Source: Trichosphaerium sp. ATCC 40318 (taxonomy: Eukaryota; Protista; Tubulinea). Taken from it: a DNA stretch of 64,000 nt. Position 1 is the first letter of the stretch; the number at the start of each line of letters is the position of its first letter. The translations under genes and the position numbers were made by a program. The notes beneath the pieces were generated by a model, which saw nothing but the letters and a program-made list of their open reading frames with translations, did no database searches and had not been told where the DNA came from. The stretch spans positions 92,434 to 156,433 of the forward strand of contig JALMLS010000061.1 of NCBI GenBank assembly GCA_038496445.1. Direction: 5' to 3'. This document shows, in pieces, positions 1-64,000 of this stretch.

Positions 1-705
1 GATAAGAGAAATGGACAATATAAGGCATATTATGAAGATGGAACACTTAAAAACAAGTCACATTTTGTTCATGGTTCCAGAAATGGTATTCTAAAACAGT
101 GGCATGATAACGGACAAATTGATATGGAATGCATTTTTATTGATGACAAGGAGAATGGTGTGTTTAGACAGTGGCATAGAAATGGAACTCTTGAAGTTCT
201 TTGTATAAGTGTTGATGATAAAACAAATGGTGAGTATAAGCAGTGGTACGATAATGGGCAACTTGATTATCAATGTAACAAAATTGATGATAAAAAGAAT
301 GGAGAGTACAAAAAGTGGCATAGGAATGGTCAGTTGTGTGAGGTATCTTTTTATGTTAATGATAACAGAAACGGAGAGTACAAACGTTGGCATGACAATG
401 GTCAATTATTTCAGACTTGTTATTATGCTAATGGCAAGATAAATAGTGAGTTTAAACAGTGGTATGGAGATGGAAGGCTTCACATAAATTCAACCTTTGT
501 TCAAGATAACCGAAATGGTGAAGCCAAGGCATGGTACAATAATGGACAACTCAAAGAACAATCTATGTGGGTAGAAGGCAAGCGACATGGTGAAACCAAG
601 ACATGGTATGACAATGGACAACTCAAGGAGTTGGCTGTTTACGTTGACAACAAAAAGACTTGTGATAACCAAAAATGGGATAGAAGTGGACACCTTATTG
701 TCTAG
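1..705 (+). CDS. MORN-variant (YwqK-like) repeat protein, 5' end outside window; probable F-box-MORN family member
   Basis: Frame is open from base 1 (DKRNGQYKAYYEDG...) to TAG at 703-705, with about nine 24-aa repeats of type G.YK.W..NGQL; no intron. Confidence 0.85.
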   Translation, partial: DKRNGQYKAYYEDGTLKNKSHFVHGSRNGILKQWHDNGQIDMECIFIDDKENGVFRQWHRNGTLEVLCISVDDKTNGEYKQWYDNGQLDYQCNKIDDKKNGEYKKWHRNGQLCEVSFYVNDNRNGEYKRWHDNGQLFQTCYYANGKINSEFKQWYGDGRLHINSTFVQDNRNGEAKAWYNNGQLKEQSMWVEGKRHGETKTWYDNGQLKELAVYVDNKKTCDNQKWDRSGHLIV

Positions 706-1610
706 AGTGATATCATAGCAAGCACCAATAGCAAGAAAATCAATAAATAGTAAATATCAGTTAGAACTCGATAGAGTTTTTCGGTAGCTTGTCCAACACT
801 GAGGAGTAAGTTTGAACTTAAATGAGGTATTGGGAAAAATGTACAGATTGTGAATTTGTTAGGTAACTTGCAGGAGACTTCAACCGCTGGCTGTACTATC
901 TTTATCTATTGTATTTTGTAAAGACTGAGTGAGTAGTATGCCTCAGAAGTATCCGGAAACATTTCACCATACTTGAAAGAAAGAGTCTTTAATTGTCAGT
1001 GCAGGTTTGAGGGATTCTGGTATTTCAATAAAAAGAAGGTGAAACAGACGGTGAATCTACTTTGAAGCATGCAGCATGGCAGCAAGTTCATAGTTCTTTG
1101 CCGGGATATACCTTATGTCTTTGGATGGACGATGAGTACCCAGACCGTACATTTGACATTAACACGTGCAAGAGTTAGGCATTCTTTTTCCAAACGTTGC
1201 TCATCGTGGCTGTGGTGTATTCTCGTTGCTTGTTCATTGGTATCACGTGCAACGAGGAACAAGTGGTTACTGCCACTGCGAGTAGTAATTTGCACTCATG
1301 TATTTACAGACACAAGCTTACAACAAGCCACATGCGCCAATAGGTTTGCAAAAAAATAATGTATTTTACGTTTTAATGATGTTTTAATAACTGCGACGCG
1401 TTGAATGTGCCCAGAAATGTATTGCGGGTGAAGTATCTGGCTTTAACACTCCACTCCAATTAAAAGCTGTTGTAAGCTGCTATTTCGTAGCCTCGGTTTA
1501 GTAGCCCTTTGATCCTTTCGTACCCATGACTCCAATTGTCCGTTAAGGCAAGCAAAACACAAAAGCTACCAATAACGCCTCTTAATCAGCAAGAGCGCTA
1601 GAAAACCACA

Positions 1611-2759
1611 ATGGCCAGTACAATAGCTGATGTGAGAGTCTATCCTGAGTTAAACGCCAAATTAATATCTCAAGGCGCTGAAGCAGTACGATACATCATT
1701 TCTAGATAGTTTTTGCTTGATTGGCATCAAAACATGGCTAAAATGATTTAAGCGCATTTACACTTGCACGTACATGGGTCAATCAGCAATAATCAAGGAA
1801 AGATTTACAAAAACATACAGACACCCAACTCTTGACCAAAAACTAAACACACAACGCTCCAACGCCGTAAGCGAGCCTAAAACTGTATAACACACCGCCA
1901 ACACGTTTTTTTAGGAGGCAACTTTACTTTCACGCGTCCGGGGCGTGGGTGTCGATGCACCAACGCTGTACCTTGTAGATCCAGTAAATTGGCGCATTAT
2001 AATGGAGAATGTACAAGGACAAACAGTCAAAGCTCATCTTCTTGACCACGGCAACCCTACAGTACAAGGTACGTGTAATTTGTAATATGAGATGCTGACA
2101 AAGCCCAAAACGGAACCCAAAGCAACTTAATTTTCCGAAATTACAATTTTCGATAGCTAATTCTTTTTTGTTTGTAACAGAGTTGAACGACCTTGCAATT
2201 AAAATTGGTAACGCCCTCGTAAAGCTCCATGACGCTGGCATAACTCATGGCGATTTGACGACCTCAAACATGATGCTACGTGACTCCGGTAGTATCGTGA
2301 GTGCTTCTGCGTTTCGTTTAACCCAATGACTGTCATTAGGCTATGATTGATTTTGGACTCGCTAGAATCGATTGTCACCAACCTGAAGATAAAGCCGTAG
2401 ATCTATACGTTCTAGAGAGAGCATTTCTAAGCACACATCCCGAGTTAGGATCTTTGGTACGAGATTTAAAATAAAATTTCTCCAAATAAAAAAACATGTG
2501 ATTGTTAACAACTAGCGTAGTTTGACGACATCATATCGCACTACGTCAAGACATCAAAGAAAGGTAAACAAGTGTCGAAGAGATTAGAACAAGGTACCAT
2601 TTTATTAAACGATAACACATGCTTAATCACACAAAACAATGTTTCACATTTATTCAATAAAATTTTTTTATTTTTGCTTCGGCGTTTTTTCTTGTTTGTG
2701 TTCTAAAACTATTTCTTTTAGTGCGATCAAGAGGTAGAAAAAAGCTTGCTTTTGGTTAA
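1611..2759 (+). CDS. BUD32: Bud32/TP53RK (PRPK) atypical kinase of the KEOPS complex, multi-exon
   Basis: Spliced translation gives [57 protein letters not shown] and C-terminal [12 protein letters not shown]; GT-AG introns. Confidence 0.95.
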
Positions 2760-2955
2760 ACATAGCGTTCTTAAAAGTTGACGAAATTCTATCGCACATT
2801 GTAATTATATAAACGACAACTTTGTTTAACGCTTCGTGCACGTGGGGAAAAGAAGTTCGCTTTTTATTTTGTTTGGAAAGTTCGCAAGGAAACAACGCGT
2901 AGAGTGGCTTAAAGGTTTAAGTCTATAAGCCTACCTAGGGACTACTTGATTCACA

Positions 2956-4162
2956 ATGGAAGTGTCAGAGATACCAACAACTGTATGCAATAGTTAGGTT
3001 GTACCTTTTCCTCACAACGTTCTGTAGATGCAATTGAAGAGCCAAGAGAACATATCTACATTCCTAGAGGATGAAATAACGTAATAACTAGTTGCAACAG
3101 AGTGCAACAATAGGTTGACGCACTTTAGTGTTGTTCATAGCACAGCTGCATCTCAAGGCAGACTAAGCTCGCAAGGTACAGATAGCACAAAGCGACGTTC
3201 ATTCACATTCTTGTAGAGTTGGATCATTTACTTGCCGTCCGAGACGAGCTACGAGGACATACCATATCACTACGTACAGACAAGATTATGGTGAGTCAGG
3301 TCTTCTTTTTAGCGAGTGTCCCAACCCTTTTTTTAGAGAAAATATTGGAATAACAGCGTAGAGCTATCAATCCAGAAGCTATCGGAGGCTATAAACGAGT
3401 ACGCGTTTTGGAATAAGACATTCGCGTAGTGGCAGTTTCCGCTACGTGTTCACAACACAAATCAAAAAATTTTCAAAAAAAACAATCTTTGTTTATCCTT
3501 TAAAATACCACTAGCCCACTTGCATTATACTTGCTACGCCAAATATTTAGAAAAAACGACTTTGTAGTGTCTTTTACGAGCGCTAAAAAGCAGCCGAAAA
3601 AAAATGGTACACATCATAAAACGACACCTCTCATCATGACCCTCAGATGAAATAGATCAACATAGTACATCATCACAAGAAGAATTCTTCTTAGATGACC
3701 AAGACTCTTTTTACCCTACTCAGAATGATGATAATACCAGACAGCACAAGAAACCTAAGAAATCGTACGCAAAGACACAAAAAAAACTTTTTTACTTCGC
3801 ATCGCGATGATGTTGTTTTTTGGTTTGTTTGATCTTTTGTGTGTTGATACAGTTGCGTAAAGTAGGTCTAAAAGGAAACGTAAGGCAGTGGACTTTACAA
3901 AATTTTTTGAGGAGCCTAGTTCACCGCTTTTGTTCTCTCGAAATCTCCTATAAAACAACAATAAAGAAAACTTTAGGAACTTTGAATTAACCGGTTGTGT
4001 TTTTATTTTTTTTTGGAACACTAAACGTGACATATGTAAAACCGTGCTCTTGACAGTGCACCGTGGTTTAGGAATTCTATCACGTTTTTTTAAAACACAC
4101 AATTTTTGTTTTTATTTGTGTACGATAGTAAGCGAACCAAGCGTTTCAGGACCATCGCCTAG
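2956..4162 (+). CDS. Small multi-exon hypothetical protein (acidic middle, basic C-terminus)
   Basis: ATG at 2956, a series of GT-AG-bounded exons, plausible last exon SKRTKRFRTIA*; no recognisable family. Confidence 0.45.
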
Positions 4163-4511
4163 GCGTCTGGTAAACTATTGTAAATAAAACGAAGACACCA
4201 CGTGGAGAGTGGGAGTTTTTGGGAAGAAGGTGCTGTTGATAGGGATCAATTGAGGACATCTGTTCAAATACAATAAAACGATTTATTTTTACGACGTTTT
4301 TCAGCGCTGTTGTTACAATTTAAAAGTTATACAAGGGTTTTAATGTTCTAAAATACACAAGAGCCAGTGATATGTTACCAGCGTGTGATCTTTTTCAGAT
4401 TCTTCCGGTTTTTCTTAGTGTGAAACCAAAAAGAAAGACCGAAAAAATCCAAAAAAAATTGACTTACACACTTCTTTTTTTCTGTTGTTATCAAGATTCT
4501 TTTTGGCTTCC

Positions 4512-6549
4512 TCAGATAGGAGCATCCAATGCAGTGTAAGACACATGGTTATTGCGCTCATCACGATAGAGAGGATTCAAAAAGTCTTCATAGTATGAAG
4601 GTGTAACGTTCATCGGGTCGAGGTTGTAAGGCGAATATTGCAACATATCATTGTGTTGAGGTGCTGTGGCTGTTGGTACTGTAGCGTAGTAAGGAGCGGG
4701 TAAATCAGAACCATATTGCATAGAGTTACTTTCATGAGAGTAAGCGTATACACTCAGTCCGCATCTAAAAGAAAAACTTAGAAGACTTCAAAAAAAAAAC
4801 CGACAAATTGATATGTTTTGAAAAAAAAGGAATTGTTTTCGGAGAAGACCGAAAAGACTTATATTAACGAAGAGAATAACTTACGGCCAAGACTGAGAAG
4901 CATTGTGTTGCAGTGGAGGTACATCTTCTTGCTTAATCATCAACTCGTCTTTAAACTCTTGTGGTTCATACTTCATAACAATATCTTCTTCATCAGTTTC
5001 CGAAATTATCTCCTCTTCCATAGAAGCTCGTGGTGAGTACGTCTCAGACCAATCAGAGTCAACTGATATAGTACGGCCACGTCTGTTTTCTTGTGGGAAA
5101 AAGTCGGTATTTTCGAAACACGTTGGTAGTTCGCTCATGCTAATGCTTATGCGTCTTCTTTTGGCAGGAGAAGGTGGTTCTGTCTTAAGTGCGCTTTTAC
5201 TTCGGCGTTTTTGCCGAAGCTTCTTAGTCTTGCGCTTAGACCCGTCGCGTTGTTCGACTAGACGCTTTAGGGTGGAATTCCAATGATTTTTGATGGCGTT
5301 AGCTGGTCTTCCGGCTAAAAGCTTCGAAATGCACGTCCACTGATTACCAAGCCTCGAGTGTGCTTCGATAATGATGTCATCCTCCTAAAATCTTTGTCAG
5401 GTCGCATTCCGTATTGAACGAAAAAATCATTCGATAAAAAAAACGCATTTGATAACGAAAACAAATACAACACCGGCATTTAAGTCCGTAACCCCAAAAA
5501 GGAAAGAATTTGCCAAGTTTAAAAAATACTCTTTTGTAGTTTTAGTAAGAGGGTTTTTTGTCACATCTATCGGATGAATGTATACATACCTCCTTTGTCC
5601 AAGCCTCTTTACGGACTTCAGGCGATAAATGATTAAACCAACGTTCACGGCATTGTTTACCTAACAAACATGATTAGGAGCAATATTTACATGATTTCGA
5701 CGCGTTTGATAAGACTTTAAACGTTATCTAACAAAAAAGTTTTTTTTTGTGAAACCTTGTCTTTTTGTTTTATTTTTGAACCACTGCTGGATTACGTGTA
5801 GTTTTATGCGTTTGCGTACCCATTCTAACCTTTCCTTGTAACGCCATTTGGCATGCGATTGCGCTCCAGTCTCGTGGGCCGAATTCACTCACCAAGTTGC
5901 CTAGTATTTCATCTTCCTATAGTTTTGATTATTAGTGAGTATGTGCAGTAGTATTTTTAAATATGAGAGGTGTGAGATTGAACTACGCGAAAAGAAATGG
6001 GCGTGTTTTTTTTTATAAATCGCGAACACATGTGTTTGAGCGATTGAATGTTCACAAACAAATACAAAAACAACAGCGTACGTGTTTCTTCCATGGACCT
6101 TTGACCAATTGAGGGTGAGTTTTATTTTTCAAAGCTTGCGCAAGCTCCTTGTGATGATCAATTGAGGGCGCTCTAGGCCTGTAATCCTAAACGGCTTTAG
6201 TTAGTACATGAGACGAAAACACCAATCTTTTCGGCTTCAACAAGTTGAAAAGTAAGAAAACTGCGTCAGATAGCATGCGCAACACTTTGTTAAACACATC
6301 AGTGGGCATCTATCAAAACGTGACAAGAAAGGCCGTTAAGCTCCAAAACAAACTTGTTTGCGCTAGTAAAGTTTACAAATGTAAATAAAACGACACGCGA
6401 AGTGTTTTTTATGAGTTCCACCGCTGATTTGTTTTTTTTGTTTTAACAGCGAAATTTCTACAAAACAAACGTACGTCATCGTTAGTGCGTGGGTTTGGTG
6501 CACTTTTTGAACGTTTGCTACTTCTTGTTTTTGTTTTGTTTGAAGCCAT
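4512..6549 (-). CDS. R2R3-type Myb transcription factor, multi-exon
   Basis: [62 protein letters not shown]...[17 protein letters not shown]. Confidence 0.93.
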
Positions 6550-6640
6550 TTGTACGGAATTGTATGTTGGTTATAAAGGATTGTATAGTAGAAAACCTAT
6601 TGTAAAGCTTTGTTTTTATGTTTCTCAAGCTCTCTCTGTG

Positions 6641-6770
6641 TAGTGGTTAACGCTCTTTTGTATTTTTATGAATTTTATTTTAGTGTGGCGTTTCACTTTT
6701 GGAAAAAAACCTGACTTTACACTGATATGGACAACTCGTAGTATTTCATAACCGCTTGGTCATGATAAAC
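6641..6770. repeat. Dispersed ~130-bp repeat, copy 1 (upstream of Myb)
   Basis: TAGTGGTTAACGCTCT...CTGACTT.ACACTGATATGGAC.ACTCGTAGTATTTCATAACCGCTTG.TCATGATAAA also occurs at 28267-28380 and reverse-complemented at 59048-59159. Confidence 0.85.
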
Positions 6771-7363
6771 GCGTTTTTGGAAAAAAGTCGTTTTAAAATG
6801 AAAAAAAACGATCGTACAAAAAAAAAGATTCTAAACACTGTTGTCATGCATATAAATAGTATTTGACAGCGTATCACAAGCATTTAATTCGAAAGTTCAA
6901 AAACTATTTCAAAACTCTTGTTTTAGCGACATTTTTTTGACTCCACTATCTGTTTCGGGTAACTAGTCTCAAATAGCTATTAAAAGACATTTTATTAATA
7001 CCTTGGTGCAACTCGCGCTAACAAAAATACGCCTTGTAATACTTTCCAAACTTGGTCCAAGTGCTATAACTAACTCTAAAAACACTCCGTAGGCACGTAC
7101 ACGCGGTTTTGTAAAAAAAAAAACTCGTATAATTATCGGCGTTCGTAAAAAATAGCGCTATCCTGATTTGTGTGTATTAGCAAACCCTTAAATAAACTCC
7201 TAGAACACACTACCATACCTTTAAGATTAAAACTAAGTCGTTTTTGAAAACGAAAAGAGTAATACTAACGAGTTAAAGACGAAACACGAAAACAAAAAAA
7301 GCGCAAAGAAAATTGTTTTTTTGTTGTTGTTTGTTTACCTGTTCTTTATTAAGAAAACGGACA

Positions 7364-9433
7364 CTATGTACGCCTCAGGGAGTTATAGTCAGGTGCTATA
7401 GACTCTCCTAGGCCGTATAAAACGCCTAAAAATTTATCATCATCTATACAATCTTCGAAATACTCCCTTCGCATAGCGAAGAATGTGTCCAGAGTAAGCA
7501 AACTGTCACTACCAGCTTGATGTTGTGGTCCTATACGCTCAACCTATAAAAAACATCAACAAGCAATTCCACAAAAACCAAAAACAAAAAAAATCGATTG
7601 GATTTTTTTCAACCTGCTTTGTATTTTTTTTTTCTGTAACACTGTTTTTCAGTTACTATTAGAATTATTTATGCGTGTTTTTATAGAAAGAATACATTTT
7701 GAAGCAGTGAAGACGAAGATTTTGATTTTTTTTTTTTTTGTCAAAAGTCCGAAAAACGCTCCAAAAAGTATCTTCGACTAAACAGTTGTGTACACTATCA
7801 TGTGCAACAACGCTTAAAAAAAGTCTGTAGCTGTAACTCCTTATCGGGAATATACCCTAACTACAAATACTGCAAAAAACGGCGACTGAACAAATAAAAG
7901 ATCGCAATTGTGAACCGATTTAGTATTTGCAAAAAAAACCAAAAAAAAGCAGTTTAGGAGTTTTGGATTGATCACGATTTATCAGGTAAGTTCTTAGTTT
8001 AATATAGCATCAAATGATGCTATATTTTATGAATATTAAAGAAACTTATCAAAAAATGTATTTAGGAGGTAACAGAGATGTAAAAAAGCGGAGATCTTTT
8101 TTGTCATTTATGAAAAAAAATTGTAAAAAGAACGCACTGAAAGTGTATCTGCTAGGTCCTGTAGTCCTCCTTTTAGATTTTTACAGCTTTTCATGAGGTA
8201 CTTCATATCATAAATGCGTTGAAAGTATGTTTTAGTATCCTCAAAAAATTTCTCCTCTGTTGCTGGTAATGGCTTGTTTGTCAATACTTTCAAAAGATAC
8301 CTATTGATTTATGTGAGTCACATAATTTTTTTCGATGTTTCAAAGGAAATTAAAAAAAATCAACCTCCGCCGTTATCGCAAGTAGAAACACAAAAAAAAA
8401 AGATTCACTTCGTAGTGGAATTCTTCTTTTAAATTAATTTAGTATTCTTGTACCAGAAACGTGTAAAACATTACAAAAAAATGCCAGAAAATAATAAGAA
8501 AACATTTTGACATATTCAAGTCAAATGACATTTTGTTTTTTTCATCGTGTACAATTCAAATCGTTTAAATTCTTCACTTTGTTTTTCCCCCGCCCTTGTA
8601 AGTACTGCTTTTATAAGATAAATAAACTACAAGGCATTTCTGTGGCGTGGGGGAAAAAACAAGTAGAGAATTTGAGCGATTTGACTGGTGCGTTTAAATA
8701 AATCAGTTCTTACCCAAAATCATATCCAGAATGAAAAGAAATCCAATTAACATCATTAAATAGTACAATACCGGATTGAATCATCAATTCAGCAAAACAC
8801 TCTGTATCAATACCATACTCTGACATTCGATCAAAATTAATGCCAGAATGTGTCAGCAAGTCTATAGAGTCCTGTGCATACATATCCTCGCTAAAATGTT
8901 GTTAATTAAAACAAAAGACACAAACGAACGCTATTTGTAATTCCTGCGTTTAAAAATGAGCGTACGACGCTCTTTTAGTGTTGTTTAGGCGATAAAAGAT
9001 ATAGTTTGTGATGAATAAAGCGTTTTCGGCTTTATCGTGGATAACAGTGTAGAATCGTATTTAAACATTGTGCACGTACCCTATATCAAATTTAAAGTTA
9101 AACTGCCATGTTGATACACCTTTGGGTGTATTTCCTTCGCCGTCCGAGAACGTTAATCCAAGTTGTATAATTTTTAGTAGATCTACATTACATCGTAGTG
9201 TTTGGTAGTGATAGTCTGAGTTGTTTTTAAAGCTACCAACTGGTCGGGCAACTACACCTGGAAATTCTGTGTCCTGTATTCATTATTTAGGCGATTTTGC
9301 CAATGTGGCACAGTTTAAGATGGTTTTTGGTGCGAACCATGGCAATATAAGGATAATCCTCAACCACATCGTATATTTTTCTAAATTCATCTTCTAGGTT
9401 CTCCTGCCACACATCCAGTATTTGGTCGCACAT
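7364..9433 (-). CDS. CAF1: CAF1/POP2 (CNOT7/8) DEDD deadenylase of CCR4-NOT, multi-exon
   Basis: [70 protein letters not shown]. Confidence 0.97.
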
Positions 9434-9590
9434 TTTTACGTTGTTTTTGTTCTTACGCTCTTGAATTTGTTTTGAGGTAAGTCCTGCAGTGCTTGAGTGC
9501 TCGTTGGTGTGATTGGCACTTACTTACTTGATTTTACTGGACCGTAACGTGTTGCAAAATTATTATACATTACCTGGATACCATCACACT

Positions 9591-10306
9591 ATGGCGCTAC
9601 TAGCGAAGGACCAAGTGCAAAGCATATTTTCTAAATTAACGTACAGTAATTTAACGGATGTTATGGCTGCAATCGAGCAAAAAGATCTGTACGCGTATAT
9701 TAAGAGCTATGTGCGAAGTCTTAGCTCCTAAAGAATAGTTATTGTGGCGTTTGGAATCGATTGGTGTATGCCAACTACTAAAATGTGCGTTCCAAGCGCG
9801 GTTACAAAGAGTAGCGCGTGTAGCGTATTTGGCTTGTTTTTTTTGACTAACGATTGTTAAGGATTAAAGTGGTGTCGGCGCAAGGTCACAAGCGTGCTGC
9901 TAATAAAAACGTCAAAGTTAAGGTGTTTGCAATTAACCAAGAAGAGAATGCAGCATTTTGCAAAAAAGTGGGCATTATAGGTACCTACGCGATTGCCATT
10001 AACCCTACTGCGCCACATATAACTTATTATCTATCAGCTGGTTGTCCAGTCGTAATGGTTTACATTGGACGAGTAAGTTGTGAATTTGAGCGTACTGGTT
10101 GGCCAGACTCACCTAAACTAGTAGCACCTTTGAATAAATGGTACCAGAACGCTCTCAAAGAAACAACAAAAAAAGTTTTGACATTTCGTTAATTGTTTTA
10201 ATTTTTACTGTTTTACAGGCAAGCAGAGGCACTCGTAAGTGCTGCTGTTGCGGCTCAGAAATCAGGAACATATAGGCTATCAGCTGACGAAATATTGAAT
10301 CCATGA
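9591..10306 (+). CDS. Thioredoxin-fold protein with WCMPT motif (single Cys), multi-exon
   Basis: VIVAFGIDWCMPTTK...VKVFAINQEENAAFCKKVGI...GCPVVMVY resembles thioredoxin topology including the cis-Pro. Confidence 0.6.
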
Positions 10307-10336
10307 GAAGCCGTTAAATACAGATAAGAGAATGAG

Positions 10337-10956
10337 TTATTCAATTTTAACTTCTTGGTTAAAATGTCCTCCAAGCTCAGATTCTAATAAGCCTAGAAAC
10401 GAGTGTCCATCGCGTGTATTGTACCATGCCTTCTTTTCTGGATTCCAACTGTATCGTTTTGGGCCACTAATACGATAATAAGCACGTGGTGTCGTATTTG
10501 AGTTGTAAATAAGTAAATACGATGAAATCGATTGAATTCACTGCTTAACGCCTTGAAATGCGCCCGGTGTTGCTTGTAAATATAAAATAAGTTTCTGTAC
10601 CTGAATGGTGATGAAAGCCATATTTGTTTATTTGGTCCTTGTTTATTTATGACATAGGTACCTTTTTCACCTAAGCACAGCTCTACGACGCCTTCTGAAG
10701 GTTCGTTTACTTCAAAATTGCTGTCAATATCTTCAAATGCTTCGCATACGCCTGTAATTTGGCTAATTGTCTCATTGGCTACGTTATGGAACTGTGTGTC
10801 TGATTCAAAGCCGCCTTCTTTTCTATTATGGATTTAACACCTTAAAAATGGCCTAAATACGCACGAAACACAATAATAACGTGTAGGTTTTGTAATTGTT
10901 CTACATTGTACTTGTTTTCGCTGTGAAACGCGCGGATTCAGGACTGCACGCCACAT
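10337..10956 (-). CDS. FXN: Frataxin (mitochondrial Fe-S assembly)
   Basis: Arg-rich presequence, then [26 protein letters not shown]. Confidence 0.95.
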
Positions 10957-11582
10957 GATGCAGTTTACAACCTGTACTTAGTCTACTTATCATTTTTATT
11001 TGCTTGACTACGCCAGAACTTGTGTTGTTTTTTGATGGCTAGTCTTGGTATGGATATTGCGGACACCACTAAGCAAGTTTCCAGGTTGTTCTAACAACTA
11101 TTACTCAGCAAATAGTAAGTACGCGTGACAAAGAATGACAGGCGTGTGGTCACGTGTCTCCCTTCAATATGCGATATGATAACAAAGCTACAAGATACAC
11201 TGGAAGTTGAGAAGTGTGCACATTTCAGAAGACGTGAGTATGCTGAAAAGTTGTATGGAGGTAACAATAGTTATGCTGATAACTATTGAAGCTTGTATTT
11301 CTACGACTGACACTTGAGAATTGATAATGGTAACAGGTACGTTACATTAGCATAGTTGTGTTGAAGCTCATTTAGTACCGTGGTTTTTCGTGCAAGACAA
11401 ATAAACCAGATTTAGAATGGTAACACCCATTTAAGGGAAAACGACAAACATCCCAATGAATGTAATATGTCAGTATGAAATAGAGGTACAGAATGGAATA
11501 CGTTTTAGGTTATTTTCTGGATTAGGTTGTTATCTGGTTTAGGAAAGCGGAAAACGTACTTAAATACTCTTAAAACCTAACA

Positions 11583-11934
11583 ATGCAACTCCTATCTGTT
11601 CTCTCCTTTTCACTTATCGTACAAGGCGGATCTTGGAATCACGGCGCTGAATATCATTGCCCAGACCTACCTGGTAGAACTTGGCAAACAACTCACATTA
11701 TTACACCAATACAATACCATTCGTACGAATCGCTTGATGTATACATTCGATACCAATTTAGTTTGCTACTATGACAATGGATATGTTTGGACGACACCAG
11801 TAGATGTATACGCTGCGTCTGTTCAACCAGGTGCAAGCGGTGTATGGGCTTACTCTCATGGTCTCGGTGATAACGTTCACAAAGTCACTTGGTGTGCTAT
11901 TGACAGAGTACAATGTAGAATTGGTCTAGATTAG
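11583..11934 (+). pseudogene. Small putatively secreted protein split by an apparent frameshift near 11735
   Basis: Signal-like N-terminus MQLLSVLSFSLIVQG; two overlapping ORFs 11583-11774 and 11734-11934; no splice I found restores the frame. Confidence 0.3.
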
Positions 11935-11989
11935 AAGAAACCACACTGATTGTTTGTCCAATAAAATGTATTTGTCTCAAAACACTTAC

Positions 11990-14900
11990 TTACATTGTTC
12001 GCTCTTGTAAATTAACTTCATGTTGTGAAATTTCTCCATGACCCGGATTATCGATACTCACATTTTTTGCTTGTATTTGTTCATCACTGAGCATTCACTC
12101 ACTACATTGTAATAATTATTTGATTTATTTGATAGCGTTTCATCAAATATGAAGTATGGGAATTTTTTAGGTTATGACGAACTGAAAAATGGGATTATCA
12201 AAACTTGATTAATCAAGTGAAACGTTTTCCGATCTGCGCATAGCCTTGATTAAACGCTTACCCTATCGCTACTCTAGATTTGGACAAAGTCGGTGATTTC
12301 ACTACACGAAGTCATTTTAAAGTTAAAGCAGTATCTGTGCAGACAATTAGAAAGCGATATCAACTAGCATTCTCTCAAGAATGGTCAAAAAAAGGTGATT
12401 TTCAATGAACAAATAATCTCGATACTGACGGCTTTGTGAATGTGCTCAAAATACTGTAAAACTACGTACGAAGTGCTGTATGTGTTTTTCAAAATAAGAG
12501 AAACGCATTCATGAATTATTCCGGGGAAGTCGTTTTCCGGATGAAAACGCTCATTGTGTGGGGTAAGAGTAGATGGTGCAACCCATTCCATTCTGCCGTT
12601 GAGTTCACTCATTTCGAAAGGCGGTGAATTCAATGATAAGCTTGTCTCGTTTGCTCACGCTCAGTAGCGATATTAATACTAAACTAATCCATAAATTTCG
12701 GCCAGAACACAGCAGCTCGGAATTTTTGGAACCAAGGTTATCTTACATTAGTCGTTTTGGTAACATCTGGCCTCCAAAAATCCCAAGCTGTTTGTGAGCT
12801 ATTGGTATTTATTCTCGTACATCGGGTCGTAAAGGCTAGCTCGTGGCAATGATACTTGCACTATCTACAGGCTTTTTTGTGTTTTTTGATCGTTTTGCTA
12901 TCTACATTTGCTTGAACTCGTTTTTTTTGAACATGTTCCTAGTACAATTCTGTAATAGCCTAAAGAAGTCAGAAAAAAAAGCCACGAAATAATGAAAAAT
13001 ACAGTTTCGGATGTGGCACTTCTTTTCACTTCTTTTCTTTTTTTAAGGTGTATCGTTGTTACTGAAGTGTTGAAAAGAGAAACAAGCGCTTTACAGTGGT
13101 AGAGTACTTGATTTTTAAGGTAGGAGAAGGTTATACTTACAACTGTGTTGAGCGCTTATCATTTGAAACAAGAGCATTAAAGTCCCAGTTTTCTTCCGGA
13201 TAAACATCACCCAATAAATGAGGATAGTACCTCAGAATACCAGAGCCACCAAGTGATCTTATTTGAGCCATAGAAACCCTGTACCTAAGTAAATAATTAG
13301 TAGAGTTACTTGTCTTGGTGTCAGACGGTTCGGTTCGTTCGTAAGAAGAAAATTTCGCAATTTACAAAAAAAAGCAAGAGCAAGATTGAGTGTTCTAAGC
13401 GTATTGAGAGGCTTCAAGCCTGTAAATATACTTCTTTTTAATTTTATGAGCTTGTACGTATTATAATGACCAGAATAAAGAAGTTTGATGGGACAGACAA
13501 TACCACAAGAGATAGTTTTGGGAAAACATGTGAAAAATTGAAATAAAGATTGGTTAGACTTTTTTTCCAAACTCTTTGCAGAAATTCCTCATGTGAAAGG
13601 TTTTAAGCTTACCACTCATTAAGAGAACCAACACCAAGTCTATTTTCAGTATCTTTAACAAACGATATTACGTTATCATCGTTAAGCCAAAACCCTCTTG
13701 ATACATTTTTACAGTTTTTTCTACTTTGCAGTTTTTTACTATTTTTTAGGCGTCTCCTATTGCGTATGGTCAGTTGTTTTCTAAGCACTGAGATTAATAT
13801 CTCACCTTGATTCCAATAATTCCATTTGAGCTTTCGTCTTCCTATCGAAGCATTGGTCTTAGTATAAAGCGATAGAAACAGCTTTTTGTCAGCAGATTGA
13901 AAAATTGTTGGTACCACAAGAATTTTAGCTCTTCTCTCAGGTTTGGATAGTGAATACACAATGCTTTAGGAAGTGACCCATACCTAGGAATGGGAGTGAG
14001 AAAACATATGTTTTAAACACGTGAGCAGAAGTTGGTGCGGAAAGGAAATTTATATTTATTTGGACATGGTACCTTGACACAATATCCTTTGCTCCTAATC
14101 TCATTACATCATGACTTGAAACATGTTTCCAATCACTTATAGTCTTAAGATCAAGCGTTAAAGCGATTTCGTTTAATTTCTCTAAGCTTGAAGGTGCCCT
14201 CCTAAGTGGAAAAAATAATTAGAATAACTTTTGGGTTTGACCAAATGGTTTGTGAACGTACACGAAAAGTGACTCAATCCATTGTTCTTTGGGGTGTATA
14301 AACCTAAGAATCTTGTAAAGCGATCCGTGCCTATTGTAAAGAGTAAGATTGAGTGTGATCAAGTATATTAAGCCAGCGTAGAAATACGAGAAAAGTTCTG
14401 AATCAACATTGCTTTGACTTACTTGTTGAGTAACCAAGCGCCACCAAATCGGTGAATATCTTGCCATCGTATATTATACCAATCTTTTACATTCTTTATA
14501 CCCAGTTCGTCTCCAATTCTATTGAATATCCGACGATGTCTGATACGATCACAACTAGCTGTTCTAATATTGTCTAAGGCAATAACTTGATAAAGTATGC
14601 GTACTGGAACTTCTGAACTTGCCAGTCATGCTCAGGATATATTGCATTGACTGCATTATATAACGAGTATTGATACCTAAAATATAACTTAACACGTGCA
14701 TTTCTGAAAGCAGAAAGAATGGAAAGAAAAAGTAAGAAACTCAATAATTATCCATTAAGAAGTACTTTGAAAGAACACCACCTCCGTTATAATGTTTTAT
14801 ATCGTCTACTGTTATATTATACCAATCTTGATATTTATCAATAGCTAATTGTGAACTAATCTCATCAAACTTTGCTCTTTGATTTCTGACGTCATCCCAA

Positions 14901-15778
14901 AAACCTTGAGGTGCAACTCTACAAAACGAAATATAAGTTCCTCGTCACTTACAACAAAATACAGTACGTACTTAAATGCCCATGGTACCCACGGATATTC
15001 ATGGTATATGATTCTCAACGCATTGTACAATGAACCATTGTAATATCTGTAGAAGAGATTAAAAAAAACAAAAAAAAAGAGAACATTCACTACCTATTAA
15101 TAAATGAACCACCATGTGCCGCTGCTTGCTCAAATGTAATATTATACCAATCACTCCATACACCTATGCCCAATATATTACCTATACGGTCTAAACGCCG
15201 GCGTTGATTTGAGATATCGGCCCTTTAAGCGAGTTAGTTAAGTTTGATTTTTGCCTTTTTATTGTCACATGCCAGTACTTTTGAGGAGCTATCCTACACT
15301 TTCAGTTATTCAAATCAAGCTTATGAACCATGTCACGTACTTGAATAAACCCATATCCCATTTATATTCAGGGTAGAGAGCTAACAACGTGTAATACAGA
15401 GAGTTTTTGTGCCTAAACTAAAGGTTCAAATGGAACTTATTTTTATGTTGGTGATCTTTGCTGTTACCTGTTTAAAATCGTTCCACCGCCAAGCTGTTTT
15501 ACTGCTGACTTGGTTGCGTTGTACCAATCCGATGGTTGGGATATTTGAAGCGCAGGAGCAATAACTGTATCAAAAAATATCCTCTGGTTGTCTATGACAT
15601 TCCAGTGGCCGTTTGCTACGCGTATAGAGGTCGGCGAGAATGACATGTTACGTATTGCGCCTGATTTAGTCAAAAAACGGTTATAACGATGTAGTAATGG
15701 TCGCGATGAAGAAAAAGAGTGTACAAACGCTGTACGACTCGAAACCTATGAAAAGGCGCTAATCATACCACATACCAT
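11990..15778 (-). CDS. Putative mitochondrion-targeted protein with about 6-7 tandem ~70-aa repeats (G.W....NQR..FD.I...L.I....DWY.I........GG..L......SL...L...YP...W....F); 3' exons uncertain
   Basis: ATG at 15778, 30-nt intron, acid-free Ser/Arg-rich presequence; repeats such as GFWDDVRNQRAKFDEISSQLAIDKYQDWYNITVDDIKHYNGGGVL and SLYNALRIIYHEYPWVPWAF. Confidence 0.7.
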
Positions 15779-15968
15779 TTGTTTTGCGTTTTTCGTATCC
15801 TAAACGTACAATACATTGCGTACAAACGCTATTGATTATTCTAGTGCGCATTTGATCAAAATCGCGAGTTTCGCGTTGGTTAGCGTTTAGTAGGAGTACC
15901 TAATACTTTGTTCATGCATTTAAGCATGCGAACTTTAAGCGCTCTTTCAACATTTTGGTTCTTTCTGG

Positions 15969-18842
15969 ATGACAACGTTATCTCATGATTCTTTTCCTGC
16001 GCCCCCGGGCTTTACTACCAATAGTAAAGTAATGGTACGAAACAGTACATACCGTTAATTGTTTTCTGTAATTATCGTTTAGTATGATGCATTCCCACAA
16101 GGTGCTAGTGCCTTGAAGTCTCCACGTATCAGTGGATCTTCTACAACAACGGAACTTGATTCAATGTGGCAAAATAGCCCACGCGGCACTGTAAGTAAAT
16201 TGGTGTTGTATTTGCGTTAATTAGATTGCCACCAGGGAAGGAGAAAACGCGCAATGTCCTTGACACACTCAACAGGCTTTCTTTCTCTTAGTGACTGGTG
16301 GGATGCCACTGTAAAGGTACCTTTGATATTACATCCAAAGCAGTTTACACTCACAAATGGTCATAAACTATCTTCACGTTAATATAACCACCATTGTAGA
16401 AGCAGCAAGTGTCCATAAATGACTTTATAAAACATCTATCAAAGTTAACTCTAGTGACCTATTACGACGTACAAATACTCAAATACTACTTTGGTACGCC
16501 AAAAAACAAAACTGGTGGCTTTAATTGGTTTCTTTTCATCAAAACACTTGCTTTTCTCCCTTCGCCCTACTTACGCTTGGAGCAGACCCTAGGAAACAAT
16601 CAAAATCGATAAGAAAGTCAAACTTTCTAGCGTTTACAGAAACCTTTGGTAGACCTGGTGTAAGCTTAAAATTGGTACGAACAACCATATTATAAAAGTG
16701 TTTGGAAAGTTTTTTGATAGATTTTCATAAATGAAATTTCGCCCTTGTTGCTTTTCGGAGAATATCCTTCCCACCTTGGAAATCGAGCCCTGTTTTACTA
16801 ATTCAGCTCTGCTATTTACTATATTAATTATTGACCTGTCATTAACAACAATACTTCGGCCTTATGAAAGACGACATCGTTTTAATTGATCTTTCTAGCT
16901 TCGTCAGTTATTTTCTACACCTTACTTTCTTGGATGGCTTTCAGTTGATGGTTCTACACATTTAATTACAAACATGAGCCCTGGCACTTTTATGATTCGA
17001 TTCAGCTCTGAGCGTTCCTATCTCAGCACAAGTACGCACTCTATTCCAAAAACCTGAAAACATCTTTTACATTTTTTTACCTTGCTTTTTCACGACATTG
17101 AGCGTTTCTATTGTGCGTTTATTTGCTTTGTCTAACGATACAAGGTTATGTAACATATAATTTAACATGTTATTTGGTACGTGCTTATTTCTAATATGTT
17201 TTAGCGTACATAAATGCTGAAAGAAAAATACAACACTTTAGAGTTTCTGTTGAAAAAGGAAAATTTAGAGCCACAAATACGCTTGTTTTTGATAGTATTG
17301 TAGCATTAGTGGAACACTACAAGGTAACTTAACTCACATAGGGCATTCTAATACATACTGCTCAAGGCTGTACAAGAAAATTAAATCATTTTTAGAGCTT
17401 ACTTAAATATCCTTGTCGTTCAGGCTTACTCTTAAGACATCGGTAAGCATTCCTATTCACGTGAATACTTATCAACGTATCCTTTAGCTTCTTTTTTCCT
17501 AATTGCACAAGACCAGAAGCTGAAAAGATACTTGCCAAGAGACTTTCTGGAACGTACGATAATTTTCTTTTTTGTCAAAATCATTCCTCTATTTTTTTTG
17601 TGCTCAGCTTGATGTTTAATCACGTGACATTTTTATTTATTGAGAGTTTGTATTTATATTTCTTTCACTAGGTATTTTTTCAGATTCAGCTCTTCGGGTG
17701 ATTGTATTACATTGTCATATAAGAGTGACGATGGATGTAATCATCTACCTATTAAATTAGTTCAAAACTTTGGAAGTATTGCATTCCATTGCTTTAATGA
17801 AAAATATCGAAGCTTGTATTCTATTCGGTACCATCAAGGTGGTGTATTAAAGAATGCTCTTACAACAGCCGCAGTTCCATTAGGTACCGTTGAATGACAA
17901 TAGTTTAAAAAGTTCCAACCACAGAACAACAACTTACTTTTCCATTTACAGACATTGGTTCTCTTGAGACTTATGCAAAGAGTGAAAATGATTTAGAAGT
18001 AGAAATAGCAGCACTTGAAATACCAAGGTGGTTACGCACCGAAAGTGCTATGAAACTAGCTCGTATTACATCATCTTTGCGTTCAATTTGTTCAAACATA
18101 TGTACGCCTGAACAAAAAATACTCTTGTTCTTTTTTTTCCGGGAATGCCTTCCCATCTCACATTTCTTTATCATAGCAATGCAGCACCTTATTGCAACTG
18201 AAAATAATATGCCATTTATGATACAATTATATACAATTGAAGCTACTTATAACGAGAATCCAAACATAGTGCAAAATTGCAGTTATTTAATAGACTTATT
18301 CTCACAAAGTACGTTTTCTTTAAATGCAAAAACCTTCCCATTGCCGCCTCGGTGAAAGATTTTTTCGTGCCATGCTCCTTCTAAATATATCATTCGTTCT
18401 AAATATTGACAAAAAAATCACGTGGCACTATTTTCACTCACAAGGGCGACGGCTTTTTAAAAAAACCTGTTCTAGTAATTTCCTTATGCACATGTTTCCT
18501 AATTAGCTCACTCTAGAGGACCTTAATAAACGACTTCAAACAAAGCATGCATCGTCTAGACGTGATTCAAGAAGGTTAAGACTAAAGACAACACCACGGC
18601 ATCTTATCCGTGCAGGCAAAGGAGGCCCTATATCTCCTAAAGAAGATTTCCAGATTTTTGGTACTTTGGTGCCTTCTACTTCCAGAGTTTCTTCAAACTC
18701 TCTACTTCTGTCACTAAAGGTGAAAGAAAAATATGAACGTCTACCTTCAGTACCTTTTGGTGGACTTGTTCCTACTTCTCCTCCGAAATCTTACCATGCT
18801 TTTGATGTTGAGGAGAAAAATGTAATTGTAGATAGAAATTAG
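15969..18842 (+). CDS. Tandem SH2-domain protein with an EF-hand-like region upstream, multi-exon
   Basis: YFLGWLSVDGSTHLITNMSPGTFMIRFSSE...IQHFRV...FDSIVALVEHYK; second SH2 FFFPNCTRPEAEKILAKRLSGT..FRFSSS. Confidence 0.8.
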
Positions 18843-18984
18843 CTTGCAACAAAAAATAATTCTCCACCAATTGTACCATAAAAAAAGTTTGTTTAAATTC
18901 TTTCAAATACGTCTGTGAAAGTAGTAGAAGATAAGCTGATGATCTGAGACTAAACAGCTCTATGCGCTGATGTTAATCGCTAGA

Positions 18985-19898
18985 TCTAACTTACCTCTTG
19001 TTGTATTCCTATTGCAAGTTTTCGTTGTGTACCACAAATTGTACCCTATCAAATTCCTGGAAATTTGTGTTTAAAAACGGCTGACAACAAGATAAATTGG
19101 ATGTCAAACCAAAATGTACAAATCCATTTTGTAGAATATACGTGCTAACAGTCATTTTTAAGATTTGGGTTCACTTTCTTCAAACCAATTCGCTGGAACT
19201 TTACCTCACAACGTAATGGTAAAGGAGGATGTATTATGGGCAGCGTACTACAGCGAAGGTAAGATATTCATTAAAACTAAAGTGAACACATAATAGCCTT
19301 GATTGATTTATTAAAACTAAAGTGAACACATAATAGCCTTGATTGATTTATACTGTTCATCTGTGTTTTCATTTTGAAGGCATCAGAGGCAGTGATATTA
19401 TCTAACCACGTGTTTTAGTTCAGGTGTAGTAGCATGGGATATATTTGTGCCATCAGAACCAACGCTAATGGCTCAATACAAAACATCTGATTTCCCTAGT
19501 ACGAATTCGTTCAACAAGTTGGTTTTTTTTGACAAGCAAAATTTAAGGTGGGTTTCATGGTGTTTGGGGTGTTTATCCATTTGCTTCAAACGACTTAGTG
19601 TATGCATCAGATAGAGAAAATGGTAGGACATTAATTGGTGTATCAGTACAATTCCTCTTATGTTGTCATAGGATTGTTTATACTGGAGTTGGAAAACAAG
19701 CAAGTAAAGGAGGATACTAGATATAAAAGTACTCTTACTCTCTTACTCTTTTTTTATATGCTACTTTTTTACTGTTCTAATTACATGACTGTAGGCGTTA
19801 CAATCGTCTTGGCTGTTCTATCTGGTCTTTTATTTATAGCGTTAGTTATTGCTGTCATATTTTACCTTCGTAAAAGCACAAGATACAACGCAGTTTAA
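18985..19898 (+). pseudogene. 3' part of an LVIVD-repeat / choice-of-anchor-B-like beta-propeller protein with C-terminal TM helix; 5' end apparently missing
   Basis: Spliced exons read PHNVMVKEDVLWAAYYSEGVVAWDIFVPSEPTLMAQYKT...FHGVWGVYPFASNDLVYASDRENGLFILEL, then TM VTIVLAVLSGLLFIALVIAVIFYL; only ~150 bp from the SH2 gene stop. Confidence 0.55.
19271..19350. repeat. Exact 40-bp tandem duplication inside an intron
   Basis: TTAAAACTAAAGTGAACACATAATAGCCTTGATTGATTTA x2. Confidence 0.95.
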
Positions 19899-20158
19899 TG
19901 TTAGACCCATGTTAAGGAAAAATCATCAAATTCTATTCCTTGAGTTACTACGCTTTCGTTACTCCTTTCAAGAAAATGTTACAATGTTAGTACTTACGTA
20001 CATACAATAAGCATCTTGAAATGATTTGTCACGTGCTTACAACAGGCGAGGTCCGGTTTCTTTTGAAAAAAAATAGTACTATTGTTTACTTTGAACGACT
20101 TTTTGTCTTTGCGCTCTGATGTTTTGAAAAAACGTGCGCTTACAAACTTCCTTCTAAT

Positions 20159-21080
20159 ATGACGTCTGGAAATACTTCACAAAACAACGTACAGCTATAA
20201 CAACGCATTCAAACGACTAAACCAAAGAAATTAGTTTAATTCTGATGAGTATGTTCTGTTGTGTCTTCCTTTAGAACTACAACTTGAAATCGTTGATTTA
20301 AGCTTTGAAGTTTATCAAAAGTGGCCATTGTTATCAAAACACACTGCGGTAACAACAAGGTTTGATAACGAGTTAAATAAACATGGGAAATGGATTAAAC
20401 GAACTCAGGTCAGTATTAGTCACGTGTATTTCAAAAATGGTAAACGTCATGGAGACTTAAAGCGTTGGTATCCAAACAAACAATTGATGGCTCACTTTAA
20501 GTTTTTTAATGGTAAGCGAGAAGGAGAGCACAAACGGTTCTATCAAGATGGTAAACTAAAGGATAGTTTTAATTACAAAGAAGGCAAACGAGAAGGCAAA
20601 GCCACTCGGTGGTGTAGAAATGGTCAATTACAAATGCAGTACATGTATGTTAATGATAAACTAGAAGGAGAAAAAAAGAAGTGGCATGAAAATGGGCAAT
20701 TAAACGAGGAAATTACTTACGTTAATAATAACAGAGAAGGAAAGCGTAGCCGCTGGTATGATGATGGTATAATGTCATTTCAAAGTACCTATGTCAAAAA
20801 TAAACTTGAAGGAGAATATAAGGAGTGGCACTACAATGGGCAATTGAAATACCATGGCTATTATGTCAACGATAAACTAGAAGGAGACTGGAAACACTGG
20901 AATGAAAATGGAATTTTGCAAAGGCAAAACAACTTTGTCAATGGTAAAAAAGAAGGAGAAGCCAAGAAGTGGCATTCCAATGGCCAGCTAAAGGAAGTAT
21001 CGTATTTTAAGGATGGTGAACAAAGTGGACAATGGAAAACCTACGACTCAGAAGGTATATTGATTGCAGATTTGGAGTGA
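20159..21080 (+). CDS. F-box-like + MORN-variant repeat protein (exon 1 20159-20188, intron 20189-20234)
   Basis: MTSGNTSQNN|FNSDEYVLLCLPLELQLEIVDLSFEVYQKWPLLSK followed by about nine intron-free EG..K.W..NGQL repeats. Confidence 0.85.
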
Positions 21081-21446
21081 AAAAGAGTATTTAAAATAGA
21101 ATTCTTAACAAGGAAAGTGTATACAACACCAAAAAATGTAACATACTCGCGTTTTTCTGCTTGTTCGAAATAAAACACTTAAACCCACGTGATCTACTTT
21201 CATGTTAACTTCTCACTTGAAAGCTATTCTTTGTTAGCGCTAAATTATAGGTTTCGAGCTGGTTTGTGAGCACAGTAAGCATATTATGTAAGCTATCCTA
21301 TTGATGTATCTCTAAGGAATGCTTTGTGGTAGTAAGAGCTGAAGGTCACGTACTTGCTACTAATCGGGAGTGACATTTTGAAAAGTGGTGAGTGTGCGTT
21401 TTCAGAAAATTGGCAAAAGCAATATGCGTTTTTATTGCGCTTTACA

Positions 21447-22850
21447 CTAGGTCATGGAAATCACAGTACTATTATCGGTAAGCCAAGGTCCCCAAAAACC
21501 AGACCACTTTTCTTTTATGACTTCACAAGCTTCTTTCGCTGATTTACCTACAAAGGATGTTAAGATTAGTCGTTGACAATACTATCATTTTGATTACCTC
21601 TATTCGGATTATAAACAGTTTCGAATATTTCAGCAGCACGTGATTTCATGGCATTCAATATATCAGGCTGCTCTGAAGATAAGTCGTGATGCTCGGTTGG
21701 ATCATTAATAATATCAAAAAGGCATCCAGCTCCACAATCATAACGCTTGTCATCACCTAAAAACAAAGAGTTAGAAAACTGTCATCAAACGACATTTTGC
21801 TATGGCAAATAACGCTTACCGACATAGTCTCCTCGTTTTGCAGTCGTCGCATTAGGATAGCTCATACCAGTCCAACCGGAACACCATTGGTCTCCTTGAA
21901 GTAGCTTGTAGTTTCCTAGAGAGAAACTTAGTCACGTGATAGCAGAAAATGATAAACTGTCCTACCTTTGATCAATTGAATGGCTTGTGGCCGTTTCTTT
22001 CTACCAGGGAAACTTGCAAGAGGAATCTCAGTTCTTGGTGATGTCTTATTCTTTCCAGTAATGAGAGACCATACACCAAGACTATCAATATCAGGAACAC
22101 CAGGTACAACATCTTTAGGATCAACACCTGCCAAGTTACATAAAGTTGAATACCAGTCACAAACATGTATGTATCCATCCTGTAAGAAAGTAAGAAAAGA
22201 GTGCTTATTACTGTGAGTACGTACAGTAGATGAACCTTTCTTATCAGAAGGTATAAAACCTCCAGCAACAAACGCAATACCACGAACACCTCTTTCCCAA
22301 TCAGAGTGTTTTCCTCCTTTCAATGGATAATTATTTGCTGCTCCTCCTTTGTACGTTGGTCCGCCATTACTTAAAGTTATGGGTAAGAAGTTTAATTTGA
22401 AGCTATTTTTCTTCTGGACCGAAGTACGTACTCTGTTGAAAATATGATCAAATTATCCCACATTTTCTTTTGTTTAAGAAGGGTTGTAATATTGTTAATG
22501 GCTTCATCAACGAAACTTGACATGCCCATGTACTTTTGTCTGTTCTCGTTGTCTAAACCAGGGTACATATCCTTGTACTTGTCAGGAACTTCAAGAGGAT
22601 CTAAATAGAGAGTAAGACAGTACAAGAAAACTCCATTTCGGGAAATGAGGTGTTTCGATTAAATTACTGTGACAGTTTTGGAACGCCATGTAAAGAAACA
22701 TAGGCTTTGATTTATCATGTGATGTTATCAAATCAAGTGCCTAGAGAGCAAGTAAGATATACGTGATAATACAATCCAGTGACGTACTTTTTTATTGTAC
22801 ATGTATCCAGCATATCCAGTGTTATTCATACCTATTGCTGGTAACTCGTT
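21447..22850 (-). pseudogene. Arylsulfatase (ARSB/I/J-like) C-terminal half; N-terminal catalytic part absent
   Basis: KPMFLYMAFQNCH, PLEVP, DEAINNITTLLK..MWDNLIIFST, NNYPLKGGKHSDWERGVRG, HVCDWYST, LFDIINDPTEHHDL, GFWGPW; no CxPxR exon found, and an LRR gene starts ~170 bp upstream. Confidence 0.8.
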
Positions 22851-23023
22851 CTATTGTTACTGTTGTTCTTATCTAAATGTCTGCCTTACAGCAGTCTCAC
22901 TTAATAAATAGTATAACTACGGTAATCCTGTCTTATTTACATCTCTTCGTGAACCTTCAAGGTTTACTTATAAGCGCTACCATTTCACAATCAAAAAGGA
23001 AAAAACAGCCTTGTTCATTGTGT

Positions 23024-23962
23024 ATGTCTACAAACAGTGCACAAGCAAGCATTTTGGGCTTCTCAACAGAGATATTAGCTATTATTTTACGCGAAACCAC
23101 TAAAGAGCGATTTGCAGCTTGTCAAACATGCCATCGTTTTGCAGCTGTCATTCACGACATAGTTGGTTACGAAAGCGTTACTATTTCGACGCTAGACCAA
23201 GCAAAAGCTCTATTACAGCATTCAAGTGCTCTATTGCACACAAAAATCAACATAATCGGCGAATCCTCGAAGACAATTGTCAAAGAATTTGCTGGTGTTC
23301 GGAACATTAACGTGGGAAGCACTAATGTAGCAGATGAAGGAATCATTACTCTTTCTGGGGTTCATACTATTGATCTTAGTTTCAATACGACGGTCACGGA
23401 TAAAGGCATTAAAGCTCTTTCTGGTGTTCACACCATCAATCTTGATCGCTGCGTCTTAGCAACAGATGAAGGGATCAAAGCACTTTGTGGAGTTCATACT
23501 ATTAACCTATCACACCTTAAAATTACAGATGAAGGGATCAAAGAGCTTGCAGGTGTTCACAACGTTAATCTTTGCTACACCAATGTTACAGATGAAGGCA
23601 TCAAAGCACTCAAAGGTGTACATACTATCAACCTTTCAAATTGTCCAAGCATTACAAATGAAGGTATCAAAGCTCTCCAAGGTGTTCATAAGATTAACCT
23701 TAGTCGAAATTTCTATATAACTGATGATGGTGTCAAATCACTTTCAGGTGTTCATACCATTGACCTTAGTTTTACTTCCGTTACAGATGAAGGTATAAAT
23801 GCACTAAATGGTGTCAGTGACATAAACATTGGTATGACTAAAGTCACAGATGATGGTGTTAAAGCACTAGAAGGTCTACACTCAATTACAATTTTTGGCA
23901 CTGGTGTTACAGATGTTTGCAGGGCTGAATTGAAGCTAAATGGAGTTGAAATTGAAGACTAA
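23024..23962 (+). CDS. F-box-like + LRR protein (10 repeats of 21-22 aa, GVHTI.L....VTDEGIKAL), intronless
   Basis: ILGFSTEILAIILRE...AACQTCHRFAAV F-box-like segment plus regular LRRs; likely ATG at 23024 within ORF 22877-23962. Confidence 0.85.
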   Translation: MSTNSAQASILGFSTEILAIILRETTKERFAACQTCHRFAAVIHDIVGYESVTISTLDQAKALLQHSSALLHTKINIIGESSKTIVKEFAGVRNINVGSTNVADEGIITLSGVHTIDLSFNTTVTDKGIKALSGVHTINLDRCVLATDEGIKALCGVHTINLSHLKITDEGIKELAGVHNVNLCYTNVTDEGIKALKGVHTINLSNCPSITNEGIKALQGVHKINLSRNFYITDDGVKSLSGVHTIDLSFTSVTDEGINALNGVSDINIGMTKVTDDGVKALEGLHSITIFGTGVTDVCRAELKLNGVEIED

Positions 23963-24440
23963 GTCATACAACTTCCAAAGAAAGTGTTAAAAACTCATTT
24001 CATCCATTTGGATAAAAGAAAGCTTACCTCAAAATCACTTCTTAATTAAACACGTGATGACTGGGTAGCGTCTTACTTGCCTTATGTAATAAAGTAGTTG
24101 AGGTTTTTATTGCAGAATTATTGCGTCAAAGGCCACGAGATCATTTTCTTTGAGGTTTTTTGGGACATTACAATCGTTATTAACACAAGCAATAGAGTTT
24201 TTTACATCATTAGCTACTGTTGGATAGCGCTCAATTAGTATCTCGATGAATCGTTCAATTGTTGTCTAATCATGTAGTCAAACACACGTGCGAAAATGCA
24301 AACAAGTTCAAGGTCTTACTTTGTGTGGAACTTCAAGGCGTAATTCTTCTACATTCTCCTCATTGGGGTGATTACGGAATACATAGCGTACTGTTATCGT
24401 CTAAAACTCAACCGTTAACAATATATTTATAACCATAAAG

Positions 24441-26789
24441 GGACCTACCCCGTGGGGTTTATGCGGTTTTGTTGAACCATGTAGCTTTGTTCCAGCCTTT
24501 CCAGATGTAAAATGCATCATAAACTATCAACGGTTAGTATATTACACTTGTAGTACCACAACACACCATGTTTGTATTCACCGCGTTGTACACAATCAAA
24601 CACAGAAAAACGCGCTTAATGTTGAGTCAAAGTCAGTGTCTTGACATGCGAAGAGCATGTCACATTCAATAAGCCAACTAGGGTACAGGTGTCGCAATGC
24701 AAATACTTCCACAATACGCCTAAGGCGTTTGTAAGCGAGAGATTTAAAACAGTTGACTGTTGTTTTTAAACGGATTGCCAAAAGCGTATGTTCCCTGTAC
24801 CTTTTGATGACAAGCTATCTCAGACTCATTTACCAACGTTTGACGAAAATGCGGCTCTAGGATTTAATAAGGGCATTGATTCATACTACGCTGAACCAAC
24901 AGTGCGTTATATGGTAGTTACGTTTATCGTTAATGACTATTATTACAGAATCAAAACACAAACAGCCCGCTAATATCACCAAGACGCACCCCTGATACTA
25001 TATGGACGACCAATACAGAGAAATTTTCGTTAGATTCCATACCGCGCAATAAAGGTAAAAAACAAATTACATTTAACTTCTAAACGTACCTAGTTATCCC
25101 ATCAGGCGAAATAACCTTACACGGAACAATAGGAAGCGGTTTTTTTGGCGCAGTTTCCAAGTACGTTTAAAAAATGATAAAACTAAGATCTGTCATTACC
25201 ATTCAACGCAAGAGGCGTATTAATACGCAAAAGGGGTATGTGGCGTGGCAGAAAAGTAGCTGTAAAGAAAATAACGCGTCAAACATTCAGGAAGTTATCA
25301 TCGGTAGATCTATTCGGTAAAGAGATAAAGATATGGTCTATACTTGACAACCAGTACATTGTTGCATTTCTTGGTATTTGTATTAATGCACAAGACCACT
25401 ACATAGTGACAGAATGTACGTCATCCAACTGGTAACACCTTGAGATACCGAAACTCGTTTTTGACGGTCTAAGAACACCAATTTTTTAGAAAACTGAAAA
25501 AATTCTTGATATCTGCTGAAATACGATTTGAAGATTAGAGACACTCACAAAACTAAACCACTAAGCGCCAGAGAATTTTTTTCACAAACACAGTTTTTTT
25601 TCTTGGATTGTTCTTTGTGTTTTCGAACTACTTCGACGTTGAACCCACACTGGGGCACAGTTACAAGAAAATATATGACAGTGATTCTTTACCTTTTCTT
25701 AGTGCCTTTGGCTTATTCTAATTTTTAGATATGGACGGTGGTAACCTCCAAGATTTCGTCCTACAGCAAGGTGGATTACTTACAGTACAAAGAATCCTTA
25801 GTTTTGCAAAGTCTATGGCAGCAGGTATTTTTTTGTTCTGTCGCCACAAAACACCTTTTTGTTTGGTTACTATACCTATGTATTCATTTATTTCTTAAGG
25901 CGTAGCATACCTTCATGGACATACACCATCGATCATTCATCGTGATTTGACGCCTAATAACGTGTTGGTAGGCAACACTTTTTTTTCTCTTTTATTCCTA
26001 TTTTTTTTGATTTTTATTCTCTCGGTTTTCTTCTTCTTGTCGTCTTACTATCTATTTTGTAGCTGGATAGTAACTTTATTAATTGCAAAGTTGCTGATTT
26101 TGGGTTGTCTCGGTTTAAAAACCCACAAGGACTAATGAGCGCTGCTGTTGGTAGTTTAGGTGAGTTTATACATGATTAATTATTTTTTCTTGTTTTGTTA
26201 AAATTAACACCCTCAAAATACTTTGTGATTGACTGAACTAACAATCAACGTACACATAAATACTCGCATTATGTAATAATACGGTTTACATTGAACTCAA
26301 TTAATACCTAAACTTCACTTAGTGTAGTCGTTTTCTAGAATTTTTTTTTACATTTTTTTGACTTTTTATTTTTGTGCCTTTCTGAACGATTTAACCGTTA
26401 CAATATTCCTCAAGTTACTCAAATAAATACTTACCCAAACTTAGTATATATGGCACCAGAAATTTATAAAGGGGAGCGGTATAATGAAAAAGCTGATGTT
26501 TACAGTTTCGCCATCATTTTATGGTTTTTATTCAGTACGTGATTGTATGGTTTCTGCTTCTCTAGCCATAGTGCTCACGTGATTTTTTATAGGCAAAACA
26601 CAACCTCATGTTTTTCATAATGTATCTTCTGACTTATTCGCTTCACTTGCCGCAATGGAACAGCAAAGGCCTTCCTTGAAACGAGTTGAGATGGCTCAGT
26701 GTTGGAAAAACTTAATAAGGGCGAGTTGGAATCCTGATTTTAATCAACGCCCATCGTTTGTTGAAATTTTAAACCTTATCAACCGGTGA
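24441..26789 (+). CDS. TKL (Raf/DRK-like) protein kinase, multi-exon; 5' end uncertain
   Basis: [66 protein letters not shown]. Confidence 0.9.
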
Positions 26790-27076
26790 CTGTGGATTTT
26801 TTGAAACAAGTAAAAAAGGGTCTGAATGAACACTCGAGTGTAAATTTGTAGCAAAAAAAAGAAAAAAAAAAAAGGTAGCAAAAAATAAAATGCATTGTAA
26901 ATTAACAAGCAGTAGTAAGGGTTTATTGTGGGAATTTATCTTCCTGATTCTCTTAGATAATGAAGGAAAGTAAACTGACAAGTATAACCATAATTGAAGG
27001 AAAGTTGAATGACCCAGATTAGCACTAAAAAAAGATAAACAATAATCCCAAGTTTTAGTTCGTTATTACTTGGAAC

Positions 27077-27530
27077 CTACACTTTTTCATCCCTAAGAGT
27101 TTGTTTTATGGGAGGTAGTACGTAAATAAAACAGTCTTTATTGTTAACGTGAACTAACTCACTGTGATGAACACAACCTAGCTCAAAATATGGATTATCG
27201 ATATTCAGGTCAATTCCGATGATAGTTTTTTTCTCATGTATATTTGGAATTATCTGGCTAAAACCCAACTGTTAGCTGGTTGTAGGCGTTAAATACCACC
27301 TTTGCGTGTAATCCAAGGCACTAAATAGTTTATTGGGTTTGTCTGATTGCTAAAATTAAGACTTCTATTCTCACGTGTGATGACTTTCTATAATATACTG
27401 AATCATTGCGATTCCCACTTTTAAAGAGTTGTCTATCATAATACGCTCTAATTTGTTTTTGGGTAGAAGGGTATTACCAAGAAGGGTTATAGTTTCGGGC
27501 CTTGGAAGAAAACTCGCACTTTGAATGTCA
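27077..27530 (-). pseudogene. Degenerate coding fragment of unknown family (copy at ~59930-60381, + strand)
   Basis: Exon-like AYYDRQLFK.GNR.DSVYYR and QSDKPNKLFSALDYTQRWYLTPTTS*QLGF.QIIPNIHEKK with an in-frame stop. Confidence 0.35.
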
Positions 27531-27845
27531 CAAAAATAATCGGGCTGTCATTGAGAATTCGAAGGAAATTTAATAGACGCGTAATCAGCTTTTTACTCTT
27601 GTGTGGCCAAAGGGTAGCCAATTGGTACAAGTGGTAATTCGCTTGAGAGGTCTTTAGTGTACAATGAACATAACAAGGAAATTAACACAAAACACGCCAT
27701 TTGCAATTGTGGTACAATATTCTTTTAGTACTTCTTAACTATGTACAAGGCGCCAGTGACATTCTCCTGGAGTGCAATGACTTATAAGAGTTTTATTTAA
27801 TATGTTTGATTACATTTGATTGAGATACGTATATTTATATACCTC

Positions 27846-30470
27846 CTAATTGAACAAGTACTTGATTGCCTTGTCTAAATCTCCATCACTTACAAATAAA
27901 GCTTCTTTTGCTTTTGATTCACTAAATCCAAGCTCTATCAATTTTTGTATACTATCTCTAGTAGCACGACGTGGTGGATTGTTTGAATAAGACTGGTTTC
28001 TAGCATTGGTTGTTGTACTGAATTTAGAAGTTCTTCTTGATCCAGTTTGTCGTTCAGGTTTCCTTGCTGAAGTAGTACTGAACTTAGACGTTCTCCCCCT
28101 TGGTCCTGTTTGTCTTACAGTTTTCTGTATCTTTATGCTCTCCCACTTTCTTTGTTTTTTCTGTCTAGTACTATACTTAGACTTACGTTCTCTGTTACCT
28201 AATAGAAATTACTAACGAATACCACGGGCTAAGATCCTCGCAGTAAAAAATTGTTGGGCGTATTTTTAGTGGTTAACGCTCTATTTGAGCATGGCGTTTC
28301 ATTTGGAAAAAAGCTGACTTAACACTGATATGGACTACTCGTATTCGTAGTATTTCATAACCGCTTGATCATGATAAAAGTATCTTTTGATTGAAAAAAA
28401 AAAAAGCTCTAAAACCAACTTACTTGAACATTGTGAAAGACGTGATCCGGTGGTATTCATCTGCTCGATTTTTTTTAGAACCTCAACAATACTACTAAAT
28501 GTTGGTCTTTCTGTTGGTTGACTATCCCAACAATCTTGAGCCAAGTAGGCTAGTTCTGATACGTCATCCTTATCCCAAATTTCGTCGGGGAAAGACGGCC
28601 TTTTAGCTTGCATTACACGACGTCTTTAATAATTAATAAGTTAATTAACCTCCGTTTTATTCTAAAAGTATTGTCGTACGCTAGGTCTGTTTTATCTATG
28701 ATATCCTTCCACGCGCGCTCAGAGCATATAAGCTCGTAGCATAGTATACCAAAAGCATATACATCCGCCCTAGCGAACAAGGTTAGTTATTTCTTGAGTG
28801 CTGCGTTCTCTTGCACGTACATTTGCCAATCTTTGATTGTTACTTTACCTGGAGTATCAGGGAATAAGGCATGTACTTCTGGAGCCATGTATCTTGACAG
28901 AGATTTAAAAAAAGTACTAGAAGTGAAAAGAAAGGCGGGTTTTTTTAGAATAAAAACATGGGACATACATTGGTGTACCCATGCCTGAACGGGTGACATT
29001 AATTGATCTGCCTCCAATACTTCTTTGTACAGTAGCTCTTTCATTCGCTGATGATACAGAAGAAAGCTTACTAATACCAGTTGTACCACAAATTCTTGAA
29101 AGCCCAAAATCTAATATTTTCACATTTGATCCAGCGTATACCATAACCTAACAAATAGGTCATTTACTTTACATACATATAACCGTAGGTCTTACATTTT
29201 CTGCTTTTAAATCTCTATGAGATCCATTCACTTTATGTATATACTCCATACCAAGAGCAATACCCTGTAAAATCTTCAACCTTCTTTCAAAAAACTTCGG
29301 CTAAAAATAACACCAGTTAGCAGTTTACTCTCCGTTGAACACGGCCACAAGGCGGTGCGTTTAAAATCAAGGAATTGTGATTTCAAACACATGTGAGCGC
29401 TTATTATTTGGGTCACAGATGCGTACCTGAAAAGCATTGCGTATTATAAAGTCCGTTAAAGATTTATCCGTGTCTTCTGGAAACTCAATAATTTTTGCCA
29501 AATCATTGCCAGGAATATATTGCGTTACAATACCCAATACCTTCCTTGATACACCTCTAATATTGACATCACCTAAATTATACGTCAAAAATAATAACAT
29601 GATTTAAAAAAAAACCTCAGCGGCACTGATCACGTGATATAATTATAAAATTTGTCAAATCTTCAAACGCACCATTTATGTAGCCAAGGAATTTTACAAT
29701 ATTTTCGTGATGTAGGGACTTCAATGTTATAACCTCTCTATGAAATAAAGCAGCATCATCCCCTTTTGCATCAACAGCAGCATTTCCTTTAAGTATCTTT
29801 ACAGCGACTGGCTCACCAGCAAACATCGCTAGATACACCTCTACAAAAAGAACACAAAATTAATCAAAAAAATGTATCTAACGAAAGAAGCGCATGTTAC
29901 TATCTTACCTCCGTATACACCACTACCAAGGCATGCTTCATTATCGTACTTTGATATAAGCTTGTTTGTGGGAATATACTATTGAAGATAAAGCAGTTTA
30001 GAATACACAAAGTAAACTTTTTTCTTTTTTTTTTTTTTCCAAGTCGTACCTTAACGCCTGCGTCTTTTAGTGCTTGCAGTTCCCTCTCGAACTTCTCCTC
30101 GCTCTTTTCTACACGTTCTTTGACCTCTTTATTCACTTTCTCTCTTCGTTGACGCGCTTCATTTGAATTTATTTTTTCTTGCTCTAATATACGCTTTTCA
30201 ACCTCTGCTTGAAGTTTTTCGCTTTAATAGAAACGTTAGACTCGATGTCAGTTGTACGCATGTAAAAAACTCACCGATGCTCTTCTTTCCAAGCCTTACG
30301 GTTATTTTCGTGGTTTTGCTGCATTAACGCTATCATTTGGTTCATCTGTAACGAAATCAGTTACATATTTATTATTGCTTAGTTCAAACCTGCTGTTGTT
30401 GTTGTTGCATCATTGCCTGTATAATAGGCGACATGTCAGGAGCCGATGGGCTTGAAAAAAGACCTCCCAT
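27846..30470 (-). CDS. N-myristoylated coiled-coil TKL-type kinase with C-terminal UBA domain, multi-exon
   Basis: MGGLFSS start, Gln-rich/charged coil, LGSGVYGEVY, VAVK, HRDLKAEN, DFGLSR, GTP.YMAPE, C-terminal IQKLIELGFSESKAKEALFVSDGDLDKAIKYL. Confidence 0.9.
28267..28380. repeat. Dispersed ~130-bp repeat, copy 2 (kinase intron)
   Basis: Matches 6641-6770. Confidence 0.85.
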
Positions 30471-31066
30471 CGTATAATATGTTGTAAACTGTTCGTAACA
30501 CTATATAATATACTAAACTCGTAGTTCCTTTCCAAAGGAACTCGACGTTAAGTCAGGAACAAACCGAAGCAGAACAATTCACTTAAAGTTCCGGATTTGC
30601 CTGCTGTTGAATTGCGTCTACAAATGCTGTTAAAAAAAGAGCTCATTTTTGCGTAATGTTTTATCACGTGATGTATTTGAAGTCAACAGAGCCAGATTAT
30701 GTATGCACTCCACTTTTAAAACAAATTATTTATGCTCTTTAAAATACTTTTATGCGATTGATGCTTCGTGTAATAATAGTCGCACATGGTGTGAACAACC
30801 TTATTCAAGCTTAATGTATTCACTTATGTGATGTAGTCTACAATGACTCTAAAAAATAGTTTAAATTAGAGTTTTGGACTATGATTAAAAACTCGGCATT
30901 TTTGAAAATAATATTGTGCTACAGAGTTAAGTCGTTTTATACTTTTCACACTTGGTATACAGTGTTAAATAAAGCGTTTAAGCCTATGTGGAACGTACAT
31001 AATATAGCTCCAATTCACAGCTGAAACTGAATCAGTGGTACTCTTGTTTTGGGTTTGTTCTTTAGT

Positions 31067-31350
31067 TTAGTTCAAATGTGTGACAATAGAGCCTGTCAGC
31101 GCCTTTATGCCTTCACCTGTTATTGCATAGCACTTAAGTAAAGAAATAGTGTACACCAACTAATGCTTTAACACCTTCATCAGTTACATAGCTACAATTT
31201 CTCAAGCGGATTCTGTGCACTCCTGCCAAAGCCTTCAAACAGTCATCTGTTACATAATAACACCCTTATAATATTATTGTACACCAGCCAACGCTGAAAG
31301 GCCTTCATAGCTCACACACAAGCAAGAAAGCATAGACCAGGTGCATCAGT
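31067..31350 (-). pseudogene. Frameshifted LRR relic of the TDEG/GVH family
   Basis: EGLSALAGV.., YVTDDCLKALAGVHRIRLRNCSYVTDEGVKALVGVH.., ITGEGIKALTG across two frameshifts. Confidence 0.8.
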
Positions 31351-31614
31351 AAAGAATCACTTTGTAGTGAATGTATGTTTGTGTGACGAAACCATGGTAT
31401 CACAAAAACCGGTAATAGTAGATTATACCTTAACAACCGCTTGGTAACAAATAAAAGCCCACACCAACAAATAATTAACAAGTTTTGATAACAACTGTCT
31501 TGGAGTTGACCTATTGACTAGAAGATTAATAACAATCCGATTTTTATTTGGTCATTGGATAAAAACATGGACGTTAAACTACTCAACACAGCTACAACAG
31601 TTTATTTTATTTGC

Positions 31615-32278
31615 TTATGAATACTTTCCATAAAGTACCCTTAACCCTGATGTACTCCAGCCCTTCATCTCTCCTGTGGGTTTGCCATTGATGTAATTAC
31701 ATTGTATTTGTAATTGGCCATTTTCATGCCATTTATTCCACTCTCCTTCTCGATTACTGTTGATATACTTACCTTGGGCCAGCAATTGGCCGTTTTCATA
31801 CCATAGCTTGTACTCTCCTTCAAGTTTGCCATTGATGTAATTACATTGTGTTTGCAACTGGCCATTGTCATGCCACTGTTTTGACTCTCCGTGTCTTAGA
31901 CCATTCTTGTATGATTCTTTCCAAAACACAACACCATTACCATGCCAACGCACATCCTGTCCATTCACTACACCATGGTCCCATTTTCGCTGTTGTAGGA
32001 GTACATAACATTCTTGAAGAAGGGTATATCGCTTCCATTTGCCATGTTTATTAAATGATTCATCGAAACGTATTACCACTGTTTTCGTTGACAATAGAGG
32101 CCATTTAATAAACATTTCAGGATCTGTATCTATTATTTCAAGTTGTAACTCTACTGGAAGGTCTAATACATTCCGAACAATCCTCGCACTTGAATTTCGC
32201 TAGTATCACCATTAAAAAAAAAAAGCACGTGCAATATTCCAAAGGAGATGTCATCGAGCGTACTTGTTTCTTTGACAT
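31615..32278 (-). CDS. F-box-like + MORN-variant repeat protein (5' micro-exon MSKKQ + intron)
   Basis: MSKKQ|RNSSARIVRNVLDLPVELQLEIIDTDPEMFIKWPLLS, then MORN repeats; GTACG...CTAG intron. Confidence 0.85.
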
Positions 32279-32506
32279 TTATTCGTTATTGTAAGGCCAC
32301 TATTACGTACAGGAACCTTTAAAATAAGTATATTTTCTTCTAGTGGGATGAAAACCGTTAATTTAGTCCGTCGTTTGTTGGAGTAAAAGGCGTGACTGTC
32401 ATTTATTTGGGTCAAACACAGTAAAAACGTGATGACATATTAGAATACTGAGAAAACCAGCGGTAAAAGGGTCAATCCGCATCATACTGTTTTGTGCACA
32501 ACTCAA

Positions 32507-33660
32507 ATGTCTAGTAAAACCAATTCAGAACCCGTTTATCATAGGTACTAGTGCTAACATATAACACTTCTCGTTACCCTCTAAATAACATTGTAGTACA
32601 GAAGCAATGCTGGTTGACTTGCCTACAGAGATTTTAGCTTATATTTTGTCTAAAACAACAACAACAGCGCAATTTTCAGCTTGCCAGACATGAAGGTATC
32701 AAGGCACTCAAAGGTGTTCACACTATTAGTCTTGGTGGCACTGCAGTAACAGATGAAGGTATCATAGCACTCAAAGGCATTCATACTATTAACCTTGGTG
32801 AAACTTCAGTGACAGACAAAGGTCTCAAAGCACTCAAAGGTGTTCATACTATTGATCTTTCTGGTTGTAAAAAAGTAACCGATGAAGGTATCAAGGCACT
32901 CAAAGGTGTTCATAATATCAACATTGAAAGTACTGAAGTTACAGATGACGGAATCAAAGAACTTGCTGGAGTTCACACAATCAATCTTTCATTTACCTCT
33001 GTAACAGATAAAGGTGTAAAAGCTCTTGCTGGAGCGCATAGCATTAAGCTTTGTGGGTGCGATAACATTACAAACTTAGGTAAAGACCTTACAGAAGTTT
33101 AAACAACATGATCTTTTGTAAAGCATAGCAACTGACATTCTCTTTCTAGCAAACAATTTACCACTGAAATTTTTTGTAAAGGCTCCAGCCTAAAAAGAAC
33201 ATGATCTGGGGCTATCTAAGGATGACATTATTCGTGTTTATGACAATGATGGTGTACACTTACAAAATTTTCCTTAGTAAAAGCTAACCTTTTTGTTACT
33301 AGGATTGGTGGTTTGGTAAAAATGGTGAAAACTGTGGTTATTTGCCAAGCAATTATGTAGAACAAATCTATCCTCAATTTTGGGTTGTTGCCTTGCACAA
33401 GTTCAGCTCTGGCATAGATAATGCTCTGGATTTGTCCAAGGGTGATGAAATTCTCGTCTATGATAATAATATGTACACATTCTTTCTTTAGTTGTTTTTT
33501 CCTTTCCTTGTTCATTACATAAATTTGTATTTAGGACTGGTGGTTTGGTAAAAATGGTGACAACTATGGTTATTTCCCAAACAATTATGTAGAAAAAAAA
33601 AACCTACAGAAGATCTTTTCCAAGAGCAAAATTTGTTTAGTGATGTTACAAACTAGTTAA
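32507..33660 (+). pseudogene. F-box-LRR-SH3-SH3 gene with internal deletion, premature stops and a frameshift
   Basis: MSSKTNSEPVYH|STEAMLVDLPTEILAYIL..CQT* (TGA 32691 at a deletion junction), about 6 LRRs, in-frame intron 33080-33149 into SH3 motifs DLGLSKDDIIRVY, DWWFGKNG..GY.PSNYVE (twice); TAA at 33191. Confidence 0.8.
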
Positions 33661-33831
33661 ATAGTTAATTATGTCCCACGTGATGCTCACCGTTTGGAAT
33701 AAGCTTTAAAGACTGTATTAGATTATCCATCAGCCCTTTGATTGGAAACTACTTGACCAGAAACAAAGATAAATAATAAAAGATTAATTTTAATAAAAGG
33801 ATTTCTTTACAATTATACAATCACTTTATGA

Positions 33832-36800
33832 TTATCTTACAGAGTCTATCATGGCTAGTCTGCATTGCTTATATTGATGCATTACACGTTGTAAATCTTG
33901 TTGAGTAAAGCATTCATACCAATCTAAAATTATTGATTAGTAAACGACATGACTCAATCAACAAAGGACCAAACATTTCAAGTCAGATTTAAAAAAAAAA
34001 CAACAAAAAAGGGCGTATTTGCCTACTAGGCCTGAACATAATCAAAAAATGCGTACTGTACTGGAATGGTCTGTTTTGAACTAACTCTGGTACTAACTTA
34101 AGGCTACAATAGAAAATAAGCAAAAAGAACAATTGGACGACCCAAAAAAAAGAAAGAAAAAAAAAGCCTCTAAGTACCAAGTATCATAATCTTTTCTGTC
34201 TTGTAGTACATCCAAAAGCCTCGAGAAGCAAATAGGTATACACAATGTACGTATAGTTTGTAGTTGTTGTAAACGATCAGATATTACAGCATCAGTAAAT
34301 GAATCTGCAAGAAAACCAGAAGGATAACCAAACATTGGTCTGTTACTGGAATTATTCCCTCCCAAAAGGATCGCAATAAACTCGTCTGAAAGTTGCTTCA
34401 TCTTCGCTACCCATTCATTTTTATCATTTGTATACTTGCTTGTTGCATTATCATTGATAAGCCCATCGCTGAATCTCACTCTAGGCCGTAGGCTACAAAG
34501 AATTTTGAGAACAAAAATAAAAAACTTCAGAAAAAAAATAACAAGAAAAAACGTACGTTGGCTCCTGAGGTTGATTTGCCTTTGTACGCTCATAAGCTGC
34601 CCATACATCAATAGCTTTTAAGTATATATTAATACAGTTATGTTCACGCATAGCATTGAGGGTATCCTTTAATTCACTATCGTAAGTATTGCCAGCCTAA
34701 AGCAAAAATTAGTAACAGTCAACCACAATACAACACAATTTACGCCAACAGGAAGTTCTTGACGTACCAATACATCTAATCCAGCATGTAACGCTTTCTT
34801 AGATTGTATCATAAAACTTTCTAGCCAAGTATCAAGCAAAGAATACACCTGGTGAAATGTTAGAAACCAGATACCAAAAGATTTTCAAGAAAGAAACACT
34901 TACTTCACGCGCAGGCTGGAGCTTATCATTCGCAATAAAAGCACGTGCTAGCGAATTTCCATACTCCAATGCCTTGAGGGGTTGTGAATTGAGGCAAAGC
35001 CACTCCAGAGATCGAATTTTTTGCATGTCACTTAATTATATCAATACAACAAGCCAAGTGGTTTTTTGATTTTCCAGAAAAAAAAAGAAATGATTTGCCT
35101 TGATAGGCCATTAAATAATCGTACTCTGCTGTTGCTGTACTGGTAACAGCACGTGTTTTATCAGTATCTGTTGTCCTCATTGTAGCTTCTACAACATTTT
35201 CTGTAATGATATCCGTAGATAGCTTATACTGTGCAGCATGATCCAAAGCACGTGAGCGAACGTCTGTTTCTGAAATTTGACGTAAATAGTCAGCGTAGAC
35301 GACGTTTTGTAACTCAACATCTGGAATACATGCAGTGTATTGCGCTACACGCTCTCCCTAAGATACATAAGACACATGAAGCCACAACTTAAACCGAAAA
35401 AACAACTGAAAGTTCGAAAAACGAAGTGAATGAAAACATTCTAGCTGCGCTCTTCATTTCCCTTATAATGCTTTAAACGTACAGGCTCATCATCCATGAG
35501 ATAGCGAACATAACGCTCTACAATCAAGCTTACCAAATTATCTTGACACACAACAGGACAACGACAATTTGTAATTTTACTCAAACGATATAAAATTATT
35601 GCAATATGCGCAGCAAATCGTTTGACAACAATATCTCTCCTATCAAATAATGAGTACAACAACACCATACTTAGAAGACAAATAAATAGGCCTTTGGAAA
35701 ATATTGGTAGTGAGCTTAGGCGCAAACAAGCCAATACACATTCAGAAAAGTAGAACAAAAAGAAACGTACCCTTTAGAGCGCTCATTGAGCGTATCAAGT
35801 ACTCCGGATATATCATGCAGTATAATCTGTTGTCTTACTTGATGATATAATGAAGCAAAGTGATTAGATACTACACGCTTCTCTACATTCTTTACTAATC
35901 GTATAATAGGATTCATCTCAATAAGTAAATCGCCTACAGGCTGAGAATCTGGTTTAAACGAACTTGGAAGTCTATCAATAAGCTACAACAGTCATTAATA
36001 ATCACAACTTCTTCACTCGTCTAATAAGACACTAAACACATGCTAATAACTCTGATAACTAGCATAGCATGTAGGGAAAAAAATAGTTTGTGATATGAAC
36101 GAGAAAAAGAAATACGTACTTCGTTTTCACGTTTGTGAACAGCTTCAACAGTATGAGCCCACATGAAGTCTTCCCACGTATTACAGCAAGGTACAATACC
36201 AGGTAAATAACCAACTAAAGTAGCGTATAATCCACGTTCGTATTGTGAAGGCATAAGATTACCTTCAACAATATTCTCAACCACTCTTGCAAAAAGTTTA
36301 TAATTTTTGTTTCCGTCCAATTTAAATTGAGTAAATGAGTTATGAAATGATAACCTTGTGTCAGAATAAGGTATCTGTCCAAGAATAGATGCTGCTCTCC
36401 ATGGATCACCTCCTCTCTACAATAACATGTTTTAAAAAAAAATTCTGTGCGCGTGATACTCTAAAATGATTTGGAATTGAAAAGTCTCCTTCATTGAAAA
36501 AAAAAAAGTTCCAAAGTCTTCTACGGTGTTGTGTACCTTTGCCATGGCATACGCTCTTTCGATTTCTCCACGACGAATGCATTCCCACATTAGCTTAACT
36601 AATTGTTCATCTGCTTGCTTATCCGCATGAGAGGTATGTGGTGATACTCTAATGGAATCAGGGTCATGCTGATGTCCCTCTTTGTTAATGCCAACACTTC
36701 GAGAAAAATTGACAGCTGACACTATTACATCAGGCAGAGGCTCACACTCTTCACTCCATCTGCGTAATATCTGTATTTTGCGTCAGAGAAGTGTTGAGGA

Positions 36801-37354
36801 GGTTAAAAGGCGTTTAAACAGAAATTTCAACCAAAAATATGTTAACAACATTTATAAGCGTTTTTTGTACCTTGAGTTCGCGGAATACGCTATCAGCACC
36901 AAGTGCAGCCTTTAAAACTTGACTTCTGCCAATATTTACGTTCAAATCCCAGTTAGGGTCTGGAAACGATGCTGTGTTGTCTGGTTGCCTACAACGGTCC
37001 TGGTATAGTGTCGTGATGAGTCTATAAGTACTTCTCTCAGCCCAGACGCTATCACGCTCATGTAGCTTATGGAACGAATCAACAGTGCCCAGGTGCGCTG
37101 CATTACTCATCGGTGCGTATGTAGACGTTATTGGAAAGGCGTGAGAACCATCTTGCTGTCTCTTTTTGAAGGATTCGAATGTTAATGATGGTGTTTGTAC
37201 ATTTAGCACTGATAGCCTATAAAAAATTTATTAATTTGCTATTTGAATAATTTGGCGCCTGCCGTTTCTCGCAACTCGTTACAAGACGATCAAGGCATGA
37301 GAATACAGCTTGTTGCTGTAATGCCAAAGCGTATTCTTCTGTTGTTTCTTCCAT
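33832..37354 (-). CDS. NUP107: Nucleoporin Nup107/Nup84, multi-exon
   Basis: HDPDSIR...DEQLVKLMWECIRRGEIERA, YERGLYATLVG....PCCNTWEDFMWAH, KIRSLEWL...ALEYGNSLARAF, LCIPICFSRLLDV. Confidence 0.85.
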
Positions 37355-37505
37355 TGTACTACTAATTACACTAACATAGAGTACTTGTAGGCGAAGTGCC
37401 AACCAGGCTGTCAAGAATACAACAGAAAAAATAAACCGCAATGGAGCAGGTTAAGCGGCAAAGACCCGCAGTCAATAAAAGTAATTGAGCGACACATCAG
37501 CAACT

Positions 37506-38108
37506 ATGAAAAGCAATTATTGTACATATGTATGAATTTTTCGCCGTCTAACAGCGTTTTTTTTAGCTCTACCAGATAAAACTTCAACAATTGTTGTAAG
37601 CGCGTTTCTTTGCTTGATTACCATCTCTGGTATGCAAATTTTCGCTGAGAAGCTCGGTTCCTCACCTCCTCTGATAACTTTGGGTGGATTCTTTGCTTCG
37701 CTAGTATTCATGTTCGTCGTACTCGTATCCTACTCTTTTAGTGTCATAAACAACTTTTGAACTAAAAAACATTTATTATTTTTCTTTAACTCAACAGGTA
37801 ATGGGTAACCTCAGAAGCGTTATAAGCTGGCCTGAGCGTACGTAACAAGTTGTAGTGCTATTTCTAATTCTTTGTCTAGTAATTGTTGGACTTACCGTAT
37901 CAAGCGTTGCCGCAGCGTCGGTACACAGAATATGTTTTACAATTGGGTGCGTCAACTAATATTTTTTTTTTCGTTTTGACAACACATGTGCTAACCGACC
38001 TCCTACAGCCTTATCTTCTCTGTTGTACTTATCTTGTGGATGAACTTTGCATCATCAAGCATTTATTCTCGCTTGGCAGCTCAAAATAAGGGCAAAGTAA
38101 GAAGATAA
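37506..38108 (+). CDS. KRTCAP2: KRTCAP2/KCP2 oligosaccharyltransferase accessory subunit
   Basis: ISGMQIFAEKLGSS..LITLGGFFASLVF, WPELIVGLTVSSVAAASVHRICFTIGLIFS..WMNFASSSIY; start codon tentative. Confidence 0.8.
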
Positions 38109-38412
38109 ACAAAAACAAAACAAAAAAAAATTGCTTGTTCTTCAAAGCGAGCGCCATCACGGATATACACTTCAAACTAAAACGATTGGGCTGTATTAAA
38201 TAAAACTGTGATGTTTTTGACACGTATTACACTATTGATAGTATATCTTTAATTTTACGTGGTCGATCGCCTCAAGACATAACGTGTCGTCTGTTGCGGG
38301 TTTTGACAGTACATGACCGAAAGCAAATTGTAAAATCTACTTTCAATATTGAAGGCTTTGATGTTCACACCTTATCTGCTTGTATTGGCGTGAGGTGTAC
38401 TGAGTTGTTAAA

Positions 38413-41400
38413 ATGAAAACAGGCACTGATGACCCAGTAAAGCTCCTTGTAGAGCTAGATAAGGTATGTAGTAATACGTAGGAACGCTATTGTCAATGTT
38501 TTAACAGCTAACTCACCATTATTAAAGGGATTGCGCGCAGACAATGTAGGACAAAAAGTTTTGGCGATAGAGGACATGGTAGCGCTTATTGATAAATATC
38601 CGTTCAAAATCGTTGTAAATACCGCTATTCTCAAACTGACAGATGTTTTTGCTTCCAGGTACGCCAGATATATAACCACACATCGTTAACCAGCCCTTAG
38701 CACAAACTTCATTCGAGGTGTCATTGTAAAGCAAGTCACGCAGGTTGAGAAGCATCTAAAAGGTTTACTGAACGTAGAAGAAGTCATTAGACGTGCTACA
38801 CAAGTCCTAGAGAGTAATGATGCCACAGAGCGTACCTTGACATTTAGGTATTTATTTAAATTTTAAACCGCCAAAAACTTTGCTTCAGTATTCTTATTAC
38901 TATTCTAGGTTAATTGGTGCTATGGCCTCTATTGTTGGTGATAGTCCTACAGCATTGCAAGGGTATACAAGAACCAACAAGCCATGTTATCTATTTTTTA
39001 TTCAATGCAATTAATGTTCTACTTTACGTCAAAACTACATACTTATATATATTTTCGCATGCCTAATCTTATACAAGGATAACCAAAGGATTAACTTCAT
39101 CGTATTCAAACGAAGTTTCAGCTTCAATCTTTGCTATTAAAAAAATCACACGTGTATCACCACAGTTCGCTCAACAAATTCTTCCTACAATACGGGAGAT
39201 GCTCAAAGGTACTTTAACTCCCCTATTCAATAACCAGTGAAAATAATTAGCTGATCGCCGCTCCCATTAGGTCTTTCAACGCCTCTGCCGATCAAGATAA
39301 AACTTATTCCTATCCTTCAGAATATGATGCATAGTCCGGTATTACTGGAGGAGGCATATGAATTAGGGTTACAAGCTCTAGACACAATTTGTTCCGCAGA
39401 GTGTTCTCAAGCAGTTTTGAATGCGCTAACAGCGCTGACTGTCAGGACACTTGCAAATGTTCAGCGACAGGTAAGAATTCTGTTTTTATTCTCTTGAAGA
39501 AAAATTTAGGCTTTTGACTTGTTTGAATTTGCTGCTTAGATTGTATGTCATATCTGATTATTTTTGTAGTATGATCTTCTTATTAGTATTGCCATAACAC
39601 ATCCACATTCTGGTGTAGTTTCTACGGCATTGTCAAATCTGATTAGAATAAGATCTCTAATGCTTTATCAAACAACTAAAGAAGACCTTCCAAAACTTGT
39701 TAATCTCATCACCCAAACACAAGATAATGCCATACGTCTCGTAGCTATTTGTTATATTGATAGTGTAGCTCATGATGCAAGGGGAACTTCAGTATTCCAA
39801 TACTGTGGTCCTGCATTAGCGAATATTCTACCGAGCCTTCTTTTTGGATCTGATGTATTGATTTCGAGTGTTTCTTCAATGCTTGTTTCTTCTCTGGTAA
39901 AATCAAACGTATTATCAAAGACACGAGCAGTTGCTTACCTACAATCTGTTCTTCTTCGTTGCCTTTCTGAGAACAAAGAAGTGGAAGAACTGGTACGATC
40001 ATCACATTGCTCTTTTACGTTTCCTAACTTTCTCGTTCTAGTGGTCGTTGACCTGCCCTTATGTGAAGCCCCTGAAGAGCTTACAAAAGGCCACACCACG
40101 TAAAATAATCATAGCACAATATGCAGTACTCGCTAGTGACGCATCTTGTGGCAAGAGCATACTTAGCAACATATGTACTACAATACCTCATATTAAAGGT
40201 AAAGTTTTGAAAATGGCATACAGCGAGTATCTCATAGCATATTTTAGATCCTTCATCTCTTCGTGCGATGCAAATAGCAATTGCTAGAGTTGTAAAAGCA
40301 AACCCAGAACTTGTTTCGTGGATCTTCAAGATGACAAAAACACCAGGTATGAAGATATTAGAATCTGATTTTTTTCTACATAAATCTGTGGTGACGCCAT
40401 ATTAAGGTTTCCAAAGCACCAATCGGTTTTTTATTAAATGTAAACTTAGGGCTTGTGGCTACAGGTTCTTTACCTTCTCTTGTTAGAGTGATCTTGTCAG
40501 CATCGCATACTCTAGGAATTTCAAGTTCAGGGTTGTGCGAAAGTATTGAGCCATTGGTGAGTTATAATTCATAGATTATATGCGTCTTAGTCGACTAATT
40601 GTTATGGGTAAGGTGTTGAACATTGCTCAGACATATCCATGGGAAGGATACAAAGTTGCAAAAGTAGCTGCACAATGCGGATTTCCTCACATTGCTGCAA
40701 AACTTTTTGCATCGTTTTCTGGAGGTGTTACTCTTCCTGGCGCTAAAGGATGGCTTTCTGGCCTTGCAAAAATTAGTGAAGCATGTGTACATATTATAGA
40801 TGAAAGCGAAGGAAGATCATCAACAACACAGTACGATATCGTAATCAAATAACTTTTTTCACCTCATTTGACAAAAACCCGACTACTGTTCTTGAGGCAA
40901 TGTTGATAGATTCTTGTAGTTTGGAATCATTAAATTTGCTCATTGAAGCGCGCTCTATAATGATAGAATCACGAAAATGGGTTGAGTCTATGGCATCATC
41001 GAGTATAGATGGTTCTGAATGTCTTATTTTTCAAGATGCTTATCTTTCAGCGCTTATTGACACATTCACTGTATTGAATACAATACGTGGTCTTTTACAG
41101 ACTCTATTATCACCATCGCACTCACATACAGAGGTAAGAAAATAGTAACAAGACAACAAAAGCTCGAAAGGAGGAGCACTAAATTGTCACATTTTTGGTA
41201 GTGTCGTTTTGTAGCTCTTTGCTGTTGTTATTAGGCTTAATTGTTATTACTAGGAAATCAATCAAACCTCTTCTAGTGCTTGCAAAGATCTTGGTTTGGT
41301 TGCTTCATCAGTACAAGATCTTGCAACTACTTTCTTTGATATGGACAGTCAAACAAGGCATTTCTTGACTACTTTATCAAAGACGCTTATATTTTTTTCT

Positions 41401-42096
41401 TCTGTTATTCAAAGAGAGGCAACAAGCCCTCAAAACATTCCTACAAGTGCGTGCAACAACCAAACAATAATCGGCTATGACCGAAAACAAACTCAAACGC
41501 ATTTAGAGAGCGAATTAATCACTGTTCTTGGCGGTACAGGTGCTGGAATGTCTCAGTGGGTTGAAGCTGCAAAGTTGCCTGCAACTACACCACAAGTTCA
41601 TATAAATCACTGTCAATCTCTGTTAGTTGTATTGAAATCAATAACATCACATTTACCTCCATATTTCTTCCTCACAGCAACACGGTAAGCATACCATATC
41701 GCACTCTTTTATTCGTGTTTTATTCCTAATTTTTTATTAAGGGCGACTCTTTCATGGAATGCTTCACCTAGCGGTAATGTTAATATACCACATGAGACGC
41801 AATTAGTTGTACAAATACATGGTCACTTACAAAAAGTATCAAACTTCAAACAAGAGAGGAGGATAACACATATTTTGCTTAATATCGATATTTGTCCACT
41901 TGATGATCACTTAAAGCATCATAGAAAGAAACTTGAGAATAAGATTGAAGCTACTGGTAACTCATTTCATACATCTGTTGCTTTACAGTTTAAAGAGAAA
42001 GGTAAATATAAAGTATTGATAAGACCTACTATACTTGATGACGAAAATGTAAGCTGGTTTGCACGTGCTGATCAAATTTACGTTACAAGAATGTAA
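38413..42096 (+). CDS. INTS7: Integrator complex subunit 7, multi-exon
   Basis: LVELDKGLRADNVG...KYPFKIVVNTAILKLTDVF..STNFIR...EKHL..LLNVEE...SNDATERTLTFR; WEGYKVAKVAAQCG; C-terminal beta-rich domain. Confidence 0.88.
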
Positions 42097-42687
42097 TAAA
42101 AGATTTTTTTTTACTGCCGCTTTTTTTTCTATTCTTAGTAGTTGTACATCCATAGACGGGATATTTTCAAGCCGTCTGTATGAGTGTCTATAGCGGGAAT
42201 TGTGTACAAGTACAAAGGTATACTTGTTGCGGAGCTTTAAAGAAAAGTCAAGAATAGGTACACAGACGTGTCACACATTTCTACAATCTTTCGCCTAAAA
42301 CAATTTCAATAATGCCTGTTTTGTGTTGCTCCTTTTTTTTTTGTGTCACATCACTGGACTTCACCCTAAGGAAAAAACTGTTAAATGACAACAGTGCGAC
42401 AAACACAATTTAGGCAAATAAACTTATTCATTAAGCGAAATCAAAACCCGACAAAAAGATCGATTTACGGGCTGAATATGAAAACGATTTTGAGGTACAC
42501 TGTGTTGTCATGCAATCAAAGATAGGGGTTACACATGAGATAAAGTTACGTGTGTTTTGTCATTTAACTGAAGATATTTCCGTGCCTTGTGTAGCTGATG
42601 TCTTGCCTTAAACTTAATTCACTGAAAACACAGGTTGTTTTGGTCTTTTGTGTTTATTTATATCTCATTCTGAAAGCGCTGTTAACA

Positions 42688-43709
42688 ATGATTAAAGAGC
42701 TTCTATTTTTATGTACTCTATTTACCTTGACGCTATCACTAAGTACGTACAAAAGCAGACACTGTCCGATAAAGTTCGAATCCGTTCGAAACACTTCTAA
42801 TTTATTACCTGCGGCGTTCGCTTTCAGCCCGCTTGAGGGCTCGCTCAGCAGACAATGTTTGGCAAGTAAAATTAAACAAATCTATGTAGGTGTAGGCGAT
42901 CGAGGAGCGTGCACATTAACCTTACCGCTTACAGATGCAGAGCTATTGCAACGGCATTCTAATGAACCTAACAACCCCAGATTTATTGTTTCTGATACAG
43001 CCACAGAGTATTTAACTACATCGTCCTTTACAACTTTTATACTCTATTTTGTTGATTTGGGATCAAATACCTTTGAATACCGCTTTCAGTCGACAATAAG
43101 TTACATCACGCCTCAAGTTGACATTATGTGTATTATGGATCAACCTGTTATAGATGGTACCCGCTTTTTGAGAAAAATCGGCTAGCGATTGAGGTTAACC
43201 TCAAGAATCTACTATATTGCTCTTCTTTTGTATAAAAAAGTGTTGTTCTAACATTAACTGCAGGGTTTTCTGAAACCTCTTCTAATTTTACTTCTGGACC
43301 TACTGATATTACTTTCACTTCCTCAGTCTTCAGGTACGTTCAGTTACCCAGTAACACTCTTTTTTAATAGCAACATTGTAGTTTCTCAGTACCACGCCAA
43401 TCTGTAACGCCAGGAGTGTTTGTAGTAACTTTCAGTGTACCATCCTCCCCAGTGCCTCCGACTACACCGGCTCCGTCGACATTACCTCCGACAACATTAC
43501 CTCCAACAACGCCTCCTACACCTAGAATACACAAGTCAGCACATAACATACATCATTTATTTTTCTTTGTTTTATACCTGAGGTTGATAAACTGTTGCTT
43601 ACAACGTTTTGGTGTGAATCCATACCTATTAGTTGTAATCATGAATATTGTTAGCACCGTTTGCTCTGATGGTAGTCTTCGAATAATCATTTATTCCCTA
43701 TTCAATTGA
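42688..43709 (+). CDS. Putative secreted protein with Pro/Thr-rich tail; 3' end uncertain
   Basis: Signal peptide MIKELLFLCTLFTLTLSLS, Cys-containing body, PPTTPAPSTLPPTTLPPTTPPTP. Confidence 0.55.
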
Positions 43710-44231
43710 TTGACAGTTTTTTTACTCCATGTTTCAAATCTTTTGTTGTTGCTGTAGTTTCTTTGAAATTTGCCTACCCCGTCTTAAATTAGTGTTCCTT
43801 CTTTTGGGTAAAGAAGTTACCTGCAAAGGCTCTCAGCAACCTGGCATTGTTTTCAGCAAACGTATGTTTTCTATAGCTTCGCTGTAGCACTGACAGCAAG
43901 CTCTGGTCGGTATCATTTGGATAGAAAAACAAACCTAGTTTATGTCATAATATACGGAAGCATATTTGATTATTGTTTGGTGTTTGTTGAATAAAGCAAA
44001 ATGAATTTTTGTTCTTTCTTTTTCAGTTTTTTCCTACCACGTGATACGAAACATCATATATTATTTTGTAATAGCTAGAGAGCTAGCGCTACTATTTTTG
44101 GTTTGAGATTGTTGGAAGTTTCGCGTGGTTATTTCTTTCACGTGTTGATTAAGGAAGCCAAAAACTTAAAGCAATAAACTTCAACTTCTATTTGTAGTGG
44201 CGTCCGTTTTCCTTAAAACAAAAACATACTT

Positions 44232-45566
44232 ATGGAGCTTTCACGCATGACAAAACTATTGGTATTATGTTTGTTATTCTATTATATTCATTGCGAGATT
44301 TGGTACGAAGCAGTGGAAACGTGTCACGCAAGGTACGTTGTAACGGACGTAAAGCCGAAACCCAAATTAAACGCGAAACAACCCAAATCAAACTCCCACT
44401 GTTAAAAATGTTCAAAACGCTGCTACCGTTGTATTAAATGCTGTTCGAAAACAATTAATGATTTGTCAAAAAGAAACTCAAGAATTATCGAAGTATTGAA
44501 CAACACAACTTACAACAATCTACCGAATGTTGATGTTGAGAGGGGGGAGCCAGGTTATTGGCTTGGAGCCATGAGACCTGATGTATCCCAAAATAATTAC
44601 GATGAAATGACGTGTATACCGTGTAAACAAGGACAAGGGTCTTGTGATGTGTGCTACAAAGCGTTATCTACTTTTGTATGGATAGAAAGTAACATCTCAA
44701 TGACACAAACAGATTTATTTATCGATACCGCTAATAACGATACAATGACGTTCCTGACACTTTTCTTTGCTGGAGATGAGCCCTCATTCTCTTCTGAAGG
44801 TTGTCTAGAACTGTGGCTTATTGATCATATTGGTACAACACATGTTTTTTGATATTGGCAACACGTTTGCTAATCACATTGTAGGATTCAATGACGTTAA
44901 CTGTAATAATGCTGAAAGATCTGTTAAGTGTACCTTAGATATAGAACAACTAGTAACAGATATCATTACTATTAACAAACCATTTATCAGTTTCCAAGGT
45001 AACAAAACAGCATACAATTCAAATTTAGGTGCTAACAAGTGCTGTAGGAAACATTATTTTACGCAATGTAATAATTGAAGTTACTGGAGATGCAATAATA
45101 CAAATCGAGGGCTGTTTAACATTCTCGGATAATGTTACAATTGTTCCACTTACAGTATGCACTAACTTTCGAATGACATCTGCTAACATGTGTTTAAAGA
45201 ATAGGCCTGAGGTTTCATTCGAGTACAGTAGCCTTTGTAATATCTCAACTGAGACAATTTCAATCCCTCCTGGATCATGCTTAACACAGACCAGTAAGTT
45301 CAAGCCTGCTAGTTTAATACGTTGTTAGTTATTAACTTTGGTTGACAGCCGAACTTGGAAAAGTGACAATATTTCTTGGAACTACCTCATGTGAAAAACA
45401 AGAAGGCGGAAGATCACTTCCAGTTATGGCAATAGTAGTTGTTGCATTGGTTGTTATTGTGCTTGCAATTGTATTAGCTTTTGTTATCATGCTTGTACCA
45501 TCTCTGAAAAGGCGCATATTTCCTTTTCATATCAAAGAAAAACATACAGGTGAACTAGTAAAGTAA
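44232..45566 (+). CDS. C-type lectin-like type I membrane protein, copy A, multi-exon
   Basis: Signal peptide, WYEAVETC, YWLG, FVW, GDEP..SEGC, FNDVNC...VKC (CTLD pattern); TM VMAIVVVALVVIVLAIVLAFVIML. Confidence 0.75.
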
Positions 45567-45886
45567 ATAAAACTCCTCATATTTGTACTAAGGATGCTGT
45601 TAATAAATGGTTTGTGAAACTTCAAATTGATTGTTATAATAGAGGCCGCTAATATGTGTAAACACGTGAAAAACTAGAGGTAGGGCAGCATCGCTTTTGA
45701 GACAGTTTCAGAAATCCCCAATTTTTGGTAAAAAATGTTGGCGAAAAAGTTGCTTTGCCTGGTGGTACTTTTCCTCGGTACAGCATAAACGAATCGCAAA
45801 ATATGCGTTAAAGCTATAACAATAGCATCCTAGCTACATGGTAAAAATATCAATTGAAGTTTAAGATGATTCTGAGGTGAGTGAAA

Positions 45887-47847
45887 TTAGTCACTGTCCT
45901 ATTCTTTCCGGGTTGCCCTATTTTTTCCGCTTTTGAAAGTGCGTATTAATGTGTGCAGAGACATTTGCGACACAACCGGGGTCGAGAAACGCACTTTCTT
46001 AGTTTTCATACAATTCCAAGCTTTTAGCATTGCCAAGCGTTACATTTCCAACCGAAATAGCTGGGCACTACACGGCTAAAGAACAATCAGGCTAAAACAG
46101 AACTCAAACTGCCTATGACATGAAGTGAGAATAAAAAGAAAAATAATTTCAGCGTACACTTTTTGACAAATCACCGAAAAAAAAAAGTGTCACAACTTTT
46201 TGGGCCAACCACTTAGTGTATGAAATTTAACACAGAGGAGAGGTTGTTGACAGTATCAAACAATTGTTTGTTAAAATTCACAAAGCCGTAAACAGTGATT
46301 TAAGATTCGGGTGTGAACATTAGCATTAAAACTGGGCCACAAAATCAAAGATGTACATATGTGCTATATTTCTTGCTACACCTGAGCCATTAGGAAATAT
46401 AATGAGCCAGTCTGCAACATTCAGGTTTTACACTCTGAGAATGTGATGTCACCAAAATTGTTGATCACATTTTTAGTTTTTTGTAGTTGTATTTGGAGTT
46501 GACTCCATAAGTTTGTATCCCATGATTCAAAATGTGTCCCAATTCGGTACAAATCATTCATGATAAGTGAGATAATGGGCAAGTAGACGTTTGTAATGAA
46601 TATATCCAGGAAAGGCGTTAATACTGTATTTATTACACTTGTGGCATCCTCATGTAAAGAGTAAAAAGTGGTATATTTCTATGCTCAGAGAAGCGTTTGT
46701 GCTACAGCTCCATATCACCAGCACTACATGTATAATGAGGAGGGAAATCATAGTAGTAGAAGTGGTGCAAATTTTTTTCGTGAGTGGTAAACGGAGACTA
46801 TCCTTTCTCAAAAAATTCACTATTTGCTTCTACATTTGAACATTCTCAGTCCCCATCCCTATATTCCACAGGCTACTTGATGTTTGTATACAAGCACCAA
46901 CACTATGTTGTAGACGCTCATTATATAAGATTGCATTTAACTAATGGGAGATGCTCATTTCACATCAATTCTTACTTGTTGTGTATGTTTGTGTGACGAT
47001 AGTTAAACTCAATATTGACGTCATAATATGGTATGTAATTTTATATAAAGCTGTAGTTCAAAGCAAACATATTAATACTCTAATGTTGGACCGTTAATGT
47101 CTCAATAGGTATACACTGGTGTTGGCCTACAGAAAAATATAGATTGTGGAAAAAAACTGACAAAACTGATGTGCCAACATGATTTGTCTGACCTGGAGTC
47201 ATTGACAAAACATTGATGAAAGTATAAATGAGTTATAGTTAATACAACAAGCCTTTGATATTAACATGTATACCCATCCGCGTTTGGGTGATGGTGACTA
47301 AGAGTACGATGTTAATTCTATAAGTGCAATAGAGTTTGATAAAGATCAAACATAGAAATAATTTTCAGTCTACCTGAGAAACAACGCTTGTTCTCAACTG
47401 GTAACAAAACCTGTGTATCCCAAATTTGCAAAAAAAAAGTTACAATGGAAAGCTAGAAAAGCAAAATTAAAAAAAACATTACATTAAAAAAAAACAAATC
47501 AGCCCGCTGTAAACTCCAAACATGACTTGTACGTTTCTTATGAGAGATAATATAAGGAAAATATGTCTAGTAGATGGTGTGTAAGTAGTGAGAGATGAAA
47601 GCGTGCTCTAGTTTCCCAAAATTGTTTTACAATATCAGAGGCAAAAATAGTGAGAAATGCGTGTAAGCTAAGAAGTAACAGCATATCTGAGTACCTATAC
47701 CGCGTGCCTAATACTGTGTATTCCTTATACTAGAATGAGGAATATCTTACTTATGTTTGAAGGGAGAAACTTATTGTTTTGTACTGAAATTTTTGATTTT
47801 TACCCGGAAAAAATAGGGCGGTTCGGAAAAAATAGGACGCTGACTAA
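45887..47847. mobile_element. Putative non-autonomous DNA transposon: 43-bp imperfect terminal inverted repeats enclosing ~1.9 kb
   Basis: 45887-45929 is the reverse complement of 47805-47847 at 36/43 positions, with a CGGAAA.AATAGG sub-repeat and TA at both outer ends; no transposase seen. Confidence 0.5.
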
Positions 47848-48108
47848 ATCGATTGTATTTGTTTGAATAGAGCAAAATGAATTTTTTGTTCTTCCTTTTT
47901 CAGTATTTCCCTGGATCACGTGATACGCAACGTCCTATATTTATTTTGTAATAGCTAGAAAAATAGCTCTACACTTTGTGGGCTTGCGATTGTTGGAAGT
48001 TTGGCGTGGTTATTTCTTTCACGTGTTGTGATTAAGGAAGCCCAACAACTTAAAGTAAACAACTTCAATTCCTATTTGTTGTGACATCTCCGTTTTCCTT
48101 AAAGACAT

Positions 48109-49445
48109 ATGGAGCATTCACGCATGATAAAACTATTGGTATTTTGTTTATTGTTTTTTTGCGTATGTAGCGAGGATTGGTACGGAGCAGTGGAAACGTG
48201 TAATACAAGGTGCGTTGCTAGCGGATGTAAAGCCAAAAACAATATTAAACGCGGAACCTAAATAAAACTCCCATTTTGATAACACAATGCTACCATCGTA
48301 TTGAATGTCGTCCGATATTAATTAATGTTTTATCCAAAAGAAACTCGAGGAGTATTGAAGTATTGAACAACAAAACTTACAACAACCTACCGAATGTTGA
48401 TAGCGAGAGGGGGAAGCCAGGTTATTGGCTTGGAGCCATGAGACCTGATGTATCCCAAAATAATTACGATGAAACGACATGTATACCGTGTAAACAAGGA
48501 CAAGGGTCTTGTGATGTGTGCTACAAAGCGTTATCTACTTTTGTATGGATAGAAAGTAACATCTCAATGACACAAACAGATTTATTTATGGATACCGCTA
48601 ATAACGATACAATGACGTTCCTGACACTTTTCTTTGCTGGAGATGAGCCTTCATTCTCTTCTGAAGGTTGTCTAGAACTGTGGCTTACTGATCGCATTGG
48701 TACAACACATTTTTTGTGATATTTGTTAATCACATTGTAGGATTCAATGACGTTAACTGTAATAATGCTGAAAGATCTGTTAAGTGTACCTTGGATATAG
48801 AACAACTAGTAACAGATATCATTACTATTAACAAACCATTTATCAGTTTCCAAGGTAACAAAACAGCATACAATTCAAATTTAGGTGCTAACAAGTGCTG
48901 TAGGAAACATTATTTTACGCAATGTAATAATTGAAGTTACTGGAGATGCAATAATACAAATCGAGGGCTGTTTAACATTCTCGGATAATGTTACAATTGT
49001 TCCACTTACAGTATGCACTAACTTTCGAATGACATCTGCTAACATGTGTGTAAAGAATAGGCCTGAGGTTTCGTTCAAGTACAGTAGCCTTTGTAATATC
49101 TCAACTGAGACAATTTCAATCCCTCCTGGATCATGCTTAACGCACAACTGTAAGTTCAAACCTGCTAATTTAAGACGTTGTTAGTTATAGTTACTAACTT
49201 TCTTGACAGCTGAACTTGGAAAAGTGACAATATTTCTTGGAACTACCTCATGTGTAAAACAAGAAGGCGGAAGATCACTTCCAGTTATGGCAATAGTAGT
49301 TGTTGCATTGGTTGTTATTGTGCTTGCGATTGTATTAGCTTCTGTTATCATGCTTGTACCATCTCTGAAAAGACACATATTTCCTTTTCATATCAAAAAC
49401 AAGCCGAAAAAACAACCTACATTTACAGGTGAACTAGTAAAGTAA
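48109..49445 (+). CDS. C-type lectin-like type I membrane protein, copy B (tandem duplicate; unit ~47850-49550 vs ~43970-45670)
   Basis: Same exon structure and near-identical CTLD and TM sequence as 44232-45566. Confidence 0.75.
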
Positions 49446-49646
49446 ATAAAAACCCTCATATTTGTACTAAGGATGCTGTTAATAAATGGTTTGTGAAACT
49501 TCAAGGTGATTGTTACAATAGAGAGATCGCTAATATGTGTAAACACTTGGAAAACTCAAGACGTTTTCCTTCGTTCAATAACACGAGCAAGTGTTGTTGG
49601 TGTGAAACAATAAGTTGATGATTTTATTGTTTTTCTTTATCTTATT

Positions 49647-51296
49647 CTATTGTTTAAAGATTCTCCATGTGTACTCGTGAGGTATAAAGTATGTTAAATC
49701 TCTATCAAATACCTCCCTTATACTATTCTGTTCTGTATTGACATAGATATACTTAACTGAAGGAGGTAATACTGAAGCAATCATCTCCAACTCGCTTTCA
49801 GGCATTGGATGCTTTTTAGCCTTTTCAATAGCAACGTGAGTTAAGTTAGGACATAACTTAATAAAGTTGACATAATTTGCAAGATTATAGCTCCGTATAG
49901 CTAACTTCTTAAGTCTTTCAAAAGTCAATATATCGCATGAATCAATATTTGATCTTGAGTTAACAAATCCACTTAGAGATAACTCTTCAATACGTGTTCT
50001 TAGTGAACTATTGCTGAAATGTTCTAAACACATTATAATATTTGTACCAACAATAGTAACATTTGTAAGGTTTGTTAAGTACTCAAGATGACGTGGTTGG
50101 AATACAGATGTTTGCCATAGTTTTATCTTTTTTATATGTGGACATTGTTTACCAAGAATAGAGAAGTCAAGATTATCCCATGTATATATCTCTAATGACT
50201 CTAAAGAAGAAGGAAATGTATTCAAGTTAATACCAGAGTAATAATAATACTGACACTGTAAGTGTTTTAAGTTACAGTATAAGTTCAAGTTAAGTGGCTC
50301 TCCCCAAGCACAATAAGCAAGATGTGTTATATTTGTTAATCTCTTTGATGAAGAGCTATCTGATACCGATGTTGATGTAGACGGAGATGATAGGATCTGA
50401 GCACCAAATCCTACTTTTAAATATTCAAGTTTAGTCAGATGAGAGAATAGCTCCAAAGAAAGACGTCCATCACTTATCTCAAGCATACGTATATTTTTTG
50501 TAAGAGGTAATAAAAGGTTAAATAAGTTTATATTAAGAGATCCACTACATCCACCTTTTAAATGCCATAATCTTGGGAATGTCAAGTCCTTAAAAAACTT
50601 TTTCCAGTTTTTCTTCTTTATCATTGAAGAAGAGAACATTGATATAGATTCAAGTGATTTCGAACATTGTGAAAAAAATTTGATAAGTGTCGTTGCACTT
50701 ACAGTCGACTGTGATATCGTAAACTCTCTGACACCCGTCATATTTGATAATAAAGCAGTTAAATCCCCTGGTTTGAATCTACAACTAATTTCAAGCTATC
50801 ACGTGAATTAGCACGTGAAAAAAAAAAACAGAAAAAAGAAGAAAATTTCTCGCTCAGAGAAAACTCATCAAAATTCAAGTAATATCTAATGTAGCGACAT
50901 GAAACGGTTGACATTGTCTTCTCCGAAAGCGTACCTTTCTGACAGCGTCTTTTTTAAGGTGTTTGCTTGCTACACAAAGGAAGCTTGAAGGTATATTCTC
51001 AGAGTCAAGGTAGAGCTCTCTCCAAAGCTCTGGTGACCACGATATCCGTTGAAACATTTTGCATACAGATGAAAGCTTTAAGATCTCTTCTAAATCGAAA
51101 TCTTGCAGTATAATGAACCAAACGTCGTCTGGAATGAACGGTATCTGAAATACGTAAGTTAAAACGCCTTGAAAGTGATCGTAAATGCGTTTTTGAGCGT
51201 TATTTAACGTTTTTTATGGCGTTTTAGACGTACTGATGGTTGAGTAGGCTGTTTAGGGTTTCCATTTTGTAATAGCTCGTTTTTTCGCTTGTTCAT
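49647..51296 (-). CDS. Canonical F-box / divergent LRR protein, 3 exons
   Basis: IPFIPDDVWFIILQDFDLEEILKLSSVCKMFQRISWSPELWREL F-box, then a long exon with FPRLWHL, LTKLEYL, CPNLTHV LRR-like units. Confidence 0.85.
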
Positions 51297-52018
51297 TATT
51301 CTACACGTTGTTTTAGCGTAATTACGGCGTTTTGCTTTATTTTGTGCAGCATAAGAATTAAAGTTGGAAAAAACAGAGGAAAGGTTGTACGACGATTCGA
51401 AGTGGCGCCAGTGTAAGCGAATAAACGATTTAATAGCGATACTGGATTTTTTATCTTAACTGTGCAACGTACGTTTTATAAAGTGGTTACGTTGCTTTTC
51501 AGAATTGGTGGCAAGGCGTTGGCAATGCTTTCGTGAGGTTTTGGTTTAGATCAAAAAAGTAATTTTTCGAGCTTCTCATGTGACTTAAGGTTTATTGATT
51601 GGGTCATTACAAGGAAATAAGTGGTTCCAGAAAGAGAAGGCGAGGTATTTGTCTTTCTATCTAAACTTAAGAGAACAGCTCAAGTCTCTTTTATGTGATA
51701 GTAAGTTTTGAGTATTGTAGTTTCGTACTTACAGCACAAGCTAGTGTACGCACAGCTGCGCTAGCAAGTTTTCAGATAGCATCAATAGTTCCAAGCACAC
51801 TACCACCAACAACGCTACTCCAACTACACTGGCACCAACAACACAAGCACAACGTGCATCTGTGCTACACTTTTCGTCTACATTTGGGCTCTGTTGCATT
51901 CGTTTTCTTTAAATCAGCTGTCAGCAACAAAGATTATTTTTTGAAACATTTTTGTATTGTGATAAGGCAAAGCCAACACTCTCGAATTTTATTGGTTTCA
52001 TAGTAACTCTCCTACTCC

Positions 52019-53935
52019 TTATGATAAGACAACTTGCTTTTCACCAATGGTAAACGGGTCAATAGAGAGAGATCTACAAATCCATCCTAAAAGAAACTGA
52101 CCTACAATTACTACAGGTTGTTTTGTGTTCCAGTTTGTATGCATTTGTCCAAAAGCACCTTGGAAATTCTGTGATTTATAAACTGTTACTCCAGGTACAA
52201 TGTCCAAGAGCTCTTTTTCTAGTATTTCTGGATCTACAGCCTTAAAAATCAAAGCCCGTGAGGAACAAGTAAAGAAAATATAAAAAATATGTTGTACCTT
52301 TACATAGGCTTGCCAGGCTCCTGGACGTTCATAGGTTGTAAAGTACACAGTATCACGTTTTTTGACTCCTACTTCTCTAAATGCTTTTTTAAAGTCCATT
52401 TGTTTCATTGCAAACATCCACGTGATACCCTTTTAGTAAGTAAACAACAAAAGAAAATTGTGAAAAATCAATTCAGGTGTAGTTATGTTTACATACGTCT
52501 CCTTGTCTCACATCCAAATTTATGTAATCCTGAAGGACAGTATATCCATCAGTATTATGAGCTGCATCGATCAGAACTTTCTGGAAGTGTTTAGTGTTAA
52601 ACCACTGAAGTCTGAAGGGCCAACTTGTTTTTTCCATGCCCTTTGAAATACTCTTGTTATCTATTTTATATCCCTTCTCTTTAAGTGCTAGCAAGGTAGC
52701 AATAGCACCAGTGGAGTTACCAATTTGGAAATCCCCACGAAGCCCAGGCTTGAAAATTATGCTTTCATCTTCAGATTTACAATCCTAACGTCGTTTAAGT
52801 ATGACTTGAATTACCTTACATAATATGTTGTGCAAATTCGATTTGTACCTCTTGGGTATACACTAAAAATCCAGGAGAATCTTTAACACGTTCTACAGTC
52901 TTTGGAAATATCAGTAAAGCACCAACCTCGCCTCCTATTTTTTTGAATGTTTCGTTTGCTTCTTGAAAAATCTGAGGTGCAATGATGGCTGGACATCCTT
53001 TAAACACGTGTCAAATAAATATTCTCGTAATTTAAACGTACCTTTCCTCATTATTCCAGCTTTATGAGATGCTATTAGAGGAATAGTATCACCAAGAACT
53101 TCAATATGATCGAAAGCTATTTTTGTAATAACAGTTGCAATGACTAGTTCATCGTCTATTATATTTGTAACATCTAGTCTTCCACCAATACCAACTTCTA
53201 CTATAATGAAATCAACCTAAAAATATCAGACCTTATTAATTATCATATGAGGCACGTGATTGATAAAAAAACTCGGTTTCAAATCGAAAAAACTAACAAT
53301 AGTAAAACGTACTTCAAGCTCAGCAAAAATAAGAAAAGCTGCTGCCACTTTTTTCTCAAAAGTTGTCGGTTTTAGATCCTTTGATATATCGATTGCGCGT
53401 TCATGTGCTTTCTTCCATATTTCTTTAGAAATAGGCGTACCTTCAGCTAATTAAAACAAAACAATCTCAAAAAACATATCCTTTGAGTACCACCGTCCAA
53501 AAGCACACTGTCATTCAAAGATATCACAAAAGGAGATATGAATCGAGCTACTTTATATCCACACTAATACTTGTCATTTAAAAGTAACACAAGTTGTATT
53601 CGTTAATCAAAAGTCAACAGGATTCTTCAAGACCAAAAAAACAATTTGAGATTGTGAACCTGTATTAATCTTGTTGAGGCGCTACTTAGTCTCAAACGTT
53701 ACCTCTGTGAGTACGCTAGCTATAAAAGCTATTGTAGAACCTTTACCGTTTGTTCCAGCGACATGAATAACATTCCGAAGGCGTTTATGTGGCGATCCTA
53801 TAACAATAGGACGAAAAAATGAGCAATGGGGTATTTTTGTCATCACACGTGTTAATAGGTACCTAGACGTTCCAGAATGACTTTAATACGCTCTAAAGTC
53901 TGTGGTTTTCTCTTAGCACGCTTCACTTCACTCAT
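52019..53935 (-). CDS. folC: Folylpolyglutamate synthase / dihydrofolate synthase (FolC family), multi-exon
   Basis: VIHVAGTNGKGST, FISP, EVGIGGRLDVTN, IAFDH..VLGDT..IA.HKAGI, SWPFRLQ, LIDAAHNTDG. Confidence 0.93.
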
Positions 53936-54142
53936 GACTTGACAGGCTGAGAATGAAATATGTATTAAGTCCTCGAGTGAACTGTAGATTCAGGCCTTTA
54001 TTTTCGAAGAATATTCTCTGCCCAGTGGCTTGTAGCTTGCTTATGATGCTTTGTGGTCTTAATAACTGATTAAATAGGTGGTGGACCTTGTAAGCTAGTG
54101 CCACAAACAGTTTTATTTGAGTACAGTGAGCACAACCTTGTA

Positions 54143-54445
54143 CTACAAAAGAGCAGACATATAAAATGAACTACTGAAAGATGGCCTCGAGAATGTTGCT
54201 TGCAAGCATTCCTTGGTACCAATTTCAACACGCATATACAAAGGAAAGTGTATAGGAAGTTGTGGGATTGTAAACTGCTTCTTAAACAATCTGAACGATA
54301 ATTTTGCTTCGCCACGATCTAGTTTACTTACTGTCAAGCTTGATAGACCATCTCTGTATTTCCAACTCTAGTAAAAACCATCAAAGATTTCCGACTTAAT
54401 GATAATCACTAGGTACCTTCAGTGCTCCTTGACGAGTTTGTTTAG
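54143..54445 (-). pseudogene. 3' fragment of an unidentified gene cut by the duplication junction
   Basis: PKQTRQGALK|intron|SWKYRDGLSSLTVSKLDRGEAKLSFRLFKK...MSALL* starts exactly where LRR homology ends. Confidence 0.45.
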
Positions 54446-54923
54446 GCTTTGAGACCTTCATCTGTCACTGAAGTTTCACCAAGGTTAATAGTATGAACAC
54501 CTTTGAGTGCTATGATCCCTTCATCTGTTACATTTGAACACCAAAGGATAATGGTATGAACCCCAGAAAGTGCTTTAAGACCTTCATTTACAACGTTTTC
54601 AGATAACAACTTAAATAACATGATTTTTGTATGCCTTAGAACACCACTATGTTTTGCAGCTGATTTTATTTGATTTTCTGTTCGAAGTGTTATTCTATCA
54701 TACCCTATAATATCATGAACGATAGAAGCAAGGTGATGACATGTCTGGCAAGCTGAAAATCGCGCTGTTGTTGTTTTAGACAAAATATAAGCTAAAATCT
54801 CTGTAGGCAAGTCAACCAGCATTGCTTCTGTACTACAATGTTATTTAGAGGAGTAACGAGAAGTGTTATATGTTAGCACTAGTACCTATGATAAACGGGT
54901 TCTGAATTGGTTTTACTAGACAA
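54442..54923 (-). pseudogene. Truncated F-box-LRR (partner copy of the 32507 gene); exon-1 ATG changed to TTG, internal ATG at 54822 intact
   Basis: MLVDLPTEILAYILSK...CQTCHHL..., then 2-3 LRRs ending at the junction at 54446. Confidence 0.8.
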
Positions 54924-55150
54924 TTGAGTTGTGCACAAAACAGTATGATGCGGATTGACCCTTTACCACTGGTTTTCTCAGTATTCTAATATGTCATCAC
55001 GTTTTTACTGTATTTGACCCAAAATAAATGACAGTCACGCCTTTTACTCAACAAACGACGGACTAAATTAACGGTTTTCTTCCCACTAGAAGAATATATA
55101 CTTATTTTAAGGGTTCCTGTACGTAATAGTGCCCTTACAATAACGTCTAA

Positions 55151-55814
55151 ATGTCAAAGAAACAAGTACGCTCGATGACATCTCCCTTGGAATATTGCAC
55201 GTGCTTTTTTTTTTTAATGGTGATACTAGCGAAATTCAAGTGCGAGGATTGTTCGGAATGTATTAGACCTTCCAGTAGAGTTACAACTTGAAATAATAGA
55301 TACAGATCCTGAAATGTTTATTAAATGGCCTCTATTGTCAATGAAAACAGTGGGAATACGTTTCGATGAATCATTTAATAAACATGGCAAATGGAAGCGA
55401 TATACCCTTCTTCAAGAGTGTTATGTACTCCTACAACAGCGAAAATGGCACCGTGGTGTAGTGAATGGACAGGATGTGCGTTGGCATGGTAATGGTGTTG
55501 TGTTTTGGAAAGAATCATACAAGAATGGTCTAAGACACGGAGAGTCAAAACAGTGGCATGACAATGGCCAGTTGCAAACACAATGTAATTACATCAATGG
55601 CAAACTTGAAGGAGAGTACAAGCTATGGTATGAAAACGGCCAATTGCTGGCCCAAGGTAAGTATATCAACAGTAATCGAGAAGGAGAGTGGAATAAATGG
55701 CATGAAAATGGCCAATTACAAATACAATGTAATTACATCAATGGCAAACCCACAGGAGAGATGAAGGGCTGGAGTACAGCAGGGTTAAGGGTACTTTATG
55801 GAAAGTATTCATAA
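55151..55814 (+). CDS. F-box-like + MORN repeat protein, copy 2 (exon 1 55151-55165, intron 55166-55229)
   Basis: Near-identical to 31615-32278. Confidence 0.85.
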
Positions 55815-56078
55815 GCAAATAAAATAAACTGTTGTAGCTGTGTTGAGTAGTTTAACGTCCATGTTTTTATACAATGACCAAATAAAAATCGGATTGTTAT
55901 TAATCTTCTAGTCAATAGGTCAACTCCAAGACAGTTGTTATCAAAACTTGTTAATTATTTGTTGGTGTGGGCTTTTATTTGTTACCAAGCGGTTGTTAAG
56001 GTATAATCTACTATTACCGGTTTTTGTGATACCATGGTTTCGTCACACAAACATACATTCACTACAAAGTGATTCTTT

Positions 56079-56362
56079 ACTGATGCACCTGGTCTATGCT
56101 TTCTTGCTTGTGTGTGAGCTATGAAGGCCTTTCAGCGTTGGCTGGTGTACAATAATATTATAAGGGTGTTATTATGTAACAGATGACTGTTTGAAGGCTT
56201 TGGCAGGAGTGCACAGAATCCGCTTGAGAAATTGTAGCTATGTAACTGATGAAGGTGTTAAAGCATTAGTTGGTGTACACTATTTCTTTACTTAAGTGCT
56301 ATGCAATAACAGGTGAAGGCATAAAGGCGCTGACAGGCTCTATTGTCACACATTTGAACTAA
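56079..56362 (+). pseudogene. Frameshifted LRR relic, copy 2
   Basis: Reverse complement of 31067-31350. Confidence 0.8.
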
Positions 56363-56960
56363 ACTAAAGAACAAACCCAAAACAAGAGTACCACTGATTC
56401 AGTTTCAGCTGTGAATTGGAGCTATATTATGTACGTTCCACATAGGCTTAAACGCTTTATTTAACACTGTATACCAAGTGTGAAAAGTATAAAACGACTT
56501 AACTCTGTAGCACAATATTATTTTCAAAAATGCCGAGTTTTTAATCATAGTCCAAAACTCTAATTTAAACTATTTTTTAGAGTCATTGTAGACTACATCA
56601 CATAAGTGAATACATTAAGCTTGAATAAGGTTGTTCACACCATGTGCGACTATTATTACACGAAGCATCAATCGCATAAAAGTATTTTAAAGAGCATAAA
56701 TAATTTGTTTTAAAAGTGGAGTGCATACATAATCTGGCTCTGTTGACTTCAAATACATCACGTGATAAAACATTACGCAAAAATGAGCTCTTTTTTTAAC
56801 AGCATTTGTAGACGCAATTCAACAGCAGGCAAATCCGGAACTTTAAGTGAATTGTTCTGCTTCGGTTTGTTCCTGACTTAACGTCGAGTTCCTTTGGAAA
56901 GGAACTACGAGTTTATAGTATATTATATAGTGTTACGAACAGTTTACAACATATTATACG

Positions 56961-59580
56961 ATGGGAGGTCTTTTTTCAAGCCCATCGGCTCCTGACATGT
57001 CGCCCATTATACAGGCAATGATGCAACAACAACAACAGCAGGTTTGAACTAAGCAATAATAAATATGTAACTGATTTCGTTACAGATGAACCAAATGATA
57101 GCGTTAATGCAGCAAAACCACGAAAATAACCGTAAGGCTTGGAAAGAAGAGCATCGGTGAGTTTTTTACATGCGTACAACTGACATCGAGTCTAACGTTT
57201 CTATTAAAGCGAAAAACTTCAAGCAGAGGTTGAAAAGCGTATATTAGAGCAAGAAAAAATAAATTCAAATGAAGCGCGTCAACGAAGAGAGAAAGTGAAT
57301 AAAGAGGTCAAAGAACGTGTAGAAAAGAGCGAGGAGAAGTTCGAGAGGGAACTGCAAGCACTAAAAGACGCCGGCGTTAAGGTACGACTTGGAAAAAAAA
57401 AAAGAAAAAAGTTTACTTTGTGTATTCTAAACTGCTTTATCTTCAATAGTATATTCCCACAAACAAGCTTATATCAAAGTACGATAATGAAGCATGCCTT
57501 GGTAGTGGTGTATACGGAGGTAAGATAGTAACATGCGCTTCTTTCGTTAGATACATTTTTTTGATTAATTTTGTTCTTTTTGTAGAGGTGTATCTAGCGA
57601 TGTTTGCTGGTGAGCCAGTCGCTGTAAAGATACTTAAAGGAAATGCTGCTGTTGATGCAAAAGGGGATGATGCTGCTTTATTTCATAGAGAGGTTATAAC
57701 ATTGAAGTCCCTACATCACGAAAATATTGTAAAATTCCTTGGCTACATAAATGGTGCGTTTGAAGATTTGACAAATTTTATAATTATATCACGTGATCAG
57801 CGCTGAGGTTTTTTTTTAAATCATGTTATTATTTTTGACGTATAATTTAGGTGATGTCAATATTAGAGGTGTATCAAGGAAGGTATTGGGTATTGTAACG
57901 CAATATATTCCTGGCAATGATTTGGCAAAAATTATTGAGTTTCCAGAAGACACGGATAAATCTTTAACGGACTTTATAATACGCAATGCTTTTCAGGTAC
58001 GCCTCTGTGACCCAAATAATAAGCGCTCACGTGTGTTTGAAATCACAATTCCTTGATTTTTTAAACGCACCGCCTTGTGGCCGTGTTCAACGGAGAGTAA
58101 ACTGCTAACTGGTGTTATTTTTAGCCGAAGTTTTTTGAAAGAAGGTTGAAGATTTTACAGGGTATTGCTCTTGGTATGGAGTATATACATAAAGTGAATG
58201 GATCTCATAGAGATTTAAAAGCAGAAAATGTAAGACCTACGGTTATATGTATGTAAAGTAAATGACCTATTTGTTAGGTTATGGTATACGCAGGATCAAA
58301 TGTGAAAATATTAGATTTTGGGCTTTCAAGAATTTGTGGTACAACTGGTATTAGTAAGCTTTCTTCTGTATCATCAGCGAATGAAAGAGCTACTGTACAA
58401 AGAAGTATTGGAGGCAGATCAATTAATGTCACCCGTTCAGGCATGGGTACACCAATGTATGTCCCATGTTTTTATTCTAAAAAAAACCGCCTTTCTTTTC
58501 ACTTCTAGTACTTTTTTTAAATCTCTGTCAAGATACATGGCTCCAGAAGTACATGCCTTATTCCCTGATACTCCAGGTAAAGTAACAATCAAAGATTGGC
58601 AAATGTACGTGCAAGAGAACGCAGCACTCAAGAAATAACTAACCTTGTTCGCTAGGGCGGATGTATATGCTTTTGGTATACTATGCTACGAGCTTATATG
58701 CTCTGAGCGCGCGTGGAAGGATATCATAGATAAAACAGACCTAGCGTACGACAATACTTTTAGAATAAAACGGAGGTTAATTAACTTATTAATTATTAAA
58801 GACGTCGTGTAATGCAAGCTGAAAGGCCGTCTTTCCCCGACGAAATTTGGGATAAGGATGACGTATCAGAACTAGCTTACTTGGCTCAAGATTGTTGGGA
58901 TAGTCAACCAACAGAAAGACCAACATTTAGTAGTATTGTTGAGGTTCTAAAAAAAATCGAGCAGATGAATACCACCGGATCACGTCTTTCACAATGTTCA
59001 AGTAAGTTGGTTTTAGAGCTTTTTTTTTTTTTCAATCAAAAGATACTTTTATCATGATCAAGCGGTTATGAAATACTACGAATACGAGTAGTCCATATCA
59101 GTGTTAAGTCAGCTTTTTTCCAAATGAAACGCCATGCTCAAATAGAGCGTTAACCACTAAAAATACGCCCAACAATTTTTTACTTCGAGGATCTTAGCCC
59201 GTGGTATTCGTTAGTAATTTCTATTAGGTAACAGAGAACGTAAGTCTAAGTATAGTACTAGACAGAAAAAACAAAGAAAGTGGGAGAGCATAAAGATACA
59301 GAAAACTGTAAGACAAACAGGACCAAGGGGGAGAACGTCTAAGTTCAGTACTACTTCAGCAAGGAAACCTGAACGACAAACTGGATCAAGAAGAACTTCT
59401 AAATTCAGTACAACAACCAATGCTAGAAACAAGTCTTATTCAAACAATCCACCACGTCGTGCTACTAGAGATAGTATACAAAAATTGATAGAGCTTGGAT
59501 TTAGTGAATCAAAAGCAAGAGAAGCTTTATTTGTAAGTGATGGAGATTTAGACAAGGCAATCAAGTACTTGTTCAATTAG
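56961..59580 (+). CDS. Myristoylated kinase-UBA, copy 2
   Basis: Same motifs as 27846-30470, reading frame intact. Confidence 0.9.
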
Positions 59581-60666
59581 GAGGTATATAAATATACGTA
59601 TCTCAATCAAATGTAATCAAACATATTAAATAAAACTCTTATACGTCATTGCACTCCGGGAGAATGTCACTAGTGCTTTGTACATAGTTAAGAAGTACTA
59701 AAAGAATATTGTACCATAATTGCAAATGGCGTGTTTTGTGTAGTAATTTCCTTGTTATGTTCATTGTACACTAAAGACCTCTCAAGCGAATTACCACTTG
59801 TACCAATTGGCTACCCTTTGGCCACACAAGAGTAAAAAGCTGATTACGCGTCTATTAAATTTCCTTGTACGAACGAGGACCTCACCTTCGAATTCTCAAT
59901 GACAGCCCGATTATTTTTTGTGACATTCTTTAAAGTGCGAGTTTTCTTCCAAGGCCCGAAACTATAACCCTTCTTGGTAATACCCTTCTACCCAAAAACA
60001 AATTAGAGCGTATTATGATAGACAACTCTTTAAAATTGGGAATCGCTATGATTCAGTGTATTATAGAAAGTCATCACACGTGAGAATAGAAGTGCTTAAT
60101 TTTAGCAATCAGACAAACCCAATAAACTATTTAGTGCCTTGGATTACACGCAAAGGTGGTATTTAACGCCTACAACCAGCTAACAGTTGGGTTTTAACCA
60201 GATAATTCCAAATATACATGAGAAAAAAACTATCATCGGAATTGACCTGAATATCGATAATCCATATTTTGAGCTAGGTTGTGTTCATCACAGTGAGTAT
60301 GTAGTTCGCGTTAACAATAAAGACTGTTTTATTTACGTACTACCTCCCATAAAACAAACTCTTAGGGATGAAAAAGTGTAGGTTCCAAGTAGTAACGAAC
60401 TAAAACTTGGGATTATCTTTTTTTAGTGCTAATCTGGGTCATTCAACTTTCCTTCAATTATGGTTATACTTGTCAGTTTACTTTCCTTCATTATCTAAGA
60501 GAATCAGGAAGATAAATTCCCATATATAAACCCTTACTACTGCTTGTTAATTTACAATGCATTTTATTTTTTGCTACCTTTTTTTTTTTTCTTTTGCCTT
60601 TGTTGCTACAAATTTACACTCGAGTGTTCATTCAGACTCTTTTTCCTTGTTTCAAAAAATCCACAG

Positions 60667-63022
60667 TCACCGGTTGATAAGGTTTAAAATTTCAACAAAC
60701 GATGGGCGTTGATTAAAATCAGGATTCCAACTCGCCCTTATTAAGTTTTTCCAACACTGAGCCATCTCAACTCGTTTCAAGGAAGGCCTTTGCTGTTCCA
60801 TTGCGGCAAGTGAAGCGAATAAGTCAGAAGATACATTATGAAAAACATGAGGTTGTGTTTTGCCTATAAAATCACGTGAGCACTATGGCTAGAGAAGCAG
60901 AAACCAAACAATCACGTACTGAATAAAAACCATAAAATGATGGCGAAACTGTAAACATCAGCTTTTTCATTATACCGCTCCCCTTTATAAATTTCTGGTG
61001 CCATATATACTAAGTTTGGGTAAGTATTTATTTGAGTAACTTGAGGAATATTGTAACGGTTAAATCGTTCAGAAAGGCACAAAAATAAAAAGTCAAAAAA
61101 ATGTAAAAAAAAATTCTGAAAACGACTATACTAAGTGACGTTTTGAGTGTTGATTAAGTTAGATGGAAACCGTATTAATGCGAGTATTTATGTACGTTGA
61201 TTGTTAGTTCAGTCAATCACAAAGTATTTTGAGGGTGTTGATTTTAACAAAACAAGAAAAAATAAATAATCATGTTTAAACTCACCTAAACTACCAACAG
61301 CAGCGCTCATTAGTCCTTGCGGGTTTTTAAACCGAGACAACCCAAAATCAGCAACTTTGCAATTAATAAAGTTACTATCCAGCTACAAAATAGATAGTAA
61401 GACGACAAGAAGAAGAAAACCGAGAGAATAAAAATCAAAAAAAATAGGAATAAAAGAGAAAAAAAAGTGTTGCCTACCAACACGTTATTAGGCGTCAAAT
61501 CACGATGAATGATCGATGGTGTATGTCCATGAAGGTATGCTACGCCTTAAGAAATAAATGAGTACATAGGTATAGATAGTAACCAAACAAAAGGGTGTTT
61601 TGTGGCGACACAACAAAAAAATACCTGCTGCCATAGACTTTGCAAAACTAAGGATTCTTTGCACTGTAAGTAATCCACCTTGCTGCAGGACGAAATCTTG
61701 GAGGTTACCACCATCCATATCTAAAAATTAGAATAAACCAAAGGAACTACGAAAAGGTAAAGAATCACTGTCTGTATATTTTCTTGTAACTGTGCCCCAG
61801 TGTGGGTTCAACGTCAAAGTAGTTCGAAAACACAAAGAACAATCCAAGAAAAAAAACTGTGTTTGTGAAAAAAATTCTCTGGCGCTTAGTGGTTTAGTTC
61901 TGTGATTGTCTCTAATCTTCAAATCGTATTTCAGCAGATATCAAGAATTTTTTTTCAAGTTTTCTAAAAAATTGGTATTCTTAGACCGTCAAAAACGAGT
62001 TTCGGTATCTCAAGGTGTTACCAGTTGGATGACGTACATTCTGTCACTATGTAGTGGTCTTGTGCATTAATACAAATACCAAGAAATGCAACAATGTACT
62101 GGTTGTCAAGTATAGACCATATCTTTATCTCTTTACCGAATAGATCTACCGATGATAGCTTCCTGAATGTTTGACGCGTTATTTTCTTTACAGCTACTTT
62201 TCTGCCACGCCACATACCCCTTTTGCGTATTAATACGCCTCTTGCGTTGAATGGTAACGATAGATCTTAGTTTTATCATTTTTTAAACGTACTTGGAAAC
62301 TGCGCCAAAAAAACCGCTTCCTATTGTTCCATGTAAGGTTATTTCGCCTGATGGGATAACTAGGTACGTTTAGAAGTTAAATGTAATTTGTTTTTTACCT
62401 TTATTGCGCGGTATGGAATCTAACGAAAATTTCTCTGTATTGGTCGTCCATATAGTATCAGGGGTGCGTCTTGGTGATATTAGCGGGCTGTTTGTGTTTT
62501 GATTCTGTAATAATAGTCATTAACGATAAACGTAACTACCATATAACGCACTGTTGGTTCAGCGTAGTATGAATCAATGCCCTTATTAAACCCTAGAGCC
62601 GCATTTTCGTCAAACGTTGGTAAATGAGTCTGAGATAGCTTGTCATCAAAAGGTACAGGGAACATACGCTTTTGGCAATCCGTTTAAAAACAACAGTCAA
62701 CTGTTTTAAATCTCTCGCTTACAAACGCCTTAGGCGTATTGTGGAAGTATTTGCATTGCGACACCTGTTAGTTGCGATACCCTAGTTGGCTTATTGAATG
62801 TGACACGCTCTTCGCATGTCAAGACACTGACTTTGACTCAACATTAAGGGCGTTTTTCTGTGTTTGATTGTGTACAACGCGGTGAATACAAACATGGTGT
62901 GTTGTGGTACTACAAGTGTAATATACTAACCGTTGATAGTTTATGATGCATTTTACATCTGGAAAGGCTGGAACAAAGCTACATGGTTCAACAAAACCGC
63001 ACAAACCCCACGGGGTAGGTCC
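60667..63022 (-). CDS. TKL kinase, copy 2; 5' end uncertain
   Basis: Same motifs as 24441-26789. Confidence 0.9.
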
Positions 63023-63468
63023 CTTTATGGTTATAAATATATGGTTAACGGTTGAGTTTTAGACGATAACAGTACGCTATGTATTCCGTAATCACCCCAA
63101 TGAGGAGAATGTAGAAGAATTACGCCTTGAAGTTCCACACAAAGTAAGACCTTGAACTTGTTTGCATTTTCGCACGTGTGTTTGACTACATGATTAGACA
63201 ACAATTGAACGATTCATCGAGATACTAATTGAGCGCTATCCAACAGTAGCTAATGATGTAAAAAACTCTATTGCTTGTGTTAATAACGATTGTAATGTCC
63301 CAAAGAACCTCAAAGAAAATGATCTCGTGGCCTTTGACGCAATAATTCTGCAATAAAAACCTCACCTACTTTATTACATAAGGTAAGTGGACACTACCCG
63401 GTCATCACGTGTTTAATTAAAAGTGATTTTGAGATACCCTTTCTTTTATCAAAATGAAGTTGCATGAC

Positions 63469-64000
63469 TTAGTCTTCAATTTGAACTCCATTTAGCTTCA
63501 ATTCAGCCCTGCAAACATCTGTAACACCAGTACCAAAAATTGTAATTGAGTGTAGACCTTCTAGTGCTTTAACACCATCATCTGTGACTTTAGTCATACC
63601 AACGTTTATGTCACTGACACCATTTAGTGCTTTTATACCTTCATCTGTAACGGAAGTAAAACTAAGGTCAATGGTATGAACACCGGAAAGTGATTTGACA
63701 CCATCATCAGTTATATAGAAATTTCGACTAAGGTTAATCTTATGAACACCTTGGAGAGCTTTGATACCTTCATTTGTAATGCTTGGACAATTTGAAAGGT
63801 TGATAGTATGTACACCTTTGAGTGCTTTGATGCCTTCATCTGTAACATTGGTGTAGCAAAGATTAACGTTGTGAACACCTGCAAGCTCTTTGATCCCTTC
63901 ATCTGTAATTTTAAGGTGTGATAGGTTAATAGTATGAACTCCACAAAGTGCTTTGATCCCTTCATCTGTTGCTAAGACGCAGCGATCAAGATTGATGGTG
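63469..64000 (-). CDS. F-box-LRR protein, copy 2, 3' part (5' end outside window)
   Basis: Reverse complement of 23431-23962 with five substitutions seen. Confidence 0.85.
   Translation of the reverse strand, partial: TINLDRCVLATDEGIKALCGVHTINLSHLKITDEGIKELAGVHNVNLCYTNVTDEGIKALKGVHTINLSNCPSITNEGIKALQGVHKINLSRNFYITDDGVKSLSGVHTIDLSFTSVTDEGIKALNGVSDINVGMTKVTDDGVKALEGLHSITIFGTGVTDVCRAELKLNGVQIED

What the first reader, a model, noticed from the sequence alone, without database searches (positions are those of the whole stretch)
20159..33660. Candidate diversifying F-box + repeat (MORN/LRR) receptor arsenal of giant-virus style, domesticated by a protist
Seen: three distinct MORN-variant genes (1-705, 20159-21080, 31615-32278) and three TDEG/GVH-LRR loci (23024, 31067, 32507), plus duplicates. 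Every member whose 5' end is visible has a short F-box-like LP.E-type segment joined to an intron-free repeat array, and intact genes sit beside relics. Known: F-box proteins are SCF ubiquitin-ligase substrate adaptors, and MORN-repeat, LRR and F-box genes are abundant in amoeba-infecting giant viruses. Inference: this is a birth-and-death family of ubiquitin-targeting receptors, possibly virus-derived, that could act as an intracellular defence repertoire against viruses or bacteria.
Basis: partly seen in the sequence, partly recalled or inferred. Interest (0 to 1): 0.85.

Follow-up and report, generated by a model that had tools for sequence, protein, structure and literature searches.

The report
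Amoeba's hidden F-box repeat gene families
These are host genes of an amoeba-like protist from two large, fast-changing families that join an F-box head to MORN or leucine-rich repeats and likely feed chosen proteins to the cell's ubiquitin disposal machinery; giant viruses have similar genes, but a viral origin and a defence role are untested.

Summary
The window has three distinct MORN_2 genes, two intact or near-intact F-box-LRR genes and one LRR relic, among ordinary intron-rich host genes. The 'duplicates' all come from one 9.3-kb inverted duplication at 97.6% identity.

The LRR head is an F-box by Pfam. The MORN head is missed by Pfam, but it matches an F-box profile above 100 of 100 shuffles and co-folds on a stand-in Skp1 (0.73 against best control 0.00). 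About 54 clusters at 50% identity share that head; the one with a species name is Trichosphaerium. Spliced contigs cover two members.

Origin is unresolved. Giant viruses carry the same layouts, but the MORN head was not found in viral contigs, and the unrooted tree does not nest the amoeba rows among viral ones. Positive selection is not shown. Defence is untested. A Trichosphaerium genome paper already lists F-box and MORN as the commonest viral-match domains. The scan earlier noted F-box-MORN genes in Pandoravirus DNA.

Verdict: new variant of a known kind.

The parts
1..705 (+). MORN_2 repeat gene, 3' part; the 5' end and any head lie outside the window
   Evidence: Pfam MORN_2 E 4.5e-35; no head profile match in the visible part
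20159..21080 (+). Intact F-box-like head + MORN_2 repeat gene; short first exon 20159-20188, probable 46-nt intron 20189-20234, main exon 20235-21080
   Evidence: Contigs at 20375-21184 (1 difference), 20790-21076 (0) and 20235-20387 (0; the match stops at the predicted acceptor) in three runs. Model: two helices then a long beta-hairpin sheet
20256..20348 (+). Cryptic F-box head of the MORN family (residues 8-38 of the main exon)
   Evidence: No Pfam F-box hit; profile match to an F-box set above all 100 shuffles; forms most of the predicted Skp1 interface
23024..23962 (+). Intact, single-exon F-box + linker + short-LRR gene, 312 aa
   Evidence: Pfam LRR_6 E 5.8e-19; F-box-like E 0.011, below cut-off
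31091..31289 (-). LRR relic: about three repeats with a stop and a frame change, no head
   Evidence: tblastn and six-frame reading
31615..32278 (-). Intact F-box-like head + MORN_2 gene; first exon 32278-32264, 64-nt intron 32263-32200
   Evidence: Pfam; intron skipped in contigs of X1 and X3
32507..33102 (+). Broken F-box-LRR gene, copy A: 5' intron at about 32545-32596, half an F-box, then a deletion and frameshift at about 32690 before the repeats
   Evidence: F-box stub E 0.007
54442..54822 (-). Copy B of the same gene: whole F-box and linker, ends after about two and a half repeats, near where similarity to copy A stops
   Evidence: Pfam F-box-like 26.7 bits, cut-off 24.3; alignment; a spliced contig in X2 carries copy B's letters
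55230..55814 (+). Second copy of the 31.6-kb MORN gene (97.4% aa)
   Evidence: contigs in X1, X3 and X4 carry its diagnostic letters
63469..64000 (-). Second copy of the 23.0-kb LRR gene, cut by the window end (98.3% aa)
54740..64000 (-). Inverted copy of 23431-32692; holds all the 'duplicates', including the relic copy at 56140-56338
   Evidence: 97.6% over 9,326 columns; 100 substitutions and 33 indels
49647..51213 (-).
   Evidence: F-box-like E 4.6e-08 at 50878-51213; weak FNIP hit at 49650-50795

Best explanation
These are the protist's own nuclear genes, from two lineage-expanded families that likely work as substrate adaptors of the SCF ubiquitin ligase. The N-terminal F-box is predicted to dock on Skp1; the C-terminal MORN_2 sheet or LRR solenoid would bind a target protein, which would then be ubiquitinated and degraded. 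Copies are gained and lost quickly, so intact genes sit beside relics. Shown: the layout, the host context, splicing of two members, family size and relics. Predicted: Skp1 docking. Inferred: substrate binding by the repeats and birth-and-death turnover. I think surveillance of foreign or conflict proteins is the likeliest single driver of the expansion (about 1 in 3), by analogy with nematode F-box families, but nothing here tests it.
For: Host context: Nup107, INTS7, frataxin, CAF1, sulfatase, kinases and Myb flank the genes. LRR head: 12 of 12 amoeba-type heads scanned hit a Pfam F-box model at E up to 0.1, and 3 of 12 pass the curated cut-off. MORN head: hhalign score 19.2 (E 3.6e-4, probability 37%) against a 20-row F-box set; 0 of 100 column shuffles reached it (best 14.8) and the reversed profile scored 7.7. 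Co-fold with Skp1: 0.73 against best of 3 controls 0.00; runs agree in at least 85% of contacts; partner pLDDT 87. The mark was reached by 51 of 78 solved complexes and 2 of 108 mismatched pairs, and on eukaryotes by 71 of 105 and 2 of 126. Interface residues L11, P12, I19, L33 and A38 are kept in 48, 52, 43, 50 and 50 of 54 family members. Family size: 55 clusters at 50% identity match the head, one of them spurious; 128 contigs of one run lie on a 1.8-kb stretch, 107 of them under 90% alike. LRR variation is concentrated after the beta strand, on a fixed backbone.
Against: Pfam finds no F-box in 0 of 17 MORN-family proteins scanned. The head profile finds nothing meaningful among solved-structure sequences. 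Fold searches with the isolated head model (pLDDT 68) gave nothing at E up to 0.001. The Skp1 used is from a giant-virus bin, not from the host, and Skp1-F-box complexes are solved, so the pass may reflect likeness rather than binding by this copy. No substrate is known. The MORN head (38% mean identity) is only slightly more conserved than the repeat units (33%), and those units were picked by a motif.
Confidence: 0.72

Rival explanations
1. One reading: both families were taken from giant viruses and domesticated as an intracellular defence repertoire against viruses or bacteria.
For: F-box + GVHTI-LRR genes lie in giant-virus-like contigs; one is 57% identical over 159 repeat residues. Atlas neighbours of both proteins are mostly Nucleocytoviricota clusters (leads only). 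The best viral fold matches are giant-virus MORN proteins. The Trichosphaerium paper reports F-box and MORN as the commonest viral-LGT domains. The repeat exons have no introns.
Against: The MORN head patterns gave 0 confirmed relatives among 42 viral stretches, and none of 26 head-bearing proteins whose source I saw is labelled viral. The exact LRR motif is in only 3 loci of 2 viral genomes. A relative with the same linker occurs in a second amoeba, Clydonella. Amoeba rows form one side of the tree rather than nesting among viral rows, with weak support and no root. dN/dS is below 1 even at the variable positions. There are no infection data.
Confidence: 0.2
2. The families are old amoebozoan SCF adaptors that regulate the host's own proteins, for example in the cell or life cycle. 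Giant viruses picked up occasional copies from amoebae, and best-hit annotation then labelled the host paralogs as viral.
For: The Clydonella relative shares head and linker. The exact motif is rare in viral contigs and absent from prokaryote genomes. In the paper's table, 25 of the 31 F-box rows I saw have the same description and species, an Indivirus F-box protein, which looks like one expansion rather than many transfers.
Against: From my own knowledge, MORN_2 is typical of bacteria and giant viruses, not of eukaryotes, so that repeat was probably acquired. Several viral clusters of F-box-LRR proteins exist. Frequent relics fit poorly with essential regulators. I did not fetch the Indivirus protein, so its link to this LRR family is inferred.
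Confidence: 0.25
3. The expansion is largely non-adaptive drift: easily duplicated short genes with a residual F-box, many without a substrate.
For: Relics are common: both copies of the 32.5-kb gene are broken, in different ways. Between the two copies of the duplication, the MORN and LRR genes differ at 8 non-synonymous and 3 synonymous codons, close to neutral though the numbers are tiny. Drift was proposed for chlamydial F-box expansions (PMC4209131, passages).
Against: Key head residues and the repeat backbone are kept across about 54 clusters under 50% identity. Backbone dN/dS among LRR units is about 0.16.
Confidence: 0.2
4. The genes belong to an integrated giant-virus segment or are contamination.
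For: Resemblance of the repeats to viral and bacterial proteins.
Against: The genes are interleaved with intron-rich host genes, GC content is flat across the window, spliceosomal introns are removed in contigs, and no viral core gene turned up in the Pfam scans.
Confidence: 0.02

Closest known systems
Trichosphaerium sp. 'giant-virus-derived' F-box and MORN genes (PMC10521059; results 3.1-3.5, discussion 4.4, part of the methods and supplement rows read)
   Same: The paper reports F-box and MORN as the commonest domains among viral-match genes, scattered over scaffolds, many with introns, several expressed. The only species-named relative of the MORN head is Trichosphaerium sp. ATCC 40318.
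   Different: In the parts I read it treats them as best-hit transfers and links them to the cell cycle. It does not describe an F-box head on the MORN/'YwqK' genes, paralog families or relics. Table S3 lay beyond the cut of the supplement file, so I could not see it.
Giant-virus F-box + LRR and F-box + MORN proteins (Pandoraviridae, Marseilleviridae, Klosneuvirinae, Orpheovirus)
   Same: Same two-part layout; the LRR unit is nearly the same in two viral genomes.
   Different: Here the genes are nuclear and spliced, the LRR family has an extra linker, and the specific MORN head was not found in viral contigs.
Caenorhabditis and plant F-box expansions (PMC8120010, passages read; Thomas 2006 known only as cited there)
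   Same: Hundreds of fast-turning-over F-box adaptors with a conserved head and a variable binding domain; an immune role is proposed.
   Different: They use other binding domains, and positive selection is shown there but not here.
Parachlamydiaceae F-box-LRR expansions, NEX1 (PMC4209131, passages read)
   Same: F-box, a conserved linker of about 50 aa, then LRRs; birth-and-death evolution in an amoeba setting.
   Different: Those are secreted effectors of bacteria; the repeat motif here matched 0 places in prokaryote genomes.
Bacterial YwqK-family 'antitoxin' / MORN_2 proteins
   Same: Same repeat (PF07661), 25-47% identity.
   Different: No F-box head, prokaryotic, and no toxin partner is seen here; the label looks like a best-hit artefact for these genes.

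Membership tests
F-box proteins (SCF adaptors) | N-terminal F-box motif, LRR family | tested here: met
   Copy B passes the Pfam cut-off; 12 of 12 amoeba-type heads hit at E up to 0.1 and 3 of 12 pass the cut-off
F-box proteins (SCF adaptors) | N-terminal F-box motif by Pfam, MORN family | tested here: not met
   0 of 17 proteins hit an F-box model
F-box proteins (SCF adaptors) | F-box likeness by profile comparison, MORN family | tested here: inconclusive
   Score 19.2, above 100 of 100 shuffles, but probability only 37%; fold searches of the isolated head found nothing
F-box proteins (SCF adaptors) | Docks on the C-terminal helices of Skp1 (prediction, MORN head) | tested here: met
   0.73 against best control 0.00 with a stand-in Skp1; prediction only, may pass by likeness to solved complexes
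F-box proteins (SCF adaptors) | Binds Skp1/Cul1 and directs ubiquitination of a substrate in the cell | not testable with these tools
   Needs a pull-down and a ubiquitination assay
F-box proteins (SCF adaptors) | C-terminal protein-binding domain | tested here: met
   MORN_2 and LRR_6; beta-hairpin sheet at pLDDT above 90
Birth-and-death gene family | Many divergent paralogs | tested here: met
   About 54 clusters share the MORN head; many contigs under 90% alike within single runs. No genome was held for a direct count
Birth-and-death gene family | Pseudogenes beside intact members | tested here: met
   31.1-kb relic; both copies of the 32.5-kb gene broken
Birth-and-death gene family | Differing gene sets between related species | not testable with these tools
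   No relatives' genomes held
Virus-derived (domesticated) genes | Host sequences nest within a viral clade | tested here: inconclusive
   LRR tree: amoeba rows and viral rows fall on different sides, support 81, unrooted, quick search only; no MORN tree was built
Virus-derived (domesticated) genes | The family-specific domain is present in viruses | tested here: inconclusive
   LRR unit yes; MORN head not found, only an Atlas lead at 0.90 with a low shared-feature count
Immune receptor repertoire | Positive selection on the binding face | tested here: inconclusive
   Among 15 LRR units, variable positions have pN 0.51 and pS 0.73; synonymous sites are near saturation
Immune receptor repertoire | Induced by, or protective against, infection | not testable with these tools
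   No challenge data

The most novel reading that the evidence does not exclude
A marine amoeba lineage fused or inherited an F-box on a bacterial/viral MORN_2 repeat and expanded it to several hundred genes that hide in annotation as 'YwqK antitoxins'. With the F-box-LRR family they form a ubiquitin-based intracellular immune repertoire aimed at giant viruses and endosymbionts, turning the viruses' own adaptor design against them. A few such families would also account for much of the 'record' gene transfer reported for this genus.
Probability: 0.2. Interest if true: 0.85.

Novelty: new variant of a known kind. Interest (0 to 1): 0.5.

Why it matters
Large F-box expansions are known in nematodes, plants, chlamydiae and giant viruses. 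A host-encoded family of F-box + MORN_2 adaptors was not described in the papers I found (searches; open-licence library only). The head is invisible to Pfam, so these genes get labelled as bacterial antitoxins or viral transfers. The Trichosphaerium supplement has 719 mentions of 'YwqK', 176 of 'MORN' and 216 of 'F-box' in a file that holds all 27,369 gene models. If most are paralogs of a few families, counts of independent gene transfers in that genus are inflated, and the amoeba gives a test case for ubiquitin-based defence in a single-celled eukaryote. How many of those models carry the head is unknown.

Tried and rejected
No whole genome was held, so there is no genome-wide count. Single-protein scans of viral contigs found no relatives. 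The broad LRR alignment could not be used for a viral scan, nor the narrow one for prokaryote genomes. The phage collection gave only two weak MORN hits. The solved-structure sequence search with the MORN head gave one chance hit, E 1.7. Fold searches of the isolated head gave nothing. The head profile found 0 of 2 giant-virus bins; a third locus was not held. The metagenome scan returned 39 loci of MORN_2 genes with other heads; these heads did not match the amoeba head or the F-box set. The careful tree and the AU test did not finish. No listed run is on record as RNA; expression rests on spliced contigs. The 23.0-kb LRR gene has only short, low-depth covering contigs, so I make no claim on its expression. 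Thirty short frames between 43 and 54 kb had no Pfam hit. Rejected: sequencing error as the source of the two copies, because contigs carry both versions; an integrated viral segment; and a toxin-antitoxin role.
Full report
Setting. No genome is held for this window. The window is an intron-rich eukaryote with flat GC near 36%. Pfam finds Myb, CAF1, frataxin, a sulfatase, two kinases, SH3, Nup107, KRTCAP2 and INTS7 around the flagged genes. The only species-named relative of the MORN family head is from Trichosphaerium sp. ATCC 40318, an amoebozoan; a relative of the LRR family is from Clydonella. I infer the host is Trichosphaerium or a close relative. That rests on paralog similarity, not on a housekeeping marker.

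Observation. All duplicates lie in one inverted copy of 23431-32692 at 64000-54740 (97.6%), with 100 substitutions and 33 indels. Both versions are real sequence: one contig in X3 matches copy A at the diagnostic sites, and contigs in X1, X3 and X4 match copy B. They may be two alleles joined in assembly or a recent duplication; I cannot tell which. The one published Trichosphaerium assembly was made from amplified DNA (PMC10521059 methods), which from my own knowledge can create inverted joins; whether that applies to this window is unknown. The 32.5-kb LRR gene is broken in both copies: A by an internal deletion with frameshift, B by ending after about two and a half repeats.

Gene structure and expression. 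The repeat arrays lie in single exons, but a short intron precedes the head in three genes. It is skipped in contigs for the 31.6-kb MORN gene (X1, X3) and for copy B of the LRR gene (X2). It is inferred for the 20.2-kb MORN gene, where an X5 contig stops matching at the predicted acceptor. No run is on record as RNA, but the same runs skip five introns of the neighbouring sulfatase, so they hold spliced transcripts. The five runs come from three studies and are assembled contigs, so they give presence, not level.

The heads. For the LRR family, 12 of 12 amoeba-type heads hit Pfam F-box models and 3 pass the cut-off. For the MORN family Pfam finds none in 17 proteins. A profile of 55 MORN heads aligns to a 20-row F-box set over 30 columns with score 19.2; 0 of 100 column shuffles reached that, but the probability is only 37%. 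By eye the head is an F-box one residue short before the final L-[CS]-K. Residues 3-110 of the 20.2-kb protein co-fold on a Skp1 taken from a giant-virus bin (L032; Pfam Skp1) with score 0.73 against best control 0.00, contact agreement of at least 85% and partner pLDDT 87. The mark was reached by 51 of 78 solved and 2 of 108 mismatched pairs. Contacts fall on Skp1's C-terminal helices and mostly on head residues 5-38, which include the family's best-kept positions. Because Skp1-F-box complexes are solved, the pass shows likeness and not binding by this copy. Alone, the head models poorly (pLDDT 55-70, 68) and matches no fold.

Family size. The head profile matches 55 clusters at 50% identity among 1.84 billion proteins; one is a spurious repeat and two look like one gene. 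I saw sources for 26 head-bearing proteins: 17 protist transcriptome records, 7 short JGI contigs, 1 Logan and 1 ENA contig, none labelled viral. On a 1.8-kb stretch, 128 contigs of X1 were laid, 107 under 90% alike; these are assembly pieces, not genes. The Trichosphaerium supplement mentions YwqK 719 times, MORN 176 and F-box 216. All 32 YwqK rows I saw are classed as bacterial, and 25 of the 31 F-box rows I saw name an Indivirus F-box protein. These counts may include isoforms and redundant haplotigs, and I could not check that they carry the heads studied here. Table S3 was beyond the file's cut and may bear on the novelty claim.

Diversification. Among 15 LRR units from the window, the backbone is fixed and variation sits after the beta strand and at one helix position. 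The pooled variable positions have pN 0.51 against pS 0.73, and the backbone 0.13 against 0.51. So there is diversity on the expected binding face but no sign of positive selection; synonymous sites are near saturation. Between the two copies, MORN and LRR genes differ at 8 non-synonymous and 3 synonymous codons, too few to interpret.

Origin. F-box + GVHTI-LRR genes occur in two viral genomes. One, L113, lies beside an NAD ligase, a capping enzyme, Erv1 and a histone-fold gene and is 57% identical to the 23.0-kb protein in the repeats. Atlas neighbours are mainly Nucleocytoviricota for both proteins (leads, and the LRR query's recognition value was below the tool's mark). Against a simple virus-to-host story: the MORN head is not found in viral contigs, the amoeba LRR proteins have a linker shared with Clydonella and lacking in the viral ones, and a quick unrooted tree of 35 rows puts the 11 amoeba-like rows and the 3 viral rows on different sides with support 81. 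I chose the amoeba-like label myself from source and linker, left 21 rows unlabelled, and included 35 rows in all, most of them drawn from the 72 hits. My estimate is that the MORN_2 repeat was acquired from a virus or bacterium (about 70%), while for the LRR family the direction is a toss-up.

Mechanism and verdict. The best reading is two expanded families of SCF substrate adaptors in birth-and-death turnover (0.72). The rivals overlap with it, since they differ mostly on origin and purpose. Defence is plausible by analogy with Caenorhabditis (PMC8120010, passages) but has no direct support. The viral resemblance is already published for this genus (PMC10521059). What is new here is the cryptic F-box on the MORN_2 family and the sign that many reported transfers may be paralogs of a few families. 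New variant of a known kind; interest 0.5.

Noticed in passing
window 1-64000: The palindrome CACGTG occurs 49 times against 9.7 expected (largest of 100 shuffles 16), often near gene ends and in introns; it could be a promoter or splicing element. Some copies are duplicated by the inverted segment.
   Followed up: partly
window 23431-32692 and 54740-64000: Inverted 9.3-kb copy at 97.6%, both versions present in contigs; alleles joined in assembly or a recent duplication. It may extend past the window end.
   Followed up: partly
window 43980-45675 and 47855-49556: Direct repeat of about 1.7 kb at 88.8% identity holding an intron-containing gene pair with no Pfam hit.
   Followed up: no
window 49647-51213 (-): A further F-box + LRR/FNIP-like gene unrelated in repeat type to the GVHTI family.
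   Followed up: partly
window 6676-6786, 28282-28399 and 59027-59144: A short dispersed repeat of about 115 bases at 81% identity, in non-coding or intronic DNA.
   Followed up: no
L074-L112 (e.g. L079, L098, L099): AT-rich, gene-dense metagenome contigs with tandem arrays of up to 15 MORN_2 genes, each with one of two conserved N-terminal heads that match neither the amoeba head nor the F-box set; probably viral, function of the heads unknown.
   Followed up: partly
L008, L009, L014, L030, L032, L045, L061, L062, L067: Several viral contigs, many from giant-virus bins, encode full Skp1 homologs.
   Followed up: partly
   Followed up: no
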